From a virus: 64,000 nt of DNA. A program made the translations under genes and the position numbers. Location: the IMG/VR virus record IMGVR_UViG_3300020582_000006, positions 1 to 64,000 of that record; one strand, 5' to 3'. The notes under the pieces were generated by a model. The model did not search any database. It was not told the DNA's origin and worked only from the letters and a program-made list of their open reading frames with translations. Positions 1-64,000 of the stretch are shown here, in pieces; the first letter of the stretch is position 1, and the number at the start of each line of letters is the position of its first letter.

Positions 1-1
1 G

Positions 2-70
2 TTCCGCACCGGTCAGCTGGATGTGAACGGCATGGCTGAAATCACCATCAAGAACCGTCACGCCGCGTAA
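2..70 (+). CDS. 3' end of head decoration/cement protein (partial)
   Basis: Frame reads FRTGQLDVNGMAEITIKNRHAA*, directly upstream of the major capsid gene. Confidence 0.5.
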   Translation, partial: FRTGQLDVNGMAEITIKNRHAA

Positions 71-110
71 CCCGCGATCCATTCCCGAACAAAGGAGAAA
101 TCACTCAGCC

Positions 111-1247
111 ATGCATCAATATCAGCCTCGCACCCTCACCAGCGGACGGGCGGCAGTCGCCGATTACTCCCGCCTTCCCCTTCGCCCCGCGCGCGGCCAG
201 CAGCAGCCGCCGCCACAGCACCGCGCCCGCGCCGTCGATGTACGTCAGCAGCAATACGACATACAGGCCTTCGACGCGGCCTCGGCGTCGGGCCTGCAGT
301 TCCTGCAATCGCAGCTCGAACTGATCGACCCCAACATCGTCAAACCCCTGCAGGAAACAACGCACGCCCGTGACATGCCTTTTGAAATCGGCGGCGGGTT
401 CCCTGACTTCACCTCGATCTTCGGTACCAACTATGCCTCGACCGGCAATCAGGGTTACGGTCTGCAGGGCACCAATAACACCGAGATCGCCCAGGCCCAG
501 ATCGATCTGCAGAAAGGCATCTTTCCGCACTTCAACTGGACTTCCGGCTTCACCATCACTTACATCGACCTCGAAAAGATGGCGACCGCGCAGCGTAATG
601 GCATGCCGGCGCCTATCTCCGTGCAGGAGGTCTATGAGGAGTCGGTCGAGACGGTGTGGAACAAGATGCTCGACGGCCTTGTGTATTCCGGCTTCCAGGG
701 CAATGCCGGTCTGGTCAACAATCCCAACGTCCCCGCGGCTATCGTCAATAACGGCGCGGCGGGCGCAAGCGCCTGGGCGTCGAAGACACCTTCCGAGATC
801 CTTTCGGACGTGAACTTCGGCATCAACCAGACGGTCATGAACTCGGGCTATGCCTTCAAAGAAGGCACGGCGGACACGCTGCTGATTCCTCTGCAGCCTC
901 AGTTCGCGCAGCTCACCTTGCCCATGGCGCTCAACGGCGTCGGCTGGGATTCGACGATCAAGTACATCAAAGCCAATTGCGTGGCGGCGGCGTACGGGAT
1001 CAACTTCGACATCCTGCCTCTGCCCAATCCCTGGATCTCAGGCCAGGGCCTCGGCTCGACCGATCGCGGCGTCATGTACCGCAAGGACAAAAAGTCGCTC
1101 TATACCAAGATCGGCACGAAGGCGAAGAAGGCTTTCACGCTGCCCACTACCAAAGACGGCGTCGGCTACGAAACCGTCTATGTCGGCAACGTCTCGACGG
1201 TCGTCTTCCGCCGGACCACCACGCAGTTCTATCTCGATGGAATTTAA
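111..1247 (+). CDS. Major capsid protein (DUF2184-like)
   Basis: 378 aa; FLQSQLELID, GLVNNPNVP, WASKTPSEILSDVN and terminal YLDGI motifs; RBS AAGGAG. Confidence 0.9.
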   Translation: MHQYQPRTLTSGRAAVADYSRLPLRPARGQQQPPPQHRARAVDVRQQQYDIQAFDAASASGLQFLQSQLELIDPNIVKPLQETTHARDMPFEIGGGFPDFTSIFGTNYASTGNQGYGLQGTNNTEIAQAQIDLQKGIFPHFNWTSGFTITYIDLEKMATAQRNGMPAPISVQEVYEESVETVWNKMLDGLVYSGFQGNAGLVNNPNVPAAIVNNGAAGASAWASKTPSEILSDVNFGINQTVMNSGYAFKEGTADTLLIPLQPQFAQLTLPMALNGVGWDSTIKYIKANCVAAAYGINFDILPLPNPWISGQGLGSTDRGVMYRKDKKSLYTKIGTKAKKAFTLPTTKDGVGYETVYVGNVSTVVFRRTTTQFYLDGI

Positions 1248-1301
1248 CCGACGCGGGATCCGGTCCTTGCCCGGATCCTGACTCGAATGAAAGGAAAACC
1301 T

Positions 1302-1766
1302 ATGCCTAACATCATCGCGACAAAGACCATCGTGTTCACCGATCATCTGCACGTCTCCGGCGGCGAGGTGCACGTCAAAGTGAATCCCGCTCCCGGGGCC
1401 CAGGAGATACCGGACTGGGCGCTCAAGACCAAAACCTATGAAATGGCGATCGCGTCGGGCGCTATCTGTCTGATCGGGGAAGTGAATCCCGGGCCAGCGG
1501 ACGCTGTCCTGCCGCCCACCATGGAGTTGCTTCTTTCTTACGGCCTCACTACCAACGAGGCTGAGGCGATCTTCACCGAACAGCAACGCAAAGCAGAGGC
1601 GGGCGAACCTCCCTATGCGCCCAAAACGGAAGCGCCGCTGACTACTCCCACGGTCGACAGCCTGGTCGCGGCCGGACTGGACCGCGCGAGCGCGGAAAAG
1701 TTCATCGCGGACCGCGAAAAGGGCGCGAGCGGCCTGAGTTCACGGCGGAAACCCAGCTCGAATTGA
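1302..1766 (+). CDS. Hypothetical virion-associated protein
   Basis: ORF with AAGGA RBS between the capsid and head-tail adaptor genes. Confidence 0.6.
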   Translation: MPNIIATKTIVFTDHLHVSGGEVHVKVNPAPGAQEIPDWALKTKTYEMAIASGAICLIGEVNPGPADAVLPPTMELLLSYGLTTNEAEAIFTEQQRKAEAGEPPYAPKTEAPLTTPTVDSLVAAGLDRASAEKFIADREKGASGLSSRRKPSSN

Positions 1767-1769
1767 GCA

Positions 1770-1813
1770 GGAAACTGACCGGAAATTGACCGGAAATTGA
1801 CCGGAAACTGACC
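1770..1813 (+). repeat. Four tandem 11-bp repeats GGAAA(C/T)TGACC
   Basis: Copies start at 1770, 1781, 1792 and 1803, just before the ATG at 1819. Confidence 0.95.
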
Positions 1814-1818
1814 GTTTC

Positions 1819-2604
1819 ATGTCTCCTACCTCGTCTCAATTCCCGAACTATGACGTTTTTCTCGGCGATGCCTGGGGCTTCGGCAACGAAATCGTCTGTC
1901 CCTGGCTCACGCTGGCGTCAAACGTCGTCGTCGGGACCAATCCGCCTTACAGCGCGGCCGACTTTCTCTCGGTCTATCCGGCGTTCGGCGGCACGGTCCA
2001 GATGTTCAGCGGGATCGTGGCGAATGGCTCACCGGTAGTCACCGGCATCACCTCCACCACCGGTCTTCTGCCCGGCCAGGTGCTGGCGCCCTTCTACATG
2101 GTGCAGAATATCCCGGTGGCATTGCCTTTTCAGTCCGGGACCGTGATCCTGACGGTCGACAGCCCGACTCAGGTCACGCTCAACTATGCCGCGATCGCCG
2201 ACGGCACGCAAATGGCGGTCTATACCGCGCCTTTCATCCCACTCATCGTCATCAACCTGTACGTGACGCTCGCCAGCGCCTCGCTCGTCTATAACCGCTG
2301 GATCGATCACTGGTATCTCGGGATGTCGCTCTACATCGCGCACTACCTGACGCTCTATCTGCGCGAGGCGGGCAGCAACGTTCCCGTCCCGGCGAATCTG
2401 AGCCCGGGTATGATCGCCCAGATGGGCGCGGCCATCGGCTTCGTTACCAACAAAGCCGCCGGCAGCGTCTCGATGGGCTCGCAGTCGGTAACCGGACCCG
2501 GCACCGGCTTCGAGACCTGGGGCGCGTGGAATCTGACCAGTTACGGTCAGTTGTTCATCACCATCGCCAACGTCATGGGCGGCGGACCCATGTTTTTATG
2601 GTGA
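1819..2604 (+). CDS. Head-tail adaptor (DUF4054-like) with an inserted beta-domain
   Basis: FLSVYPAF, LYIAHYLTL, GSVSMG and WNLTSYGQLF motifs. Confidence 0.8.
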   Translation: MSPTSSQFPNYDVFLGDAWGFGNEIVCPWLTLASNVVVGTNPPYSAADFLSVYPAFGGTVQMFSGIVANGSPVVTGITSTTGLLPGQVLAPFYMVQNIPVALPFQSGTVILTVDSPTQVTLNYAAIADGTQMAVYTAPFIPLIVINLYVTLASASLVYNRWIDHWYLGMSLYIAHYLTLYLREAGSNVPVPANLSPGMIAQMGAAIGFVTNKAAGSVSMGSQSVTGPGTGFETWGAWNLTSYGQLFITIANVMGGGPMFLW

Positions 2605-3156
2605 TTTTCGCCTTTCAGGATGTCTCGCCCACCAGCGAGCACGAGCCTCAGACAGTTTCTGCTTCCATTCGGGCGTCCTCAGACGTTTCATGTGCGGGAA
2701 AGCAATTCCTTTTTTGACGTCGGACATTTTCCGCTTATAGTCTTCCGACCACGTCTTGCCTTTCCGCTGCAAACTCATCTTTTGGCGAGTTTCGTCGGAG
2801 GCTTTCTTGCCTGTTGTGATCTGGCGGATCTTTTCTTTGGTCGCTTCCGAATGCTTCAGGCCGGGTGAACCGTCGCCGCCCGCTGTGTAGTTGTAGCCGA
2901 ACGGTTTCATCGAACCGTAGTGCTCGATCCATCGCTGCTCTTTGGCGTTGAGTTCTTCCATCGAATCAGCACCGTCGATGATGGCGAAGTCAAAGGCTTT
3001 AACACCGTGCTTCCGCAGAGCGTTTCCGACCATCGTGCCGTGGATGCCGTGGTTTTTGATGTGGTATCTGATTCGTTCTTTCAGTTTCCGAGTAGTCTGG
3101 CCGACATATTTCTTGCCGCTGGCCCTGTGGAGGATGAGATAGATGGTTCCGTACAA
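2596..3156 (-). CDS. GIY-YIG homing endonuclease with NUMOD3 repeats
   Basis: GTIYLI...KKYVGQT, E-x3-I, GYN-x-T-x-GGDG, HSEATKEKI and SDETRQKMS; TTG start; antisense to the structural operon. Confidence 0.9.
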   Translation of the reverse strand: MYGTIYLILHRASGKKYVGQTTRKLKERIRYHIKNHGIHGTMVGNALRKHGVKAFDFAIIDGADSMEELNAKEQRWIEHYGSMKPFGYNYTAGGDGSPGLKHSEATKEKIRQITTGKKASDETRQKMSLQRKGKTWSEDYKRKMSDVKKGIAFPHMKRLRTPEWKQKLSEARARWWARHPERRKSP

Positions 3157-3186
3157 TGCCCGCCTCGCCCGCCTGAATTCTTTGAA

Positions 3187-3244
3187 TGGGCCACCGGTCG
3201 GCGGGTGACCATGCCCGCACTGATCAGGCGCGGGTGGCAGCCCA
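3187..3244 (-). ncRNA. c4-like multi-stem antisense RNA element
   Basis: Minus strand: outer stem TGGGCTGCC/GGTGGCCCA enclosing hairpins CCCGCGC-CTGATCA-GTGCGGG and GGTC-ACCCGCC-GACC; loops are complementary to TCAGG/GGCGGG upstream of the endonuclease start. Confidence 0.55.
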
Positions 3245-3257
3245 AAGGAGATGATAC

Positions 3258-3458
3258 ATGCCTTTCCTGATTCAAATCATCGTCTTGCTGGTAATCGTGG
3301 GCCTGGTGCTGTGGGTCGTGCAGCAGATTCCGATGGACCCGACCATCGCGCGTATTATCCGCGTGGTTGTGATCGTCTTCGTCGTGATCTGGCTGCTCTA
3401 CCTGTTGCTGGGCTTGTTCGGTACCGGCTCACTGACTTTACCGGCTCCGCGGCGCTGA
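3258..3458 (+). CDS. Small two-TM membrane protein (holin-like possible)
   Basis: 66 aa with two hydrophobic helices; AAGGAG RBS. Confidence 0.65.
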   Translation: MPFLIQIIVLLVIVGLVLWVVQQIPMDPTIARIIRVVVIVFVVIWLLYLLLGLFGTGSLTLPAPRR

Positions 3459-3510
3459 AAACTGTTACGATCTCCGCAAGGCTAAGGCCTCACCAAAAGG
3501 AGAAAGTAAC

Positions 3511-3924
3511 ATGTCCGATTCGTACACGATCAACGTCCCGGCGACTGAAGGCGGTTCGTCGGATCTGCCCAAACCCCTCATCACTCCGATTTCGTCATCC
3601 AGCGGCGAACCGAGTCCGGATCCGAGTCTGGGCCGGTTCAATAACTGGGCCTTCGAGATCATTCTGCACGAGCACTTCGACAAACTGCGCGGGCGCCTGA
3701 TGGATATCGCCGAATGTTCAACGCGCGACCGGCAGCAGGCAAGGGCGATGCAGGCGCTGATGAAAGACGCGCTCAATACGGCCTTCCACGATTCGCGGCG
3801 CAATATGGAAACCTTCTGCCGCGACAAAGGCGTCATCGGGGCAGGCGAAGGTCTGGAACACGGTCCTGGCTATGGTCTCAGGGCCGATTCCATCGCGGAA
3901 TTTATTTACGAACAGCCGCGCTGA
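3511..3924 (+). CDS. Hypothetical protein
   Basis: 137-aa ORF with AAGGAG RBS. Confidence 0.6.
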   Translation: MSDSYTINVPATEGGSSDLPKPLITPISSSSGEPSPDPSLGRFNNWAFEIILHEHFDKLRGRLMDIAECSTRDRQQARAMQALMKDALNTAFHDSRRNMETFCRDKGVIGAGEGLEHGPGYGLRADSIAEFIYEQPR

Positions 3925-3926
3925 AT

Positions 3927-3935
3927 TGCTACTAT
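3927..3935 (+). promoter_or_regulatory. Extended -10 promoter (TGCTACTAT) for the tRNA
   Basis: TG-n-TACTAT ending 6 nt before tRNA position 1. Confidence 0.5.
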
Positions 3936-3941
3936 CATGGC

Positions 3942-4018
<77 letters not shown>

Positions 4019-4059
4019 CATCGTGGGACGCCGAAGTAGCGCGGCTGAAACCACACCTC

Positions 4060-4099
4060 GGGCGGAAGTTCTTTTCCTCGACTTCCGCCCTTCGTATTT
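4060..4099 (+). terminator. Hairpin / possible intrinsic terminator after the tRNA
   Basis: GGGCGGAAGT...ACTTCCGCCC 10-bp stem followed by TTCGTATTT. Confidence 0.5.
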
Positions 4100-4115
4100 G
4101 ACCACTGACTGGTCT

Positions 4116-4637
4116 ATGCCTCCCCGCAATCCTCCACTCACAGTGACCCGGTCGGGTCCCGGCTTCCTTGAGATCGAAAGCGCCCTGAATCAGGTGAAGC
4201 GGTCAGAGGTGTATATCGGGATCCCGGCCGACCGCACCCTGCGGCGCGGCGATGAGATGAACAATGCCAGCCTGCTGTTCATTCACACGCATGGCTCGCC
4301 CTTGCGTAACATCCCGCCGCGGCCTGTGATCGAACCGGCCCTGAGAACTGTGGCCAAACCTATCGCGGATGAACTGGCGAAGTCAGCGAAGGCTTTGCTC
4401 GAGCACAATCCGCAACGCTCGCTCATGTTTCTCAAACGCGCGGGAGTACTCGGATCGAATGCGGCCAAACGCTGGTTTACCAATCCGATGAACGGATGGC
4501 CACCGAACGCGCCCTCGACGATCGCTCACAAAGGCAGCGACAAACCTCTGCTCGATACCGGGCAGCTGCGCCGCGCAATCACTTACGCGATCTTACAGGG
4601 CAATGTCCGGACGCCTGCGGAACAAGCCGATGAATGA
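4116..4637 (+). CDS. Neck/virion morphogenesis protein
   Basis: IPPRP, WPPNAPSTIAHKGSDKPLLDTGQLRRAITY motif; start moved to ATG 4116 because the longer ORF overlaps the tRNA. Confidence 0.8.
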   Translation: MPPRNPPLTVTRSGPGFLEIESALNQVKRSEVYIGIPADRTLRRGDEMNNASLLFIHTHGSPLRNIPPRPVIEPALRTVAKPIADELAKSAKALLEHNPQRSLMFLKRAGVLGSNAAKRWFTNPMNGWPPNAPSTIAHKGSDKPLLDTGQLRRAITYAILQGNVRTPAEQADE

Positions 4638-4845
4638 CAAAACGTCGAAGGAGCTGATGGGCCTCGTGCTCAGGGCGCTTCATCGGGACGAAGACTTGTC
4701 CGCATACGTGAAGAATCTCTCGGGGCAGGGCATCCTGCCTGTGATGAATATCAATATCGGGTTCACCGTGCATCCGCCGGAGCAAGTCACGCCGGATCCG
4801 GACTTCGACAGAAAGTTCCTTAAAGGCTTGAGGATCACCGACTGA
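4630..4845 (+). CDS. Hypothetical protein
   Basis: Short ORF tightly packed between neighbours. Confidence 0.5.
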   Translation: MNDKTSKELMGLVLRALHRDEDLSAYVKNLSGQGILPVMNINIGFTVHPPEQVTPDPDFDRKFLKGLRITD

Positions 4846-4846
4846 G

Positions 4847-5239
4847 ATGCCCTTTCAGCTTACGGAAGTGGTCCTGGATCCCGACATGGGGCAACCTATA
4901 GTCATCAATCGCTCGCAGGGCAGTTTCGGCCCGGGCGGATGGCAGACGACCGGCACTTCTCAGATCCCGACGTTCGGCGTGATCGAGATCGATCAGGACC
5001 AGCTCGACAAGATGATTCCGGAAGGCGACCGCATCTCGGGCGCGATCGGTGTCTATATTCCGATTGCGATTTATCCCACTCATCTGAGTGGCGCGCCGCC
5101 GCCCAGCTTCAATTTCATCGGACCAGGCGTTTCCGACGAGATCGTGTGGAACGGCGAACCATACAGCGTTACCAGCGTCGGGCCCTGGAACGATTTCGGC
5201 TATTACTTCGCCGTGCTCCTGCGCCTGCCCGGGTTCTGA
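4847..5239 (+). CDS. Head closure / head-tail joining protein
   Basis: 130 aa; IPEGDRISG, DEIVWNGEPYSV and WNDFGY motifs; position in module. Confidence 0.7.
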   Translation: MPFQLTEVVLDPDMGQPIVINRSQGSFGPGGWQTTGTSQIPTFGVIEIDQDQLDKMIPEGDRISGAIGVYIPIAIYPTHLSGAPPPSFNFIGPGVSDEIVWNGEPYSVTSVGPWNDFGYYFAVLLRLPGF

Positions 5240-5355
5240 GTTTTCCACAGAGCCAGGCAAATAATTTCAGGAATAATTTTCAACCGTTTTTACAAAAGCT
5301 CGCGCCGCAGCCAATACTGACGGCCCTTTCCCAATTTCGTCACAGGAGATCCCGC

Positions 5356-6420
5356 ATGAGTTCCGCGTACAACTTCATTTTTTCGAACACAGAGAGTGTG
5401 GCCGTCAGCAGTCTGCCGGCGAACATGCAGCCGGGAGGCGATCCCGGCGTCGGACTGTTCGATGCGAATGCGCCCACACCAGGTACGAACGGCGCGCCTC
5501 TGGTGCGCGTGCCCGGCAAAGGGCTCTGGATGGTCATCAACGGCTTCTGGCAGCAGATCGCCCCGGCGCCTGACACCGGCGGCGGCACACTGCCTCCCGG
5601 CAGCGTCGGACAGGCGCAGCTGCAGCCTGCGAGCGTCGGCACCGACCAGCTGATCGACGGCAGTGTTACTTTGGCCAAGCTCGATCCGGCGCTCGCTCTG
5701 CCTGCTGACAGCGTGGGCACGCCGCAGCTCCAGGATGGCAGCGTCACGGCCGAGAAACTGGCGGGCGGGTTCACTCTGCCTGCCAACAGCGTAGGCACGC
5801 CTGAGCTGATCGCCGCCAGCGTCACTCAGGACAAACTCGCGCTTCTGAGCGTCGGCGGACCGCAACTCATTCTTGCGAGCGTGGGCCAGCCCCAAATGGG
5901 CCTTCTCAGCGTGGGCACGCCGCAGCTGATTCTCGCCAGCGTGGGACAGGAGCAACTCGCGCTTCTCAGCGTGGGCACGCCGCAATTGATCGATGCCAGT
6001 GTTACGGCAGAGAAACTCGCGCCGGGAGTTTTCAGTAATCCTGTGGCCGGATTGCAGGTGGCGCAGGCGACTTACGACTTCTCGGTCGATGGCGGCGCCG
6101 AAGGCACGATCACGCCCGCTACCAATGCGGTCATCCCGGCGAACGCCATCGTCATGAATCAGGTGATCGACTGGACGACGCCCGCGGCCGGCAATAACAA
6201 CGTCACTGCCATCGGGCTTACCGGGCAGGACGCGGCACTGCTCGATCCGACTGAAAGGGTCAATCTGACAGGCATCATCCCCGGCAACGTTCAGTTCCAG
6301 ACCAGTTCGACCTGGCTCAAACTGGCGGCGGACTCTTCGATCACTCTGACTGTCACACAGGCTCCTTTGACTGCCGGCGTCTGCAATATCTGGGTCTTTT
6401 ACCTGTCCGTCCCGGCGTAA
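5356..6420 (+). CDS. Repeat-containing virion fibre/decoration protein
   Basis: AGGAG RBS; multiple SVGTPQL/SVTAEKLA repeats; C-terminal beta domain. Confidence 0.65.
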   Translation: MSSAYNFIFSNTESVAVSSLPANMQPGGDPGVGLFDANAPTPGTNGAPLVRVPGKGLWMVINGFWQQIAPAPDTGGGTLPPGSVGQAQLQPASVGTDQLIDGSVTLAKLDPALALPADSVGTPQLQDGSVTAEKLAGGFTLPANSVGTPELIAASVTQDKLALLSVGGPQLILASVGQPQMGLLSVGTPQLILASVGQEQLALLSVGTPQLIDASVTAEKLAPGVFSNPVAGLQVAQATYDFSVDGGAEGTITPATNAVIPANAIVMNQVIDWTTPAAGNNNVTAIGLTGQDAALLDPTERVNLTGIIPGNVQFQTSSTWLKLAADSSITLTVTQAPLTAGVCNIWVFYLSVPA

Positions 6421-6515
6421 GCGGCTTATTTCATAAGTTGCAACTCCTTATTTTATAAGCGCCTGAAAGCCGCCACTTCTCATTTTTCCCCCGGATTTGA
6501 GGGGCGCAGACCCGT

Positions 6516-7169
6516 ATGCCTTATCAGATCAACTACCCGAACGGTCAGCAGCTGAATTCATCCGCCCAGACGCCCAACGGGATGGAGACGATCTTTCAGG
6601 CGCTGAGCATCGGGATGCTGGGGATCGATTCGATTCCTCCGGTGAATCCGAACTCTGCTTATCAGGCAGTGCGCTGCGCCTTTCAGCAGAAAGGGCAGCC
6701 GTCCTGGAGTATCAATAACACCGTCACCACCATTTCGGCGCTCATTGACACCGATCCCTACGGCAAAAGCCGGGACGAGCTCATCGGGCCGAACGATGAC
6801 ATCAGCGTCACGCAGTATCTCTCCTACACGCGCGTCTGGCGCTTGCACTGGGACATCTACGGACCGTTCGCTCAGAGCTATGCCGAAGCCCTGATATCCG
6901 GCTTTGCCCAGGTGGACTGGGTCTTCGACTGGATGGTCAACGGCTGCAACGGCATGGCGCAGCAGCCGATCTATTTCGTGGCCGATCCCGTCGCGCCGAT
7001 CCGCGCGCCTGAGAACTTTCAGCGCCAGTGGTGGGAGCGGGTGACGCTCGATCTCCGGTTCAACGAGCTGGTGATTCAGACGGTTACCGTGCCGACGGGC
7101 ATCTCGGTCGAGATCACGGTTACGGCCGATACCGGCGAGACCGAAACCTTCACTGTGACCGCCGCCTGA
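6516..7169 (+). CDS. Tail terminator / neck protein
   Basis: Directly upstream of the sheath gene; WWERVTLDLRFN motif. Confidence 0.65.
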   Translation: MPYQINYPNGQQLNSSAQTPNGMETIFQALSIGMLGIDSIPPVNPNSAYQAVRCAFQQKGQPSWSINNTVTTISALIDTDPYGKSRDELIGPNDDISVTQYLSYTRVWRLHWDIYGPFAQSYAEALISGFAQVDWVFDWMVNGCNGMAQQPIYFVADPVAPIRAPENFQRQWWERVTLDLRFNELVIQTVTVPTGISVEITVTADTGETETFTVTAA

Positions 7170-7217
7170 CAGCTGTTCCGTTATCCCGAATTTTCAAAAG
7201 CGAAGGACCTATTTCCT

Positions 7218-8891
7218 ATGGCAACGTTTCCGCTTTCTCTGCCGCTTAATGACATCATTCCGGTTACCGTCGTCATCTCGCCGGTGGTACCGCCAGGGCC
7301 TGCTTTCAACCAGGCGCTGATCCTCGGTTCGAGCACAAACATTCCGTCATCCATCCGCCTGCTGCAGTTCACCGCGCTCACGCAATTGACGGTCAGCAAT
7401 CCGAGTATCGGCTTCGTCGGCTTCGCACCAACCGATCCGGAGTATCAGGCGGCTGAGGTCTACTTCGAACAGAACCCGGCGCCGTTCTATCTCTGGATCG
7501 GACGCCGGGACCTGACGGCGCTCGGTGCCGTCTCGGTCGCGGCCGGCGGGACAGGCTATGTCATCGGCGACATCGTAGCAGTCGTCGAGTCCGCGAATTC
7601 GACCGGCAGTCTGGTGGTAACTGGCATCGTGAGCGGCACCGGCGCAGTAAACGGTGTCAATCTGATTCCCGGCAAGCAGGGCACCGGCTACTCGACCGGG
7701 ACCGCCTTACCCACTACAGGCGGAACAGGAACCGGCCTGACGGTGACGATCGTATCGACCGGCGAATCCCCGGCTGCGGCCATGGCCGCTTGCCGCCTCG
7801 CTTCGCCCCAATGGTATGCCGCGTCGAACGTCAGTCTTCAGGACTCAGGCACACCCGTTGCCACGACCACGGCCATAACGAACGCGGGACTGCCGCTCAT
7901 CAACGTAACCAGCCCCACCGGGATCGCTGTCGGGCAAATCATTACGGGCGCAGGCATCCTGGGCAATACAACCGTCATCGGTCTTATACCGGGCACGCCC
8001 GAAGTGGTTGAGCTTTCGCAGGCTCCGACCGCCAGCGGCACCGCTGTTCCGGTTCAGTTCTTCGCCCCGCTTTCCGTCCAGTCGAACGTCAATCTGGCCA
8101 CTTTCATCGAAGCTGCCACACCGCCCAGCATCCTGTTCCTGACTTCGGGCGATCCGGCGATCCTCAATAATTCGCCGAACAACCTGTTTGCGACATTGCA
8201 GGCCGCGAGCTTCAATCGCACCTGTCCGGTCTATGCGACGACGGAGCTGGGCGAGTCGAATCAGTTCAACGCTTACGCGGGCGTGGCGGCGATGGGATAC
8301 GCCATGGGCGCGAACACCGGCACCGCGTCGAGTTACTTCACGCTCATGTTCAAACAGCTGATCGGGATCATACCGGAACAGCTGACACAGCAGCAGGCGA
8401 CTACCATTTCCGGTTCGGCCGACCGGACCAACATGGGCCTGAACGGGAATATCTATGTCAATTACGCCAACGGCGATTACAAGATCTTCCAGAACGGAAC
8501 CATGGCCTCGGGCCGCTTCGTGGATATCACGATCTTTCTCGATCTTCTGGTCAGCGAGATTCAGTACGGCGCGATGAACACGCTGGTTTCCCAGCCTTCC
8601 ATTCCGCTCAATCAGGCCGGGATCTCGATGATGATCTCGGCGATCACTCAGGCTTGCGTGGCGCTCCAGACCATCGGCTTCATCAACACGTCCGGCGTCT
8701 GGCAGGGCGTCACTATCGGGCCGATCAGCCCGGGGACCAATCTGCCGAAAGGCTATTACGTCTACTCGCCGCCGGCGAGCTCGCTCACGCAGGCGCAGCG
8801 GCAGAACAGGCAATTCCCGCACATGAACGTCCTGATCATCCTGGCCGAATCCGGCCAGTCGCTCGCCATCACCGTGAACGTTCAGCCGTAA
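7218..8891 (+). CDS. Contractile tail sheath protein (DUF3383-like)
   Basis: PEYQAAEVYFEQNPAP, TLMFKQLIGI, GTMASGRFVD and GYYVY motifs. Confidence 0.88.
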   Translation: MATFPLSLPLNDIIPVTVVISPVVPPGPAFNQALILGSSTNIPSSIRLLQFTALTQLTVSNPSIGFVGFAPTDPEYQAAEVYFEQNPAPFYLWIGRRDLTALGAVSVAAGGTGYVIGDIVAVVESANSTGSLVVTGIVSGTGAVNGVNLIPGKQGTGYSTGTALPTTGGTGTGLTVTIVSTGESPAAAMAACRLASPQWYAASNVSLQDSGTPVATTTAITNAGLPLINVTSPTGIAVGQIITGAGILGNTTVIGLIPGTPEVVELSQAPTASGTAVPVQFFAPLSVQSNVNLATFIEAATPPSILFLTSGDPAILNNSPNNLFATLQAASFNRTCPVYATTELGESNQFNAYAGVAAMGYAMGANTGTASSYFTLMFKQLIGIIPEQLTQQQATTISGSADRTNMGLNGNIYVNYANGDYKIFQNGTMASGRFVDITIFLDLLVSEIQYGAMNTLVSQPSIPLNQAGISMMISAITQACVALQTIGFINTSGVWQGVTIGPISPGTNLPKGYYVYSPPASSLTQAQRQNRQFPHMNVLIILAESGQSLAITVNVQP

Positions 8892-8920
8892 AAAGACAGC
8901 CGGTTTAAAGGAGAAACGTT

Positions 8921-9442
8921 ATGGCCCAGGGAGTACTTGCTACTTATTCCGGACTGGCTCTGAACGGGGCGATCAACAGTCCGCTTTTCGGTGCGATCAT
9001 TCTGGCCGGCATCAATCAGGCCGGTATCAATCGGATCACGATCCGCATGGACACCAACCATGCGGAGTTGAAACGAGGCATGGACGGCGCACAGGTGCCG
9101 TCTTACGTCCCCGGCGAGTCGGGCGTGATCGAGATCAGCGTCTGGCAGACCAGCCAGCTGCAGCAGCAATTACTGCAGGCTTACAACGCCGTGCTGACGC
9201 TGTCGCTCACCGGCGACGTCTCGGAGTCGTTCGGCGCCACCATCTATCTGGAGAACACATCCGATCAGTCCTCGCATACCGCTTCCGGCTGCATGCTGCA
9301 GAAGGTACCGGACAAGCCTTATCAGGAACAAGCCCAGGAGGTGAACTGGATGTTTACCTGCGCCCACATCATCTCGGAACCGGGCGGCGCGGTCGGCGCG
9401 GTCATCGGCTCCGTCTCGTCGGTCCTCTCAGGCCTCGGCTAA
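8921..9442 (+). CDS. Tail tube protein (DUF3277-like)
   Basis: Follows the sheath gene; GMDG, GVIEISVWQTS, KVPDKPY...WMFTC. Confidence 0.8.
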   Translation: MAQGVLATYSGLALNGAINSPLFGAIILAGINQAGINRITIRMDTNHAELKRGMDGAQVPSYVPGESGVIEISVWQTSQLQQQLLQAYNAVLTLSLTGDVSESFGATIYLENTSDQSSHTASGCMLQKVPDKPYQEQAQEVNWMFTCAHIISEPGGAVGAVIGSVSSVLSGLG

Positions 9443-9473
9443 AAAATAAACCGGCTCTGTGCGGAGAGCCGGT
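9441..9473 (-). terminator. Intrinsic terminator on the minus strand
   Basis: ACCGGCTCT/AGAGCCGGT stem followed by TTATTTTT on the minus strand. Confidence 0.65.
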
Positions 9474-9536
9474 CCGTGACATCAACCTGCTATCGACTTA
9501 CCTTGCCCTCAAGAATAACAGCTTTTCCACAACTAT

Positions 9537-9992
9537 ATGGCACACACACAGGACGTCGAGATCGAAGGCCGCGATCTCGAAGGCAACTTCGTCAAGCGCA
9601 AATTCCGCATCGGCCTCATGCGGGCCGATATCGGCTCGTGGTGCCTGTCGATCTTCATCAGTAAACAAATGGCCGATGAATCCAATTACATTAAAGCCCA
9701 GGGCTACGGCTTCGATGTCTGCTATCTGATCAAAGAACAGGCCAACAATACGCCGATCAAAATCTATGAGATGGGCGGGCGAGGCTGGCTGATCCCGGAC
9801 CTGGCTTATGACGCCGGTACCGCCTATGTGCTCTGGGACAAAGTGCTCGAATTCAACTTCGGCCCTTTTTTTCAGAGAGCCGACGAAGAGCGGAAGCGCA
9901 AGCTGCTGGCCGAGGCTTCCACAAACGGGAACTCGGATACGGTCCAGCCCCTTTCCCCGGCGATCTCGACCACTATCTCTGGCGGCCTGTAA
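9537..9992 (+). CDS. Tail assembly chaperone (gpG-like)
   Basis: Between tube and tape measure genes; LEFNFGPFF with slippery site. Confidence 0.8.
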   Translation: MAHTQDVEIEGRDLEGNFVKRKFRIGLMRADIGSWCLSIFISKQMADESNYIKAQGYGFDVCYLIKEQANNTPIKIYEMGGRGWLIPDLAYDAGTAYVLWDKVLEFNFGPFFQRADEERKRKLLAEASTNGNSDTVQPLSPAISTTISGGL

Positions 9993-10132
9993 CAGCCGGT
10001 TACTGGCGGCAGCATGAAACCTTCGACGGCACTTACAACGTGCACGATCTGGTAGCCATCAACCGCGTGCTCGACGTGATCGACGAAAACAGGGCGCGCT
10101 ACCACGAAGCCGTTGCACAAGCCCGCAGATAA
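9863..10132 (+). CDS. -1 frameshift extension of the tail chaperone (gpGT-like)
   Basis: Slippery CCCTTTTTTT at 9863-9872; the -1 frame stays open to TAA 10130-10132 and encodes YLWRPV...FDGTYNVHDL...NRVLDVIDEN. Confidence 0.85.
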   Translation, partial: PFFSESRRRAEAQAAGRGFHKRELGYGPAPFPGDLDHYLWRPVTAGYWRQHETFDGTYNVHDLVAINRVLDVIDENRARYHEAVAQARR

Positions 10133-10134
10133 GC

Positions 10135-11931
10135 ATGGACAATATCCTCGAATCCTATCTCGTCAAACTCGGTTTCTCGCCCGACATCTCATCCCTGAAT
10201 GCCTTTCAGAATGCGCTGAAGCAGGCTGAGACCGCGGTCGAGCATTATTCGAGCGGGATGCTCAAATCGCTGCTGGGCACGCAGACAGCGATTGTGTCCG
10301 GTTTCGCCTCCGTATCCGCGGCCATCGTGAGCACGGTCGACAAAATGGCGATGGCCGATCAAAGCTATCGCCTGGCCGGCCTGCACATGAACATAACCGC
10401 GGAATCCGCGCGGAAGCTGACCATGATCACCAACGCGCTCGGCGCGTCGATTGAAGAGATCACCTGGGATCCGGAGCTGCACGGCCGGATGCTCGTCATG
10501 AACCAGGACCTCGACAAGCTGGGCCGGCAGCTGGGCCCCGACTTCGAGCCCAACATGAGACGGCTGCGGGATATGCGGGCTGAGTTCGGACGCATCGGCT
10601 ACAGCGTGCAGTTTCTCGGGATGCAGTTCGCGACCTCGATCTTCAAAGAGATGGGCCTCGACTTCGATACGGCTCAGGCGAAACTGCACAAATGGATTGA
10701 CGATTTTCAGGCGAACCTTCCGACTCTCGGGCGTGAGCTGGCGACCTTTCTGCTGCCGGTCCTCAAAGACACGTGGGGAATGTTCCTCAATATCGGCGAG
10801 GCTGCCAAAGAATTCGGCGTCACGTTCACCAATGTGGTCGGGATGCTGTCCGGCGACGAATCCATTCAGGGCACCGAATTCAGCGTCAACAAGCTGGCGA
10901 TCGCTTTCCACGACGTCATCGGCTGGGCCAACGATTTCGTCACCACGATGACGAACGTCGAGAAGACTGTCGGTCACTTCGCCGTCGGCATGTCGCTCCT
11001 CGGAGATAAGAAGTATGCCGCTGCGGGCCATGAATTCGCGGAGGCATTCAAGGACCATCCGGTCATCTCCGGCATCATTACAGGCGCTGTGGCCGGCAGC
11101 GTCGTTCCCGGTTTAGGGACCGTCGCCGGCGCCATAGTGGGCGGCATCGGCGGAGTGGCGTATGACGCGATGCATCCGGATAACACGACAGCCGTCGATT
11201 TCATCAAGTCGCTGCCTGCGCTTTCACAGAAAAACGACACCGGCACCGATTCCGGTTTCTTCGGCGCTGGTGAGGTGGGCGAACACGCGCGTCATAGAAT
11301 CTCGGCGCTGATAACAGGGCGACCGCAGCCCACGTTCGGCAACACCGATTCCATCCATGACCAGATCGTAGCGGAGGCGACAAAAGCCGGCGTCGATCCT
11401 CATCTGGCGCTGGCGCTGGTCAATCAGGAATCGGGCTTCGATCCGACGGCCCTCTCCGCCTCTGGCGCGATGGGCCTGTTCCAGCTGATGCCCGCGACGG
11501 CGAAACACATGGGAGTGACCGATCCCTTCGATGTCGAGCAGAACATACGCGGCGGAATCGGCTATCTCGAGGAACAGCTGAAAGCTTTCCATGGCGATCG
11601 CGCTCTCGCGCTGGCGGCTTACAACGCAGGCCCGGGCAACGTGCACAAGTATGGCGATACCATCCCGCCGTTTCCGGAGACGCAGAGCTATGTCGCGCGG
11701 ATCCTCGCCGGCACGGACGGGGCCGACGTTGCGGCGAATCCGGCCGCGCAGCCGGTCGCAGCGGCTCCGGAAACCCCGTATCACATCGAGGTCCATTTCG
11801 GCGACATCAATATCAACGGCTCGGGTTTGAACGAACATCAGACCCGCCGCGCGGTCGCCGGCGCGGCGCAGGATCTTCTCGACTTGCAGAACCTTCACGA
11901 TCAGGTGCAGCTGTCACCTGCGCTTCACTAA
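10135..11931 (+). CDS. Tape measure protein with lytic transglycosylase (SLT) domain
   Basis: YLVKLGF N-terminus, helical body, QESGF/GAMGLFQLMP/AAYNAGPG SLT motifs. Confidence 0.9.
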   Translation: MDNILESYLVKLGFSPDISSLNAFQNALKQAETAVEHYSSGMLKSLLGTQTAIVSGFASVSAAIVSTVDKMAMADQSYRLAGLHMNITAESARKLTMITNALGASIEEITWDPELHGRMLVMNQDLDKLGRQLGPDFEPNMRRLRDMRAEFGRIGYSVQFLGMQFATSIFKEMGLDFDTAQAKLHKWIDDFQANLPTLGRELATFLLPVLKDTWGMFLNIGEAAKEFGVTFTNVVGMLSGDESIQGTEFSVNKLAIAFHDVIGWANDFVTTMTNVEKTVGHFAVGMSLLGDKKYAAAGHEFAEAFKDHPVISGIITGAVAGSVVPGLGTVAGAIVGGIGGVAYDAMHPDNTTAVDFIKSLPALSQKNDTGTDSGFFGAGEVGEHARHRISALITGRPQPTFGNTDSIHDQIVAEATKAGVDPHLALALVNQESGFDPTALSASGAMGLFQLMPATAKHMGVTDPFDVEQNIRGGIGYLEEQLKAFHGDRALALAAYNAGPGNVHKYGDTIPPFPETQSYVARILAGTDGADVAANPAAQPVAAAPETPYHIEVHFGDININGSGLNEHQTRRAVAGAAQDLLDLQNLHDQVQLSPALH

Positions 11932-11932
11932 C

Positions 11933-12817
11933 ATGGGCGACAGTCTTATTCCTCTCCCGCTGACAGGCGTCAGCGGCTCGACGCAGGCTGCGCAAACGCT
12001 GAACGCCATGTGGCGTCCGCCGCAATGGACTCAGGGCGTGGGCGCCACCCTGACTATTACCGCCGTTCAACCCACGTCAGGGCAAACACCGCCCAACCCT
12101 GCAACGATTCCGGCCACCGCGGGCAACGCGACCGCGCAGCAGACAACGGTCATGTACGTGGTCGATGGCACGATCCGCGCGGATCACCAGCAGGAGATGG
12201 TCATCACCACCAATCCGGTGCAGACCGGCGCGCCGCTGAGCGATCACACGTACCTGATGCCGGCGCGCCTGACGGTCGATGTCGCGATGTCGGACGCGAT
12301 GCAGTCCTACGTGGTCGGGCAGTTCTCCGGATCCGGATCGCGCAGCGTGGCCGCTTATCAGGTCCTGCTCGGTCTGCAGGTCTCGCGTGCCGTGCTGCAG
12401 GTGTCCACGCGGCTGATGCAGTACTCGAACATGATGATCGTCGATCTCGCGCCGGAAGAAACGGTCGAGACGCGCTTCGGTCTGAGATGCCGGGTAACGT
12501 TCCAGCAGATCATCACGGCGAACGTCCAGACCGATACTTACACCCAATTCGACCCCAGCCGCTACACGCTCTATAACCCTCAATTTCCCTCTGTCACGCC
12601 GTTGAGCGCGCGGCCGCAGACGACGGACCTGTCTCAATACGGATCGACCATGACACAGCCGGTCTCGGGCGCGATTACACAGCAGCACAGCGCCGATCTG
12701 ATCCCATCCAGCGCCGCGCTCGCTCAGGCCCAGCAGGTCGACGGCGGCGGCGACTGGTCTTCGACTAACATCGCGCAGTTTTCCGCCAGCCGGTTTTCGC
12801 TGACTCCTCTTTCATAA
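11933..12817 (+). CDS. Baseplate / tail tube initiator protein
   Basis: ITTNPVQTGAPLSDH and VSTRLMQYSNMMI motifs. Confidence 0.75.
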   Translation: MGDSLIPLPLTGVSGSTQAAQTLNAMWRPPQWTQGVGATLTITAVQPTSGQTPPNPATIPATAGNATAQQTTVMYVVDGTIRADHQQEMVITTNPVQTGAPLSDHTYLMPARLTVDVAMSDAMQSYVVGQFSGSGSRSVAAYQVLLGLQVSRAVLQVSTRLMQYSNMMIVDLAPEETVETRFGLRCRVTFQQIITANVQTDTYTQFDPSRYTLYNPQFPSVTPLSARPQTTDLSQYGSTMTQPVSGAITQQHSADLIPSSAALAQAQQVDGGGDWSSTNIAQFSASRFSLTPLS

Positions 12818-12832
12818 GGTTTTGGATTTTGA

Positions 12833-13867
12833 GTGTCCCAATTCATCAGCCTGAACAGCAGTCCCAATCAGCAGCTGTCTGTCGCCCTCAGTATCAACGG
12901 CGGAACCGTGACGCTCCAGCTGGCCGTCCGCTTCAACGAGATGGCCGGTTACTGGGTCATGTCGATTGCGGATCCGCAGGGCGTTCCGCTCATCTCGACG
13001 ATTCCGCTGGTGACGGGAACTTACCCGGCCGCCAACCTTCTCCTGCCTTACCAGTACATGAACATAGGGTCCGCCTATGTGATCAACATCAGCGGCGTGA
13101 CCTCGCCCGACTATCCGAACGCGAACAATCTCGGCACTGATTTTCAGGTCCTCTGGGACGACAACACCGATTACATCGCCACCTGCGCCGGCACTTCACC
13201 AGGAGCAATTCTCAAACCCATGGCTGGATTCACAACTTCATGCGTCGGACCGCAAGGCCCGCCCGGACCGCAAGGCCTGCCGGGAATGGGCGCGGCCAAT
13301 GGCGGCTTCGCTCTTCTCACTTCCGATCTAAGCAATAACATCCATCCGGACATCTCGCTCGGCCTGAGCATGGAGATTCAGCTGCAGGCCACAGCCACCA
13401 CGACCGGCAGCGCCCCAGCTAATTCGCCTGCTCTGACGGTAGCGAACGGCGCAGGGATTCAGGTCGGCAATCTGGTCTCGGGGCTGAATATCCCGCCCGG
13501 GACCACGATCATCGCGGGCAGCGGCACGTCCTGGACGATGTCGGCAAATACCACCGCCGCGATCCCGGCCGCGACGCCGCTCATCTTCGATCAGCAGCTC
13601 ACCGTGCAGCCGCCTGTCTGGACGAATAACTTCCTCGTGCCGGGCATGATGTTCAACCTGCTGCAGAAGCAGGACGCGCTCGGCAATCACCCGAACCCCA
13701 TCTTCGTGACGGTCGCGACCGGCGGACCGGCGACAGGCAGTTATGCCGTCGACGCCAACCAGAAATATCCGGGCACCGCGGGCGGCACATGGACGATCTT
13801 CACGTTCTTTTATACCGGCGTCGCGTGGATCGTGATCAATTTCTGGACCAACATCGCCTCGCAGTAA
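12833..13867 (+). CDS. Baseplate protein with collagen-like linker and extra C-terminal domains
   Basis: N-terminal RFNEMAGYWVMSI...IPLVTG...NLLLPYQYMNIG; GPQGPPGPQG linker. Confidence 0.7.
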   Translation: MSQFISLNSSPNQQLSVALSINGGTVTLQLAVRFNEMAGYWVMSIADPQGVPLISTIPLVTGTYPAANLLLPYQYMNIGSAYVINISGVTSPDYPNANNLGTDFQVLWDDNTDYIATCAGTSPGAILKPMAGFTTSCVGPQGPPGPQGLPGMGAANGGFALLTSDLSNNIHPDISLGLSMEIQLQATATTTGSAPANSPALTVANGAGIQVGNLVSGLNIPPGTTIIAGSGTSWTMSANTTAAIPAATPLIFDQQLTVQPPVWTNNFLVPGMMFNLLQKQDALGNHPNPIFVTVATGGPATGSYAVDANQKYPGTAGGTWTIFTFFYTGVAWIVINFWTNIASQ

Positions 13868-13901
13868 AACTCAAACCCTTGACTCAGGAGTGAACTGAAA
13901 G

Positions 13902-16900
13902 ATGAAAGCTGTCCTCATCGGATTGCTCGCCTGCCTTGCTGTTTACGGGCAGTCGGCCAATGGCGTTACCTTCGTGCAGCCTGTGATTACTCCGTCACCC
14001 GCGCCGGCGCCCACGCCGGGAGGCACCACTGCGCCCCCGCTCAACGTCAATCAGAAACTGGCGCAAGCCCTCAACATGCAGGACTTCGATTCAGCCCCGA
14101 CCTTATCCTGCACATCGGTCTCGCACGACGACGGTCCGGCGCTGCAGCGGGCGATTAACTATGCGGCACAGGTGGGCGCTCCCGGCGAACCATCGGGACC
14201 ACCAGACAGTCCGCCGCCGCCATCGGCTAACGGCACGTATGGCTTCGCGGGCGGCGTCGTCAGCATGCGAAACAGCAGCACGTGTTACGTCAATTCGATC
14301 CAGTCGCAGGTGAACGGAGTGATCCTGCCGCTCACTCCCTACGGTCTGAAGATCCAGGGCAACGGCAGTCATCTGATTCTCAATCCGGCGCTCAGTAGCA
14401 ACGTTCTGCTCTCAACCCCTCCGGACTACGCCGGCGGCGCTGGTTTCGACAGCGCGACCACGCCGGTCTATTTTTATACCGGGAACCTCCCGGCATATTC
14501 TTCGTCAATCCAGCTCGCCACGCCTTCCGACTGTGCGAACTTCAAGCCGAGTGACCCGATCTGGATTCGTGGCGGCTACGGCAAACAATCGGAAAACAAT
14601 GGGGAACTGAACCGGGTGAAGAGTTGCGATGCGACGGCCGGAATTCTTTACCCTTACTGGAATACGGCAAAGCCTTATATACCCGGTGGCAGCGCAACTC
14701 CCTGGACCCCTGGCGCGGCTCACACCGCGGGTCAGACCATTCGCGTGGGCCGGAACGTCTATACGGCGCTCAACAGCGGAACCTCCGGTACGACGACTCC
14801 TCTCTGGCGTTCAGGCGGAATCATGGGCGTGGGCGCCCCCGCGAATACCATTCCGCCGGCCCGCGTAGGCGACGGGGCGGGCGTCATCAACACCACAGGC
14901 ACGGCGATCTGCAGCACCAATCCGTGCACTTCCCAGATAACGATTACCGGTTCCACAGCGGGCATCGTCCCAGGCATGCTGGTCACCGGCAACTCCGGTC
15001 TGGATGCGGAGAGCGCGGGGAACAACGGAGTTCTGACTCCGCTCTGGACCGTCATGACCATCAGCGGTAGTGTCGTGACGCTGAACCAGCCGATCAATTT
15101 CTATGACGTATGCGATTTTGTGGGCGGTGTCTGTCAGCCCGCGCCGCTGCAGTTTTACCCGCCGGGAGCGGTGATCTGGTCGGATCAGGGCTATACCAAC
15201 ATAACGAACGCGTCCAAACAGGCTCTGCAGAACTTCGAAATCGACGATCTCAAGATGACCGTCTCGACCGAAGGGGGCGGCGTGATCGTTCTGTCTCAGA
15301 TGCTGGGAGTGATCTTCCGTAACGTGGAAATGGAAAATACGGTCGGCAACCAGTGGATGGTCGATGGCGCGAACCGGAATGTTCTTTTCGACCATGTGAA
15401 ATGGACTTCGCCGGTGAATCATGGCGCTGAGTCAGGGGCGGGCGGCCAGATCGCTTACAACACGGTCAACTTCGAAGTCAGAAACTCGGAATTCTTTACC
15501 CAGGGCTGGATTGACGATCCGATCTGGTGCGACGAGTACTCGGCCCAGGTGAACCTGCACGACAACCGTCTCGGCGGAAGTGCTTCCGTCGCCGCCACCA
15601 CGTTCTGTTTCGATTACACCGTTCACCATAATCAGATCGACATCGATGCGAGCGCCAGCACCACCGGCGGCGGCGCGATTTCGTTCGGCGGCTGCTGCGG
15701 TTCGATCAGCATCCCGAACATGACCATCGATGACAACGTGTTCAACATAGCCGTGAATCCCGCTGTGCCCAGCGCGGGCATGTATGTCGCGGGGACCAAT
15801 ATGAGGTTTCACCACAACACGATCAATTACACCGGCGGCTATGTTCCGATAGATCTCACCGGCGCCGGGGGCGATTTCAGCGACAACATCGTCAATTCGG
15901 ACGGTCCCGTGGGCGTGTACATGGGTTCTTTCGCGCCGAACTGGACACTGACCAATAACATCGTCACCCGCACCAATGCGATTACAGCGGTGGGTCTGTC
16001 AGTTCTCAATTCGAACTCAGTCGCCGTTTCCAGCGTTCAGAACGGCACAATCGTGGCCGGAATGTTCGTGGCCGGTTTCGGCATTCCACCGGGCACCTTC
16101 GTCGGGCCGAGTCCGGGATCGAGCATAACGCTCGTCGACTCGACGGGCGCGTCGGTGAATAATTACGCCGCACTGAGTCTGACGCCGCTTGTCTTCGGCC
16201 TCGCGGGCGATCAGATGTTCGATAACAATAACGGCTTTGAATTCATTGCAAATGCCGTCGTAGTCGGTTCCGGTCCGACGATTACGGGTAACACGATCGC
16301 CAATTTCAAGAACGGCATTTTCTTCGAGATGAACGGGGCCGACTTCCCGAACAGGGTCATCGGCATCAACAATTTCAACAATACGAGCCAGGCTTTAAAC
16401 GCAGGCGTGGTCAACCCGATGACCTATGGGCCTTTGAGTTCGATCAATTTCAACGCGCCGTTCAATCCCCATTTCTCCTATCAGTTCTATGGACGCACGC
16501 ACCTGTGGGCTTTTGGGCCGCAGTTGCCTACCAATCCGCTCGGGATCAATCCGAATACAGGCGCTCCTGTTGACAACAGTGAATCGCTGAGCCTCGACAG
16601 CAGCAGCTTTAACACCCTGGGCATTCACTCGGGCGTCGAGACCAACCTGGTGATCCGGTTCAGCACGCCGGGCTATCAGACCACGATCGCGCAGGGCTCA
16701 TTGGCTCCGGCCTCTGCCGGTGGTCTGGCTTTCGGCACGATGACGCTCGGTTCTCCCAACAGCACGCAGGCGAACCGGTTCGGGATCTCGTCTCTGGGCG
16801 TCCAGGTACTGAGCGGCGGCACTTATATGTCGAACGACGGATCGTCCGGCGCTACCGACACCGTAAGCACGGGCAGCGGCACCTCACTTTGCACGCTTAC

Positions 16901-17051
16901 CTTCAAAAGCGGACTTTTCGTCGGGGCGGCAGGAGCCGGTTGCGCGATCACTGTATTCACACAGAATCCCACCGGCGCAGTCTTCAATTCGCCCACTGTG
17001 CCGCCGGTGCAATTGCCTGTCACCAGCGTCAGTTCACCCGGTCAGCAATGA
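13902..17051 (+). CDS. Large pectin-lyase-like (beta-helix) tailspike-type protein with a signal-peptide-like N-terminus
   Basis: DDGPALQRAINYA motif, Asn/Ile-rich beta-helix repeats; starts MKAVLIGLLACLAVYGQ. Confidence 0.7.
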   Translation: MKAVLIGLLACLAVYGQSANGVTFVQPVITPSPAPAPTPGGTTAPPLNVNQKLAQALNMQDFDSAPTLSCTSVSHDDGPALQRAINYAAQVGAPGEPSGPPDSPPPPSANGTYGFAGGVVSMRNSSTCYVNSIQSQVNGVILPLTPYGLKIQGNGSHLILNPALSSNVLLSTPPDYAGGAGFDSATTPVYFYTGNLPAYSSSIQLATPSDCANFKPSDPIWIRGGYGKQSENNGELNRVKSCDATAGILYPYWNTAKPYIPGGSATPWTPGAAHTAGQTIRVGRNVYTALNSGTSGTTTPLWRSGGIMGVGAPANTIPPARVGDGAGVINTTGTAICSTNPCTSQITITGSTAGIVPGMLVTGNSGLDAESAGNNGVLTPLWTVMTISGSVVTLNQPINFYDVCDFVGGVCQPAPLQFYPPGAVIWSDQGYTNITNASKQALQNFEIDDLKMTVSTEGGGVIVLSQMLGVIFRNVEMENTVGNQWMVDGANRNVLFDHVKWTSPVNHGAESGAGGQIAYNTVNFEVRNSEFFTQGWIDDPIWCDEYSAQVNLHDNRLGGSASVAATTFCFDYTVHHNQIDIDASASTTGGGAISFGGCCGSISIPNMTIDDNVFNIAVNPAVPSAGMYVAGTNMRFHHNTINYTGGYVPIDLTGAGGDFSDNIVNSDGPVGVYMGSFAPNWTLTNNIVTRTNAITAVGLSVLNSNSVAVSSVQNGTIVAGMFVAGFGIPPGTFVGPSPGSSITLVDSTGASVNNYAALSLTPLVFGLAGDQMFDNNNGFEFIANAVVVGSGPTITGNTIANFKNGIFFEMNGADFPNRVIGINNFNNTSQALNAGVVNPMTYGPLSSINFNAPFNPHFSYQFYGRTHLWAFGPQLPTNPLGINPNTGAPVDNSESLSLDSSSFNTLGIHSGVETNLVIRFSTPGYQTTIAQGSLAPASAGGLAFGTMTLGSPNSTQANRFGISSLGVQVLSGGTYMSNDGSSGATDTVSTGSGTSLCTLTFKSGLFVGAAGAGCAITVFTQNPTGAVFNSPTVPPVQLPVTSVSSPGQQ

Positions 17052-18160
17052 CTCCGCAGCAACAGCAATTCAGGCCGTACTTCGGGCGCGCGTGGCAGTT
17101 CAAGCTGACCACGGGCACGGGCACGGTGACCCTGTCGAGCAATCCTTCCGGCGAGAGCCTGCGAGCCTCTTTCAAGGTCTCGACCCAGCTGATGGCCGCT
17201 TACTCTGCCGGTGAGCTGACGATCTGGAACCTGAATCCTCAGACCGCGGCCAGCGCGGTCGCATCGGGTTCTGTGCCGACCAGTCAGCTCTGGCAGTTCT
17301 ATACGAGGGTGCAACGCGGCGACACCGTAGTGATCAGCGCCGGTTACCGGCAAACGTCGGCAGGCGCGTTCTCGCCTGAAGCCAATGTCATTTACGTCGG
17401 CAACGTGCTGCAGCCGATCTGGACGCGCGAATCGGTGGTCGACTGGAGGCTGACGCTGCGCTGCACCTTCGGCTTCCTCGGCGATGCCCTGAATTACGCC
17501 AATGTCTCGCTGCCCTCGAACGTCAGTTACTTCCACGCCGTGCAGCAAATTATGGACAAGAGCGGTCTTACGGCGCAGAACGAGACATCCATCGATCAGG
17601 CCGGTCTCTCCTCAATCCTGTTTCCGCGGGCGCAGGTGCACTTTGGCCGTCCTTACGATTTGCTGGCTGAGATCGCCCGGGACAATAACATGCTGTTCTG
17701 GGTCTCGCCGCACGGCGGCGGCGGCGGCGTGAACCTGCGCCAGGTCAATTTCGATCCCAACACCGCTCCCGATTGGGCTTATAGTCCGCCCGGTGTGCAA
17801 GCCACCATGCCGAATGGCGTTGTCAGCAACGTCATCAAGCAGACTATTATCGGCACGCCGGAACAAACGCAGGATGGACTCGATTTCCGGGTCGAGATGG
17901 ACGCGCAGCCGCTCATCGGCGACACGGTCGGGCTGGCTCCGGGGACTCTGGTCAACCCCTTTCCGATCAGCCAGGGAGTCACGAAGACCGCGGCATTGAA
18001 TCCGATCCCGAACAGAGCCGGTGTCTATCTCATCATCGGGCTGAGCTATGTCGGGGACACGCGCGGCCAGGACTGGTACACGGAAATTCACGCGGTCACT
18101 TCCAATTTCTGGGCGCAAATCGTCGAGAACGATAAATCAGCACCGCCGGCAGCGAACTAA
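17048..18160 (+). CDS. Baseplate hub protein
   Basis: YFGRAW, ELTIWNLN, VISAGY and GDTRGQDWYTEI motifs; ATGA overlap. Confidence 0.8.
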   Translation: MTPQQQQFRPYFGRAWQFKLTTGTGTVTLSSNPSGESLRASFKVSTQLMAAYSAGELTIWNLNPQTAASAVASGSVPTSQLWQFYTRVQRGDTVVISAGYRQTSAGAFSPEANVIYVGNVLQPIWTRESVVDWRLTLRCTFGFLGDALNYANVSLPSNVSYFHAVQQIMDKSGLTAQNETSIDQAGLSSILFPRAQVHFGRPYDLLAEIARDNNMLFWVSPHGGGGGVNLRQVNFDPNTAPDWAYSPPGVQATMPNGVVSNVIKQTIIGTPEQTQDGLDFRVEMDAQPLIGDTVGLAPGTLVNPFPISQGVTKTAALNPIPNRAGVYLIIGLSYVGDTRGQDWYTEIHAVTSNFWAQIVENDKSAPPAAN

Positions 18161-18163
18161 CTC

Positions 18164-18952
18164 ATGGGCGACAATCCCGTCATTCCCGATTCGGGCACTC
18201 CCACTTTCACTGTTGACGTCACCGCGCAAGCCGATCAGGATCCCGGGCTTCCGATATCCCAGCGCATCCTGCGCTCGATCTCACGCTTCGATCAGCACGC
18301 GAAGAAGATCATGCAATCGCTGCGCGTGGCGATCCCGGCCATTGTCGAAGACTTTCAGCCCGGGCCGCCGGCGACAGTCTCGGTTCAGATCGCGATCAAA
18401 GAGCCGGTCCAGATGAACCTCAACGGGCCTGCCGGGCCGCCGATCGATGTCAAGGTCGTAAAGCTGGTGCCGGGACTGATTATCGAATCGATCCCGGTCG
18501 TTCTGCCCTCCGGAGGCGGCTGGTCGCTCACTCTGCCTATCGTGAAGGGCGATGAATGCCTGCTCGTCTTTGCTGACGCCTGTATCGATTCCTGGTGGCA
18601 GTCGGGAGGCGTACAGGCTCCGATCAGCTTCCGGCGCCACTCACTCTCGGACGCGATGGCGATCTTCGGCCTGCGCTCGACACCGACCGGCATCACCGGC
18701 TGGTCGACGGACTCGGCGCAGCTGCGCAATGACGATCAAAGCGTTGTCATCGATCTCGGTAACTCGGGCGACGTCTCGATCACCGCGTCCGGCGCGATCA
18801 ACATCAAAGCTTCCGGAAACCTGTCCGTCGAAGGTGAGACTGTAGCGATCAAGTCGACCGGCGGGCAGACGACGATCGACGGCAAACCGTTCCTGCCGCA
18901 CGCTCACTCGGGCGTGCAGTCTGGCGGGTCAACCACAGGACCGGTGGTCTGA
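18164..18952 (+). CDS. Baseplate central spike (Gp138-like)
   Basis: PIVKGDECLLVFADACIDSWW, RRHSLSDA and C-terminal HAHSGV metal-binding tip. Confidence 0.9.
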   Translation: MGDNPVIPDSGTPTFTVDVTAQADQDPGLPISQRILRSISRFDQHAKKIMQSLRVAIPAIVEDFQPGPPATVSVQIAIKEPVQMNLNGPAGPPIDVKVVKLVPGLIIESIPVVLPSGGGWSLTLPIVKGDECLLVFADACIDSWWQSGGVQAPISFRRHSLSDAMAIFGLRSTPTGITGWSTDSAQLRNDDQSVVIDLGNSGDVSITASGAINIKASGNLSVEGETVAIKSTGGQTTIDGKPFLPHAHSGVQSGGSTTGPVV

Positions 18953-19380
18953 TGCCTTCGATTCAGGTACGCGCGTTGCAGAATGGCGATCCCGGCCGGG
19001 GCCAGTCTCTCGCCAACTTCATCTATGACATCGAAGCGGTCGCCCAGATCATCGGGACCACGCTCAAGCTGCTGCAGGGCGAGTGGTGGGAGTCGCTCAA
19101 CACCGGCACGCCGGTCTTTCAGTCGATCCTCGGCGTTCCCAACACCACCGATGGCGTCGGCCTCATTCTGAGGCAGCGCATTCTGAGTGTTCCCTTTGTG
19201 ATCGGGGTCCAGAATCTGGTGGTCACCTATGGCCCGTCGACGCGGCATTACACGTTCTCGTGCAGCGTGATCACGGCTTTCGGCACCATCGGCGTCAGCG
19301 GCACTCCGGGCAATCAGGCCGTCATCAACCAGCAAAGCAGTGCGCTCGCGGTCTCACCTGCCCGCGCGCGCCGCCGCTGA
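18952..19380 (+). CDS. Baseplate wedge subunit (gp25/gpW-like)
   Basis: LKLLQGEWWESLNTGTP motif. Confidence 0.8.
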   Translation: MPSIQVRALQNGDPGRGQSLANFIYDIEAVAQIIGTTLKLLQGEWWESLNTGTPVFQSILGVPNTTDGVGLILRQRILSVPFVIGVQNLVVTYGPSTRHYTFSCSVITAFGTIGVSGTPGNQAVINQQSSALAVSPARARRR

Positions 19381-19391
19381 AAGCAAGAAAT

Positions 19392-20813
19392 ATGGGATCT
19401 TACGTTCCTCCTTTTGTCGGTCCGGCCGGCCTGCAGATTCCGCTCGAGCCGGAAATTCTGTCGAACCTGCTCACTCAGTTTCTGGCGATCTATGGCCAGT
19501 CGAACTATGTCGGTCCGGACACCGCGGACTATCAGGACACGTCGATCCGCGCGCTGCAGTACTCCGATGCGAACGCGGCCATGCAGCAGGTGTTCGTCTC
19601 GCTCAATCCGCTCTATGCCACCGGCGTCGCGCTCGACAATTGCGGCGTGCTGATCGGGACGGCGCGTAAACAGGCGACTTCGTCCACGGTTTCACTGACT
19701 ATCACCGGCACACCCGGCGCGATCATCAATAACGGGCTCGTACAAGACCAGGTCGGCAATTTCTGGGCCTTGCCCGTCTCGATTCAGATCACCGGCAGCG
19801 GCACGGTGCAGACCACGGCTACCTGCCAGCTGCTCGGCATCGTCACGGCGGATCCGAATACGATCACGACCATAGCCACGCCCACGGCGGGCTGGACGAG
19901 CGTCACTAATCCGGTCGCCGTCGCAGTCGGCGGCGTGTATCCCAATACGGCGGGCCTGCCGGTCGAGGCGGATTCGCAATACCGCGCCCGCCTGCTGAGC
20001 TCACAAGCTCAGCCATCGCTTACTACTCTCGCCGGCACCGCGGCGGCAATCGCCGCCGTCCCCAACGTCACCCGGTCTCAGGTCTATGAGAATCCGACGA
20101 ACTCGACCGATGTCAACGGGATCCCTCCGCATTCGATCTGCTGCGTCGTCGAAGGCGGCGATCCGGAGGCCGTCTGTCAGGCGATTTACGACCATCGCGG
20201 CATCGGCTGCAACACGTTCGGCGGGGCCACTCCGATCACGCGCTCGATCGTCGATCCTTCGAACGGCGGTATCAGCCTGCCGATCTCTTACATAGGCGTG
20301 ACCTATCTGCAGGTCTACGTTTCTTACAACATCCATCCGTTGAGCGGCTACACTTCGGCCGTCCCGCCTGCGATTCAGGCGAACGTGCTGCTCTATCTGA
20401 GCGGGCTCAGTATCGGCGAGGACGTCTATGCGGGCGAGCTGATCAATGCCGCGCTCGATGCGCGGGCCAATCCGGAGAATCCGACCTTTGCCATCCGCAG
20501 CCTGAGTTACGGAACGTTCGCCGTGGGCACGCCGTCGACCGCTGACCTGAACGCGCTTAATCCCGTCATCGTCGTGCCTTCGACTATCGGCCTTATCAAC
20601 GGCCAGGTCGTGATCGGCGCGGGGATCCTCCCCAATACGACGATCCTGCAGATCGCCGGTCTGAACGTGACGCTCTCGCAGGCTCCCGTCGTGACCGGCG
20701 TCAACGTGCCGATCAGCGTCGTCAACGTCAATCCGCCCGGGTCGGATATCGTGATCGGCTTCGCGCAGGCGGCGCAGACTAATTCCTCGAACATCATCGT
20801 CACCCTCGTCTGA
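19392..20813 (+). CDS. Baseplate J-like protein
   Basis: ATGVALD, EADSQYRAR, YENPT...GIPPHSICCVVEGG motifs. Confidence 0.88.
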   Translation: MGSYVPPFVGPAGLQIPLEPEILSNLLTQFLAIYGQSNYVGPDTADYQDTSIRALQYSDANAAMQQVFVSLNPLYATGVALDNCGVLIGTARKQATSSTVSLTITGTPGAIINNGLVQDQVGNFWALPVSIQITGSGTVQTTATCQLLGIVTADPNTITTIATPTAGWTSVTNPVAVAVGGVYPNTAGLPVEADSQYRARLLSSQAQPSLTTLAGTAAAIAAVPNVTRSQVYENPTNSTDVNGIPPHSICCVVEGGDPEAVCQAIYDHRGIGCNTFGGATPITRSIVDPSNGGISLPISYIGVTYLQVYVSYNIHPLSGYTSAVPPAIQANVLLYLSGLSIGEDVYAGELINAALDARANPENPTFAIRSLSYGTFAVGTPSTADLNALNPVIVVPSTIGLINGQVVIGAGILPNTTILQIAGLNVTLSQAPVVTGVNVPISVVNVNPPGSDIVIGFAQAAQTNSSNIIVTLV

Positions 20814-21682
20814 TGTCTTCGCCTCTGGTTCCCAATCCGGTTCCGCCCGCGCCGTTCGCGCTGCCGAACAGTTACTATCTCAGGCTCGTCACCTCCGAGT
20901 ATCAGGGCCCGGCACCCAACATGCTCACGTGGCTGAATGACAACCTGCAGTATCTCGAGGACGTGACGGCGGCGCTCCTCGAGATACTCAACGCTTACTA
21001 TCTGCCGGCCGCCGTCGGGGCGCAGCTCGACGTGATCGGCGTGATCGTCGGTCAGACGCGGCTCGTCGGCTTCCAGCCTACCGGACTGAATTCGGTTGCG
21101 CCGGGAGGCGGCACTACCACAGGCAGCGCCGGGACAGGCTATATCGTCGGGGATATCGTTACGGTCATTCAGACCGGCGCGCAGAATGGCACGCTGCGGG
21201 TCACTGCCATCGGCTCAGGCGGATCGGTGAGCACGATCCAGATCGTCAATCCCGGCAATGGCTATTCGGCGCTCGGCGGGCCCAGCGTGCCTACGTCGGG
21301 AGGACACGGCACCGGCTTCACTTGTGTGATCGTCTCGACGATCAGCCCGATCCTCGACGACAATACTTACCGGCAAGTGCTCCAGTGTCGCGTCTTCCAG
21401 AATCACTGGGACGGTCAGATCGGCTCACTCGGTCCCTTCTGGCAGACGGTATTCCCGGGCGGGACGATCACACTGCTCGATCACATGAACATGACCGCGA
21501 CGGTCACCGTGGGCGGCGATTTCAGCTCGATCCTGATCGACCTGATTCTGAACGGCTATATTGTGCCGCGGCCGCAGGCAGTGCTCTACACTTACGCGCT
21601 CGCTACGACCACGCTGCCGGTCTTCGGCTTCGATGAATCGACGCCTTATGTCGCCGGTTTCGATCTTGGCCACTTTCTCTGA
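20813..21682 (+). CDS. Baseplate wedge protein (DUF2612-like) with an inserted domain
   Basis: AVGAQLDVIGVIVG, LDDNTYR...NHWDG, PRPQAV and FGFD motifs. Confidence 0.82.
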   Translation: MSSPLVPNPVPPAPFALPNSYYLRLVTSEYQGPAPNMLTWLNDNLQYLEDVTAALLEILNAYYLPAAVGAQLDVIGVIVGQTRLVGFQPTGLNSVAPGGGTTTGSAGTGYIVGDIVTVIQTGAQNGTLRVTAIGSGGSVSTIQIVNPGNGYSALGGPSVPTSGGHGTGFTCVIVSTISPILDDNTYRQVLQCRVFQNHWDGQIGSLGPFWQTVFPGGTITLLDHMNMTATVTVGGDFSSILIDLILNGYIVPRPQAVLYTYALATTTLPVFGFDESTPYVAGFDLGHFL

Positions 21683-21696
21683 AAGGACTTTGAACC

Positions 21697-22167
21697 ATGG
21701 GGCAGTTTTTACAGTGGAACCCTTCTGAAGCGAATCAGGATCCGGACGCTGTCTATCAGACCGATCCGCTGCGCGTCAATGGCATTGCGACCAATGCCAC
21801 ATTTCCTTCACCCACGGCGAACAAGCTGTTCTATCAGCTTTCGACGTTCGTCACGGCGCTCGCCCAGGTGATGGTGGCCAAAGGTTACACGATCGATGAC
21901 GCGTCGCTCTCGGCGCTTGAGACGAACCTCGCCGGCATCGTCACCGGCAAAGACAATCCTACTTTCAATCTTCTGACGGCCGCTTCCATTCTTTCGACCA
22001 CCGGCCTGCAGTCGTATGGCGGCGTCGAATCGGGCGAAGTGGGCGTGCAGGTGGGTCAGTTCGCCTGCGTCGACGTGAGCCTGACCAAACGAAGCGGCTT
22101 CACCGGCACGCTGGCGCAGGCCGTCGCAGCGGGCGCAAGCGTAGTCGGCGGCATCATCGTTCCCTGA
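21697..22167 (+). CDS. Short tail fibre anchor protein
   Basis: SPTANKLFYQLSTFVTALAQ N-terminal fibre motif. Confidence 0.65.
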   Translation: MGQFLQWNPSEANQDPDAVYQTDPLRVNGIATNATFPSPTANKLFYQLSTFVTALAQVMVAKGYTIDDASLSALETNLAGIVTGKDNPTFNLLTAASILSTTGLQSYGGVESGEVGVQVGQFACVDVSLTKRSGFTGTLAQAVAAGASVVGGIIVP

Positions 22168-22189
22168 ATCCAAAGGAGCTAACTCAAAA

Positions 22190-22894
22190 ATGACACCTTC
22201 GGTTAATGCGCCGACGACTCCGGTCGTGGGAACCAACGGCGGCAAGATCGGTGCAGCAGCAGTCTGGACCGGCACAAACGTTCTGGGCAATGCAACCGAT
22301 GCTGGCTTTGTGGCCAGCGGCTTGAATCTGGTCGGAGCTGTTCCGGCGCTCAATTTTATAAGCGCCACAACCCCTGCAACGTCATGGCTGCAGATCGTGG
22401 CAGGGGCCGGCGCGTCTTACTGGATCACTCCAGGCGCATTGCAGATGCAGGCAGCGGGTGACATTCAGTTCAACCTCAACGGAGTTCTCCGCTGGGATAT
22501 CAGCAATGGCTACGGCGGCGCGCTGATACCTGGAGCTGACAATGCTAATCCGATCGGCGTTACCAATGCAGCGGGAGTCAACACGATTTCACCCTCTTAT
22601 GTCTCCGCTTACCAGTTCCGCCCGGTGACCGCCAGATCGACCATCAACGGTTCGACGTCCGGAAGCATTGTTGTCACGAATCCCTTCACGGGATCAGCGA
22701 ACCGAAAGGTAATCATCGTCCTGCAGAATCTGACTGGCACGGCCAGTTTCAGCTTCTCTCAGGTCTGGAGCTTCCTGCCGGGAATCTTCGCGCCGACGAC
22801 GGCGCTCGCTGCCGCAGTTACATCGCTTACCACTTCCGGCGCCACCATCACCGGATCCGGCACGTCGGGCGTGATCATCCTCGAGGGCTTCTAA
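22190..22894 (+). CDS. Tail fibre / receptor-binding-type protein
   Basis: Gly/Thr/Ser-rich beta protein; AAGGAG RBS. Confidence 0.55.
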   Translation: MTPSVNAPTTPVVGTNGGKIGAAAVWTGTNVLGNATDAGFVASGLNLVGAVPALNFISATTPATSWLQIVAGAGASYWITPGALQMQAAGDIQFNLNGVLRWDISNGYGGALIPGADNANPIGVTNAAGVNTISPSYVSAYQFRPVTARSTINGSTSGSIVVTNPFTGSANRKVIIVLQNLTGTASFSFSQVWSFLPGIFAPTTALAAAVTSLTTSGATITGSGTSGVIILEGF

Positions 22895-22897
22895 AGC

Positions 22898-24973
22898 ATG
22901 ACCCAAAAACGGGTAATATTATTACCGCTTTTCGGCTTACTGCTGACTGCGCAGACGCCTTTGCCGCCTACGACGCCCATTGTGGGCACCAATGGCGGCC
23001 GCGCCGGGACGTTGCCGATCTGGACCGGCCCGAACATCCTCGGCAACGCCTCGCCCTCGCAGCTTTCCGCCGCTGTCGCCAATCCCAACATTCAAATCAA
23101 CAGCGCCAATTACGGTCTGGTCACCGTTCCGAACGGCATCGCTGACGGCTCGCTGGCCTTTGCCTCCATGAATGATGCGTGTGTGCGACAAGGCTCAGGA
23201 TCGGTCGTAGTGCAGGCCGGGTCTTTCTCGAATGGCGCTATGGGGCCGATCATCGAGAATCCTTACTGTCCCTGGACGGGAGGCGGTCAGCGCGTCACCA
23301 TGATCCAGCCGTCGAACGGCACGTCTTCCACGGTCTTTCAGGGCGCTGTCGCCGGTTATGCGGGAGGCGTGATCGTCAATCGTTCCGCCACGGGCAACAC
23401 CGGATCCAACTCTTACATCGTCTCGACCGGCGTCTCGCATATGACCGTTTTCGGGAACGGTATCCATGCGACCGGCACCACGCCGTGCATCGAGGAGTAC
23501 GGGATCAACCTCACGCATGAGGATCTCGAAGTCTTCGGCTGCCGCGCCAACGGCCTCGAATACGACTACAATCCCATGGCGGCCGAACCGCCCTCCGTCG
23601 CCCTCGCCGGCTCGCATGAGAATCACGTTCACCGGCTGAATATTCATCACAACGGCGTGGACGTCACCAATAACGATGCCGTCATCACGCCGTGGGCTGT
23701 CGGCCTGTCGATTGACGCGGACGCGGATCAGGACGTCGGGGACATTCTGGTCTATAACAGCGCCTGCCATAACCTGTTCCTGGGGCACAATGCCGCCGCT
23801 GTGATCGGCGGCGACTTCCATCTGTTCGCGCCGGGCGTCGGCTGCACCAACCTCGTGGAAGAGTCGGCTTCCAACCAGATCCATACCCTGGCAGCGGAAG
23901 GCGGGCAAGGCACGGTCGGCGGCGGCTACGCGGTGTGTCAGATGGTCATCATGGGGCTGGATAATCAGCTTACCGACCTCTATCCCTTCGAGCCCCAGGT
24001 CGAGAACAATGCCACCTGCGGCATCAAAGCCGGTCAGTCGAATGGCGAGATTCCCTATCCCGGCCAGTGGTGGCAAACCCTTGCAGGCGATGTCTCGACG
24101 CCGATTGTGACCACTGCGACCGGCACGATGGGGACCAATACGCTCACCATCACCGGCTCGACTGCCGGCATCGTCAACGGCCAGTTTGTGCTGATCGGCG
24201 GACGCCCGAATAACGGCACGGCGGCTTTGACCACCGGCACGATTGCGGGCACCACGGTTACGCTCAGTTCGGCGCTGACTGCGCCGGTCAATGGATCGGT
24301 CACCTTCGCCAATTCGGTGACGCAGCAGGTCGCTGTGCTGCAGTCGAGGATGAGCTACCTGGCCACCAATACCTTCGCGCCGCAGGGCGGTTTCTGGTTC
24401 GACAATATCTTCAATTCGGAGGTCCGGGGCCTTACCGATCTTGCCTTTAATCAGTCGGGCGCGGCTTATGTCAGCGGCACTCCCGATCAATCCAACAGCT
24501 TCGCCATTCAGGGCGCGGGTCTGACCTGTCCGGCGGGCTCGGCCTCGCTTGCGCTCTGCGGCGGCGTGCAGTTCTCGGCGGGCGGCACGTCGATCCTCAG
24601 TCTGACCGGCACCAGCGTGGCCCTGCGTAACAACCTTGCATCGGGAATCCTCGGCATTTCGAACACGTTCCGCCTGGTCAGCATCACGGAAACGCTCACC
24701 GGGAATGGCCAGACCATTCAGGTCTTCGGCACTTCCGCCTATGAAGGCATCATTGACGTAACGCCTCCTGCAGGCGGCGCCACCGGCACGATTCTCGCTC
24801 CCGGCGCTGTCGATGGCCAGCAGGTCGAGGTCTGCGACGTATCCGCCGCCGATCCCATCACCTTCGCGGTGCAGGCTACCTCACATATCGCGGTTCCGAA
24901 TACCATCGCGTTCGGCACCTGTTCTCTCTACCGCTGGCGTGCGACCGGCACGTTGTGGTATCAGGTCCCTTAG
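22898..24973 (+). CDS. Beta-helix tailspike-type protein with hydrophobic N-terminal leader
   Basis: MTQKRVILLPLFGLLLTAQ leader; beta-helix-like repeats; shares an N-terminal motif with 22190. Confidence 0.6.
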   Translation: MTQKRVILLPLFGLLLTAQTPLPPTTPIVGTNGGRAGTLPIWTGPNILGNASPSQLSAAVANPNIQINSANYGLVTVPNGIADGSLAFASMNDACVRQGSGSVVVQAGSFSNGAMGPIIENPYCPWTGGGQRVTMIQPSNGTSSTVFQGAVAGYAGGVIVNRSATGNTGSNSYIVSTGVSHMTVFGNGIHATGTTPCIEEYGINLTHEDLEVFGCRANGLEYDYNPMAAEPPSVALAGSHENHVHRLNIHHNGVDVTNNDAVITPWAVGLSIDADADQDVGDILVYNSACHNLFLGHNAAAVIGGDFHLFAPGVGCTNLVEESASNQIHTLAAEGGQGTVGGGYAVCQMVIMGLDNQLTDLYPFEPQVENNATCGIKAGQSNGEIPYPGQWWQTLAGDVSTPIVTTATGTMGTNTLTITGSTAGIVNGQFVLIGGRPNNGTAALTTGTIAGTTVTLSSALTAPVNGSVTFANSVTQQVAVLQSRMSYLATNTFAPQGGFWFDNIFNSEVRGLTDLAFNQSGAAYVSGTPDQSNSFAIQGAGLTCPAGSASLALCGGVQFSAGGTSILSLTGTSVALRNNLASGILGISNTFRLVSITETLTGNGQTIQVFGTSAYEGIIDVTPPAGGATGTILAPGAVDGQQVEVCDVSAADPITFAVQATSHIAVPNTIAFGTCSLYRWRATGTLWYQVP

Positions 24974-25127
24974 TCATGCGCCAGGACAAGATATTTCGAA
25001 CCGTCCGGTTCCTCCGCTATTGGGTCTTGCGCGGCGCGGGTCGCCGCTATCAGGAAGGCGAGACAGCCGAACTGGTCGACTGGCTCGCCCTCAAGATGGT
25101 CCTCGATGGCGTGGCGGAGTTCGTGCG

Positions 25128-25505
25128 ATGAAACTGATCGAACAAGCGAAGGCGCTGGGAGTAAGAACCTGGCTCTGGTCGGCCGCGATCGGCCTCATGT
25201 TCTCACTATTGGGCGTTTCCGCGGCCTGGACCGATGGCTATGAGAAAGCGCAGTCGAGCGCCTATAACGAGACGCTGCGCGGGCTGCTCATCCTCGCGCG
25301 CACGCCGGGCGAAGTCGGCTTCATGCAGATGGTCACCACCTGGGGCGGCAACCTCGGGCGGCAAAACGACCGGCTGATGTATGCGCTCCAGCATCCCGGG
25401 TCTTACAAGCCTCCCGTTCCCGAAGCAACCCCGGATGAATACGCGAAGGCGCTTGCCGAACAGCTGCGCAAGCATCCTCTGCCGCCGACCAGGGAAAAAC
25501 GTTAA
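25128..25505 (+). CDS. Hypothetical membrane/secreted protein
   Basis: Hydrophobic segment near the N-terminus. Confidence 0.5.
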   Translation: MKLIEQAKALGVRTWLWSAAIGLMFSLLGVSAAWTDGYEKAQSSAYNETLRGLLILARTPGEVGFMQMVTTWGGNLGRQNDRLMYALQHPGSYKPPVPEATPDEYAKALAEQLRKHPLPPTREKR

Positions 25506-25517
25506 GATGGAACGCGA

Positions 25518-25760
25518 ATGGATCCAGTGGTTCCCGATCCCGACGAAGCACTGGGAAGAAACCTGGCCGCAGCCTACCTCGCCTATTTCGAGGGCGTGAG
25601 TCTTACCACGGCGCGAAAGAAGTATATCGGCGAGAAAATCGGCGCATACTGGATCGCCCTCGCGCAGGTCGTAAGAGCGGATATGACCAGAATGACGGAA
25701 GAACGTATGCGGGGCGTGCTCGACCGGGTGGATGAGCTGTTAAACAAACCCGTACAGTAA
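25518..25760 (+). CDS. Hypothetical protein
   Basis: 80-aa ORF converging on the minus-strand operon. Confidence 0.5.
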   Translation: MDPVVPDPDEALGRNLAAAYLAYFEGVSLTTARKKYIGEKIGAYWIALAQVVRADMTRMTEERMRGVLDRVDELLNKPVQ

Positions 25761-26045
25761 TCAGTCCATCTTCTGCTGCTGCTGCCGCCGATTGCGCGGG
25801 AACGCGTGGGTTATGGCCTGGCCGGCTTCGCAGGCTTCCTGTTCGTAAAGCGCGATCTCCTGTTCGGTCAGCGCCTCATCGGGAGACGGCAAACTGACGA
25901 TGATCGAGAAATCCTCACCTTCCTCAATCACCAGCTGGATCGGCTGGGCGGCGAGTTCGTCGTAACTGACGTGGATCGAATCGCGGCCTTCCCGGCGCAT
26001 GAGTACCCCCAGAACGGCGAACGCGAACTCTTCGTGACTAGGCAT
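25761..26045 (-). CDS. Hypothetical protein
   Basis: Last gene of the leftward operon. Confidence 0.55.
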   Translation of the reverse strand: MPSHEEFAFAVLGVLMRREGRDSIHVSYDELAAQPIQLVIEEGEDFSIIVSLPSPDEALTEQEIALYEQEACEAGQAITHAFPRNRRQQQQKMD

Positions 26046-26412
26046 ATAAGGATCCTTGAGCGGCTACAGCTTCGGCTGTAGCCGCTTTTTCTATTTCAAA
26101 CGTGATTTCTACCCAGGGGAAGATCTGCACCAGCCAGAAGCCTTTGGCCGCGGCCATGGCATCTTCGGGCGTCTTCGCCGTGGCTACCGCATAAGGCCCA
26201 TGCCGCCGAGGATACCAGAGGTGCTCGTGATAGACGCCGTAATCGCCCGGTTTCAGCTTCGGGCCCATATCCCAGTCCTGCGGCGCGTCGGGCGGGATCC
26301 GGTCGCAGTACATGCGCCGTCCTCCCGGCGTCGGACAAATGAACTGGTTGCCGGATGAATTGGAGCCTGTAATCAGGTTCTCGAACGTGGCCACCCAGAG
26401 CGTTACCTTCAT
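26038..26412 (-). CDS. Hypothetical protein
   Basis: Tightly packed ORF. Confidence 0.55.
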   Translation of the reverse strand: MKVTLWVATFENLITGSNSSGNQFICPTPGGRRMYCDRIPPDAPQDWDMGPKLKPGDYGVYHEHLWYPRRHGPYAVATAKTPEDAMAAAKGFWLVQIFPWVEITFEIEKAATAEAVAAQGSLYA

Positions 26413-26527
26413 GGCTCACCGGAAGGCCTTCGCGATGTCAGCCGAGAGACTGCAGAGCGCCGCGCCGATCACGATGCCCAACAGCAGCAGATAGCCTGCG
26501 ATCAGCGGAGGAGCGTGAACCTTGCGC

Positions 26528-26887
26528 TTAGTGCTGATAGGGCGGCGTCGCCGGCGCGTGCTCTTTGGTACCGGGCGCCGGCTTGTAGCCCGTGATGTCG
26601 TATACCGACTGGCAATCCACATGACTTCTCAATTCGAGAACCGTCGCCATCTTGTCGGCCTCGTTCGCCTTCGCCAGCGCCGTGATCACGCCGTCCGTGT
26701 CGCCGCAGACATAGACCAGTCTCATCGCCGTGCGAAAGTCTTCGCCGGTCATGGTCATGTGATCGGCGGGAGCCGGTATCTGATGCGGAGGCGGCAGATC
26801 CGAGTGATTGATGCCGTTGTCAGTCAGCTGGGCGAACAGCTGTACCGCAGCCAGTGCGATCAGCGGGTATAGGACTTGCCGGTTCAT
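26528..26887 (-). CDS. Hypothetical secreted protein
   Basis: Signal-like N-terminus LIALAAVQLFA-Q. Confidence 0.55.
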   Translation of the reverse strand: MNRQVLYPLIALAAVQLFAQLTDNGINHSDLPPPHQIPAPADHMTMTGEDFRTAMRLVYVCGDTDGVITALAKANEADKMATVLELRSHVDCQSVYDITGYKPAPGTKEHAPATPPYQH

Positions 26888-27642
26888 ACTTCGGGATAGC
26901 TGGCCGCCGCGCCCGCCGGATCGGCAGGCGGAGCCGCCGCGCGAGCTCGCCGCCGCCGCTCGGTCTGTTCTTTCGAACGCTCGACAAACCCGGCGTTCTG
27001 ATCGACCGGCATATTGCGCAGCGCGACCACGCAGGGCTCGCCATTGACATGCGTCTTCTGATCGTTAAGCATGTCGATTCCGGCGTCGCATGACGGGCAT
27101 CCGGCCGAATCCGCCGCCAGAGGCAAAGGCAGAGGATTCTGTTTGTCATCGACTTTGGTTCCACTCGCGACGTCGACGCGCTCGCCGCCGGGGAAGAGTG
27201 TGTCCTGTTTCGCCGCCGGCACATAGCCGATGGTCAGGCGGCACTTCTGGGCGCCCATCATGAACTCTTCGAGCTTGCGGCAGCCGATCTCATCGGCGAT
27301 CTCGGCCTTGAAGCGCACTTCGAGGCGATGGCCCTGGCCGCGCTTGCCCTCGATCTCGAGCGAGACGATCTTGAACTTGTAAACCTTCGCCGTCTGGACC
27401 TCGGTCTGCATCTTGCGCAGATCCTTCTCGTTGGGACTCATCTCGATGATGGTCGAGGCCAGCTCGCCGTGCTGAATATCCGGCTCCGTAGCCTTGGTCC
27501 AGTCGGCGATCTCATCCCATCCCATCGCTTCGATGACGTCCTGAGTGAGCGGGGCGGAGAATTTGGCGTAAGCACCGTTTTTGCGGGTGCGGCCGAAGCC
27601 TTCGAGGAGGGCGTTTGTAAAAACGATTTTACTGTTGGGCAA
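26884..27642 (-). CDS. Hypothetical protein
   Basis: 252 aa; AGGAG RBS; CPSC motif. Confidence 0.65.
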   Translation of the reverse strand: MPNSKIVFTNALLEGFGRTRKNGAYAKFSAPLTQDVIEAMGWDEIADWTKATEPDIQHGELASTIIEMSPNEKDLRKMQTEVQTAKVYKFKIVSLEIEGKRGQGHRLEVRFKAEIADEIGCRKLEEFMMGAQKCRLTIGYVPAAKQDTLFPGGERVDVASGTKVDDKQNPLPLPLAADSAGCPSCDAGIDMLNDQKTHVNGEPCVVALRNMPVDQNAGFVERSKEQTERRRRARAAAPPADPAGAAASYPEV

Positions 27643-27709
27643 AGAGGTTTCTCCTGTTTGCCTTATCAGTCTACAGGGTTGGCACCGGAATTACGCAGGT
27701 TTTTCAGGC

Positions 27710-28213
27710 TTATTCACCTAATTCCCGCAATGGTATGCGCATTTCCGGGTGTTCCAGGATGCCGTCCGGCAGTTCATAGCGGCGATCGTCCCGGTAAAGC
27801 CAGGCGCTGCGGTCAGTCGGATCCACCAGCCAGATGCACTCAATCCCCATCGCGCGATAGTCGGCAATACGCCATTCCATTTTCCGCATGGTGTCCGCGG
27901 GGGAAAGAATCTCGATCACGGCCAGCGGCGGTTCAGTGACGATGCTGCCTTCAGGTTGATACCTGCAGATGGTGATATCGGGTACGCGGAACCTTGTCGC
28001 GCTCACCTGAACGCGTTGTTCCGGCAAGCTGTATATCTTCCATTCTTTCTCGCGATCCATGAGGTATTTCAGGATCAAACCAGTCAGCCGCGCGTGATCT
28101 CGTTCGCCCAGATTTCTCTCCTCGACAGTCCCGTCGACGAAGTCACGGTCCCCGTCCTCATAAGACGTATGCAGGTATTCGTAAAGCGCAGCTTCCATGG
28201 TGGTGGTGCTCAT
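27710..28213 (-). CDS. Uma2-family (PD-(D/E)XK) endonuclease
   Basis: YLHTSYE, PEQRVQVSATRFRVPDI, PPLAVIEILSP and IWLVDP motifs. Confidence 0.88.
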   Translation of the reverse strand: MSTTTMEAALYEYLHTSYEDGDRDFVDGTVEERNLGERDHARLTGLILKYLMDREKEWKIYSLPEQRVQVSATRFRVPDITICRYQPEGSIVTEPPLAVIEILSPADTMRKMEWRIADYRAMGIECIWLVDPTDRSAWLYRDDRRYELPDGILEHPEMRIPLRELGE

Positions 28214-28339
28214 TTGTGGCTGACTTCCCATTCGATCCGCAGCGGCCCGAGTTGCAGCCAGAAGAACGGCTGAACCTTCGGATTGGTGGCGCCGTCGTAA
28301 CGGGACGCGAAGACCGATCCTGACTGCACCAGTTGCCAG

Positions 28340-28528
28340 CTACCCCGGCGGAAGATCTGCAGCTCGATTCCGAACGGCAAGCGGTAACTGCGGGGGCACG
28401 GCTTTACCTCGGCGCATACGGACGAAATCATAGAAGAACCGCCGTCCGCAGTCGAGGCATACGACTGACGTCACCCGGGCAAGCGTCTGCGGGAAAGTGG
28501 TTCGCTGGTGTCTGCAGAACCAGAGCAT
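28340..28528 (-). CDS. Small Cys/His protein (start uncertain)
   Basis: CRH..TTFP...VVCLDCG..F.YD motif. Confidence 0.5.
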   Translation of the reverse strand: MLWFCRHQRTTFPQTLARVTSVVCLDCGRRFFYDFVRMRRGKAVPPQLPLAVRNRAADLPPG

Positions 28529-28573
28529 ACAACCGATATACGAAAGGTATCAAACCGCAATTTCCTGTTCGGA

Positions 28574-29143
28574 TCAAGAATGCGCCCTCAATACGGATAA
28601 TTCGATCTCAGTCAGATCCCAGGCGGCGAGAACCACCCAGGCGTCCTTGCCGATGCGCTTGAGCAGATAGGGATCGCGCGGGATGGCCTTCCAGTCCGCT
28701 TCCCACAGGATGTGGTACTTGCGCAGATCCGGGCCGGATCCGGCAGGCCGGTATTGCGGGGGAATGCGCGGCAATTTCGCGTGCAGCGTGCCGCGGTACA
28801 TGACGCGCTCCGTCTCCGGCCACGGAATCTCGAAGTGCCATTCCGCGGCCTTCGACCGGTGCTCGTTGCTGAAGATCACCCTGTCCGAGTGCCAGGGATC
28901 GCAGAGGCACACCTGCTGGTCGGCTGCCATGATCGCGAGGCGCGGCCGGCCCAGCTGGTCGACGCCGGCCTTGCGGATCGCATCGTTGACGCTGATCACG
29001 GTCTTGCCGTTGGCGATGGCGCGATAGACGCGGGCGATCTCCATGTCGAGCTTGTCCCACTTCGCCCGGTTCGCCTTGTATTCTTTGAGCGCGGCATATG
29101 CCGCACTCTGCGTAACGCTTGTTCCCAATGCGAGGACGTTCAA
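28574..29143 (-). CDS. Phage hypothetical protein
   Basis: TTG start overlapping the upstream stop; ILWEADW...DPYLLKRIG...LAAWDLT. Confidence 0.6.
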   Translation of the reverse strand: MNVLALGTSVTQSAAYAALKEYKANRAKWDKLDMEIARVYRAIANGKTVISVNDAIRKAGVDQLGRPRLAIMAADQQVCLCDPWHSDRVIFSNEHRSKAAEWHFEIPWPETERVMYRGTLHAKLPRIPPQYRPAGSGPDLRKYHILWEADWKAIPRDPYLLKRIGKDAWVVLAAWDLTEIELSVLRAHS

Positions 29144-29382
29144 ACTGATTCCTCCTCTGATGGTGGCCTGACGGTCACCACGTCGAATTGCGCTTCCGCC
29201 GCGTGTTCCATGTGGTCCGCGACTACGGCATCGTTCGCGATCAGAACATAGACCTCGCCGCCCGTGAAAGTGAACCTCCGCCGGGCGTAGGCATGTTCGG
29301 TTGTGGTGACGGCGCGGATGTCGATAATCATCCGCATCACTTCCCGGCCGAGATTGAGGCAGGCCTCGTCTTCGCGCGTCAT
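29140..29382 (-). CDS. Hypothetical protein
   Basis: Translationally coupled ORF. Confidence 0.5.
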   Translation of the reverse strand: MTREDEACLNLGREVMRMIIDIRAVTTTEHAYARRRFTFTGGEVYVLIANDAVVADHMEHAAEAQFDVVTVRPPSEEESV

Positions 29383-29658
29383 CGGAAATCAGCCTCGCAC
29401 ATTCCGAGATTGGCGAGCGTGTCGCCCTCGCGATCCTCGCGCGCCTGCCGCTCGTAACAGGGCCCACAAAGCTCGTCGCCCTTCAGGCACGGCAGTCCGC
29501 AGTGATTACAGGGCCAGGTCTCAGGCGGCGGAATAGAAGCAGTGCTCACAGCGGTCCTGTCTCCCGTTCCACGATTTCGAGAATGCGCCTGAAATTGCTG
29601 CGATTGATCCAGCGGCCGCGCTGCGACCATCGCCAGAACAGGCCGATCAGATTCCAGC

Positions 29659-29880
29659 TCACAGCGGGTTCCCTTCGCCGTCCACTTCGTTCACCCGGAC
29701 GCCGTACTGTTCTTCGAACATCTGCCGGGCGACGGAGGCCATAAGCTCACAATTCGCCTTCGTCGGCGGCACACCGGCCCCCAGACACATACCCTCCAGA
29801 TCGAGGTGCATGTGCTCATTGGCGTCGACGTAGACGCCGTCCGAGATTCTTTTCATCCCGGCAGCCCAGTCCGGCGTCAT
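29659..29880 (-). CDS. Hypothetical protein
   Basis: ATGA-coupled ORF starting MTPDWAAG. Confidence 0.5.
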   Translation of the reverse strand: MTPDWAAGMKRISDGVYVDANEHMHLDLEGMCLGAGVPPTKANCELMASVARQMFEEQYGVRVNEVDGEGNPL

Positions 29881-30137
29881 AGCGGTTCTCCCGCGATGGT
29901 TTCTCTCATCACCCCGGCGAAGGTAAACCGGCAAAGATAGATTTTCTTGCCGAACCGCTCGGCCTGCAGAGCCATCTGACTCTGGATGTCTTCGCGGGCT
30001 ACCTTCGGCCCTGCGGAGACCAGGGCGATGAAACCGGCCGGGACCAGGCCCTGTTTGAGCCCGATCTCGCCCGATCCCAGTTCGTCTTCGCCTACCCAGG
30101 CGTAGAGTTCCACGCTTTTCAGGCGTTCCGGCGTCAT
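29877..30137 (-). CDS. Hypothetical protein
   Basis: ATGA-coupled ORF. Confidence 0.55.
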   Translation of the reverse strand: MTPERLKSVELYAWVGEDELGSGEIGLKQGLVPAGFIALVSAGPKVAREDIQSQMALQAERFGKKIYLCRFTFAGVMRETIAGEPL

Positions 30138-30311
30138 GTGGTCCTTGCCACCTTATCGAGAATCCCTGGTACAAGCGCATCGGCGCGCATGAGAAGGTCG
30201 ACGGCTTTTATAACCCTCTCGCGGCCTTCCGCGCACAAAGGCGCGAGTGCGTGCAGGATTTCGAGCTGCGCCTCAGTCTCGCGAATGGCGGCTTCGGCCT
30301 GGTCTGCCATT

Positions 30312-31517
30312 TTATGCCCCCAGTTCGCGCTGCAGGTCAATGAGAACGCTGTCGTAGCGTGCCGCCGGAACGAGGTCAACCGCTTCCCATCCGATCCCGG
30401 CCAGGACCATATCGAAGCGCATCGGAAAGCGATCCCTGAGACTCTCGCACATGGCGACAAAGGTTTGCTTCGCCGGATCGGTCTTCGGCGGATCGGTCTT
30501 CGGCGGGTCCTGTTTCGGCTCGGTTTTCGGCGGATCCGCTGGCTTCGCTTCTTCCTTCGGCGGATCGGGCTGCGTTTCCGACTTGCGCTGAGGCATGAGG
30601 ATCATGGAGCGGTGGCGATCATCGCCGTTCTCGTCCTCATCGTCGGCTGTCGCTTCCATAGCGCCCGGATTCAATTCCATGGGCAGTTCGACCGAGAAGG
30701 CCTGCCGCTTGCCACTCTCGGACATCTCATCGAGGTGCTGCGCGATCGCCATCTCATAAGAGGCCGGCGCGAGCTTCAGGACGCTTTTGAGCGGCGTCTT
30801 GCGGCACATCCAGTCGGGACTGTCCTTCCACGGGCCGGTGAGGATCTTGTTGCCGGCGCCGTCGAGCACAAACTCCTTCGCGCGTTTGTCTTTGTTGTAG
30901 CGGGTCTGGAAGGCCGACTGCGAATACTGATCGCGATGCGCATGGACCTGTTCGACGGTCCAGTATTCGAAGTTTCTGCCGCCGTCTTTGAGCAGATAAC
31001 CGGCCCAGTAGCCCTGTACCGGGCCGCGGTCGCCGGTGCGCGGCCACTCATGCTCGAGCAGGACTTCGAAGCCTTTCTTCGCCTTGAAGTGATCTTTCTC
31101 ATGAACCGGCTGCGCGTCGATCATGGCGTATTCGCCGGTGTTCAGAGCCAGCTTCACCAGGCCCTTGTAACCGACCTGCAGCTGGCATTCATAGCCGCCC
31201 TTTCTGACTGCGCCACTCGGGAGTTTGATCTCCAGCTTCGAGTTCCAGAAGGGGATGAGATAACACTGGCCTGAGAGCCCGTCCGGTTCGAGACCCATGA
31301 TGGACGCCTGCACCAGCGCCCCGGCAATCGAGTTGATGGTGCACTCTTTGAGCAGCGCAGAGCGCGAGACCGCGGTCATTCCCACGCGGATCATACGCTC
31401 GGGCGTGATGTGCTTTGGAAGCGCGGCCGCGATCTGGCCCTTGTACTTGAACAGCAGCGATTGCAGGCTGTCCACCTGCGGCGACTGAGGCGGAGGCGTC
31501 GGCTGTTGTGTTGCCAT
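30312..31517 (-). CDS. recT: RecT-family ssDNA annealing protein
   Basis: ALPKHITPERMIRV, GLEPD...CYLIPF, QVGYKGL and MCRKT motifs; DPPKT-repeat linker. Confidence 0.92.
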   Translation of the reverse strand: MATQQPTPPPQSPQVDSLQSLLFKYKGQIAAALPKHITPERMIRVGMTAVSRSALLKECTINSIAGALVQASIMGLEPDGLSGQCYLIPFWNSKLEIKLPSGAVRKGGYECQLQVGYKGLVKLALNTGEYAMIDAQPVHEKDHFKAKKGFEVLLEHEWPRTGDRGPVQGYWAGYLLKDGGRNFEYWTVEQVHAHRDQYSQSAFQTRYNKDKRAKEFVLDGAGNKILTGPWKDSPDWMCRKTPLKSVLKLAPASYEMAIAQHLDEMSESGKRQAFSVELPMELNPGAMEATADDEDENGDDRHRSMILMPQRKSETQPDPPKEEAKPADPPKTEPKQDPPKTDPPKTDPAKQTFVAMCESLRDRFPMRFDMVLAGIGWEAVDLVPAARYDSVLIDLQRELGA

Positions 31518-31523
31518 GTGTTG

Positions 31524-32423
31524 TTATCCTTTCTTGCGCTGGCTTACCGTAAAGTCGACGACGCAGCGCATACCCGGGACGTTGAATCCGATAGGTTTGA
31601 CCGAGTTCGCGTACTTCGCGATGGCTGAATAATCTATTGTCACCCATTGCGGCGACACCTTACCGTCGATAATCCCCTGCAGGAACACTTTCAACGCGGC
31701 CAGTTCGCCTTTCGGGTCGTACAACTCGCCGGTGTATTTCGGCGCGGCTGACATGCCTCTCGGCAGCACAATCGGCGGCGGCGCGGGTATCGGCGCGGGC
31801 ATCACAACCGGCTCCTGCGGGATGACGATCCGCTCCGGTTCGGGAATCGAAGCAAGGATGTGCTGTTCGGAGACGGACTCCGACTGGTCAATCAGCCGCT
31901 CAATGCGTTCGGCGTGATCGCTGAACATCTCTTCATTCACGCGATGCTCGAGGACCTGATGTTCCGCCCGCTGCTCGATCTGGCGTGAGCGTTCTTCCTG
32001 TTCGCGCCTCAGCCGGATATCGCGCTGGCGCTGTTCCTCTTTGAACTTCTCCGCTTTCAGGAAGGAATTGACCTTCTGACTCAGAATCCGGTTCTCCAGT
32101 TCGAGCGGATCCATGACATCGTGTTCCTGCTTCAGGATGAGGTTTTTGGTCTTGTTGATATTGGCCTTGATCTCCTCCCAGTTGAACAGGCGGCGCGATT
32201 CGGATTGCAGGATGCGGTTCGCGTGCAGGCGCTGGCCTGCGAGATTCAGGCTCTGTTGATCGGTGACTTCGAGCGCGATCGCCGCCATGACGCGCGGCGT
32301 CGTGTTCGGAGCCTTGCCGGGTTCGGGCGCCACGGTCGTAAGAATGACCTCTGTTGTCAGCTTATCGACGTCTATGGCCACCAGTGAATCAGGTTCAGTG
32401 TCTTGTGTCGTTTGTGTTGTCAC
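31524..32423 (-). CDS. Coiled-coil phage protein associated with RecT
   Basis: 299 aa; helical, ends VPGMRCV. Confidence 0.6.
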   Translation of the reverse strand: MTTQTTQDTEPDSLVAIDVDKLTTEVILTTVAPEPGKAPNTTPRVMAAIALEVTDQQSLNLAGQRLHANRILQSESRRLFNWEEIKANINKTKNLILKQEHDVMDPLELENRILSQKVNSFLKAEKFKEEQRQRDIRLRREQEERSRQIEQRAEHQVLEHRVNEEMFSDHAERIERLIDQSESVSEQHILASIPEPERIVIPQEPVVMPAPIPAPPPIVLPRGMSAAPKYTGELYDPKGELAALKVFLQGIIDGKVSPQWVTIDYSAIAKYANSVKPIGFNVPGMRCVVDFTVSQRKKG

Positions 32424-33073
32424 TTCGTCTCCTCGGGAAAAACTGTCTTGCGAAACCGTGCGATGGCGCGTTCGAGCGCCGCGAGGCCGCCCTCTTCTTT
32501 CGAGGCCACCAGTTCGAGCGAGGGCAGGCCGGTGTCAATCGAATGCTCGACCTCTTCCCGCGTGGCCTTGCGGCCGTTCGCGTACCATTCCACCGATTCC
32601 GGCTCACCCATCTGAATCAGATAGCCATGATTGAAGGGCTTGAATATCTCGTAATGGCGCGTGTTCCAGAGCATAGCCACGCCTGGATTGCGCGCCAGCA
32701 CGAAGCCCGGCGACTTATGCGCCAGCTTCGCGTTATTGACCAGCTCATCTTCCCGGCGCACCTGCCGGGGATTACTGAGAAACGGGCAGTTCAGGGCCGA
32801 CCACAGGGCGCAGTCATAATGCGACGGCGGCTCGGAGCTGGTGCGGTTGATCCCGCACATCGGGCCGGCGACAAAGGACTTGTGGATGCCCAGTTGCCCG
32901 CCGCAGACCCAACACAGCTTCTGTCTGAGCGCCATGACGAGCTTGTCCGGATTCATCAGCCGGAACTCAGGCTTGCCGTCCAGCCATTCGACAAACCACG
33001 GCACCGGACCGTGGACCGGATCAAACGGCAGGGCTTTCATTCGTTCGGGAAGCGTTTCCAGATTGATTGTCAT
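32420..33073 (-). CDS. Phage hypothetical protein (Cys-rich)
   Basis: PVPWFV, LCWVCG, EPPSHYDCA...CPFL. Confidence 0.7.
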   Translation of the reverse strand: MTINLETLPERMKALPFDPVHGPVPWFVEWLDGKPEFRLMNPDKLVMALRQKLCWVCGGQLGIHKSFVAGPMCGINRTSSEPPSHYDCALWSALNCPFLSNPRQVRREDELVNNAKLAHKSPGFVLARNPGVAMLWNTRHYEIFKPFNHGYLIQMGEPESVEWYANGRKATREEVEHSIDTGLPSLELVASKEEGGLAALERAIARFRKTVFPEETK

Positions 33074-33288
33074 ATCGTGATCCTGCAGAGCGGGCAGTGT
33101 TCGCCCGGTGGCGGCGGTTCTCGTCGCGGCTTCGACATTTGCTCACCATTCAGCCAGGATTTGATCCAGCCTTCAAGCACCGGCCCCATCTTGCGGCCCT
33201 CCCGCGCCAGCCGTGACTGGAATTCATTCAGCAAAACTCTTTCGATCCGGAATCCGGTTTGCTTCGAGTCGTCTCTTAGTCTGGCCAT
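33070..33288 (-). CDS. Ribbon-helix-helix-like DNA-binding protein
   Basis: TGFRIERVLLNEF...GRKMGPVLEGWI pattern. Confidence 0.5.
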   Translation of the reverse strand: MARLRDDSKQTGFRIERVLLNEFQSRLAREGRKMGPVLEGWIKSWLNGEQMSKPRREPPPPGEHCPLCRITI

Positions 33289-33300
33289 TTTAATTGTCCT

Positions 33301-33942
33301 TTAAACCATAGCCTGTTGTGCCCATATAGCCTGTTTTTTTCGGCTTTCGGTGAGCGCCCAGAGGAACGTATCGAAGTGCTTGCGGAAGGTTGAGAACGGA
33401 TACCAGTGCAGCTTGAACGTACCGTCCTTTTTCAGCTGCACAACCAGACGGCGATAGCCGTAACAGGCATAAGGGCCGACGCAGGCCTGCGCGTAACTGG
33501 CCAGCTGCGGCCCCCAGGACTCGGTTTCTTCGCCTGTCTTCCAGTCGAGGATCGTCCTGTCGGCGCCCCGGTACAAACCCTTCACGTCGAGCATGCCGAT
33601 ATAGCGGAAGCGCGGACAATAGACAATGTGCTCGATCAGTTCGGGAACAAAGCCCGACTCGATCATGAACTTGCGCCGCGCGACCAGATAAGGCTCGATC
33701 TCAGGCGCTACCGTCGCCGGATCGAGGTCATCCTCCATCTCATAGTGGATGGCGCGATGCACCGCCGTGCCGCGCTCCTGCGCATACTGCAGGACGTCTC
33801 GCGGCACGCGTGAGAAGTCCGAGATCCCGGCGTCTTCGAGCACCTGCGTGGTCGAGCGCGTTACGCTCCCGTCGACCGTGTAGATATGGCCAGCGGGCCG
33901 GAATGCGATTACCGGATTGTCGATGCGGGGATCGACCAGCAT
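33301..33942 (-). CDS. PD-(D/E)XK exonuclease (RecE/Cas4-like partner of RecT)
   Basis: HIYTVDG, STTQVL, RGTAVH, GMLD...DWKTG and QLASY motifs. Confidence 0.8.
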   Translation of the reverse strand: MLVDPRIDNPVIAFRPAGHIYTVDGSVTRSTTQVLEDAGISDFSRVPRDVLQYAQERGTAVHRAIHYEMEDDLDPATVAPEIEPYLVARRKFMIESGFVPELIEHIVYCPRFRYIGMLDVKGLYRGADRTILDWKTGEETESWGPQLASYAQACVGPYACYGYRRLVVQLKKDGTFKLHWYPFSTFRKHFDTFLWALTESRKKQAIWAQQAMV

Positions 33943-34119
33943 TTATGCGGTCTTCTTCTGTTTTCGTCTGTCGAGGAACTCGCGCAGCGCCTGGCTGACC
34001 ACGTACTCGCGGTCCATATTCCCGTTGGCCTTGCAGTAGTCTCGCAACTCATCCACCAGATCCGAAGGCAATCGGGGATGGATCCGCTCCAGAGTAAGCT
34101 CCTCTTTGTTCTTTGCCAT
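33943..34119 (-). CDS. Arc/CopG-type RHH regulator (58 aa, below the ORF-track cutoff)
   Basis: MAKNKEELTLERIHPRLPSDLVDELRDYCKANGNMDREYVVSQALREFLDRRKQKKTA; first gene left of the divergent promoter region. Confidence 0.7.
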   Translation of the reverse strand: MAKNKEELTLERIHPRLPSDLVDELRDYCKANGNMDREYVVSQALREFLDRRKQKKTA

Positions 34120-34267
34120 GCAGCCTCTATCCTATTACGCACCTGGACATCAAGGCAACACAGAAGTAAACACTATGTTATAGTTACCAACGATGTTTTT
34201 AAAGGGAGAGAAAAGCTTGAAAAATAGCCACGGACAAGGAACCGAAACTGAATGGAGTTAACGTTAA
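34120..34267. promoter_or_regulatory. Divergent promoter region
   Basis: AT-rich intergenic region between oppositely transcribed operons; extended -10 TGTTATAGT. Confidence 0.55.
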
Positions 34268-34720
34268 ATGAACAATAACGCATCCCGATTTGAGGCAATG
34301 GCCATGCAATCACTTCTGCCCGGTTTAACATTCGCGGTCGAAAGCGCGCTCGAACTGCTGAATACGACTCGCGCTGTTCTCGGGCTCGAACCTGTACTGA
34401 TCCGGAATGGCGACATTCGGGAATCCCGGCCAAGGCGCGGGCGCCCTCGCAGAGCAGCCGACGAACCCGAAGTGCAGGAGGAGTCAGAGACGGCCGAGAC
34501 TCTCGCAGTCGTCGCAGCGCCGCGCAAAGCCAGAGCAAAACGGAAACAATGGACGGCGAAGCAGCGCAGGGATATCGGTGAACGCACCCGGCAACGCTGG
34601 GCGGCGATGCGCGAAGCAGGCATCACGCCGCGCAATAACTCGCCTTCAACCGCCGAGGTCGAACGCGCCCTCAAGATCATCGAGCGAAGAAACAGGAAGT
34701 CCACAGCCAAGGCCGCTTAG
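34268..34720 (+). CDS. Basic putative DNA-binding protein
   Basis: RRGRPR AT-hook-like motif; R..I.E...QRWA motif. Confidence 0.6.
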   Translation: MNNNASRFEAMAMQSLLPGLTFAVESALELLNTTRAVLGLEPVLIRNGDIRESRPRRGRPRRAADEPEVQEESETAETLAVVAAPRKARAKRKQWTAKQRRDIGERTRQRWAAMREAGITPRNNSPSTAEVERALKIIERRNRKSTAKAA

Positions 34721-34731
34721 AAAGGAACTCT

Positions 34732-35124
34732 ATGAACCGTGTGAACATCGAACCCAAGCGACAACACGCCGTGCGTATTTCCAATCGTCAGTACGGTCAG
34801 CTTCGCGCGATCCTGAATTCACCGAACGCGACCGCGGGCATCGAGGATATTTCCGCCTTCAACCAGCTCACTCTCGGCGCGAACAAGCGCCGGGGATTCA
34901 TCGCCGAGACACGTCGCAAAAACGGCATTACTCTGACCTTTGAAGGCCGTCAGGTACTGAAAGCGTTCGATCAGGCCGACTTCATGCGCAAAGTGGCGAG
35001 CCTGAATTTTTCCTCTTATCTGAGGCTGGAGCCGCGCATGATTCACTTCGCGCCGCTTGAGCGTAAAACAGCTCAGACCGCGAGAGAGTATCAAGAGGCC
35101 CGGCGCGCGACTACTGCGGCATAG
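34732..35124 (+). CDS. Hypothetical protein (winged-helix-like)
   Basis: RRGFI...ITLTFEGRQVL; AAGGA RBS. Confidence 0.55.
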   Translation: MNRVNIEPKRQHAVRISNRQYGQLRAILNSPNATAGIEDISAFNQLTLGANKRRGFIAETRRKNGITLTFEGRQVLKAFDQADFMRKVASLNFSSYLRLEPRMIHFAPLERKTAQTAREYQEARRATTAA

Positions 35125-35130
35125 AAGCGA

Positions 35131-35508
35131 GTGAAGACCATCTTTTGTTGCGGCTGTCAGCGCGAGATCGAGGCGCGGCTGACATACGGGGCCGAGATCT
35201 ATCCCCACCGGCGCGATCTGTGGCTGCTGCCGTTCTGGAAGTGCGACGGCTGCCAGAACTATGTCGGCTGTCATCACAACTCACGCCAGCCGCACAGTCC
35301 ACTGGGTAATATTCCGACCGCGATCATGCGGGCGCTGCGCGTCGAGATCCACTCGGTGCTCGATGGCTTATGGAAGCACAAAGGGTTCCGCCGCGGCGAC
35401 GTTTACCGGCGTCTTTCGCAGCATATCGGCCGGCCCTACCATACTGGTGAGATAAGAACAGTCGAGGAAGCCCTTGCCATAAAGGGTTTCCTCGCGGACT
35501 TCAGATGA
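35131..35508 (+). CDS. Zinc-finger protein (DUF3268-like)
   Basis: EIYPHR.DL, C..C..YVGCH and PLG motifs. Confidence 0.75.
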   Translation: MKTIFCCGCQREIEARLTYGAEIYPHRRDLWLLPFWKCDGCQNYVGCHHNSRQPHSPLGNIPTAIMRALRVEIHSVLDGLWKHKGFRRGDVYRRLSQHIGRPYHTGEIRTVEEALAIKGFLADFR

Positions 35509-37891
35509 TCCTCCGTGCGCGGGATGTCGTGTTCGTCCTGGTCGCCGTGACACTCAGTCTCGCGATATGGGGGATCATCTGGCTCGCGAAACATCCCTGC
35601 ACCCGCTCGGTGACGCATCGCGTCTGGGTCGATCAAATCACGACTTACGTGGATACCGGCGGCGGGATGAGGAATGCGGACGGAGAGTTTATTCCCGGGA
35701 CGGGAATCAAGGTACCCTTCACGACACCGGCCCACTTCGAGGATCAAACTATCTGTATGGAGCGCCGCCCATGAGGAGTTACACCTACAGGCGCAAAGGA
35801 AACCGGCTCATCGACGGCGATACGCCGCCGATGCCGCCGCCCACGCTTTCTCCCGCGCAGGAGAAGGCCGAACTGCTGCGCCTCGCGCGGCTTTGTGAAG
35901 AGGGCTGGTCGACGATGACGGCGATCCCGCTCAAAGCCCCGCCGATGCCAAAGCGCAATTACCCGATCCCCGAACGCTGGCGGAGAGCTGTGTGATGCCA
36001 CCTGTAACATCGCATGTTACGCCTTTTCAGGCGATCCAGGTCCTGTTGTCATTACTCAGCCTGTTCTTTATTGTGATGGCGGCCTGTATCTCAGTCCGGG
36101 CCCTGCGCACGCTGAAAAAATTCATCAGGCTGCAGGGCCGCATCAACGATCTGACGGATGAGCGGCTGCAGATGCTCGAACGGGAGGAGTACCGGTGATA
36201 GCGGTCCGTGTGTTCCTGTCGATGACGCTGACCGTGCTCGCCGCGCTCGAGTGGTACACGGTCCTCGAGCGCGTCTCGCTCGACTGGTATGCGGACCAGC
36301 TGGTCGCTCAGGTGGAGATGGAGACGGGCCGCAAGTACCCGGCTGCCGCCAAAGCGCAGCTCTACGCCATCGTGAACAAAGCGCCGTCCTACTCGAAAGT
36401 GCTGCCGCCGGCGCTGGTCAACACCGTGACGGCCGCGGGCGCGTGGGCGCTGACATTCTGGGCGATTCGGCGCAGAGATCGCGAGGAACAGGAACAATCA
36501 AAACAAGATGACCTGCAGTTATTGCGACGAAGAGATTCTCAAACATGAGCCGGTCGGCTTCAACGGCTCGATGCATCAGGAGTGCGCCTGCCGGGCCATT
36601 ATGGGATCTGCGGCTCACCAGATGCACATATGCCACTGCTTCGGCGGCCGGGGGGAAGACCCGCCTGAATTCACGGCACGCCAGGGCGCGAAACTGGCAT
36701 GGGAGACGTTCCAGGCACTTAAGAAAAAGAGAGAACAGGCCAGCCTGAACTGAGATGAAGATCATTCACATACTCGGCACCGCATCAGGCCAGCCTCATC
36801 CCTATGACGACATGTACCTGCTGCAATACGATCCCACCGTGCGCCCGGATGGTATGATCCTGCTCGAAGTCGTCTCGGATCCGGCCTGCGCCAAACGCTT
36901 CGCCGACGCCGGCGAGGCGCTCGAAGAGTGGCGGCGTTCCAACGGCAGGCTGCGGCCGGACGGGAAGCCGGATCGCCCGCTGACTGCCTTCACCGTCGAT
37001 ATTATTGACGCGCCATGACACGCAAACGAGTGGTCCAGATCCAGCGGCTGTCTATCTGTGAATGCGGCTTTCCGCTGCTCAAAGTGGAAATCGGGATCGG
37101 CGCTGAGTACACGATCGATCTCGACAGCGTGAGCACGAACGGCTGGCACCTGAAGTGCGGCGGCTGCGGTACGGTGATCCGCGATATCACGACGGTGATG
37201 GCGTCGTCGACGCTCGATCCGAATCGTCCGCCCGCGCGCCTGCCTTACGCGATCTTTCTCGGCAGCCGCGTGGCGCCGGTCCTTACAACTCCCACCCGAC
37301 AGGACAAAACCCAATGACCGAACACGAAGTCATGATTTGCGCCCCGGCAGACGGGCTATGGACCATACCCGGCTCAGTTTTCGATAAGATCTGTGTGCGC
37401 TGCGCCGCGCCCGTCATGATGGCCCCGTCCGGCGTTCGTTACATGGAAACTCACACGGTCGAAGTGATCTGCATGATCTGCTTCGATCCGCAGGGCCGCG
37501 ACCGCAACGTCGCGAAAAAGATCCGCCTGACCGCGCCGGTCAGCGTCATCAATGGAGAACTTATGAACGTCACCCGGAACTACCGCGCGAGGACCACGAA
37601 TTGACGCCGCCGATGGGTTACTCGCGGGCATCTGAAGCCGAAGATGCCGACGTGATCCTGCGCATGTCCGAAAACGACTACATCATGCTGCTGACGTCTC
37701 TGGGTATGGCTTATGCTTCAGGCCTTCAGGAATCCCTGCCGATGATCAACCGCATCAACGCAGGCAATCCGGACTTTTCGCCGTATGAATCCTCGGAAGA
37801 CCTCGAAGCGAGAGCGGCGCAGACGGTCGCGATGCTCCGGAAACTAATGGAAGGGACGGACTCATTTCATGTGGGAATGCGCTCAGTGTAG
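35505..37891 (+). CDS. Run of about nine small coupled hypothetical genes (35505-35774, 35771-35995, 35992-36198, 36195-36548, 36508-36753, 36755-37018, 37015-37317, 37314-37604, 37601-37891)
   Basis: Overlapping start/stop coupling; several are membrane or Cys-rich proteins. Confidence 0.55.
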
Positions 37892-39065
37892 TCTGACGCG
37901 AGAGAAGCCGGTAAGCCGGCCGCCGATGGGCTGGAAACGGCGCGGCAAAGCCATCTATTGCAGGGACTGCTGGCGCAAGCTCTACGTGCTGCGGGCTGTC
38001 ACGATCCCGGTCGTGAGCCCGCTGACGCTCAAGTACAAAGCTGATGAAACGCTTCACCCCTGCGACTGGGATGAGTTCGGGAAACGCCTGCGCGAGCAAT
38101 GGGCGCTGATCACCCAGGCTTCCAACTGGATGATGACCGAGATGTACATGCGGGATGACCGGTCCCGCGACAAAGGCAAGCTGCAGCCGATGCCCGGCGT
38201 CTATCTCTATCCCGAGACGCGCAAACAGTTTCCCGGCATGGCCTCGCAGACCACCGCGGCCCTCGAGAACCAGATCGGCAAGAAATACCGGGCGAAGCGT
38301 TTCGATGTGATCTGGACCTGCCGCGCCAGCCTGCCTACCTTCCGCTACCCCACGCCTTTGCCGGTACCTCATCAGGCATGGTCAATAAGACTTGACGATA
38401 ACTGCCCGCTCGTCTCCGCGCCTATTGGAGATGCGCGTGTCGAATTTCGCCTGCGCAACGGCCATCAGTTCCGCCGGCAGCTGCTCGCCGTGAAGCAGAT
38501 CATCGCGGACGAAGCCGAACCCGGCCAGATGGATCTCTACCGCCAGGGCAAATCGGTGATGTGCAAGCTGGTCGCCTGGCTGCCGCGCCGTCCGGTCGAG
38601 ACGAAGATCGAAGGCACGCTGTTCGTACGCGCGGATGCGCAGGCGCTGCTGGTGGCTCTGAACGTCAAGGATGACCGTCTGTGGACCTACCATGGCGATC
38701 AGGCGCGTCGATGGTCAGCAGCGCACCGCCGGTTGCTCCAGCGCCTTGCAGACGACAGCAAGGCCGAACACAGGCCCACTGTGCCTTTCCACGCGCGGCG
38801 CGAGGCCGCGGCCCTCAAATATCGGGATCGCATGTCGAGCCTGACTCACCAGATCGCCGCTATGACTGTGAACTACGCCTTACGGCGGAAGTTCGCCGCC
38901 GTGCGCTATGACGACACCGCCCGGGACCTGTTCTGCCCCCACTTTCCCTGGCACATCCTGCGGCTGAAGCTCGCTGAGAAATGCGATGCGGCCGGCATCG
39001 AGTTCCATGCGGTGACACCCGGGGAACCGGAAGAAGTCTTGCACGAACCGGTAATGGAGGAGTAA
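37869..39065 (+). CDS. Nuclease-dead Cas12f/TnpB-like protein with N-terminal zinc ribbon
   Basis: Cas12f-like motif order: YPETRKQFPGMAS, SLPTFRYPTPLP, VKQIIADE, H-x-IA...VNYA, FPWHILRLKLAEKCDAAGIEF. RuvC-I GID is replaced by FVR, RuvC-II E by D (VRYDD), and the protein ends before the C-terminal CxxC and RuvC-III. Confidence 0.75.
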   Translation: MWECAQCSLTREKPVSRPPMGWKRRGKAIYCRDCWRKLYVLRAVTIPVVSPLTLKYKADETLHPCDWDEFGKRLREQWALITQASNWMMTEMYMRDDRSRDKGKLQPMPGVYLYPETRKQFPGMASQTTAALENQIGKKYRAKRFDVIWTCRASLPTFRYPTPLPVPHQAWSIRLDDNCPLVSAPIGDARVEFRLRNGHQFRRQLLAVKQIIADEAEPGQMDLYRQGKSVMCKLVAWLPRRPVETKIEGTLFVRADAQALLVALNVKDDRLWTYHGDQARRWSAAHRRLLQRLADDSKAEHRPTVPFHARREAAALKYRDRMSSLTHQIAAMTVNYALRRKFAAVRYDDTARDLFCPHFPWHILRLKLAEKCDAAGIEFHAVTPGEPEEVLHEPVMEE

Positions 39066-39225
39066 ACTTTTGGTTTCCGCGCCACCGACAGGCGCAGGCC
39101 GCTTATTCGCTGGAAACGCTTGCCGATCCAGTCGACGCGGCAAAGCTGCTGTTAAGGGTTCCTGATATGGGCGCAAGCCGCAGCCGGGAAAACGATCATT
39201 GAAAGCAGAATCGACCGATTCGGTA
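39066..39225 (+). ncRNA. Putative guide-RNA scaffold (omega/tracr-like) with a single CRISPR-like repeat and guide
   Basis: Hairpins 39079-39095 and 39120-39143; 37-nt GGGCGCAAGCCGCAGCCGGGAAAACGATCATTGAAAG at 39169-39205; putative guide CAGAATCGACCGATTCGGTA. Confidence 0.55.
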
Positions 39226-39241
39226 CAAGACACCGGGTAGC

Positions 39242-40680
39242 GGTCGTCTCGGCATCAACTCCGACTGCTGATCGGATCGGGCTTGTTGTGGGCCTCCTAC
39301 CTGATCGTTCGGTATGGCTGCTCGCGCGACGTTCGGGTGGGATTCGTTCGGTTCATATCTGGATTCGTTCGGGGGGCTCGCAACTCGTCGGATCGGCACA
39401 AGAGACGGCAGATCGGTCGGTTGGAACAGCCAGATAGGTCGGGGCAACGCCGGATGAGGCTTTCGGGTGCTTAATCCAGATTCCCGTCGGGAAAGATGAG
39501 TCAACCGGTTCGGGGCCTGCTACCTGATCGGTCGGAAACCCGTCGCCGAACTGATCGGGAGATGATCGGGCGTTCGGGGGGATAGGTCGGGGTACTCGCA
39601 GTCCTCGGGTCGGGAATAGTTCGGGAAACGATCGGGAACTGATCGTGTCGGGTCTTGCATCTGTCCACCGTCTCGGGTTGCGAGTCATTCGTTCGGGTGG
39701 TCTCGATGGCTGGTCGTCTCAGGCCCTGAAAGACCAGATCGTTCGGGTTTCGCGGATGTGGTTCGTTCGGGTGTTGCATCTGCAACCATCGTTCGGGTTT
39801 TCAACTTCGTTTCGGCGGGGACTGTCGGACCACCGAAGGCTGGTCGTTCGGTCGCCACTGCCGCTCAGATCGTTCGGGACACAACTGGGAACTGATCGTG
39901 TCGGGTCTTGCATCTGTCGATTCGGGATTTTCGGGTCACGACCATTCGAGATCGGTCGGGTGGGGCAAGAACAAGATCGGTCGGGGTAAGTAGCGAGATC
40001 GGTCGGTATCCGATTTGTTCGGGTCTTTAACTCGTCCTCTGGCCTGTTCGTTCGGGGGATGTTAGCGGAGATCGGTCGGGCATCCTGGCCTGTTCGTTCG
40101 GGAAATAGCCTAAGCGGAGATCGGTCGGGCAACTTGAAAGAGGCCTCTGTATTTCGGGCACCCCGTCAAGGAGTTCGTTCGGGGATATATCGGCCGGGAA
40201 ATGGACAAGCCGGCGTCGAGATCGGTCGGGCTGTAGCAAGGAGTGCCGGTCGGGTCGGTGGAATCAGCAGCCGAAGCTATCAGGCGTCGAGATCGGTCGG
40301 TCAAGGAATGGTTTTTGATCTTTCGGGGCCTGGGCGAAATATCTGCAATCGGTCGGGGAAAGATTTGGATCGTTCGGTTCGCCGCGACCGTACCGGGCGT
40401 CGTGATCGGTCGGGCCAAGCTCATGATCGGTCGGGCTGTGGAGTGATTTCATCGGGATTACCGGCGTTTGCGTGATCGGTCGGGATTTGTTCGTCAGTGA
40501 GGATCGGTCGGGGCTCGCGCTGTTCCCAGGCTCTCGTCAGCGGTCATCGGGATTACCGGCGATCCGGGTCGGTCGGTCAGAAAAAGCTCGAGTGCCTTTT
40601 TCCGGCGGGGTGTTTCAGCGGAGCTTTGTTTCGGTTCAATGAATTGATCGTTCGGTATCTGTCACTTTTCCACAGGTCGG
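39242..40680 (+). repeat. Strand-polarised array of short (GA)TCG(G/T)TCGG(G) motifs with variable spacers
   Basis: About 29 exact TCGKTCGG copies (by-eye count) plus many degenerate ones, all on the + strand, mostly 20-28 nt apart; no consistent coding frame. Confidence 0.9.
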
Positions 40681-40829
40681 CGCGCCGACTACTGGTTCTT
40701 TCTACAGGAGTTAATACAGGTCAATAAGGAAGGGCGCCCCTAAATCTACGTATGCGCGCCCCTAAATCTACGTGCCCGGGTTCGCATCGCATTGATTCGA
40801 CTGAAACCAAAGCGCCCCTAAATCTACGT
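40666..40829. promoter_or_regulatory. Iteron-type plasmid replication origin
   Basis: Three 18-bp GCGCCCCTAAATCTACGT copies (40734, 40756, 40812); DnaA-like box TTTTCCACA at 40666; AT-rich ACAGG repeats; adjacent to the rep gene. Confidence 0.8.
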
Positions 40830-40847
40830 GCAAAAATGCAGAGATTC

Positions 40848-41834
40848 TCAGGGTTTTCCTCGTTTCCCCGCTGCCGGGCGAATCGCCTGGCCTGGTCGGA
40901 CGACGAGGAAATCGGCCGTCAGCTCTGCCGGACACGCAGGCCAAAGTCCGCGAACGGTATCCATCCATTTCGATATCTGTTCCCGGAATCGACGTGGTCG
41001 CGCGTAGTCTATTACCCCTAATTGAAATTCCAGTCCCGCTTCTCCGAATATGGGGATGAGTTGCTCCTGCGTTGCCGTGAAGCAGCGCCAGATGAGCCAA
41101 CACGTGAAATCCAGTGCGCCCGGAGCATGCGCCAGCTGCCGGACTATGTTCATATCAATCGGGATCGGGTGGTTTTTTACTTCGTTCCAGAACTGCTCTG
41201 ACAGCACGATGACGTTCTGAAAGTCTTCACCCGGCAATCCGGGGTGGTCGCCGTTTGAATACCAAAGCCGCATCTGATCGAAGAAATTGAACCGTGACCG
41301 ATCGATGTATCTGGCCTGTCCTCTTGTGCCGTCGGTACTGAAGTAGATCGTGGCATCAAAAAGGCGCTCGAAGCCCTCGACGATGCGTTTGTAGTGGAAC
41401 CCGCTGGTACTGAGTCCGAACTCGCGGAGCATCTCAGCTGCGCTGTCGAAGGTAACGCGTCGGTTCTGTTTGATCACAGCAAGAGTACTGATCCATAAGG
41501 GAATAAGCCGGTCCTGACCGAAGGGAAGCCCCAGTTTGGAAGTGGTCGCTATGCGTAATGAGAACCGCCCGTTGACTCGCGTATACTCCTTGACCCCTGC
41601 AGCTGGCCGCCGGATAGGAAGCCCGCACAGAACGAATGGACGCGTGTTATAGCCTATCGATTGTCGGCCTTCCTCTCTCGCCGCCCGGACCAGTTCGATA
41701 CCTTCGACGCGCTTCTGAAATTGCTTTGATACGCCACGAAGTTCGCGTCGGACCGGCTCGGCTGGAAGATCCAACCCGTTGACGAAGTCCGTATCCCCTG
41801 CTCTCACCAATGCCGGTTTTATGTTGTCTTTCAT
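40848..41834 (-). CDS. repA: Plasmid replication initiator (RepA_C / IncW-like)
   Basis: FVLCGLP, RVNGRFSL, GLPFGQDRLI, LSEQFWNEV..HPIPID and ALDF..WL.WR motifs; ATGA-coupled start. Confidence 0.85.
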   Translation of the reverse strand: MKDNIKPALVRAGDTDFVNGLDLPAEPVRRELRGVSKQFQKRVEGIELVRAAREEGRQSIGYNTRPFVLCGLPIRRPAAGVKEYTRVNGRFSLRIATTSKLGLPFGQDRLIPLWISTLAVIKQNRRVTFDSAAEMLREFGLSTSGFHYKRIVEGFERLFDATIYFSTDGTRGQARYIDRSRFNFFDQMRLWYSNGDHPGLPGEDFQNVIVLSEQFWNEVKNHPIPIDMNIVRQLAHAPGALDFTCWLIWRCFTATQEQLIPIFGEAGLEFQLGVIDYARPRRFREQISKWMDTVRGLWPACPAELTADFLVVRPGQAIRPAAGKRGKP

Positions 41835-42196
41835 AGCTCGTGGCACTCGAACAGACTCCCCTGGCTGTAGATGGAACGTAACGCCTCGCGCGGGATCTCC
41901 CATGCTGGCACACTCGCGTACTCGATCTCGGGCAGCAGCCACAGCTGGCCGGACTCGCGCGCCCGCCGGCGGCGCATGACGGCGATCTTATGCCGCGCGT
42001 CGGCCCGGGAGTGGCAGGGAGCGCAGCGGATCCGCACGCTCGATGTCCGGGGATCGTGCGTCTCATGCGTGAGCTGCACGTACCGCGGAATCGGGCACAG
42101 ACAGTCGCGGCAGACGGCGCCGCGCGAGGCGATCAGGGCCAGCCGGTACCGCTGCCACTCCGGACCATAGAACTGCCTGTAAGACGCCCGGATCAT
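41831..42196 (-). CDS. HNH-like zinc-binding protein
   Basis: C..C...LTH..H...CAPCH pattern. Confidence 0.55.
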   Translation of the reverse strand: MIRASYRQFYGPEWQRYRLALIASRGAVCRDCLCPIPRYVQLTHETHDPRTSSVRIRCAPCHSRADARHKIAVMRRRRARESGQLWLLPEIEYASVPAWEIPREALRSIYSQGSLFECHEL

Positions 42197-42462
42197 CGCT
42201 TTACGTGGGCTCTCTTCTTCCCAAGCGGCACTGTCGGCACAATCAGGCCGGACAGTATGTCGGCTTCTCTCGCCAGCGCGATCGGATTGGGCCGCACCGC
42301 TCCCGTGAACCAGCTGGAAAGCCCGGCTGCAGCTTCGGCGCAGCCTGAGCACAGTGTTTCGTCATGCCACGAGCACGGCGGATCGCAGGCGTTCTCTTCC
42401 GTGCAGGCGCAGACTCTGCAGGCACGTTGTTTCGGCTTCGCCGGGAGGCGCGGTTTTCTCAT
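42193..42462 (-). CDS. Cys-rich small protein
   Basis: CRVCACTEENAC...CSW...LCSGC. Confidence 0.6.
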   Translation of the reverse strand: MRKPRLPAKPKQRACRVCACTEENACDPPCSWHDETLCSGCAEAAAGLSSWFTGAVRPNPIALAREADILSGLIVPTVPLGKKRAHVKR

Positions 42463-42986
42463 CGGGCAGCCTCGGCTTTCTTCGGGAACAGCCCCATGAG
42501 GATGCCTTGATAGCCGCTGTGTTCGTCGGCAACCGTGACTAACGGATCGCCGACCAGTTCGATCCGGCCGTCGACGATCTTGTATTCCTGAATGGCAGTC
42601 TGCTGGTAATCGGCTGTCTCGAGCGAACAGGCGACAGCCTCTCGTCTGGGGATTATCCCCAGGTTCATGCAATCCTCGATCGTCAGCTGGAATACCTCGC
42701 GGAAGGCTTGCAGTTCCGGCCGCGTACTGAATGAGATCAGCGTATCGCTCAACATGATCACGGCCTGGATCCCGCCCGACTGGACGCGCCGCCGCAGGTC
42801 TTCGCCCAGTTCAATCTTGCACTCCCGATTGTTGGTCACCTCGTCGTCAACCAGGACGACGTCATAGGAGCCGTCCTGGCGGATCAGATGGAACATCTGC
42901 GTCAAATCGCCCTTGTTCAGGACGATCTGGTCGATGCCGTAGTTCAGCGTTCTCGCTGCCATAGCGATCAGTTCCTCTGTCGTCAT
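42459..42986 (-). CDS. Hypothetical protein (apparent paralog of 53459-54007)
   Basis: Coupled 175-aa ORF. Confidence 0.65.
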   Translation of the reverse strand: MTTEELIAMAARTLNYGIDQIVLNKGDLTQMFHLIRQDGSYDVVLVDDEVTNNRECKIELGEDLRRRVQSGGIQAVIMLSDTLISFSTRPELQAFREVFQLTIEDCMNLGIIPRREAVACSLETADYQQTAIQEYKIVDGRIELVGDPLVTVADEHSGYQGILMGLFPKKAEAAR

Positions 42987-42991
42987 GGGCC

Positions 42992-43216
42992 TTAATCCAT
43001 GTGCTCCAGCTTCTCGGCCGCCGACTGCACGATAAACGCGCTGCGGCTGATGCCCAGGCGTCTGGCCCCCTTGTCGATGCGGCCAAGCAGAACCGGATCG
43101 ATCCGTATCATCGTGGGTTTCTTGTTGGCCTGTTCGTCGGGCAACCTGCCCGACTTCGAGATGAAGGCTTTGGCCTTGCGTTCTTTGACTGCGGTGGGAT
43201 TTCTAGCGATTGCCAT
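42992..43216 (-). CDS. RHH partition/regulator protein (ParG/CopG-like)
   Basis: TMIRIDPVLLGRIDKGARRLGISRSAFI; directly downstream of parA. Confidence 0.8.
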   Translation of the reverse strand: MAIARNPTAVKERKAKAFISKSGRLPDEQANKKPTMIRIDPVLLGRIDKGARRLGISRSAFIVQSAAEKLEHMD

Positions 43217-43865
43217 TCGATACCTCTTGTATATCGTTTGTATAGAGGAATTTTACAAGCTGATTCATCTCGTCCGCGGCCTTCTGGTCCTCGCGGTATT
43301 CGGCCACGGACAGGCCCAGCGCGGCCGCGTTCGGGAAGGCCTTGCGCCGTCCGATCATGCAGGGGGCGATCTCGATGCCGGCGATCTCGCGCAAAGCGGC
43401 CAGCGCCGCCTCGTTGTCTTTGCCCTGCGGATCGGCCTCATTGATGACGGCGACGGCGCGCAGCGACTCATTGATCTCGCGGGCTTCCGCTACCAGCTCG
43501 CATGTCTCTTCGCTGCGCCACAGATCAAAGCTGCGCGGCTTGAGCGGGATCAGGACGGTATCGGCGACCGTGAGCGCCGCCCGCAGGCTGCCGGTCGCGT
43601 CCTCGCCGCCGATGTCGATCACGATGTCGGCGAACTTCGAGGTCAGCTGCCGGACCTGAGTCCGGATATTCGCGCCGCGCAAAGCGACGGCGGTGTAACC
43701 CGACTTGCCCTTCGCTGTCGTGCGCAGATCGGTGAACGCGAGCGCCGCGCCCTCGGCGTCGATCAGCAGAACGTCCCGGCCGTTCGCGGCTAACGTGATT
43801 GCCAGATTCACTGCCAGGGTCGTTTTGCCAACGCCGCCTTTCAGGTTGCCGACCGTAAAAATCAT
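43203..43865 (-). CDS. parA: ParA-family partition ATPase (type Ib)
   Basis: KGGVGKTT Walker A, VLLID and DIVID motifs; 220 aa. Confidence 0.92.
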   Translation of the reverse strand: MIFTVGNLKGGVGKTTLAVNLAITLAANGRDVLLIDAEGAALAFTDLRTTAKGKSGYTAVALRGANIRTQVRQLTSKFADIVIDIGGEDATGSLRAALTVADTVLIPLKPRSFDLWRSEETCELVAEAREINESLRAVAVINEADPQGKDNEAALAALREIAGIEIAPCMIGRRKAFPNAAALGLSVAEYREDQKAADEMNQLVKFLYTNDIQEVSNGNR

Positions 43866-44044
43866 GCAGGCTCCTCTTCAATCGGGATTTCATCAGAAGC
43901 CCCGGTGACCCATTCGATGCCCTGTTTCACGCCCTGTTCGTAGGACATCCCCGGCACGGAACTGCCGCCGTGTTCCTCCCACGCGTTGGCGGAGTTGAGA
44001 ACATTGTCGATTTCAGAATCGGTTCGTTTGATCTTGTATGCCAT
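43862..44044 (-). CDS. Hypothetical protein
   Basis: MAYKIKRTDSEID...; AAGGA RBS; first gene of the par/rep operon. Confidence 0.6.
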   Translation of the reverse strand: MAYKIKRTDSEIDNVLNSANAWEEHGGSSVPGMSYEQGVKQGIEWVTGASDEIPIEEEPA

Positions 44045-44120
44045 TGCTTCCTTTCCACATGGACCGATTATCAAACGAGTGACAACAGATATACAAGCGC
44101 AATCGGTTATGATACGACAA

Positions 44121-44588
44121 ATGATGAAACCGTTCACCGAAGGCACGCCGCCGCCCGCCCGCTTCAATGCAGGCGAACGGGCGTTCTATAACGGCAAGTA
44201 TCAGGCGATCCTGAAAGACGCCGGTGGCATGGTAATCCTTACCATCCGGCGCGAAGACCGGCGGCCGGTCACCGACTGGCGAGACGTGCAGTGGATCAAG
44301 AACCAGTTACTCGGTCCGGAGGTGGAGGCTGTGCAGCTCTTCCCGGCCGAGTCGCGGCTGGTCGATACTTCGAACCAGTTCTATCTCTATGCCTCCAAGC
44401 AGGAAGGCTATCGCTTCCCCTTCGGCTTCACTGAGCGGCGGGTAGCTGAGGGCATCAGCGTCAAGCTCGAAAACTGTGCGCCGTCACAGCAGCGGCCGTT
44501 CGCCGATCACGTCCGGCCCGCGGATCTGAAAGAGAGCGAGGAACTGCTGGCGCAGGAACTCCGCGAGGTCGGGATCGAACCGCTGTGA
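44121..44588 (+). CDS. Phage hypothetical protein
   Basis: DWRDVQWIKNQL.GPE.EAVQLFPAESRLVD motif. Confidence 0.7.
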   Translation: MMKPFTEGTPPPARFNAGERAFYNGKYQAILKDAGGMVILTIRREDRRPVTDWRDVQWIKNQLLGPEVEAVQLFPAESRLVDTSNQFYLYASKQEGYRFPFGFTERRVAEGISVKLENCAPSQQRPFADHVRPADLKESEELLAQELREVGIEPL

Positions 44589-44881
44589 TCTGTGACATCT
44601 GCCTTGCGCCGCACGAAGAACTGTGGGGATTCTCAGTCGCCGGCTTCTATGAACCGTTTACCGATGTCGTGAACGTTGCCGGCGAGTGGGGAGTCTGCGA
44701 CGAATGCAAGCTGCTGATCGACGCGCGGGACGCCGCCGGGATTGTAGCTCGCGTCAAGACTGACAGCGCCCGGGTGACGCGGCTTATCGCGCCGTTCTAT
44801 GTGATGCTGATCGCCAACATCACGGGGCCGCTGGTCCGGATTCGCGACCAGACGACCCCGCTCTATGGCATTATCGAGTGA
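44585..44881 (+). CDS. Cys-containing hypothetical protein
   Basis: CDIC...WGVCDEC; resembles the N-terminus of 57856-58347. Confidence 0.55.
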   Translation: MICDICLAPHEELWGFSVAGFYEPFTDVVNVAGEWGVCDECKLLIDARDAAGIVARVKTDSARVTRLIAPFYVMLIANITGPLVRIRDQTTPLYGIIE

Positions 44882-45232
44882 GCTTCCAGTTCCTCTGAAA
44901 TCAGGTGCGGTTTTCTGCAATCGGGATACGCGAGTCCCGAAACAGAAAAGCCAGCGGTTCACGGCCGCTGGCTGGTTTCAATCCGGGGACTGAAAGGCGG
45001 TGGTTCTATGTACACCGTTAGACTGATGGTCACGATCCATATGATCGTGATCGTGATAACGCTGTCGTTCCGTAAGGGCCGATAAGCTGAATCAGGGGAA
45101 GCTGGGCAGCAACCCGGCTTTCCCTCAGTCTTGAAAATACCACAGACGGGATAAAATCTGGTCTCAGGCTGCCTAGTCCGGCCAGACGACAAGCGGGAAA
45201 CCTCACCCGCTGGCAGCCTGCCTCGAAGAACA

Positions 45233-45826
45233 TCATTTCCATAACTTCTCGAACCGGGCCGCATTCGTAGCGGTATACTTCACCGTGTGCTCGATCTTGC
45301 GATGGCCGAGGTAGTCCTGAATGAGCCGGGTGTCGGCGCCCTGATCGGCAAGGGCGAAGCCGCAAGCGTGCCGCAGCATGTGCGGGTGGGCCGTGAAGGG
45401 CAGGTCAGCCGCTGCGCTCGCGGTCTTGAGCAGATAGTTCACGCTCGACCGGTGCAGAGGCTTGCGCTGTTCCGAGACAAAGAAGGCTTTGACGGTCGCC
45501 GGCACGTTCATGGCTGTCCGGACTTTGAGCCAGGTCCTGATCGCCCGCACTTCCTCGACGCGCAGCGGGTGAGTGGTCGAGAGCCCGCGCTTGAGGCGTT
45601 TGACATGCAGGATGCGGCTTTCGGTGTCCACATGGTCGAGCGGCAGGCTGCAGATCTCCGACACGCGATAGCCGTGGCGGAAGCTGAGAAGCAGCAGGCA
45701 GCGATCGCGCTCCCGGTTGCGGCTGATCTCGGAGGCGGCGTCGATGAGTTTCTCGACCTCGCGTGCGGTAAGGTGCAGGCGGTCTGATTTGTCGGGTTTT
45801 TCGTCTTGTTTTGCGTTGTTTCCCAT
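45233..45826 (-). CDS. FimB/FimE-like tyrosine recombinase (catalytic domain only)
   Basis: HGYRVSE, RLK, HPHMLRHACG and YLGH...HTVKY catalytic R-K-H-R-H-Y set. Confidence 0.9.
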   Translation of the reverse strand: MGNNAKQDEKPDKSDRLHLTAREVEKLIDAASEISRNRERDRCLLLLSFRHGYRVSEICSLPLDHVDTESRILHVKRLKRGLSTTHPLRVEEVRAIRTWLKVRTAMNVPATVKAFFVSEQRKPLHRSSVNYLLKTASAAADLPFTAHPHMLRHACGFALADQGADTRLIQDYLGHRKIEHTVKYTATNAARFEKLWK

Positions 45827-45905
45827 TTTGTTGAAAGTAAGCCTTTCTGGAATCGGCTCAAGTCCGCGCCAAACGCGGGTGAGTCCTTCTTACTTTCCAC
45901 AAAAT
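45825..45905. repeat. 17-bp inverted repeat at the recombinase start (putative recombination or operator site)
   Basis: ATTTTGTTGAAAGTAAG (45825-45841) and CTTACTTTCCACAAAAT (45889-45905); 16/17 match; 47-bp spacer. Confidence 0.75.
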
Positions 45906-46248
45906 AGCCCTATTTGTCGAGAGTAACCGTACTCAGGGTCCTATAACCCCACTTCCACCGGCCAGATCGCGTACAACCTGGCATAGTAAGGGTCCGCCGT
46001 TCTTCTTCGAGAACCAGGCGCTCTCACTCTCCGCAGATCTTCCGCCTCAGCTCGCGCTCACTTAGAGCGTCATTCACAAAATTTTATACATCCTTTTCGA
46101 ACCTTCATGCATTGATAAAAGCCCGAAAATTCGCAAGTCCGTACAAACAGGACTTATCTTACATTTCAGTTGACGAATAAATGAACAATCATGTAGCATT
46201 TGGCAGGTTCCGGTGAGCGTAATTACGCGTCTTACCTTGTAAGTCTGG

Positions 46249-46932
46249 ATGGTTTGTATGCTGGAACACGTGAATGGATCGGAATTACGATCCACGTTCC
46301 CTGCCGCCGATCAGAGATTAGTCGCCCGATCCAGCATCATCACTGACAGGCTGATACCGCCGATGGCGCGCCTGCTCTATCTGTTTCTCGACGACAAAGC
46401 CAATGGGGAAGATCACGTCGCCATAGATCAGGCGGAAGCCGGACGGATGCTCGGAGTCTGCCGGCGGCAGGTCAATAAACTGGCCAGTTTACTGCAGAAT
46501 GCGGGCTATATTATGGCCCGCCGCTCGCGCCGGGGATCGGCTGAGTATCGCTTCGTCTGGCGCAAACCGGCCGCTCTGGCAGCCTCACTTTCCCGGGAAA
46601 GTCCGGCCGTACCGTTGCCGGACAACGCGATCTATGCGGATATTATTTCGCAAATCAGCGGGGAAACTCCCAGTCCGCGGCTGCTCGACAGAATCCGTGA
46701 CGTCGAGACCCGGCTCGATGTGCCGGAACAAGTGATATGCCGCTGGCTCGACGATAAATGCCGCGAACTCAGAGGCAGGGCCGGCGGGCGCCCGTTCGTC
46801 GGGATCCTGGGCAAAGCAGTCGTCGAAGACCTCCCGGGCTGGCTGAGAGTCAATGCGGACCGCGTGCGCGAAGACTTCCGCCGGCGCGATCTGCGCCGCC
46901 AGATGCAACTCGGCTTCGCCCGCTCGTCCTGA
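46249..46932 (+). CDS. Helix-turn-helix replication initiator-like protein
   Basis: ARLLYLFL, QAEAGRMLGVCRRQVNKLASLLQNAGYI winged HTH; followed by a DnaA-box region. Confidence 0.6.
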   Translation: MVCMLEHVNGSELRSTFPAADQRLVARSSIITDRLIPPMARLLYLFLDDKANGEDHVAIDQAEAGRMLGVCRRQVNKLASLLQNAGYIMARRSRRGSAEYRFVWRKPAALAASLSRESPAVPLPDNAIYADIISQISGETPSPRLLDRIRDVETRLDVPEQVICRWLDDKCRELRGRAGGRPFVGILGKAVVEDLPGWLRVNADRVREDFRRRDLRRQMQLGFARSS

Positions 46933-46951
46933 CTCGAAACCTTATGCGAAA

Positions 46952-47386
46952 TTTTCCACAGCAGGGTTTTCCACAACCCGATCAAGAAGAGAACTATAGT
47001 TCTCTTCTTGAATTCAAGAAGAGAACTATAGTTCTCTTCTTGAATAAACCTGTGGAAAACTGCCTGCTCGCCTTCTGTTTTCAGTGGCATAGCTCTTGTG
47101 CGCTTCCCTGTGGGGCGCACTTCGGACGCTTTCCGCCTCCCGGCCGCGCTCAGGCCGCGCCGGGCGCTTTCGGGCGGGCGGATGGCCGCCGGCGGCGGAT
47201 CGGCGCGTCTGAGTGCACGGAAAACGCAAAGGGCGGCGCAATTCGCGTGACATGTCACACACAAATCGCGCTGCCGCCGAAATTTCCGCTTCGCGCGCGC
47301 GAAGGCTTTTCCGTTATACGGAGTATTTACTTAAAAGTCAGACAGTCTAATACCGCGCTCAATTATCCACAGCTGCCTGTGGGAAA
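46952..47386. promoter_or_regulatory. Second origin-like region with DnaA boxes
   Basis: TTTTCCACA at 46952 and 46967, TGTGGAAAA at 47051, perfect TTATCCACA at 47363, TGTGGGAAA at 47378. Confidence 0.6.
46982..47043. repeat. 62-bp perfect palindrome made of two 30-bp palindromes
   Basis: TCAAGAAGAGAACTATAGTTCTCTTCTTGA-AT-TCAAGAAGAGAACTATAGTTCTCTTCTTGA. Confidence 0.97.
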
Positions 47387-47477
47387 ACCCCCGACTGACG
47401 GACTGACTGACCTTCAAAAACAACCGGAAAACCCCGACCGCGCGGGGCTTTCCCATTTTTTGTGTAGATTAGGACCA

Positions 47478-47786
47478 ATGCCGCGAATAACAGCCGAAGA
47501 CCTGCAATTACGGGATGCAATGGAAATTCAGCGGGCGCACGACATCCTGAAAGTTATTGCCCTTGAAGAAATTCCGGTGGGTTTCGACGGGCCGGAGGCG
47601 GAATTGCAGCGGCGAATGATGTTCTCCGCGCTCGACGTTCTTTGCTGGGTCCTGCGCCACGATCACAACACACACTTCGAACAGAATCTCGCGGCGATCG
47701 AACGCGCCGCGGCCGCCGCAGGCTTTCATCTGAGCCGCGCCGATGACGAAGAAACCAGCGTGAAGGACGTGCCTGAAACGAAGTGA
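47478..47786 (+). CDS. Hypothetical protein
   Basis: AGGA RBS; EIQRAHDIL...LDVLCWVL.H. Confidence 0.65.
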   Translation: MPRITAEDLQLRDAMEIQRAHDILKVIALEEIPVGFDGPEAELQRRMMFSALDVLCWVLRHDHNTHFEQNLAAIERAAAAAGFHLSRADDEETSVKDVPETK

Positions 47787-48764
47787 TTCAATTCGCCTGT
47801 ATGTGCGCGTGGATGGGAGGCTTGCAGGTATCTCTCTGTCCCCGGCATCCCCAGGCTCACGATTTCAAAGGAGACAAACCCTTGACGGAACCGAAATTCC
47901 TGCCCCGGAAACACCCCAAAGATCCGCGTGACATATGGACTCACTCCATCGTGTCGCACCGCACCGGACGCGGCTTCGTCGTCGTCGAGTGGAACAACGA
48001 AGTCGGCCAGTTCGATCCGGAGGATGCCCGCCACTTCGCCCATACCCTGATGCGGGAAGCGGACAATGCCGAGACGGACGCCTGGGTCTACTCCCTGCTG
48101 AAGGACAAATTGAAACTGGATGACCACATGATGGCCGCGATCATCACGGACTTCCGCACGGACCGCGCCAGACTCGAGCAGCTCGCCGGGTTGCGCACTA
48201 CCAAAGACGACTTACCAGAGGAGGACCGGCGATGAGCGACGTGGCTGAAGGCTTCCTTGAAGTCGGGAGTAACGGTAAAGGCGAAGTGGTCATCAACCAT
48301 CCCTCTATGAAGCTGGATGAGAACGGCGTGGGACATTTCGTGTTCTCCATTAAGCAGGCGCGCGATCTGGCGCGGCTGCTGCTGAAGAAAGCGGATGAGG
48401 CGGCGGCCGAGCTGCGATGACCGATCAGGAGTTTAAGGAATTTGTGTCGGACTGCGTCGAGCGGCCGGAATTCGAGGAAGCCTGGGCGCTTATGAGCAGA
48501 TCACCCGGCATCGCCCGGGTCGAGACACTGACGTGGGCATTCGACCATATCAAAATGTCCCGGTGGCATACCGACAGGCTTGATCTCGACGTGAACGACA
48601 TCATCGTTGAAGCGACGAAATGGGCGGCAAACCCCGCAGCGAAGTCGGACTTCACTTCGTTCCTGATGATCAGACTTCTCACACTGGCCAGTGTGTTCTT
48701 CAATATCGGCGCGATTGTGGGGATTACTTCCATGACCGATGAAGAAGAAGACGAAACGGTGTAA
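47783..48764 (+). CDS. Three coupled hypothetical genes (47783-48235, 48232-48420, 48417-48764)
   Basis: ATGA/GTGA coupling. Confidence 0.55.
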
Positions 48765-49147
48765 TGAATGAAGATCGTCGCGGCCCCCGGCATTTTCACT
48801 CCGTACCGGCCTCGCCGGACAAAGAGGAAAGGCTCGAGCGCGGTCGAGATCCGCCAGCGGCCCTCGAATCGCCGCAAGCTGGCCGCCTGGCTGAAACGGA
48901 AAAAGCTTACTGTAACTACATGACCCGTCTCCAGATCGCGGCGAATATTGTCGCCCGTTGCCGGCGCGAAGGGCTCGACGCCCGCAAAGCCGGTAAGCCT
49001 TATCAGGATTGCCCTTACCGGGAACACCAGCAGGAACTGGAATACGCCGCCTGGATGGACGGCTGGACGCGAGCCGAAGAGATCGAAGAGGAACTGAAAG
49101 GCGGTGACGGCGATGATGACGATTGCGGCACTCTCACTGACGCGTAA
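48764..49147 (+). CDS. Rmf/CrpP-like small protein
   Basis: EG..A...G.....CPY......AW..GW motif. Confidence 0.5.
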   Translation: MNEDRRGPRHFHSVPASPDKEERLERGRDPPAALESPQAGRLAETEKAYCNYMTRLQIAANIVARCRREGLDARKAGKPYQDCPYREHQQELEYAAWMDGWTRAEEIEEELKGGDGDDDDCGTLTDA

Positions 49148-49150
49148 ACC

Positions 49151-49777
49151 ATGGCCACGGTAATCGGGATCGACCTGTCTCTCTCGGGGACCGGCATCGC
49201 GCGGTATTCGAGGAATCTGCCGGGCAGTCACTTCACGGTGAACTGGAACGTCAAAGGCACTGAGCCTCATGCGCCCGCCAATATGAAGATGCCGGATCAT
49301 CTCTGGCAATGCGAACGCCAGGGTCAGCTGCTCACCTTTATCAAAGACTTCATCGGCGATGAGATGCCTGATCTGGTCGTGGTCGAGGATGTATACCGGG
49401 GTAAGTCGGGATCCGCCACGCTCGATCTGGCGCAGCTCGCCGGCCTCGTGCGTTACTGGCTGCACACGGTGAAGAAAGCGCCGTTCGCGCTGGTGGTCGG
49501 GCAGGCGTCAAAGAAGTTCGCCGGTCTGCCCGGTTCAAAGGAAGGCCAGTCGCGGCCGAAGGGTCTGATCTGCAAGTACGTGCAAAGCTCATTCGGCCAG
49601 GACATCGACGACGATAACTGCGCCGATGCGGTAACCATGGCTTACATGGGCGCGGCGATTCTCAGTCTGTGGCCGGTGCGAACGAAGTATCAGCAGGACG
49701 TGATCTCCGGCCTTATTCAGAAATCGCCCTGGCTGAGACAGTTGAGTAATCTGTCCGCTGCTGCGGCAAAGGCATAA
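49151..49777 (+). CDS. RuvC-like Holliday junction resolvase
   Basis: VIGIDLSLSGTG, VVVED, KKFAG and DDNCADA motifs. Confidence 0.85.
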   Translation: MATVIGIDLSLSGTGIARYSRNLPGSHFTVNWNVKGTEPHAPANMKMPDHLWQCERQGQLLTFIKDFIGDEMPDLVVVEDVYRGKSGSATLDLAQLAGLVRYWLHTVKKAPFALVVGQASKKFAGLPGSKEGQSRPKGLICKYVQSSFGQDIDDDNCADAVTMAYMGAAILSLWPVRTKYQQDVISGLIQKSPWLRQLSNLSAAAAKA

Positions 49778-49781
49778 CCAT

Positions 49782-50507
49782 ATGGCACGAAGACCACCGG
49801 AAGTTACTGCGCCGCCTCCCGCGCCGCCGCTGACCGTGACCGGCCTGACGATCGAGATGTGGTCGATCGACCGGCTGATCCCCTACGAAGGGAAAGACGG
49901 CGGCGGAAACGCGCGCAGGATTACGACTGCGGCGATCGACAAAGTGGCGCAGTCGATCTCGCGCTTCGGCTGGCAGCAGCCTGTCGTAGTCGAACCGGCG
50001 CCTAACGAGGGTGTCATTATCATCGGCCACGTGCGCCGCCTGGCCGCACTCAAACTGGGCCTGCGCGAAGCGCCGGTGCATGTGGTCCGCGGCCTCTCGC
50101 CGCAGCAGATTCGCGAGCTGCGCATCGCTGACAACCGGACTCACGATGAAGCGACCTTCGACGTGAGCGTACTGCTGAGTGAGATCAAGGACCTCGAACT
50201 GGAAGCGACCGGCTTCGACCGCTGGCAGCTGGATGAGTTCTCAAGCGTGGCCGCGTTCGAGGATGAGATCGTGCCCCTCGGTATCGAGGGCGAAGAGGAG
50301 GAGGCGAACGGCGTCGGCGCGCGCAACCGTAATTACGACCGCGCCCGCATGGTCGATGCGATCCTCTATGTCGAGGACGTGGCCGTATTCGAGAACGCGC
50401 TGCGGGCGACGAACCTCGCTAACAGGGGAAAGGCTCTGGCCGCCATATGTCAGGCATACTTGGAAACAAACAGCAGAAGCAGAAAGACAACTCAACCGGA
50501 AGCCTGA
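49782..50507 (+). CDS. ParB/Srx N-terminal domain protein
   Basis: SISRFGWQQPVVV, IIIGHVR..AA..LG and LRIADNR motifs. Confidence 0.85.
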   Translation: MARRPPEVTAPPPAPPLTVTGLTIEMWSIDRLIPYEGKDGGGNARRITTAAIDKVAQSISRFGWQQPVVVEPAPNEGVIIIGHVRRLAALKLGLREAPVHVVRGLSPQQIRELRIADNRTHDEATFDVSVLLSEIKDLELEATGFDRWQLDEFSSVAAFEDEIVPLGIEGEEEEANGVGARNRNYDRARMVDAILYVEDVAVFENALRATNLANRGKALAAICQAYLETNSRSRKTTQPEA

Positions 50508-51109
50508 AGGAAGGCCTCCGTTCTACGGCCATCAAGGAACTGGGTTCCACGCCTCCCGTCATCATGGAGACGAACGGCGGCTACGGGCATATCTACCAGC
50601 ATTGCTACAAAGACGTCGTCGACGGCATCGTATTCGAGAAAATGAGGCCAAAAGCCCTGGTCCTCGCGCAGCAGCGCCCGAGCTGGTCGGTCTACTGCTG
50701 CGATAACGAGATGGCAATCAGGGCCGGTGTCGGCCGCCATCTCGAGGTGAACTTTCTCGATGTGGATCCCTATGGGGAATGCTGGAAGATTCTCGACGCG
50801 TTCTTCGCGAGCGACCGTCCGCGCCCGCCGCGTCTGGTGGTCGTGGTCAATTGCGGCCTGCGCCAGTCGCTCAAGCTGAACGCCGGCTGGCATATCGAGT
50901 CCCTGAAGGAAATCGTCAGCACCTACGGGAACCAGATGATCTGGAAGCACTACCTCTCCATAGCCAAAGAACTGGTCCAAAAAAAAGCGGCTAAGCCCGG
51001 ATACAGGCTTAGCCGCTGGAATGGTTATTACTGCGGTCACGGTCAGAACATGACTCACTTCGCCGCCGTGCTTGACAGATCCTCGTCTTCCTCCTCGTCT
51101 TCGACATAG
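50447..51109 (+). CDS. SAM-dependent methyltransferase-fold protein (TcmP-like)
   Basis: VIMETNGGYG motif I and FLDVDPYG. Confidence 0.55.
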   Translation: MSGILGNKQQKQKDNSTGSLKEGLRSTAIKELGSTPPVIMETNGGYGHIYQHCYKDVVDGIVFEKMRPKALVLAQQRPSWSVYCCDNEMAIRAGVGRHLEVNFLDVDPYGECWKILDAFFASDRPRPPRLVVVVNCGLRQSLKLNAGWHIESLKEIVSTYGNQMIWKHYLSIAKELVQKKAAKPGYRLSRWNGYYCGHGQNMTHFAAVLDRSSSSSSSST

Positions 51110-51489
51110 AGCGGGTTGTCATCCGCCAGCAGGTGATCACGGCAGACCGGCGCGATGCCGATATGGATTCGTCCGGAATCAATCGGGACGATCGTCGCCA
51201 TCGTGAGCGCCCGAAATGGAGCCCTGCTGGTCCAGTGAGTCTTGCGCCGCTTGCCGCACTCGCAGCAGGGCACAGCCTTCTCGAAGCGCAGGAAGCGGAC
51301 CCGCTCCCGCTGTTCCTCCGAGAACATCTTGTTCGGCGCGGCTTCGGCGATGTAAGTGATGGGGACAGGCTCCCTGAGCCTCGGGTGCAGTGAGACGTCA
51401 TAGCCCTGGCGCAGAAGCACCGGAAGATACGTTTCCAGGGATTCCGGATTCCAGGGCCAGTAGCACGCCCATATTTCGATCTTCTTCAT
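51055..51489 (-). CDS. Hypothetical protein
   Basis: Starts MKKIEIWAC; CCECG motif. Confidence 0.5.
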   Translation of the reverse strand: MKKIEIWACYWPWNPESLETYLPVLLRQGYDVSLHPRLREPVPITYIAEAAPNKMFSEEQRERVRFLRFEKAVPCCECGKRRKTHWTSRAPFRALTMATIVPIDSGRIHIGIAPVCRDHLLADDNPLYVEDEEEDEDLSSTAAK

Positions 51490-52130
51490 TGGTTCCCTTT
51501 CTGACCCGGCAGTCTGATGCGCCGGATTCCCCGGATTGACGTGAGGATCTCGTTCGCGGTCTGGTCGACCACTGGCGCGGGTTTTGGCGCTGCCGCCATT
51601 CTCTCTGCCATCTTGCGTTCCGCCTCCCAGATGCGGCACTGGGCGCGGGTGTGGTTCTGCGCGTACTGATCATGCTGGCAGAGCGGGCAGGGCCTGACAG
51701 GCCTCTGTGGCGGCCTCTGTGGCGGTGGCGCTGGCGGCCTTGGGCGCGGCGCTGGCGGGCCCTGGACGTGAACCGGCTCGCCCAGGCGCGGTACTCCTGG
51801 CGGTCGCTCCCGCAGGCGCTCGACCGGCGAAAGAGGCGGGATCCCTCCTGTTGTGGATACTGCCCGGTAGCGGCTGTCTCCCGTTTCCTTTTCGCGCTGC
51901 AGGTTATTGAAGATATTCCTGGCCGTGTTGAGCGTCACCGGGTGTGTGGTCTTCGTGCCGGTGCGCGGCACAGCATTGAGCGCACCGTATTCGAAATCGA
52001 CGGTATACAACTGCTCAGGATTTAACAGGCTGCGCGGCGCGGGAGTGATGTAGATCGTATAGAACTTCCCTCCGGATCTGCTGTCGGCCACAAGGCGAAC
52101 GGATAGCAATGGCGGTGCGAGCGGTGGCAT
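51486..52130 (-). CDS. WGR-domain protein with Pro-rich linker and Cys/His motif
   Basis: KFYTI...V..EYG...GTKT...A..IF.....K; paralogous to the ligase N-terminus. Confidence 0.7.
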   Translation of the reverse strand: MPPLAPPLLSVRLVADSRSGGKFYTIYITPAPRSLLNPEQLYTVDFEYGALNAVPRTGTKTTHPVTLNTARNIFNNLQREKETGDSRYRAVSTTGGIPPLSPVERLRERPPGVPRLGEPVHVQGPPAPRPRPPAPPPQRPPQRPVRPCPLCQHDQYAQNHTRAQCRIWEAERKMAERMAAAPKPAPVVDQTANEILTSIRGIRRIRLPGQKGNQ

Positions 52131-52134
52131 TCTT

Positions 52135-52935
52135 CTACGCTCCTTTCTTCAACCGGCCTGTCTCGGCCATGTTCCTGCGCATAGTGACCCAGGCGCGCCG
52201 GGCAGAGCACTTCCGGTTCTTGCAGGGACATCCCCGGGGATGGTCGCCGTTCTCGTCGACCTCGATGACAGGCTCGCCGCCGGATCGCACGAGTGCGATC
52301 GACTGCACGGGCGGAGGCACAAAGGAGCCCGGTACCAGCAATTCCGTCTCGAGGATCATCAGAGCGTTGCGGATGTTGCCTCCGGACGCCCTGACAATCT
52401 CGGCGAAGTCGGGCCGGCGCCCGCCTTTCTCTTTCTTCCAGACCCGCGCAAGGAACGCTGTCTGTTCCTCGACGGTCGGCGGCTTGAAGTCGAGCCGCCG
52501 CAGACGGCTGAGGAAGCGGGGATGCAGCAACCGGGTATCGTTGCTGGTCATCAGGAAGATCGTATCCCTCGGCATTGCCGCGGTATCGAGGATCGACAGG
52601 AAAGACTTCTGCGCCTGGGCGCTCATCGAGTCGCATTCATCCACAATGGCGACGTGCCAGCGCCCGCCTCCCATCGGGGCATACTGGCAGTCGCAGACCA
52701 GCTGCTCGACCACTTCCACGGTGCATTTGGCCGCGCTGATATGGTGCAGTTTCCCGCCGATGGCTTTGGCTACCACCATAGCCATGGTGGTTTTGCCGAG
52801 ACCTGACGGGCCCAGGAGAAGAAACCCGCTCTCATACGGATCGGCGATGAGCTTCGAGAGTACGGCTTTCGGAACCTCGATCCCGACAAAGTCCGATATC
52901 TTCTGTGGCTCGTATTTGACCACCAGGGCTTTCAA
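52135..52935 (-). CDS. AAA+ ATPase, clamp-loader/RarA-like
   Basis: KYEPQKISDFVG, GPSGLGKTT, IVDECD and SGGNIRNAL motifs. Confidence 0.85.
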   Translation of the reverse strand: MKALVVKYEPQKISDFVGIEVPKAVLSKLIADPYESGFLLLGPSGLGKTTMAMVVAKAIGGKLHHISAAKCTVEVVEQLVCDCQYAPMGGGRWHVAIVDECDSMSAQAQKSFLSILDTAAMPRDTIFLMTSNDTRLLHPRFLSRLRRLDFKPPTVEEQTAFLARVWKKEKGGRRPDFAEIVRASGGNIRNALMILETELLVPGSFVPPPVQSIALVRSGGEPVIEVDENGDHPRGCPCKNRKCSARRAWVTMRRNMAETGRLKKGA

Positions 52936-53004
52936 CGCTCACCCCCTGGCAGAGGCACGCCGAGTTCGCGGTAGAGAGCGCGTTTCCAGTCGGCGATGTA
53001 AGCT

Positions 53005-53238
53005 TCAACCGACTCGTGGATCGCGCGTCTGACTTTGGCCGGAATGCGCACCGGCCGTGGTTTTGTCTTGTGTTGTTTCACGGTCTTGTCCTTTCGTAGA
53101 GATTCTCTTCCAGCGTTTCTTGCCGCCCGACAGAACCTCGCCGGTGTCGTCCATTTTCACGTCGTAACACATGCCGATACCGCGAACGATTACGCCGGTC
53201 CTGCCATTCTCGCCCCGGACTGGTGTCCCGTTTGTCAC
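53005..53238 (-). CDS. Small SH3/KOW-like hypothetical protein
   Basis: GRTGVIV...YDVKMDDTGE. Confidence 0.45.
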   Translation of the reverse strand: MTNGTPVRGENGRTGVIVRGIGMCYDVKMDDTGEVLSGGKKRWKRISTKGQDRETTQDKTTAGAHSGQSQTRDPRVG

Positions 53239-53462
53239 AGGTGTTTCGTCCTTTCTTCGAGCGTCGCTATTTTCCCTTCGTGCAGGATCATGTAATCGAT
53301 AAACCTCTCGACGTTCCGCGCCAGAGAATCGACCTTACCGGTCAGAGGATCGATCTTACCGTCAATCTTGGCGTCGATGTAGTACTTGAAGAACGCGATC
53401 GCCAGGCCGAACAGCGTGACCATCAGGGTTGCCATAGCGAAGAATGCCTGAGCGATGGTCAT
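53235..53462 (-). CDS. Small membrane-anchored coiled-coil protein
   Basis: N-terminal TM segment then a heptad-like region. Confidence 0.65.
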   Translation of the reverse strand: MTIAQAFFAMATLMVTLFGLAIAFFKYYIDAKIDGKIDPLTGKVDSLARNVERFIDYMILHEGKIATLEERTKHL

Positions 53463-54007
53463 CGGCCCGGCTCCTGAAAGAAGCGGAACCGTCCGATGAA
53501 GGATTCGTTCTTGCTCAGATCCCGTTCGGTGATCTCGTCGAATCCGGTCACTGTGGCGTCTTCCGGGTTGCGCTGGTAAGTCAGGGTCAGCTCATGGCAC
53601 GACACCATGGTCTGCACCGTGAGCTTGGCGCATTCCTTGCAGGTGCCGAAGCCGGCCACGGCCAGTTCTTTGAGCGACAGGCCCAGTTCGAGCTTGAGCG
53701 CCATACCCTCTCTCAGCTTGCCCGGATGGAACTTCATTTCATACGTGTCGAAGAGAGTGACCACGGTCGTAAAGCCGTGTTTCTGAATGAGCCGGTTGAC
53801 CTCCTGCGAGAGGATTTGCTTGCTGGCGTTGTCGCCCATTTTCTCCGGATCGAAGTGCAGGATATTAGTGGGCGAACCGTCCATGGCATCTATCAGGAAA
53901 ATGCAGGGCTGCACCGTGCGCGTTGCGAGCAGCTGCTGACGGGCCGACTGAAGCAGGACGCGGCCCAGGTTGATGAGGTGTTCCGTGGTCGGAGTCTCGC
54001 GGTTCAT
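53459..54007 (-). CDS. Hypothetical protein (apparent paralog of 42459-42986)
   Basis: GGAGGAG RBS; starts MNRETPTT. Confidence 0.65.
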   Translation of the reverse strand: MNRETPTTEHLINLGRVLLQSARQQLLATRTVQPCIFLIDAMDGSPTNILHFDPEKMGDNASKQILSQEVNRLIQKHGFTTVVTLFDTYEMKFHPGKLREGMALKLELGLSLKELAVAGFGTCKECAKLTVQTMVSCHELTLTYQRNPEDATVTGFDEITERDLSKNESFIGRFRFFQEPGR

Positions 54008-54216
54008 ATGGACACTCCTCCGAATCCTACCTGATCGGCGGTGAACAGGCTTTCCTGTTTGCCCTCGGTCGGGTTTTCGATGTGCGCTCGATGAGCCTCG
54101 TAAGCGCGGACGGTGAAAGCGCCCTGAGTCTCGCCGGACTCTCTCGCCGGCCCGTTCCACCGGCAGGAGCAACCTGAGTGGTTCTCCAGTATTAATGGCG
54201 TGTGTTGTTCTGTCAT
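54004..54216 (-). CDS. Hypothetical protein
   Basis: AAGGAC RBS; CSC.W...H..H. Confidence 0.5.
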   Translation of the reverse strand: MTEQHTPLILENHSGCSCRWNGPARESGETQGAFTVRAYEAHRAHIENPTEGKQESLFTADQVGFGGVSI

Positions 54217-54246
54217 TTTGTGTGTCCTGTCCTTGTTCGGTTTTTT

Positions 54247-55104
54247 CTACGCTCCTTTGAGAATCGGGAAGTGCTCCCGGTGATACCTGTCGCTGTCCGG
54301 CTGGACGATGATGGGCGCCGCCAGTTCGCCGGGGAACTGACGGTACTGTTTACAGGTCCCGTCTGTTTCGACCAGATAGCAGCGTTTCTCCGTCATGAAA
54401 TGTTCGTCCTGTTTGTGGAAGTAAGCGACGCCCTGTTCGACGCAGGCATCGCGGATCTCCCGCGCCCACTCCATCTTCATCGGGCGATGATTGGAGCCCG
54501 ACTCGCCGCCGACGATAACCATGTCGATGCCGGTCAGGTCGAGCGGCATCAGGGAAGTCAGCAGCGGTTCGGCTGACACGAAGCGCACCGTGGCCTTCGA
54601 CTTACGAAGGTGGTCGATGCGGAACTTAGTATCCTTGTGGCCGCAGCTGGTCCCGAGCCAGATATGTTTCGCCCAGGGGCCCTGCCACTGCGAAGCGCGT
54701 TCGGCTCGTTTGGTCAGCAGCATGTAAATGTGCTGATACGGGATGAGCCAGTCATCGAACAGGGTATGGAGAAACTCATCCGGCACCAGCCGGTGAAAGA
54801 TGTCCCCCATCGAGCAGATGAAGATACGCTCTCGTTCGGAGGGTGGCAGGCGCGGGTTGATGACCGGCAGCCTCCCGATCTCGCGGAATCGTTCCGGCCG
54901 CAGTCTGACGTTCGCCGCCTCGTTCGGCTCAGTCCATGGTTTGGCGGTCCATGTGCGTTTGATTGATAGCGTCTCCGCATAACAGTTGACGCATTCGGGA
55001 CTGATGAAGCGTTTCCCTGTTACCGTATTTGTCTCGATTGGTTTCGAGCAACCACTTACAAGATTGAGCGTTTTGGTCGCCCAGGCGATGATAGTGTCAT
55101 TCAC
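54247..55104 (-). CDS. DUF5131 / phage Gp37-Gp68 family three-Cys protein
   Basis: GC...SPECVNCYAE, SMGDIFH, LLTKR, FVSAEPLL, VIVGGESG and FHKQ motifs. Confidence 0.9.
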   Translation of the reverse strand: MNDTIIAWATKTLNLVSGCSKPIETNTVTGKRFISPECVNCYAETLSIKRTWTAKPWTEPNEAANVRLRPERFREIGRLPVINPRLPPSERERIFICSMGDIFHRLVPDEFLHTLFDDWLIPYQHIYMLLTKRAERASQWQGPWAKHIWLGTSCGHKDTKFRIDHLRKSKATVRFVSAEPLLTSLMPLDLTGIDMVIVGGESGSNHRPMKMEWAREIRDACVEQGVAYFHKQDEHFMTEKRCYLVETDGTCKQYRQFPGELAAPIIVQPDSDRYHREHFPILKGA

Positions 55105-55154
55105 GTTTTTTGATGCCTTTCCGGTAAGTCATGTGGTATGGTGTTTTAGTTTGT

Positions 55155-55177
55155 AAGTTATATTATATCAATAACTT
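55155..55177 (-). promoter_or_regulatory. Extended -10 TGATATAAT enclosed in a 7-bp inverted repeat
   Basis: AAGTTAT-attatatca-ATAACTT on the + strand. Confidence 0.6.
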
Positions 55178-55334
55178 GGCGGTGGCTGTGAGGGCGGATT
55201 TGGCGGGGATTTCGGGCCTTTTGTCTTTCGCCGCGGATCGCGCCGGGCCTTCTTTCTGTTGTGTCCCGCTTTGCCCTCAGTTGCCTGCAGCTGTTTATTC
55301 AGTTCGTTCTGTCTGGCGAGTATTTCATTCAGGT

Positions 55335-55649
55335 TCACCGGGCGCCTCTCCTGATCGGTGGTTCGACCGGCGCATGCACGCTTCCAAGCCATTCGGTATA
55401 CAGGCGTTTGATCTCAGCGAGTACTTTGACGTCGCTGATCGGATGGGGAAGCGTGACCTCCTTGCCGCCGGCCTCGTCGCCGAAAGGGAAGATGAGCCGC
55501 TTTGTGCGCGGGTCGTAGTTCGATGCAATGGCGGCTCGCATGGTGTCGGGAAACGCCTTGATCGGGATGTCCACGATTGCGGTGGATGTGGGCGCTTCGT
55601 ACCCTGCGGCAAGCGAAGCGCGTTGGTCTATGTTGATGAGCAGTTTCAT
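55335..55649 (-). CDS. Hypothetical protein
   Basis: GGAG RBS; 104 aa. Confidence 0.55.
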   Translation of the reverse strand: MKLLINIDQRASLAAGYEAPTSTAIVDIPIKAFPDTMRAAIASNYDPRTKRLIFPFGDEAGGKEVTLPHPISDVKVLAEIKRLYTEWLGSVHAPVEPPIRRGAR

Positions 55650-55706
55650 TTTCTCTCCAATGGGGAAATCAGGCCGGGTCCTGGTGAACCCGGCCTTTCT
55701 ACGGCC

Positions 55707-57500
55707 TTAGCGGGATGCTTTCTTCTTTGCGGTGGCCACTTTCCTGACTGTGGCCTTAGCCTTCTTTGCGGGTTTTGCTTTGTGCTTCGCCGCAGTCTTC
55801 ACTGCGGGTGTTTTCGGCGCGGGCTCTGCCGGGGACTTACCGGCTTTCTTCGCCTGGGACTTCAGCCGCGCCGCCTTGAACACCTCGCGCATGCGCATGC
55901 CGATCTCGTTCTCGATGTTCTTATGATCGATCCCGAAGACGTTCGCCGCCATGTCGAACCGCTTCCTCTCGTCGCCCGCGCTATAGAGTTGCTCGCGCGC
56001 GCAGTCCTGCAGGGCGAGCCCGAAGATGATCTTCGGCAGCCAGTCCGATGCCGGTGACCCTTTCTCGGCCAGAATCATCCGGCGCAGTTCGGCGGTGACA
56101 TCGCTCGACGAACGCTTGCCGGCCTCGAGGCCGGGGAACTTGAACACGTCGAGCAGCTCTGGCGGTGTCATGTGCTTGAGCAGCGCGAGCGCGATGATCT
56201 GCTGCTGACTATGAGGAACAGCCCAGATGTAGTTCTTGCCGTTCACCGGCTCATTGCAGATATCTTCGAGGACCTGACGCCGCGCCGCCGTCTCGATCTT
56301 CTCGCCCAGTTTCTTTTCTTTCTGCGCCCAGAAGTCCACCTTGCCTTCGGGAGTTCGCGACGTGTGCGAAGCAGGCCGGTAGTTGTGATGGAGTGAGCAC
56401 TGCTGATTGCGGCAGACCTGAATGATGGTTCCCTTGCCGGGATTGTCCACATAGATCGCCTGTTCGGTATCGGGACAGTTCTTGACCTTGCCCTTCTTGT
56501 TGGCAACGACCTCGGCGTAGGTGTCGCGGCCTATGGCGTTTTCGCCCTTCGCCGGATTGTAGTTATGGCTGATGCGGACCAGCTCGACGCCTTCGTCTTT
56601 CTTCACCTGAACGATCTGAATGAAGTGGGCCTCGGCCTTCGCCGCGTAGCAGTCCCGGTCGAGGCAATGATCGCCGGCCCGCACATCGTCGAACAACTGA
56701 GCGTTGGCCGCGCTGCGCTTGGGGCATGTGATGCAGGCGCCCGCGGCCGGGATCAGTTCGGCGTCGTCCTTGGCCCAGGGCGCAGCCGCCAGATCGAGCA
56801 GGATCTCCGCGTCGATCAGATCGTCGAGATGAGCCACGGTGACCGCGTGTACGGTCCGGTCGTACTTGTAGCCCTGACCGGGCACGAACTTGCTGCCGCC
56901 CTCTTCATAGAGCAAGTGCTCGAGGACATGCCGCTGGCTGGCTTCGGGAAGCCGCGCGAGGCGCTGCGCGTGCCCGACGTGGATCTTCTCGGCGATGAAG
57001 TCTTCGCGCAATTCGGGGATCAGATTGACCAGCGCCATGCGTTTGTAGACATAGGCGACGTTCTTGCCCACGCGATCGGCGATGGTCTGCGCCGTGTAAT
57101 TCGGCTGGCTCATCAGATGCCGGAAGCCGTCCGCCTCTTCGAGCGGGTGAACGTCTTCGCGGATGAGGTTCTCGACGATCTGGATCTCGAGCACCTGCTG
57201 GTCGTCGAGATCGCGCACGATGGCCGGGATCTGGCCCAGTTCCGCTTCCAGGGCCGCGCGGTAGCGTCTGCTGCCCACCACGATCTCGAAGGCCTGCGGC
57301 CCCCTGTTTCTTACCAGGATGGGCTGCACGATGCCGACAGAGCGAACGCTCTGCACCAGTTCATCCATCGCTGTCTTGCGCCAGGTCTTGCGCGGGTTGG
57401 TTGTCGATTCCGTGAGCCATGCGAGAGGAATACTCTCGTATGCCGGTGTGAGAGCTGCAGCCGTGGCTTCAGCAGTATTTGCTCTGGTCGTTTTGGCCAT
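55707..57500 (-). CDS. ParB/RepB/Spo0J-family protein (long form)
   Basis: NPRK, GIVQPILVR, IVVGSRRYRA, ENLIREDVHPLEEA, HTH, C..C...C...C; Lys/Ala-rich tail. Confidence 0.9.
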   Translation of the reverse strand: MAKTTRANTAEATAAALTPAYESIPLAWLTESTTNPRKTWRKTAMDELVQSVRSVGIVQPILVRNRGPQAFEIVVGSRRYRAALEAELGQIPAIVRDLDDQQVLEIQIVENLIREDVHPLEEADGFRHLMSQPNYTAQTIADRVGKNVAYVYKRMALVNLIPELREDFIAEKIHVGHAQRLARLPEASQRHVLEHLLYEEGGSKFVPGQGYKYDRTVHAVTVAHLDDLIDAEILLDLAAAPWAKDDAELIPAAGACITCPKRSAANAQLFDDVRAGDHCLDRDCYAAKAEAHFIQIVQVKKDEGVELVRISHNYNPAKGENAIGRDTYAEVVANKKGKVKNCPDTEQAIYVDNPGKGTIIQVCRNQQCSLHHNYRPASHTSRTPEGKVDFWAQKEKKLGEKIETAARRQVLEDICNEPVNGKNYIWAVPHSQQQIIALALLKHMTPPELLDVFKFPGLEAGKRSSSDVTAELRRMILAEKGSPASDWLPKIIFGLALQDCAREQLYSAGDERKRFDMAANVFGIDHKNIENEIGMRMREVFKAARLKSQAKKAGKSPAEPAPKTPAVKTAAKHKAKPAKKAKATVRKVATAKKKASR

Positions 57501-57560
57501 GTTGTGTATTGTCCTTTTTTTCGTTTAGTGTTGTTTTTGTTTTGTCGAACACTGATTTTA

Positions 57561-57845
57561 TCAGTCTCGCGACTGAGTCAGGTCGACCGGGATAGCGCCG
57601 ATGAATTCGAAACCCATCGTTGCGACGCGGTGGCATTCTACGCCCGCCGGATTCTCGATCATGAAGTAATCGCCCACGCTGGCGGACGGCCCTTCGAAGT
57701 CGATCTCTTCGCCTGAGCCGCGATTGAACCGGGCATAGGCCATGTTGAGCGAATCCTCGACCCGGTAGGGCGGCGGAGGCGTTACGGTGGTGGCCACATA
57801 GCCTTTGGGATCAAAGGCATTGCGTAAGAAGTGCACTTTCGGCAT
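57561..57845 (-). CDS. Hypothetical protein
   Basis: PSASVGD...GF motif (YodL-like possible). Confidence 0.55.
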   Translation of the reverse strand: MPKVHFLRNAFDPKGYVATTVTPPPPYRVEDSLNMAYARFNRGSGEEIDFEGPSASVGDYFMIENPAGVECHRVATMGFEFIGAIPVDLTQSRD

Positions 57846-57855
57846 TTTCTGTCTC

Positions 57856-58347
57856 CTATTTGAAAATCCGGTTCCAGCAGTCCGGGCAGAGCCCGGTCAG
57901 GAACATCTCCCGCTCCTCTTCGGGAACATCGGACATGACATCCTGAATGGTCCCGCCCAGTCGCCATGCCGCGATTTGCCTCGCGGTGGCTGTTACAGGC
58001 CGATCCTTCCTGCAATCGACGCAGGTTAGAGTGATGCCTTTCGGCTCTTCCGGACCGCGTTGCCAGGGCACCGGGTCGCCGATGCGGTTCTCACGAAATG
58101 AGCGGTGCATGATGAGCGCACTCCGGTATACACCCTCTTTCGTGAAGGCCGGATGGTTGTAATTGAAGGTGTCGGCGGTGCGCCGCGCGAGCCCTTCATA
58201 GTCGCCGGCCAGCAAGAGCGCGTGGCATTGAGCGCACGCGGCCCAGTCTTCCCGGCTCGCGGCCCCGGGCGCCACCAGGAAGGTCTTCGCAGGCCAGTTA
58301 AAACTGACCTGCGGGGATGAGCAGAAATCGCAAATGAAGTCAGCCAT
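57856..58347 (-). CDS. Cys-rich hypothetical protein
   Basis: CDFCS, WAACAQC, CVDC and REMFLTGLCPDCW. Confidence 0.6.
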   Translation of the reverse strand: MADFICDFCSSPQVSFNWPAKTFLVAPGAASREDWAACAQCHALLLAGDYEGLARRTADTFNYNHPAFTKEGVYRSALIMHRSFRENRIGDPVPWQRGPEEPKGITLTCVDCRKDRPVTATARQIAAWRLGGTIQDVMSDVPEEEREMFLTGLCPDCWNRIFK

Positions 58348-58900
58348 TGTCTCCTCCTTCGGTGTCGGCAATAGTTCTCACAAATCCTTCCACCATCGGT
58401 TGCCAGTTGAAGGGTGGCCACTCGGCGGGAAAGTTGCTGTCCGGAAAATGCGCGCCGATGATTCTCCAGAATTCGCCGCTCGCGGTCCGGACCGCGAGTT
58501 CGACCCGGTCTTCCATCGTGGCCACCTTCACTTCGGCGGCGCGGAGTAGGATGGGAGGCGAATCGTCGTATCCGTCGAACTCGAACGGTTCGACCTCGAT
58601 CATTGCCGGTTCCTCGGCGGGCGTCTGGTTGTGATCCCAGACCGTCGCGATCACTTTACCGGCGAAGCGTTCTTTCTCGCCGGGCCAGATCACGATGTCT
58701 CCGATTGCCAGGCGATCTCGCTTCGCATAGGGACTGAAGCCGCCCTTGCGCTGCCACTCATCGAGCGCGAGGGCCAGTTCGGACAGCCGCGCGGCCTTCG
58801 CCGCCAGGTCCGCATAGTCGATGTCTTCTCCCCGGTCGTTGATCGCCTGAATTTCCCGGGCGAGCTCGATCTGTTCTTTCAAGTTAGCGATAGGGTCCAC
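58340..58900 (-). CDS. Hypothetical protein
   Basis: MDPIANL...ALDEW..KGGF.P N-terminal motif. Confidence 0.6.
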   Translation of the reverse strand: MDPIANLKEQIELAREIQAINDRGEDIDYADLAAKAARLSELALALDEWQRKGGFSPYAKRDRLAIGDIVIWPGEKERFAGKVIATVWDHNQTPAEEPAMIEVEPFEFDGYDDSPPILLRAAEVKVATMEDRVELAVRTASGEFWRIIGAHFPDSNFPAEWPPFNWQPMVEGFVRTIADTEGGDNG

Positions 58901-58904
58901 AGGC

Positions 58905-59326
58905 TTATTCCTTTGCTCGCGGAAGCGGCGCGATCGAGGCTTCCAGACCGTGGATCGGCAAGGCGTGCGCGGCCAGCAGCCGGAAGGTCGATTGTTTGTA
59001 TTTGCGAGCCAGAATTTCCGCCTGTTTCTCGCTCAGCGGCTGGCCCTTGTCGGAGCCCACCGCGATGAGCTTGTTGTCTGCCGTCTGCAGTATTACGATG
59101 TGCGTTTTCATTTTTGTGCTGTGTTGTCTCCTTTTAAAAATCGTTCCGCCTCTTCGCGGGATGAGAATGCTTTGCCGGTCGAGCCCGCGGTATAGAGCGT
59201 GCCGAATCGGGTATGTACCGGGCGGATCGGGTTCCCCTCCAGGTATTCGACCAGCGCCTTGTTATAGGCGTCAGCGCCGATCTGTTCGATCAGCGCAAAG
59301 CGTTCTTCGGGACTGTCCCAGTTCAT
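58905..59326 (-). CDS. Two small hypothetical genes (58905-59111, 59108-59326)
   Basis: RBS and ATGA coupling. Confidence 0.5.
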
Positions 59327-60465
59327 TTCTTCTTTCCTTTCAGCGGGTCGATACCGTCTTTGAAGCGGAGTTGCTTGCGCGTGCATTCCTCCGGGCTGAC
59401 ATCTTCGCGCACCCCTTTCAGACGGGCCTGCACCAGCGAGCCCTGGCAGTACAGATACTCGACTTCGATGATCTGGCCGACCTCGGGCACTTTCTTGCCG
59501 ATGATCGAGCAGGAGCCGATCTCCGTGCCGTCGAACAGGCTGAAGGTAATCGACTCCTTGCCGTTCGCCGTGTTGTTCGCGGTCACGATGACGGAGGCTG
59601 ACGCGGTGAACTTCCAGCGCAGATTGTCGCCGCCGCGCGAAGGCCTCCCCGCTTTGTACGGCGCTGACTTCTTCACGAAGACCACGCCTTCGGCGTGCTG
59701 GTCTCTGGCATCCTGAATCAGCCGCGCTTTGTCCGTACAGGTCTGAGCGCCCTGAACCACTTTGATCTCAGGCGTCAGAACGATTTTCCTGAGCATCTTA
59801 TGGCGGGATTCGTAGGGTTCCTCGCGCAGGTCCTTGCCATCCACGAACAGAAGATCGAAGGCGTGGATGGTTTCGCCTACCAGTTCGCCGTCGATCACGA
59901 ACTGCGTCGGCCTCAATTCCTCGAGGGATTTTTTGAGGGCTGCGGGGACCGGCCTCACTCGCGCTGACCGTCCGGAGAACAGATGGATCGAAGGATAGTC
60001 GTTCTTGCCCGCCGAGCGGAAGTGCAGCTGCACCCGGTCGCCGTCGTGTTTGATCTGGACCCACCAGTCGCTGTCGTGGATCAGTCTGGCTTTGTCGGCC
60101 TCGTCGATATCGTTCAGGAGGCGCACCGGATAACAGACCGGCGCTTCACCCACCTGTCTGGTCACCGGCTTTTTCACCGGCTCGAGCGCCGGTTTCATTT
60201 CGGCAGTCGAGATGACCTTGTAGTGGCTGTCTCCGTGGATCTTGTCCGATTGCAGCTGCTCGAAGATCGCCTGCGCCCTTGCGAGCGGTACGGGTTGTTT
60301 CGTTTTAGTCGCCGTGCGGACTACGTCGCCGATTGCGCCATATTCCACATTGACCAGATAAGCGTCCTGTCCCGCCGGGACCAGGAAGATCGTATAAAAT
60401 TTACCACCGGATTTGCTGTCCGCTTCGAGGCGAACCGCTTGTGCCGTTCCTGCCTGTGCTGTCAT
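59323..60465 (-). CDS. ATP-dependent DNA ligase with N-terminal WGR domain
   Basis: KHDGDR motif I, IDGELV, FDLL, EGVV.V and OB fold EVEYL...R.D. Confidence 0.88.
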   Translation of the reverse strand: MTAQAGTAQAVRLEADSKSGGKFYTIFLVPAGQDAYLVNVEYGAIGDVVRTATKTKQPVPLARAQAIFEQLQSDKIHGDSHYKVISTAEMKPALEPVKKPVTRQVGEAPVCYPVRLLNDIDEADKARLIHDSDWWVQIKHDGDRVQLHFRSAGKNDYPSIHLFSGRSARVRPVPAALKKSLEELRPTQFVIDGELVGETIHAFDLLFVDGKDLREEPYESRHKMLRKIVLTPEIKVVQGAQTCTDKARLIQDARDQHAEGVVFVKKSAPYKAGRPSRGGDNLRWKFTASASVIVTANNTANGKESITFSLFDGTEIGSCSIIGKKVPEVGQIIEVEYLYCQGSLVQARLKGVREDVSPEECTRKQLRFKDGIDPLKGKKK

Positions 60466-60499
60466 GTCTGATGCTCCTGTATTGTTTGTGTGTTGTATT

Positions 60500-60528
60500 G
60501 CTAAATACAATTATATCATGTATTTAGC
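60500..60528 (-). promoter_or_regulatory. Extended -10 TGATATAAT enclosed in a 10-bp inverted repeat
   Basis: GCTAAATACA-attatatca-TGTATTTAGC on the + strand. Confidence 0.65.
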
Positions 60529-61112
60529 GAATCGTTGAGGGCGTCGGAAAGGGCTGTTTTCATGGATTCGATAATCATGGCTTCGACCAGGCGCAGGTCG
60601 GGATCGGTCCATGCCTCACTCCCGTTCCAGGTGTCGTCCTCCGTCGTGATGTAGGTGATCGTGACCCTCTCACCGGCATCCGTTACCGCGCCGAACTCGA
60701 TCAATTTGCAGCTGTCGCGGGGATCGCCTGTGACCGGGAAGATGGCGACCCGGTCTTCCGGCTTGCGATTGAGCGCGACTATGGCCTGTTCAAAGGACGG
60801 ATCGATCAGGAACTCGCCGGTCATCGCGATCAGATGGCCGTTCCATGGCGCTTCCGTGTCGGCCCATGCGTACGGGATGGTTTCCCGGGCGCTCGACCTT
60901 TCCTCCGGCGTGAGGCCGGTCGTATAGGCCAGTTTCGAATCGGGAAATTCTACGACCCATTTGGCCGCGCGGGGAATCGCCTCAATGCCGAAGTGACGCA
61001 GGCATTCTATGGTGACGCGAGTCGCAGCGACGCAACTGTTGACCGGCAGGAACCGGCGCAGGACCGGCCTGGCCGCCGCAGCATAGGCTGCCATGATGAT
61101 GACCGGCGTCAC
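60516..61112 (-). CDS. Hypothetical protein (Cys-His-Asp, transglutaminase-like possible)
   Basis: NSCV...WNGHL...LIDPS. Confidence 0.5.
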   Translation of the reverse strand: MTPVIIMAAYAAAARPVLRRFLPVNSCVAATRVTIECLRHFGIEAIPRAAKWVVEFPDSKLAYTTGLTPEERSSARETIPYAWADTEAPWNGHLIAMTGEFLIDPSFEQAIVALNRKPEDRVAIFPVTGDPRDSCKLIEFGAVTDAGERVTITYITTEDDTWNGSEAWTDPDLRLVEAMIIESMKTALSDALNDSLNT

Positions 61113-61417
61113 TTCGCCGCTCCTGTCGGAGCGAGATCGGCGAACATGCCTTCGTCGTTGCAGGGGCACGAAAGCAACTGGCGGCAGCACCGCGGGCATT
61201 CCTCGACATCGCAGCCGGGATGGTGGAATTGCCCGACTGACACCCCGCAGTCATGGCAGCGGCGCCCCGGGTCGGGCGGCGGATAGCGTGTTTCCTTGCC
61301 ATAGCGAATGCGGTCGTGAACCGTCGCTTTCTTTCCGTCCGGCGTGAACTGGATGCGATCAGCGGTGCATCCGTCAGCGGTCGTCATTTCCTGTTTGCAG
61401 TTTTCGCAGATAGCCAT
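61109..61417 (-). CDS. Cys/His-rich hypothetical protein
   Basis: CHDCGV..G..HHPGCDVEECPRC..QLLSC.C. Confidence 0.7.
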   Translation of the reverse strand: MAICENCKQEMTTADGCTADRIQFTPDGKKATVHDRIRYGKETRYPPPDPGRRCHDCGVSVGQFHHPGCDVEECPRCCRQLLSCPCNDEGMFADLAPTGAAK

Positions 61418-61864
61418 TAGAGCGTGTCCCCTCTCTCGATCTCGAGCAGTTCCGTGCGGGCGATCAGTAACTCGCCGGTGCCCGGAGGCGGCGTGCCTTT
61501 CTCGCCGTGCGCCCGCCAGAGCAGATTGGCGATCTTGCGGAACTTGGCGCGATTGCGGGCTCCCGTCTTTCCGTTCTCAGACGCCTGGAGTGCAATGCCC
61601 AATGCCTGCCTCAGCAGGTCTTTGTCTACTGCGGTGAAGGATGCCATTTCAGCAGCACCCCTTGCACTCTTCGGTGGCCGCCGGCGCGGGCGCACAGAAG
61701 CTGGCAAGCGCACGCTTCACCACTTCCGCGGGCTCGATCTTCAGATCGAAGCCGGTATTGAAGATGCGCTGCGCCTCGCTGCCGGTCAGTTGGACCTCGA
61801 TGATCGGGTCCCTGAGCTTGCTCATCGTCAGGTTCACTGAACGTGTTTTCGCTTTGGTTGCCAT
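61417..61864 (-). CDS. Two small hypothetical genes (61417-61647, 61649-61864)
   Basis: RBS plus ACAACAT leader. Confidence 0.5.
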
Positions 61865-61885
61865 GTTGTGTTTTGTCCTTTCGTC

Positions 61886-62857
61886 TTACTTCGCAAACAG
61901 CAGGCCCTGGCCGCGCTTCGTATAGAGCGGTTCGGGTTCCTGGGTAGTGTAAACCGGTTCGGTGCCGGCCACGAGTGAATTCCCCTCGTCGACGGAACCG
62001 GTTACGATTCGCTCGCCGGTGATCTCAGCCGGGAACGGAAATGTCAGCCATGGCGCATAGAGCACGCCGTTGATCTTCGTCATAAGAACGCAGAGACGGT
62101 CGATGTCCATGCCATAGAGACAGAGCGAGTAGTTGCTCGCGTGGAGTAACATGCGTCCGGATCCGACGCACGGATCGCAGATGGTAGCGGTGCGCGGATC
62201 GCGCCCGTCGGGAAGGCCGCCCTCCATCAGATCGTGGCATTGCATTCGGGCCATCATCTCTACGACATTGTGGGGCGTGGGATAAAACCCGGTGTAGTTA
62301 TATTTTCCCTTGCCCTCGGCATAGAGCGTGCCCAGGTAGTCGTAAGGCTGGAGTAACAGCGGGCCCAGATTGAAATGGCGGTAGAGCGCCTCGTTGGTCT
62401 TGTCCGCGAGGCGCGGCTCATCGATACCGTGGAGACCCATCGCCCAGGCCAGCCATTCGATCAGCGCCGGGAATGCGGACCACGAACCGGTGTCGTGGAA
62501 CATGATGTCGAGCGCCTTTTCGATCATCTTCATGCCTTCGCCGATGCGCGGATTGCCTTCGCCAAACTGCATCTGCGGGATCGGCTCGTCGAGCAGCTTG
62601 CCACCCATCCACGTTCTCAGGTAGTAATCCCACCGGTTCACCACTTGCGGATGATAGTGGCACTGCTGAACCATGGGAAGCATCCACGCGCGGTACTTCC
62701 ATGGCGCGATGGGATCTTTGCCTAACAGCGGCGGACGACCGTTCTGCAGAATGAAACAGTTTACGTCGAGCACCGCGGACTCGGCCGGCTCCGGTTCGGG
62801 AACCGGTTCGGGAATGACCTTCGCCTTCGTCGGCTTTACTCTCTTGAGGACGGGCAT
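61886..62857 (-). CDS. N6-adenine DNA methyltransferase-like protein
   Basis: DYLGTLY, GFYPTP..V, DPCVGSGRML and YGMDID motifs; no NPPY/F motif seen. Confidence 0.75.
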   Translation of the reverse strand: MPVLKRVKPTKAKVIPEPVPEPEPAESAVLDVNCFILQNGRPPLLGKDPIAPWKYRAWMLPMVQQCHYHPQVVNRWDYYLRTWMGGKLLDEPIPQMQFGEGNPRIGEGMKMIEKALDIMFHDTGSWSAFPALIEWLAWAMGLHGIDEPRLADKTNEALYRHFNLGPLLLQPYDYLGTLYAEGKGKYNYTGFYPTPHNVVEMMARMQCHDLMEGGLPDGRDPRTATICDPCVGSGRMLLHASNYSLCLYGMDIDRLCVLMTKINGVLYAPWLTFPFPAEITGERIVTGSVDEGNSLVAGTEPVYTTQEPEPLYTKRGQGLLFAK

Positions 62858-63066
62858 GGCACCTTTCCTTTCAGGGCTTCGTCGTACAGCTCCGAGAGCT
62901 GCTCGACGGTATCCGCGCCCGGCATCTCATCGTCCGTGCCCAGTTGGGGAAACACTCGTTTTAAAGTGCGCGCCAGTCTGCGATTGAAGCCTTCCTGGTC
63001 GGCCAGCGAGATCGCCTGCAGGATGTCTTTGTTTTGTCTTGTTCCCAATTTTTCCAGCTCCTTTTT

Positions 63067-63408
63067 TTAGTAACCCTGACGGATCAGCCGCGCTTCGCTC
63101 GCGGTCCGATCGTAGGCTGATTGCAACAGCTCCGGCGGATCGGTCGGCATATCGTCCGGCCACCGGATCCAGTCGAAGGCTTCGGAATGAAACAGCATGT
63201 ATTCATAGGCGACCTCGACCGTCGGCGCTCCTCCTTCGAAGATGTCTTCGGCGGCATAGCGCAGCTGACGCCCCAGCCTCGCCCAGTCGGGCGGCTCAGG
63301 CGCCGGGTCCCTGACTAACGCGCCCTTCGCCAGTTCGATCATGGCCTCGCGAGTCATGTCTCCGGTGGCGATGGCCTGGACGGCCTCGCGCAATTTTCGT
63401 TCTGTCAT
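63067..63408 (-). CDS. Hypothetical protein
   Basis: AAGGA RBS; 113 aa. Confidence 0.55.
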   Translation of the reverse strand: MTERKLREAVQAIATGDMTREAMIELAKGALVRDPAPEPPDWARLGRQLRYAAEDIFEGGAPTVEVAYEYMLFHSEAFDWIRWPDDMPTDPPELLQSAYDRTASEARLIRQGY

Positions 63409-63426
63409 TTTTGGGATTCCTTTCTT

Positions 63427-63963
63427 CTATGAAGCGGGGACCACGGCTCCGCAGCTGGTGCATTGCAGCATACGCTTGCGCTGCGCCAGCGTACCGCCGA
63501 GCAGTAAGAAGACCAGTGCTCCGACCGCGACCAGGGGCGCAAGCACCAGAGCAAAAGGGGCGAGGAACAGCAGGAAGATCGCGGCGGGGATCATGACCAG
63601 AAGCCCGAGGCATCCGCCGGATCCGCCGAGTTTAAAGCGACTCTTGCTGACCAGTCTGCCGCGATGACAAATCTGACAGACCGGTCTGGAAGACGGTCCT
63701 CGAGGTATCGGCCGACCGTTGATGAGCGGCACATTGATGCCGCCGCACGTGGGGCAATAGTTGAAGCCGGTGGAGCATGTTCCGCAGTTCGTGCACTGAT
63801 TCTGGTGCTGGAACTGATCGGCCGGGCGCGGCGCGGTTACCTCCGCGGTTACTTCCGGCAGCGGCGGCGTCAAATCAAACCGGGTCGTGCATTTCGGACA
63901 TGACTGACCTGAGCGCCACTCAATCCAGTGGTGTTTGCAGCGAGTACATCTTACAAGTTTCAT
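63427..63963 (-). CDS. Multi-zinc-ribbon membrane protein
   Basis: Several CxxC pairs and two TM helices. Confidence 0.65.
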   Translation of the reverse strand: MKLVRCTRCKHHWIEWRSGQSCPKCTTRFDLTPPLPEVTAEVTAPRPADQFQHQNQCTNCGTCSTGFNYCPTCGGINVPLINGRPIPRGPSSRPVCQICHRGRLVSKSRFKLGGSGGCLGLLVMIPAAIFLLFLAPFALVLAPLVAVGALVFLLLGGTLAQRKRMLQCTSCGAVVPAS

Positions 63964-64000
63964 GGTGTTGTTTCCTTTGTGTGTTGTGTTGTGGAAGGGG

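Follow-up and report, generated by a model that had tools for sequence, protein, structure and literature searches.

Nuclease-dead TnpB and Cas12 proteins acting as RNA-guided regulators (TldR, dCas12f–sigma-E and Cas12m) are a recent discovery. The active form of Cas12f is a homodimer on one guide RNA, with a D-E-D triad in RuvC and a zinc ribbon (TNB) between RuvC-II and RuvC-III. In the sigma-E–dCas12f systems, an operonic rpoE gene for an ECF sigma factor, usually together with an HTH gene, stands beside dcas12f. A CRISPR-array-linked dCas12f cluster of Chitinophagaceae, with a predicted guide upstream of an RND efflux operon, has also been described (Hoffmann et al., Nature 2026, PMC13472631). 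TldR guides are reported as 16 nt long, or 9–11 nt in the oppF clade (bioRxiv 10.1101/2023.11.30.569447). Cas12m is described from plasmids and prophages as a protein of impaired cleavage that silences mobile elements by binding (PMC11656645, PMC10691335). In the scenario outlined by Altae-Tran et al. (PNAS 2023, PMC10691335), a dead Cas12f lost RuvC-III and its array shrank to a half repeat fused to the tracrRNA, and the whole scaffold was later duplicated to give repeats of >60 bp. The inactivated groups named there are V-U43, V-U44 and a branch of Cas12f, and the family studied here may fall among them.

The locus lies in a 64,000-nt stretch of a soil phage genome (IMG/VR record IMGVR_UViG_3300020582_000006, positions 1–64,000), hereafter the window. 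An earlier note made from the sequence alone had pointed to a 398-aa ORF with the motif order of Cas12f/TnpB and had suggested comparing its profile and predicted structure with Cas12f. The ORF is real (GC3 of 0.78), and the comparison gave a clear match by both routes. In a search of the PDB, the family profile matched OsCas12f 9nzq with an E-value of 1.1e-7, five further Cas12f sequences (AsCas12f and SpCas12f1 among them), and sigma-E dCas12f 9n9c with an E-value of 1.3e-3. The AF2 model of the protein has a pLDDT of 91; its best Foldseek match is the AsCas12f chain 8j12_B (E 1.9e-17), and it aligns with Cas12f over 321 residues with a VIA Z of 23.3. By class, VIA Z is 15–23 for Cas12f chains, 12–13 for TnpB and Cas12k, and 11.4 for Cas12m. 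The Cas12f match, which is the best by both sequence and structure, spans residues 40–395, and the predicted structure has the WED-REC-RuvC, RNase H-like fold of the Cas12f/TnpB superfamily. The 398-aa protein is recognized by no model of PHROG, Pfam or NCBIfam, and the single-sequence models of Pfam and NCBIfam gave no significant match in any of 36 family members. The family comprises 915 clusters at 50% identity (E up to 0.001), and its carriers are mainly phages and prophages from soil bacteria; a search for longer relatives (808+ aa) returned none. The features of the locus are listed in Table 1.

Table 1 Positions of the protein and RNA features of the Cas12f-like locus in the window.
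Feature	Position	Strand	Basis
398-aa ORF, C-terminally truncated, RuvC-dead Cas12f homolog (dCas12f-like)	37869..39065	+	ORF list, profile, fold
N-terminal four-cysteine zinc finger codons (C4, C7, C31, C34)	37878..37970	+	family conservation
RuvC-I equivalent (residues 251-256), Arg254 at the catalytic Asp position	38619..38636	+	HMM alignment to 9nzq
RuvC-II equivalent (residues 346-350), Asp348 at the Glu position	38904..38918	+	alignment to 9nzq
tracr-like scaffold RNA	39079..39223	+	nhmmer, covariation, RNA contigs
Degenerate copy of the family's ~36-nt hairpin repeat	39184..39223	+	alignment with first repeats of L001, L002, L020 and others
First spacer, candidate guide of a natural single-guide RNA	39224..39269	+	position from homologs' true arrays
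Half-repeat array, ~53 direct units	39270..40680	+	repeat listing, motif counts, RNA contigs

The RuvC motifs were identified by established knowledge of Cas12/TnpB proteins. The RuvC-I motif of OsCas12f 9nzq aligns with L-F-V-R-A-D, and the catalytic Asp is replaced by Arg, in agreement with the change from GID to FVR that had been read from the sequence. The residue at this position is non-acidic family-wide: among 261 members it is R in 164, K in 17, S in 15, T in 14 and H in 12, and Asp is outside the eight commonest. The RuvC-II motif aligns with V-R-Y-D-D and has Asp in place of Glu, as had also been proposed; the family has D in 188 members, N in 20, T in 11 and E in 10. The protein ends ~49 residues past D349, and its alignment to the Cas12f chain 9nzq stops at residue 373 of 433 in the latter. 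Across the 261 members, the median length remaining after column 349 is 49 residues, and just three members have a tail longer than 90; this upholds the claimed absence of RuvC-III and the C-terminal zinc finger. The protein has neither the intact D-E-D triad nor the C-terminal zinc ribbon (TNB) of an active type V-F Cas12f, and we infer from the sequence that it is nuclease dead and would not cleave.

At the other end of the protein, an added CxxC...CxxC was correctly recognized in the earlier note. Its four cysteines are kept in 228, 218, 234 and 230 of the 261 members, respectively, and the remainder are mostly gaps due to short gene calls. This finger is outside any Cas12f structural alignment, in which the aligned range of the model begins at 33–41. 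The database gene call (P0001) starts at M20, so that the first CxxC is lost.

Downstream of the gene, the ~140 nt of non-coding sequence noted earlier proved to be a region of ~140–160 nt that is conserved in homologs. Alignment of the downstream regions, which had been suggested as a check, yielded a conserved scaffold in 31 of 33 homologous loci, 10 of which were outside the building of the model. All matches are on the strand of the gene, and all are downstream of it except one of the two in L026. The nhmmer match in the window spans 39064–39223 (E 9e-19) and is the sole copy in the 85-kb genome. The scaffold consists of stem 1 (39079–39095), stem 2 (near 39107–39131), a long-range stem around a GATAT box, a small hairpin, and the terminal repeat equivalent. 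Of the 22 pairs in the consensus structure, 20 have compensatory changes. Folded as a single sequence, the scaffold does not exceed shuffles in stability (z −0.05), and the support for the structure is comparative. As in CRISPR–Cas type V loci, a conserved structured scaffold RNA is thus present beside the effector gene. A pairing proposed for a 5' CTTTTGGTTTCC is not conserved, to judge by the columns before stem 1, and three RNA contigs from three runs begin only at 39083, 39083 and 39086.

Soil metatranscriptome contigs from four runs cover 39083–40142 at 99+% identity, and one of them runs unbroken through scaffold and array (39083–39622); these contigs indicate the presence of RNA only, as strand, ends and processing are not derivable from them. 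The regions 36000–38170 and 40340–42500 have no RNA contigs, which is no sign of silence there. A search for a sigma-70-type promoter found none, two terminator-like sites do not exceed the number seen in shuffles, and Rfam gave no family at E up to 1 save a chance-level match to M23.

The scaffold ends in a degenerate hairpin repeat with a 5' arm, a loop holding ATTGAAAG, and a 3' arm with a 5-nt insertion, and this is the single full-length copy in the genome. In the true arrays of homologs, unique spacers begin directly after the terminal GG(G) of the repeat. Alignment with these arrays places the repeat equivalent at ~39184–39223, so that ATTGAAAG (39205), formerly taken as the end of a repeat-like unit, lies in its loop. 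The guide boundary that had been set at 39205/39206 was misplaced by 18 nt and falls at 39223/39224; accordingly, a guide start at 39206 was dropped for 39224. In 31 of 33 loci the gene has kept its covarying scaffold RNA and repeats, which also bears on the idea that the protein retains only its fold and has abandoned the guide RNA, for instance to serve the phage in a structural or regulatory role. The loss of the catalytic site and the lack of recognition by Pfam, PHROG and NCBIfam models would suit such a role, but the persistent RNA partner makes it extremely improbable.

Twelve homologous loci contain 3–10 full ~36-nt hairpin repeats (13 in L007) with unique 34–38-nt spacers, which constitute ordinary arrays of a CRISPR–Cas type V locus, and 13 of the loci examined have a single scaffold-plus-repeat without an array. 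Several spacers have targets. Spacer 5 of L006 has a perfect 40-nt match within the 5' end of a DNA methylase gene of the same phage, and spacer 5 of L019 agrees at 28 of 31 nt with a site immediately upstream of the terminase gene. Spacers 3 and 4 of L022 have perfect 36-nt matches in two other integrase/HTH regions of their own genome, where the T-rich 5' flanks are CTTT and CTTC. The perfect matches of L006 and L022 in the carrier genome lend indirect support, at the level of sequence, to guide-dependent DNA binding without cleavage, because a nuclease there would be lethal or destructive to that genome. The matches to a phage methylase gene and to integrated elements point to the control of genes and to competition among mobile elements as possible uses. 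No target was found for the spacers of L016 (0/9) and L031 (0/10), and no clear target in their own MAGs for the five single-guide loci L020, L024, L025, L027 and L028; exact IMG/VR scans with two spacers matched their own arrays only. In the window phage, the first guide has no match elsewhere in the 85-kb genome, and the short spacers of the array described below have no target in the same 85 kb. An apparent excess of self-matches over mononucleotide shuffles was gone at 11- and 12-mers with dinucleotide shuffles. Matches in 401 sampled Acidobacteriota genomes were at chance level only.

The earlier note had seen no CRISPR array adjacent to the gene. This holds for ordinary arrays, as no array of 23–50-nt repeats with unique spacers of similar size is present in the window, but a 1.4-kb array of half repeats starts ~50 nt beyond. 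Each unit is a variable stretch of 10–20 nt followed by GATCGKTCGG(G), which is identical to the 3' arm of the repeat, and the commonest unit lengths are 21–27 nt. The core of 10–11 nt is kept through 53 copies, and the spacers between them are unrelated. TCGKTCGG has 37 matches in the window, 29 of which are within 39305–40655 and all on the + strand (10 expected by chance). The array contains segmental duplications (50 nt at 90% identity, and a joint in one RNA contig that goes back 253). Analogous arrays were found in L004, L005 and L015, and mixed with full repeats in L001 and L007. At least four separate branches have arrays of 15 to ~50 half repeats, beside relatives with ordinary arrays or none, and at least three origins are needed on a quick tree from which L008, L013, L018, L031 and L032 (duplicates, frameshifted or cut genes) were left out. 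The sequence of the unit follows the local CRISPR repeat and not a Rep family.

Pairing energies between the 5' arm and cognate units, compared with shuffled units, were −18 vs −11 kcal/mol for L004, −19 vs −10 for L005, and −14 vs −11 for L001. In the window, the corresponding values were −9.3 vs −8.4 kcal/mol, and non-cognate unit sets scored equally well; the whole scaffold against the units gave −14.3 (shuffles, −14.5 kcal/mol). The pairing in L015 was also non-specific. In the window, pairing in trans between units and scaffold thus did not exceed controls. This chance-level pairing would accord with a reading in which the scaffold and first spacer alone form a natural single-guide RNA and the 1.4-kb array is a functionless CRISPR remnant, decaying or expanded by slippage. 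The segmental duplications, the 13 loci with a single scaffold-plus-repeat and no array, and the short spacers without targets found in the 85-kb genome or the 401 Acidobacteriota genomes fit such a history. A remnant is nevertheless rather unlikely, given the recurrence of 15 to ~50 units in at least four branches, the conservation of a 10–11-nt core over 53 copies amid unrelated spacers, the strong complementarity to the 5' arm kept by the units of L004 and L005, and the presence of the array in RNA libraries.

The half-repeat transcript could also be a decoy or sponge for the tracrRNA or Cas12f-type effector of the host or a rival element. Virus-borne solitary repeats acting as RNA anti-CRISPRs, and a phage dead-Cas9 proposed to sequester crRNAs, are precedents described in PMC11656645, and the array does offer many RNA-covered copies of just the guide-adjacent part of the repeat. 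However, a host Cas12f system with matching repeats was not identified, the units would titrate the phage's own scaffold too, and relatives with ordinary arrays have spacers with perfect targets, which fits guiding. We regard a decoy as quite improbable.

In a domain scan of the 46 window ORFs, no transposase, cas1/2 or sigma-factor gene was found, as had been stated from the sequence, nor any domain of sigma-70 region 2 or 4, and the surroundings of the window locus contain no fliC or opp genes. Among 44 neighbor ORFs of 12 homologous loci, the sole sigma-region-4-like match is one HTH_17 protein of L005. The neighbors at these 12 loci are terminase/portal, RecT/YqaJ, capsid, integrase or methylase genes, with no Rep gene. 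The absence of a Rep/Par link there rules out, as a general feature, the coupling to a phage-plasmid replicon that had been suggested, and gene, scaffold and array move together as an independent unit. In the window itself, repA (40848–41942, − strand) has its 3' end directly beside the array, and ParA and an RHH protein are 2–3 kb away; these neighbors, together with a spacing of ~21–27 bp common in iterons, would accord with units acting as DNA, that is, as iterons or centromere-like sites for the RepA/ParA module or the zinc finger that couple the locus to the replicon. This is very improbable, as the gene is followed by a similar array in loci that have neither Rep nor Par genes, the units vary in sequence with the local CRISPR repeat, and the array region is present as RNA. 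In addition, three 20-nt repeats at 40734–40831, separate from the half-repeat units, are better iteron candidates.

The system is a variant of the known dead-effector kind (dCas12f, TldR, Cas12m). Like the loci of AsCas12f, OsCas12f, SpCas12f1 and Un1Cas12f1, those of this family are arranged with the gene first, then a long tracr-like RNA and then the array, and have no cas1/cas2; the T-rich 5' flank at both L022 targets is another shared trait. Unlike type V-F Cas12f, the family lacks the RuvC-I Asp, the zinc ribbon (TNB) and RuvC-III, carries the N-terminal zinc finger, and has the scaffold fused to the first repeat; in the window, the array is one of 11-nt half repeats. With sigma-E dCas12f (Hoffmann et al., Nature 2026, PMC13472631; 9n9c/9n9m), it shares the truncated C-terminus, the dead nuclease, and a single guide RNA with a 3' guide, and the structural match has a VIA Z of 18.7. 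In contrast to those systems, which are described from Bacteroidota chromosomes, the family belongs to phages of soil bacteria, and no rpoE or HTH partner adjoins the window gene among the 46 window ORFs. The profile is weaker to sigma-E dCas12f (E 1.3e-3) than to active Cas12f (1e-7), and the nuclease was therefore probably lost independently of sigma-E dCas12f. The Chitinophagaceae cluster (PMC13472631, Extended Data Fig. 1) is similar in having dead Cas12f by arrays, a covarying guide-RNA region upstream of these and a proposed repression; compared by description only, it differs in being from bacterial chromosomes, and that description speaks neither of a phage context nor of an N-terminal finger or half repeats.

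Some TldRs are likewise described as phage-borne, nuclease-dead proteins with a scaffold and short guide that repress by binding. TldRs, however, are of TnpB descent, have one guide and are tied to fliC/oppF, whereas the window protein is nearest to Cas12f (Z 23 vs 12–13 for TnpB) and has relatives with arrays; TnpB descent, a single omega-RNA-like guide and a fliC/oppF link do not describe this locus. The L022 spacers matching other integrated elements recall Cas12m (type V-M), which differs in belonging to another Cas12 branch (VIA Z 11.4), in its larger size and in lacking a tracr-like scaffold. The scaffold fused to a repeat, together with the half repeats, resembles the half repeat fused to tracrRNA outlined in PMC10691335, although the window has one scaffold followed by dozens of 11-nt half repeats in place of the duplicated scaffolds of that scenario.

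Of the RNA-guided DNA-binding system proposed in the earlier note, the dead Cas12f-like protein with its own guide-RNA locus is retained on the strength of profile, fold, covarying RNA and RNA contigs, and the replicon coupling is not. We consider it fairly probable that the locus encodes a phage-borne RNA-guided DNA binder or silencer that does not cut. The protein would bind the ~145-nt structured RNA encoded directly downstream, which ends in the degenerate CRISPR repeat and then a spacer. With this repeat end and spacer, the complex would recognize DNA beside a short 5' motif through base pairing and, by analogy with Cas12m, TldR and dCas12f, would sit on it uncut and block transcription or replication of the target. 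In the window phage, the ordinary array is replaced by the ~53 3'-arm half repeats with 10–20-nt spacers, which are transcribed along with the scaffold. Each half repeat may pair with the free 5' arm of the scaffold, in the manner of a crRNA repeat and tracrRNA, and each unit would then be a short guide; we find this plausible but somewhat doubtful. More tentative still is the proposal that the half-repeat array is a new working CRISPR-like array, in which one scaffold with a free anti-repeat arm serves dozens of 10–11-nt mini-repeats with 10–20-nt guides for multiplexed cut-free binding, and which arose repeatedly from Cas12f-type arrays without Cas1–Cas2.

The 398-aa protein and its ~145-nt scaffold make a compact candidate for programmable DNA binding, from a large dead-Cas12f family that escapes every annotation model tried. 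If functional, the half-repeat arrays would bear on the minimum size of a CRISPR repeat and on array growth without Cas1–Cas2. The spacers of relatives hit mobile elements and genes of their own phage, which makes phage-run, cut-free targeting directly testable.

The 398-aa reading frame reported in the earlier note is real. The public gene call for the window protein (database entry P0001) comprises 379 aa starting at Met20 and is missing the first of the conserved CxxC motifs; of the two readings, the one of 398 aa is preferable. Alone, the window protein gave no significant match in Pfam, PHROG or PDB sequences. A word-indexed search yielded 327 relatives at E ≤ 0.001 out of 3998 candidates, with lengths of 253–461 aa; all the named ones are "hypothetical protein", and none carries a Pfam domain. 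In an exhaustive search, 915 cluster representatives reached E ≤ 0.001 (733 of them E ≤ 1e-10). No relatives of 808 aa or longer were found. Four N-terminal cysteines and 31 further positions are invariant or nearly so in a 36-member alignment. These 36 members, scanned singly against Pfam and NCBIfam, showed no significant match, and the sub-threshold hints among them were to guided_TnpB (4/36), Cas12f2 (3/36), OrfB_IS605 (1/36) and the Cas12f TNB domain (1/36).

Coordinates of features in the window and in homologous loci (L-numbers, each in its own locus numbering).
Feature	Coordinates	Strand	Description
Virion genes	1–25 kb		Capsid, tail and baseplate genes (ORF domain scan)
dCas12f-like ORF	37869–39065	+	398 aa; GC3 0.78; 23-nt overlap with upstream ORF
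Part of ORF absent from P0001	37869–37925
Scaffold	39064–39223		nhmmer E 9e-19; single copy in the window's genome
Unbroken RNA contig	39083–39622		Covers scaffold and array; depth 16.9
Half-repeat array	~39270–40680	+	~53 units, most 21–27 nt
Duplicated 50-nt segment	39616–39665 and 39869–39918		90% identity; inside the array
20-nt direct repeats	40734–40831		Three copies, 90–100% identical, just past the repA 3′ end
repA	40848–41942	−	Plasmid-type module
L004 second scaffold	9275–9435		Complete copy bearing three intact repeats; the first copy lies 2 kb upstream
L005 half repeats	7170–7500 and 7566–7890		12 half repeats from the stop codon onward, ahead of the scaffold; three more units after it
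L006 tandem units	1–470		~26 copies of an 18-bp unit upstream of the gene
L016 module	2906–10771		Between large terminase (gpA type) and lambda-type portal genes
L019 module	491–6972		Between large terminase (gpA type) and lambda-type portal genes
L047 array	1–588 (contig C11)		Second array in the L022 genome

The protein is Cas12f-like, as the earlier note had proposed, and profile match, Foldseek and VIA-align agree on this. The profile of 36 sequences matched OsCas12f in the PDB (9nzq, E 1.1e-7, profile positions 111–385), as well as AsCas12f (8j3r, 8j1j, 8j12, 7wju, and 8dzj), SpCas12f1 (9i8y) and the sigma-E-associated "nuclease-deactivated Cas12f" (9n9c, E 1.3e-3). The AlphaFold2 model of the window protein has a mean pLDDT of 91.1, and its 76 Foldseek matches in the PDB at E ≤ 0.001 include AsCas12f with E 1.9e-17 and TM 0.60–0.65 (B chains). 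VIA-align superposed 321 residues of the model on AsCas12f with Z 23.3 and an rmsd of 5.4. The Z values were 15–23 for Cas12f chains, 18.7 for the sigma-E dCas12f, 12–13 for TnpB and Cas12k, and 11.4 for Cas12m. Residues 1–38 of the model form a zinc finger, which lies outside every one of these Cas12f alignments.

HMM alignment with OsCas12f places the RuvC-I motif over L-F-V-R-A-D and the RuvC-II motif over V-R-Y-D-D of the window protein. Variation was examined in a 261-member set consisting of the window protein and 260 proteins of 300–480 aa from both searches. The RuvC-I Asp position is occupied by R (164), K (17), S (15), T (14) or H (12), and the RuvC-II Glu position by D (188), N (20), T (11) or E (10). 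Beyond the next conserved Asp after the latter, the median tail length is 49 residues, and only 3 of the 261 tails are longer than 90. We take these RuvC-I and RuvC-II positions to be catalytic, following established Cas12/TnpB knowledge. Judged by sequence, the protein is nuclease-dead, and the dismantled RuvC described in the earlier note is borne out across the family.

The first ~160 nt 3′ of the stop codon are conserved in L001 and L002, whose proteins are 61–63% identical, and the region is recognisable in nearly all homologous loci. An alignment of 23 such regions gave a consensus structure of 22 pairs, 20 of them with compensatory changes, comprising a 5′ hairpin, a second hairpin, a long-range stem round a GGGATAT box that encloses a small hairpin, and a terminal hairpin. 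Built from this alignment, an nhmmer profile located the scaffold in 31 of 33 loci (10 of the 31 outside the training set), all on the gene's strand and downstream of the gene, except one of two matches in L026; the two misses were L013, cut inside the gene, and L003, with 327 nt of flank. The window scaffold alone folds no better than shuffles (z −0.05). In L004 the half-repeat array and a 200-aa ORF separate the two scaffolds, and the second comes without another protein gene.

The terminal hairpin of the scaffold is a CRISPR repeat. It recurs 3–10 times in 12 loci (13 times in L007) with a period of 71–75 nt and unique spacers of 34–38 nt, the first repeat being fused to the scaffold; 13 scaffold copies stand alone with one repeat each. 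Spacers in relatives start directly after the terminal GG(G) of the repeat. By homology with these arrays the spacer of the window starts at 39224, so that the guide boundary previously put at 39205/39206 is off by 18 nt; ATTGAAAG sits in the loop of the terminal hairpin. The second array in the L022 genome is 91% identical to that of L022 and lies on another contig of the same MAG, which raises the possibility that one host carries two related elements. The 18-bp tandem units in L006 bear no relation to the CRISPR repeat; they may code for a repeat protein.

Several spacers match carrier genomes. Spacer 5 of L006 has a perfect 40-nt match on the opposite strand, within codons 14–26 of an N6/N4 DNA methylase gene of its own phage, and spacer 5 of L019 matches 28/31 nt ~45–70 bp upstream of the large terminase gene. 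Of the six L022 spacers, two have perfect 36-nt matches on other contigs of the 8.1-Mb L022 MAG. The first of these targets adjoins an excisionase-like HTH and an integrase; the second falls within a Cro/CI-type HTH gene next to a PD-(D/E)XK nuclease. The 5′ flanks of these targets are CTTT and CTTC, and the repeat end supplies CGAG; CTTY is a candidate TAM. Perfect matches to a carrier's own DNA are consistent with a protein that binds rather than cuts. No targets were found for the spacers of L016 (0/9) and L031 (0/10), and none above chance for five single-guide loci, in two IMG/VR spacer scans, in the window's own 85 kb or in 401 Acidobacteriota genomes.

The earlier note reported no array and overlooked the half-repeat units that follow the scaffold. 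Each consists of a variable 10–20 nt and then GATCGKTCGG, mostly with one more G. TCGKTCGG has 37 matches in the window, and 29 of these, all on the + strand, lie inside the array, versus 10 expected. The conserved core is the 3′ arm of the repeat: it equals the window's own 3′ arm but for a 5-nt insertion, and the L020 repeat arm but for one base. Arrays built on the 3′ arm of the local repeat also follow the gene in L004 (~37 units), L015 (~49) and L005 (15, split over both sides of the scaffold); the three L005 units after the scaffold have a different 5′ part. In L001 and L007, half and full repeats are intermingled. A quick maximum-likelihood tree of 29 proteins (midpoint root) requires 4 changes to account for the four pure half-repeat loci, and well-supported branches force at least 3 of these. 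On this tree L002, a locus with an ordinary array, is sister to the window.

The 5′ arm of the scaffold, if free, could pair with any unit in a long transcript, which would rebuild a stem ahead of the guide, as tracrRNA does with a repeat. Cognate arm–unit duplexes were far more stable than shuffled or foreign pairings in L004 (−18 vs −11 kcal/mol), L005 (−19 vs −10 kcal/mol) and L001 (−14 vs −11 kcal/mol), and no stronger than controls in L015. In the window the duplex was not stronger than controls (−9.3 vs −8.4 kcal/mol), and units set against the whole scaffold showed no gain over them (−14.3 vs −14.5). The pairing idea therefore draws its support from relatives and is unproven in the window. 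Spacers of 10–20 nt would not be absurd, since guides of oppF-type TldRs are 9–11 nt according to a preprint (bioRxiv 10.1101/2023.11.30.569447).

The half-repeat array is expressed. Parts of the stretch occur in 24 public soil runs, 12 of them metatranscriptomes. Contigs from four metatranscriptomes that map to 36000–42500 fall within 39083–40142 at ≥99% identity, except for three low-depth pieces in the 3′ half of the gene from one run. DNA carry-over is an unlikely source, because it would not explain why the cover ends inside 36000–42500. Contigs start at 39083, 39083 and 39086 in three runs; these coincident ends are only a weak hint, and the contigs do not give the strand. In one RNA contig, 39886 runs straight back into 39634, which together with the duplicated segment hints at array-length variants in the population.

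The virus record is 85,313 bp long, and the window is its first 64 kb. Besides virion genes, the window contains RecT and a plasmid-type module of RepA, ParA, an RHH protein, ParB-like proteins and an integrase. The coupling of the locus to this replicon, as previously proposed, needs correction. As candidates for iterons or an origin, the 20-nt repeats are preferable to the half-repeat array. The position of the whole module between terminase and portal genes in L016 and L019, an unusual site for an insert, suggests that it moves as a unit. Most carrier contigs were binned as Bryobacteraceae, other Acidobacteriota or Planctomycetota, and some (L023, L030 and L026) as Saccharibacteria or Rugosimonospora. 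Host range is uncertain, since phage contigs may be mis-binned.

Related systems appear in three articles. A sigma-E-linked dCas12f with a C-terminal truncation and a 5′-G TAM is described, along with a separate dCas12f cluster near CRISPR arrays in Chitinophagaceae (PMC13472631). Inactivated branches are reported in Cas12f, V-U24, V-U43 and V-U44, together with a "half DR fused to tracrRNA" scenario (PMC10691335). Were the present family one of the published groups, for example V-U43 or V-U44, only the array form would be new. A review covers CRISPR parts in mobile elements, and the word Cas12f is absent from the passages covered (PMC11656645). Literature searches at the level of text passages yielded no further phage-borne dCas12f family or half-repeat array. 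The original observation was largely right, and its core interpretation holds. Within the dead-Cas12f theme, this locus stands as a new variant carried by a phage. Its half-repeat array is unusual and expressed, and the role of that array is the interesting question.

What the first reader, a model, noticed from the sequence alone, without database searches (positions are those of the whole stretch)
39242..40680. 1.45-kb non-coding, one-strand array of TCG(G/T)TCGG motifs with unique spacers
Seen: about 29 exact 8-mers (by-eye count) and roughly as many degenerate copies, all in one orientation, often 22-25 nt apart (e.g. 39363, 39387, 39411, 39433). Spacers are mostly unique, with a few longer local duplications (e.g. 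GGGAACTGATCGTGTCGGGTCTTGCATCTGTC twice). The array fills the gap between the dCas12f RNA and the iterons. It is not a CRISPR array, iteron set or simple tandem repeat. Possible roles: mini-guide array processed from the same transcript, centromere for the RHH or ParB proteins, polar primase/helicase/Chi-like signals next to the origin, or a protein-sponge RNA.
Basis: partly seen in the sequence, partly recalled or inferred. Interest (0 to 1): 0.85.

Follow-up and report, generated by a model that had tools for sequence, protein, structure and literature searches.

The report
Half-repeat guide array of dead Cas12f
The 1.45-kb run of TCGG motifs is most likely a very compact CRISPR-like guide-RNA array: about 27 to 60 eleven-base "half repeats", each followed by a short unique segment, that fit one helper RNA and a non-cutting mini-Cas12f gene just upstream in a soil phage-plasmid.

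Summary
In detail: 29 exact TCG(G/T)TCGG copies lie on the + strand in 39242-40680, against 7 elsewhere on + and 1 on -.

The array belongs to the upstream gene, not to the origin.
- The 398-aa protein folds like Cas12f. It appears to lack the RuvC-I aspartate and the whole C-terminal end.
- A conserved scaffold RNA of about 150 nt follows the gene (39077-39223). It has strong covariation, including a pseudoknot.
- The array motif GATCG(G/T)|TCGG|G is the 3' arm of the scaffold's last hairpin plus the pseudoknot tetrad.
- Four independent relatives carry the same kind of array. Each uses its own motif, matched to its own scaffold.
- More distant relatives have ordinary 36-nt-repeat arrays.
- A strain variant has swapped iterons and RepA but keeps the motif.
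- Four soil metatranscriptomes hold the scaffold joined to the proximal array and none of the neighbouring genes.

Best reading: one tracr-like scaffold is shared in trans by many mini-crRNAs carrying 10-17-nt guides, for binding DNA without cutting. Targets, TAM and processing are unknown. My literature searches found no description of such arrays. This scan noted similar arrays earlier on other phage DNA.

The parts
37869..39065 (+). Gene for a 398-aa nuclease-dead, C-terminally truncated Cas12f-like protein (P0001), with an N-terminal CxxC...CxxC.
   Evidence: AF2 model with pLDDT 91.3. Foldseek top match is AsCas12f 8j12_B (E 2.7e-17, TMq 0.58), and natural dCas12f 9n9c_A scores 2e-14. The A1 profile hits OsCas12f 9nzq at 4.1e-7. 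In that alignment the column of the Cas12f 'GVDMG' aspartate faces V-R-T, and the protein ends just after 'GIEFE'. There is no Pfam, NCBIfam or PHROG hit.
39077..39223 (+). Guide-RNA scaffold, tracr-like, with five helices and a pseudoknot.
   Evidence: The model R1 hits 39077-39229 at 92 bits, the only hit in the window. On 81 distinct scaffolds, 93.9% of cells are paired against 72.0% in shuffles (0 of 500 as high) and 33-45% when slid. RNA contigs of three runs start at 39083, 39083 and 39086.
39079..39095 (+). Hairpin 1. Its loop CCGA (39085-39088) is the 5' half of the pseudoknot that pairs with the tetrad TCGG just before each guide.
   Evidence: The pseudoknot helix is 96.7% paired on 81 scaffolds. 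The pair at columns 12/288 reads AU 31, GC 18, CG 13, UA 5, UG 3, other 6.
39191..39197 (+). 5' arm of the terminal hairpin (AACGATC). This is the anti-repeat to which the arm GATCGT of the array units is complementary.
   Evidence: The position is homologous to the 5' arms of the relatives. The T-variant handle pairs with this region at -11.8 kcal/mol, and 0 of 300 shuffled handles do as well.
39209..39223 (+). The scaffold's own (cis) 3' arm and tetrad, which are degenerate. It contains CGACCGAT (39212-39219), the exact complement of the G-variant handle core.
   Evidence: Only 4 of 6 pairs form in the cis hairpin. The G-variant handle pairs here at -15.2 kcal/mol, and 0.3% of shuffled handles do as well. 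The role of this second docking site is unexplained.
39224..40680 (+). Mini-repeat (half-repeat) array. There are 79 TCGG cores. 27 units have 5 or more of 6 arm pairs to the scaffold. Each 11-nt handle is followed by a unique segment of about 10-17 nt.
   Evidence: 27 of 79 TCGG inside against 4 of 637 outside. Own-key specificity is shown. RNA contigs run continuously from the scaffold into the array (39083-39622 and 39174-39663) and on to 40142.
40734..40831 (.). Three iterons (GCGCCCCTAAATCTACGT). They are neighbours of the module, not part of it.
   Evidence: family D8. The variant L043 has replaced them with a different iteron while keeping the array motif.
40848..41942 (-). RepA initiator gene. 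It is a neighbour of the module, not part of it.
   Evidence: Pfam RepA_C at 2.8e-10. tblastn finds no homologue next to any of the 33 related loci.

Best explanation
The array is the guide-RNA array of a phage-plasmid-borne, nuclease-dead Cas12f-like system, in a reduced 'half-repeat' form.

How it most likely works:
- Transcription starts at or just before the scaffold (about 39077-39083) and runs on the + strand into the array.
- Each unit has a 6-nt arm (GATCGT or GATCGG), the tetrad TCGG, usually a G, and then a unique segment of 10-17 nt.
- The arm pairs in trans with the single 5' arm of the scaffold's last hairpin (ACGATC, 39192-39197).
- The tetrad pairs with the loop of hairpin 1 (CCGA, 39085-39088). 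Together these rebuild the complete guide-RNA fold that relatives make in cis from a full 36-nt repeat.
- The unique segment then serves as a short guide. The protein, probably a dimer like Cas12f, binds matching DNA without cutting. It most likely blocks transcription of host genes or of rival mobile elements.

Shown here: the motif statistics; the Cas12f fold and the loss of catalytic parts; the scaffold and its pseudoknot by covariation; the lock-and-key match of motif to scaffold in four lineages; the link to the gene rather than to Rep or Par; and the presence of the scaffold-array junction in RNA libraries.

Inferred: pairing in trans, processing into small units, guide function, DNA binding, and the biological targets.
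For: 1. The protein is Cas12f-like and dead.

2. The scaffold RNA is real. Model hits lie on the gene's strand in all 100 matches from 93 sources. On 81 distinct scaffolds, 29 of 31 pairs have compensatory changes and 93.9% of cells are paired, against 72.0% in shuffles (0 of 500 as high) and 33-45% when slid. On the 16-scaffold alignment the pseudoknot helix is 98.4% paired.

3. The motif equals the 3' arm plus the tetrad. 27 of 79 TCGG in the array have 5 or more of 6 pairs to ACGATC, against 4 of 637 elsewhere in the record.

4. Lock and key across lineages. Each array matches its own scaffold's arm and loop:
- window 27 units, L043 30, L012 35, L022 42, L013 17;
- foreign keys give 0-5 in most cells, up to 17 in the L022 array;
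- the minus strand gives 0-1.

5. There is a homology series. 10 loci have ordinary repeats spaced 71-76 nt, each with its own 5' arm. The mini-type loci have spacings of about 20-40 nt and no 5' arm of their own. L012 carries both kinds.

6. The scaffold's own cis 3' arm is degenerate in 7 mini-array scaffolds (3.4 Watson-Crick pairs of 6, pseudoknot 3.3 of 4), against 5.2 of 6 and 4 of 4 in 21 other scaffolds. These 28 rows were hand-picked from 95.

7. The array follows the gene. There is no conserved neighbour gene in 34 loci. RepA is absent beside all 33 related loci. The strain variant L043 has different iterons and RepA but the same motif.

8. Strain differences are modular. 12 indel blocks of 5 nt or more (6-38 nt) separate the two variants, while 39667-40278 is nearly identical.

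9. RNA evidence. In 4 of 4 metatranscriptome runs laid, contigs at 100% identity join the scaffold to the array. Depth in 39071-39537 is 15.2, 16.5, 9.3 and 4.6, falling along the array. The RepA, ParA and phage-gene bins are at or near 0.

10. Short guides are plausible. Passages of PMC13472631 report 14-16-nt guides with activity above 10 nt. Passages of PMC13622181 report a 9-nt guide.
Against: - No target was found. Guide prefixes match the phage's own 85 kb only at chance level.
- There is no match between either variant's guides and the other variant's ori/rep region.
- The array of a relative has no significant match in its own MAG.
- The host genome is unknown, and 10-17-nt guides cannot be searched meaningfully in large collections.
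- The TAM is unknown.
- No small-RNA data exist. The RNA evidence is from assembled contigs, which give no strand, no ends and no proof against DNA carry-over. The contrast with neighbouring genes argues for RNA but does not prove it.
- About half of the TCGG copies have poor arms (52 of 79 have 4 or fewer of 6 pairs), so many units may be dead.
- The G-variant handle pairs better with 39209-39220 than with the 5' arm. The simple model does not explain this.
- No cas1 is present in the record (the record is 82% complete), so how units arise is unknown.
- L009 and L028 fit their own keys only weakly, with 4 and 5 units.
Confidence: 0.65

Rival explanations
1. The array RNA makes the same contacts with the scaffold and protein, but acts as a sponge or regulator rather than a source of guides. 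Its many handles would titrate the scaffold or dCas12f, or hold them in an inactive store.
For: Half of the units are degenerate. No targets were found. The G-variant handle has a strong alternative docking site that would sequester the tetrad. The long precursor is abundant in RNA libraries.
Against: Good units keep a minimum spacing of 21 nt with modes at 21-28 nt, as expected if a segment of guide length is needed. The intervening segments are unique, and they are conserved between strains over 600 nt. Ordinary CRISPR-type arrays in relatives are homologous to these units. Four lineages keep 17-42 well-matched units.
Confidence: 0.12
2. Self-targeting nucleoprotein array. The mini-crRNAs bind back to their own DNA, because the handle end serves as a permissive TAM. 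The origin-proximal 1.4 kb would then be coated with one-way RNA-guided roadblocks that affect replication, copy number or partition.
For: Every guide matches its own DNA perfectly. The protein cannot cut. In this window the array abuts the iterons. All units point one way. A related dCas12f has a TAM of a single G (passage of PMC13472631), and G follows the tetrad in 18 of 27 good units.
Against: The position next to an origin is not conserved in any relative. The base or bases before the guide covary with an RNA loop (CCGA:UCGG, CCGC:GCGG, CCAU:AUGG and others), which a protein-read TAM would not do.
Confidence: 0.08
3. A decaying CRISPR array. The short motifs would be eroded repeat remnants without present function.
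For: Many units are degenerate. No adaptation genes are present.
Against: Erosion would not keep exactly the arm plus tetrad complementary to the locus's own scaffold in four lineages. It would not pack units at 21-28 nt, since eroded 72-nt units would stay about 72 nt apart. High RNA abundance also argues against it.
Confidence: 0.08
4. A DNA-level binding-site array for a plasmid protein (RepA, the RHH/ParA pair or ParB), acting as a centromere, a handcuffing site or a polar replication signal.
For: It lies 54 nt from the iterons, and the repeats are one-stranded and dense.
Against: The L043 variant changed its iterons and RepA but not the motif. Relatives with such arrays lack these genes. 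The motif covaries with an RNA, not with a DNA-binding protein.
Confidence: 0.03

Closest known systems
Natural nuclease-dead Cas12f (dCas12f) of Bacteroidota: the sigma-E-associated systems, and the briefly mentioned cluster next to CRISPR arrays (Hoffmann et al., Nature 2026, PMC13472631; PDB 9n9c and 9n9m). I read passages and figure legends only.
   Same: A Cas12f fold with a C-terminal truncation that removes part of RuvC. A structured guide RNA sits beside the gene. Guides are short (14-16 nt, active above 10 nt). DNA is bound without cutting. Some members lie beside CRISPR arrays.
   Different: Sequence similarity is only weak (A1 profile against 9n9c, E 1.6e-3 over residues 50-232). 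There is no sigma-factor or other conserved partner gene. Hosts are mostly Acidobacteriota and their phages (13 of 16 named MAGs). The array is built of 11-nt half repeats that need a shared scaffold in trans, which the passages I read do not describe. I could not see the Extended Data figures or the supplements.
Type V-F CRISPR-Cas12f with tracrRNA (for example AsCas12f 8j12 and OsCas12f 9nzq).
   Same: It is the best structural match. The logic is dual-RNA: the 3' part of the repeat pairs with an anti-repeat, and the guide follows at the 3' side.
   Different: The protein here is dead and lacks the C-terminal part. Repeats here are 11 nt, against about 36 nt. The segments between them are 10-17 nt. 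No cas1 is present.
TnpB-like nuclease-dead repressors (TldR) (PMC13622181, passages read; Wiegand et al. 2024, search listing only).
   Same: Phage-borne or host-borne dead RNA-guided DNA binders with very short guides (9 nt in the oppF clade). They repress by blocking RNA polymerase.
   Different: TldRs use one omega-RNA-like guide per gene and derive directly from TnpB. This protein is closer to Cas12f than to TnpB (E 2.7e-17 against 1e-10 and weaker) and carries dozens of units.
Plasmid-borne interference-defective CRISPR systems: type IV and subtype V-M Cas12m (review PMC11656645, passages read).
   Same: They are carried by plasmids and prophages, lack cutting and often lack adaptation genes. 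Their shown role is silencing of rival plasmids or of host uptake genes. This is the role I infer here.
   Different: The effector families are unrelated or only distantly related. Their CRISPR arrays are ordinary.
Viral CRISPR mini-arrays and solitary repeat units (review PMC11656645; Shmakov et al. 2023 preprint, search listing only).
   Same: Reduced CRISPR parts carried by viruses.
   Different: Those are 1-2 full-length repeats that borrow the host's Cas proteins. Here dozens of partial repeats serve an effector and scaffold encoded beside them.

Membership tests
Cas12f / type V-F effector family | Cas12f-type fold (WED, REC and RuvC core) | tested here: met
   Foldseek top hits are AsCas12f 8j12_B (E 2.7e-17, TMq 0.58) and other Cas12f chains; 73 matches have E at or below 0.001. 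The profile hits OsCas12f at 4.1e-7.
Cas12f / type V-F effector family | Intact RuvC D-E-D catalytic triad and C-terminal zinc ribbon (needed for an active nuclease) | tested here: not met
   In the HMM alignment, the aspartate of OsCas12f 'GVDMG' faces V-R-T of the family and the glutamate of 'MEDL' faces D. The alignment covers OsCas12f only to residue 375 of its 433, and P0001 ends 22 residues after 'GIEFH'. The naming of these motifs as RuvC-I and RuvC-II, and the placing of RuvC-III and the zinc ribbon in the missing part, is recalled and not from a call.
Natural dCas12f (nuclease-dead Cas12f) | Cas12f fold with a C-terminal truncation that removes part of RuvC, plus an adjacent structured guide RNA | tested here: met
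   The definition is taken from a passage of PMC13472631.
dCas12f-sigmaE systems | Operonic ECF sigma factor (rpoE) partner | tested here: not met
   No conserved neighbour gene was found among 34 loci. None of the 10 window proteins scanned against Pfam is a sigma factor; only part of the window's genes was scanned.
Canonical CRISPR array | Direct repeats of about 23-55 nt separated by spacers of similar length, at a regular period | tested here: not met
   The conserved unit in the window is 11 nt, and good units are spaced 21-28 nt or multiples of that. Relatives do meet the feature, with periods of 71-76 nt in 10 loci. The size range for repeats is recalled.
Canonical CRISPR-Cas locus | Adaptation genes (cas1) | tested here: not met
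   PF01867 has no match in the 85,313-b record. The control found it in 7 of 14 known genomes. The record is 82% complete, so absence is not proven.
Dual-RNA (tracrRNA:crRNA) guide | Repeat-derived handle complementary to an anti-repeat in a separately folded scaffold | tested here: met
   Complementarity of arm to 5' arm and of tetrad to loop holds in the window and in three further lineages. The duplex energy is -11.8 kcal/mol, matched by 0 of 300 shuffles. Pairing in the cell was not tested.
RNA-guided DNA binder | Guide-dependent binding to TAM-flanked DNA | not testable with these tools
   No targets or TAM could be derived.
Plasmid centromere / iteron array | Repeats co-inherited with, and specific to, a Par or Rep DNA-binding protein | tested here: not met
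   L043 keeps the motif with different iterons and RepA. Relatives lack RepA, ParA and RHH.

The most novel reading that the evidence does not exclude
This would be a natural 'split-guide' system. A single tracr-like scaffold has given up its own 3' arm, and dozens of mini-crRNAs of about 24 nt share it. Each mini-crRNA is an 11-nt handle (6-nt arm, 4-nt pseudoknot tetrad and one G) followed by a guide of 10-17 nt. That would be the densest natural guide array known, at about 40 guides per kb. It would evolve by gain and loss of whole units without Cas1-Cas2. Phage-plasmids of soil Acidobacteriota would use it for multiplex silencing of host genes or rival elements.
Probability: 0.5. Interest if true: 0.85.

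Novelty: new variant of a known kind. Interest (0 to 1): 0.8.

Why it matters
1. It would show how far a CRISPR repeat can shrink. Ten or eleven bases, split between a short helix and a 4-bp pseudoknot, would be enough to load a guide if a shared scaffold supplies the rest. That bears on how omega-RNAs split into tracrRNA and crRNA.

2. It offers a design for very compact multiplex guide arrays for miniature dCas12f tools, at about 24 nt per guide.

3. It adds a widespread phage- and plasmid-borne family of non-cutting RNA-guided binders. More than 300 protein clusters were found, mostly from soil metagenomes. It extends the few clades studied so far.

4. It removes a false lead. The array is not part of the plasmid origin or partition apparatus.

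Tried and rejected
Searches that found nothing:
- Rfam: no family in 37500-42000 apart from a chance-level hit at E 0.51.
- blastn of 39100-40900 against PLSDB plasmids and INPHARED phages: no match.
- Single-sequence scans of IMG/VR with P0001 and with RepA: no relatives. The profile A1 was needed.
- Sequence-only searches of P0001 against Pfam, NCBIfam, PHROGs and PDB: nothing.

Target searches, all negative:
- Guide prefixes against the phage's own genome match at chance level. The maximum is 12 nt, and the distribution equals that of shuffles.
- The cis guides of 17 loci, searched within their own loci, found only themselves, plus two 12-mers with one mismatch in L019 and L027, which I take as chance.
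- The L036 array against its own MAG found only itself and hits at E 0.16 or weaker.
- Window guides against the L043-specific ori/rep region, and the reverse, gave a maximum of 9 and 7 nt, no better than shuffles.

Other checks:
- The promoter and terminator scan found 0 sigma-70-like sites and 2 terminator-like sites, against 2.5 expected. It is uninformative.
- My first idea was that CGACCGAT (39212-39219) is the anti-repeat. This was revised. By homology it lies in the scaffold's own 3' arm region. The conserved anti-repeat is the 5' arm at 39191-39197. The complementarity to the G variant is real but unexplained.
- Polarised, leader-proximal gain of units is not supported. Both the proximal 450 nt and the distal 400 nt differ between the two variants, and only the middle part is shared.
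- RNA cover was absent over 40472 onward and over the neighbouring genes in the four runs. These are contigs, so a hole proves nothing on its own.
- I did not use complex prediction, the protein atlas or the exhaustive representative search.
- I opened no supplementary files. The Extended Data figures of PMC13472631 were not visible, only their legends, so I cannot say whether its 'distinct cluster near CRISPR arrays' includes this family.
Full report
**The observation.** The region 39242-40680 holds 29 exact copies of TCG(G/T)TCGG on the + strand. Only 7 further copies lie on the + strand of the 64-kb window, and 1 on the - strand. The 4-nt core TCGG occurs 79 times in the region (54.9 per kb, against 7.9 per kb outside). 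Its complement occurs 5 times. Lining up all copies gives the consensus (A/T)GATCG(G/T)TCGGG. GC skew is +0.15 to +0.26 over the whole stretch. The longest ORFs are 138 and 137 aa, and the spacings fall in all three frames, so a repetitive protein is not encoded.

**The setting.** The window is the first 64 kb of an 85,313-b IMG/VR virus record that is linear and 82% complete.
- It encodes a tail sheath (E 4.8e-64), a baseplate wedge protein, tail fibre proteins, a RecT-like protein and a ligase.
- It also encodes RepA (Pfam RepA_C) with three iterons, a ParA/RHH pair and a ParB protein.
- It is therefore a myovirus-type phage-plasmid.
- Named relatives of the key gene come mostly from Acidobacteriota MAGs, 13 of 16.

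**The gene upstream.** The ORF 37869-39065 (398 aa) has no hit in Pfam, NCBIfam, PHROGs or PDB by sequence. It does have more than 300 unnamed homologues.
- An AlphaFold model built on 33 homologues has pLDDT 91.3.
- The model matches Cas12f structures best: AsCas12f 8j12_B at E 2.7e-17 and TMq 0.58. It also matches the natural dCas12f 9n9c at 2e-14, and TnpB and Cas12k more weakly.
- The family profile finds OsCas12f at E 4.1e-7.
- In that alignment the aspartate of the Cas12f 'GVDMG' motif faces V-R-T, and the glutamate of 'MEDL' faces an aspartate. The protein stops shortly after 'GIEFH', whereas Cas12f continues for about 60 more residues. That those residues carry RuvC-III and the zinc ribbon is my recollection, not a tool result.
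- The label 'dCas12f-like' is therefore justified.

**The scaffold RNA.** Starting 12 nt after the stop codon is a conserved non-coding element.
- An alignment of 16 loci gives five helices. 21 of the 27 predicted pairs show compensatory changes.
- I noticed that the loop of hairpin 1 (ACC-NN-CA) always complements the four bases just before the variable 3' part: CCGA:UCGG, CCGC:GCGG, CCAG:CUGG, CCAU:AUGG, CCUC:GAGG, CCGG:CCGG.
- With this pseudoknot added, 92.3% of cells pair, against 70.2% in shuffles (0 of 500 as high) and 31-45% when slid. The pseudoknot helix itself is 98.4% paired.
- A covariance model built from this alignment found 100 matches in 93 sources. All lie on the strand of the gene. 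The window has one, at 39077-39229.
- On the 81 distinct scaffolds, 93.9% of cells pair. The variable pseudoknot pair reads AU 31, GC 18, CG 13, UA 5, UG 3, other 6. That alignment was fitted to the model's helices, but the pseudoknot was not part of the model.

**What the array motif is.** In relatives with ordinary arrays, the repeat is about 36 nt. It contains both arms of the last hairpin and then the tetrad, and the spacer follows. The window's motif is only the last third of such a repeat.
- It consists of a 6-nt arm (GATCGT or GATCGG), the tetrad TCGG and usually a G.
- The arm complements the scaffold's single 5' arm (ACGATC, 39192-39197). The tetrad complements the hairpin-1 loop (CCGA, 39085-39088).
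- 27 of 79 TCGG in the array have 5 or more of 6 arm pairs, against 4 of 637 elsewhere in the record.
- These good units are never closer than 21 nt, with groups at 21-28 and 47-55 nt. That leaves unique segments of about 10-17 nt.

**The same design elsewhere, with other sequences.**
- L012/L080 use GGTCAC(Y)TCGG with 5' arm GGTGAC.
- L013 uses GGAAGCT-GCGG with arm AGCTTC and loop CCGU.
- L022 uses (GTA)GCY-TCGG with arm GGCTAC.
- In a cross test, each array fits its own scaffold's key (27, 30, 35, 42 and 17 units). Foreign keys fit far less: 0-5 in most cells, up to 17 for the L012 key and 14 for the L009 key in the long L022 array, whose core is short. The minus strand gives 0-1.
- L009 and L028 fit only weakly (4 and 5 units), and I do not count them.
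- Ten loci have regular 71-76-nt periods with a 5' arm in each repeat. L012 has both a mini-array and, after a second scaffold, regular repeats.
- In seven scaffolds that precede mini-arrays, the scaffold's own 3' arm is degenerate (3.4 Watson-Crick pairs of 6, pseudoknot 3.3 of 4), against 5.2 of 6 and 4 of 4 in 21 others. These 28 rows were picked by hand from 95. This is what one expects if the 5' arm is kept free for partners in trans.

**The array goes with the gene, not with the origin.**
- tblastn of 20 window proteins against 33 related loci finds only the dCas12f-like gene in all of them, and never RepA, ParA or RHH.
- All-against-all clustering of neighbouring ORFs finds no conserved partner.
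- A metagenome contig (L043) encodes the identical protein (residues 167-398) and the same scaffold and motif. It has a different iteron (five copies) and a different RepA allele.
- The two arrays differ by 12 indel blocks of 5 nt or more (6-38 nt, often a whole unit or segment) and by a replaced first segment. The stretch 39667-40278 is nearly identical, and the distal ends differ completely.

**RNA.** Thirteen of the 24 listed public runs that hold part of the stretch are soil metatranscriptomes. I laid four of them on 33000-47000.
- Contigs at 100% identity start at 39083, 39083 and 39086, within a few bases of the scaffold's 5' end.
- They run without a break into the array: 39083-39622 at depth 16.9, and 39174-39663 at depth 19.5.
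- Weaker pieces reach 39919 and 40142.
- Depth falls along the array, for example 15.2, 8.4, 1.2 and 0 in X4.
- The bins over RepA, ParA/RHH and the phage genes are at or near 0 in all four runs. The dCas12f-like gene appears only in X4, at depth 2-3.
- These are assembled contigs. They show no strand and no true ends, and DNA carry-over cannot be excluded. Carry-over, however, would not single out this 1 kb in four studies.

**Mechanism.** I infer that one transcript carries the scaffold and the array. The handles of the units pair in trans with the scaffold's free 5' arm and hairpin-1 loop. The following 10-17 nt act as guides for DNA binding without cleavage.
- Guides of such length work in related dead effectors: 14-16 nt, with activity above 10 nt, in dCas12f-sigmaE (PMC13472631, passages), and 9 nt in an oppF TldR (PMC13622181, passage).
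- By analogy with plasmid-borne type IV and V-M systems (PMC11656645, passages), the likely use is silencing of rival elements or of host genes.
- I could not find any target. The TAM, the processing enzyme and the way new units arise are unknown. The record has no cas1.
- One feature does not fit simply. The G-variant handle, about half of the good units, pairs better with 39209-39220 (-15.2 kcal/mol) than with the 5' arm (-9.1 kcal/mol). The T variant prefers the 5' arm (-11.8 kcal/mol).

**Rivals.** I considered four.
- An RNA sponge using the same contacts cannot be excluded.
- Self-binding of the RNPs to the array DNA next to the origin is possible in principle. The position is not conserved, however, and the base before the guide covaries with RNA.
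- Simple decay of a CRISPR array does not explain the 21-28-nt packing or the maintained lock-and-key fit.
- Protein-binding repeats for Rep or Par are contradicted by the L043 swap.

**Novelty.** Natural dCas12f proteins, some next to CRISPR arrays, are in print (PMC13472631). My searches found no description of half-repeat arrays served by a shared scaffold (terms dCas12f, nuclease-dead, Cas12f, phage-plasmid, TldR, TranC, RNA splitting, mini-array, truncated repeat, short spacers, anti-repeat and others). The library lacks most subscription papers, and I saw no supplements. This scan's own earlier notes describe similar arrays in other phage genomes (e1-6107566, e1-6008932, e1-6019570). I saw them after reaching my reading, and they are unchecked AI notes, not independent evidence. 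I class the finding as a new variant of a known kind, and rate it as of high interest.

Noticed in passing
L043:2420-3690 versus window 40680-41850: A near-identical strain variant has the same dCas12f protein and 99% identical flanks, but a different iteron (five copies of a 22-nt unit) and a different RepA allele. This looks like a swap of replicon specificity (incompatibility) between otherwise identical phage-plasmids.
   Followed up: partly
window 39209-39220; L022:7352-7359: The degenerate 3' region of the scaffold contains an exact reverse complement of one handle variant: CGACCGAT against ATCGGTCG in the window, and CCCGAGGC against GCCTCGGG in L022. This may be a second docking site or an alternative fold. 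It is unexplained.
   Followed up: partly
L032:6352-6364 and L037:6349-6361; genomes G001 and G002: Two chromosomal relatives in different Acidobacteriota MAGs share the same 13-nt start of the cis guide. With up to 1 mismatch, this 13-mer occurs 28 and 15 times in their genomes, against 2 and 0 for the reversed control. The flanks of the exact copies show no common motif. It may be a multi-site regulator or a composition effect.
   Followed up: partly
L012:7194-7347 and 9289-9438: One phage locus has two scaffolds. The first has a degenerate cis arm and is followed by about 35 mini-units. The second has an intact hairpin and is followed by regular repeats at 72-74 nt.
   Followed up: partly
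L016, L031 and L084 (3-4 scaffolds); L048, L049, L050 and L069 (2-3 scaffolds): Several loci carry tandem full-length scaffolds, each presumably with its own guide. This is a third way of multiplexing in the same family.
   Followed up: no
L014:1-480: About 26 tandem copies of an 18-nt unit lie at the contig start, upstream of the dCas12f-like gene. They are unrelated in sequence to that locus's repeat, which has a period of 72-74 nt downstream.
   Followed up: no
L032:1854-4988, L034:666-4247 and L037:1856-4993: Three chromosomal loci share a large conserved gene of about 1,040 aa directly upstream of the dCas12f-like gene. I did not annotate it. PMC13472631 mentions efflux-system targets for a CRISPR-associated dCas12f cluster.
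   Followed up: no
window 39634-39886 (run X9): One RNA contig joins 39886 back to 39634. This coincides with the 50-nt duplication at 39616-39665 and 39869-39918. It is probably an assembly effect or an array variant lacking or repeating 253 nt.
   Followed up: no
window 41831-42352 (-): A 173-aa ORF with a weak HNH-endonuclease PHROG hit (E 2.1e-5) overlaps the 5' end of the longest RepA reading frame, so the true RepA start may lie further downstream.
   Followed up: no
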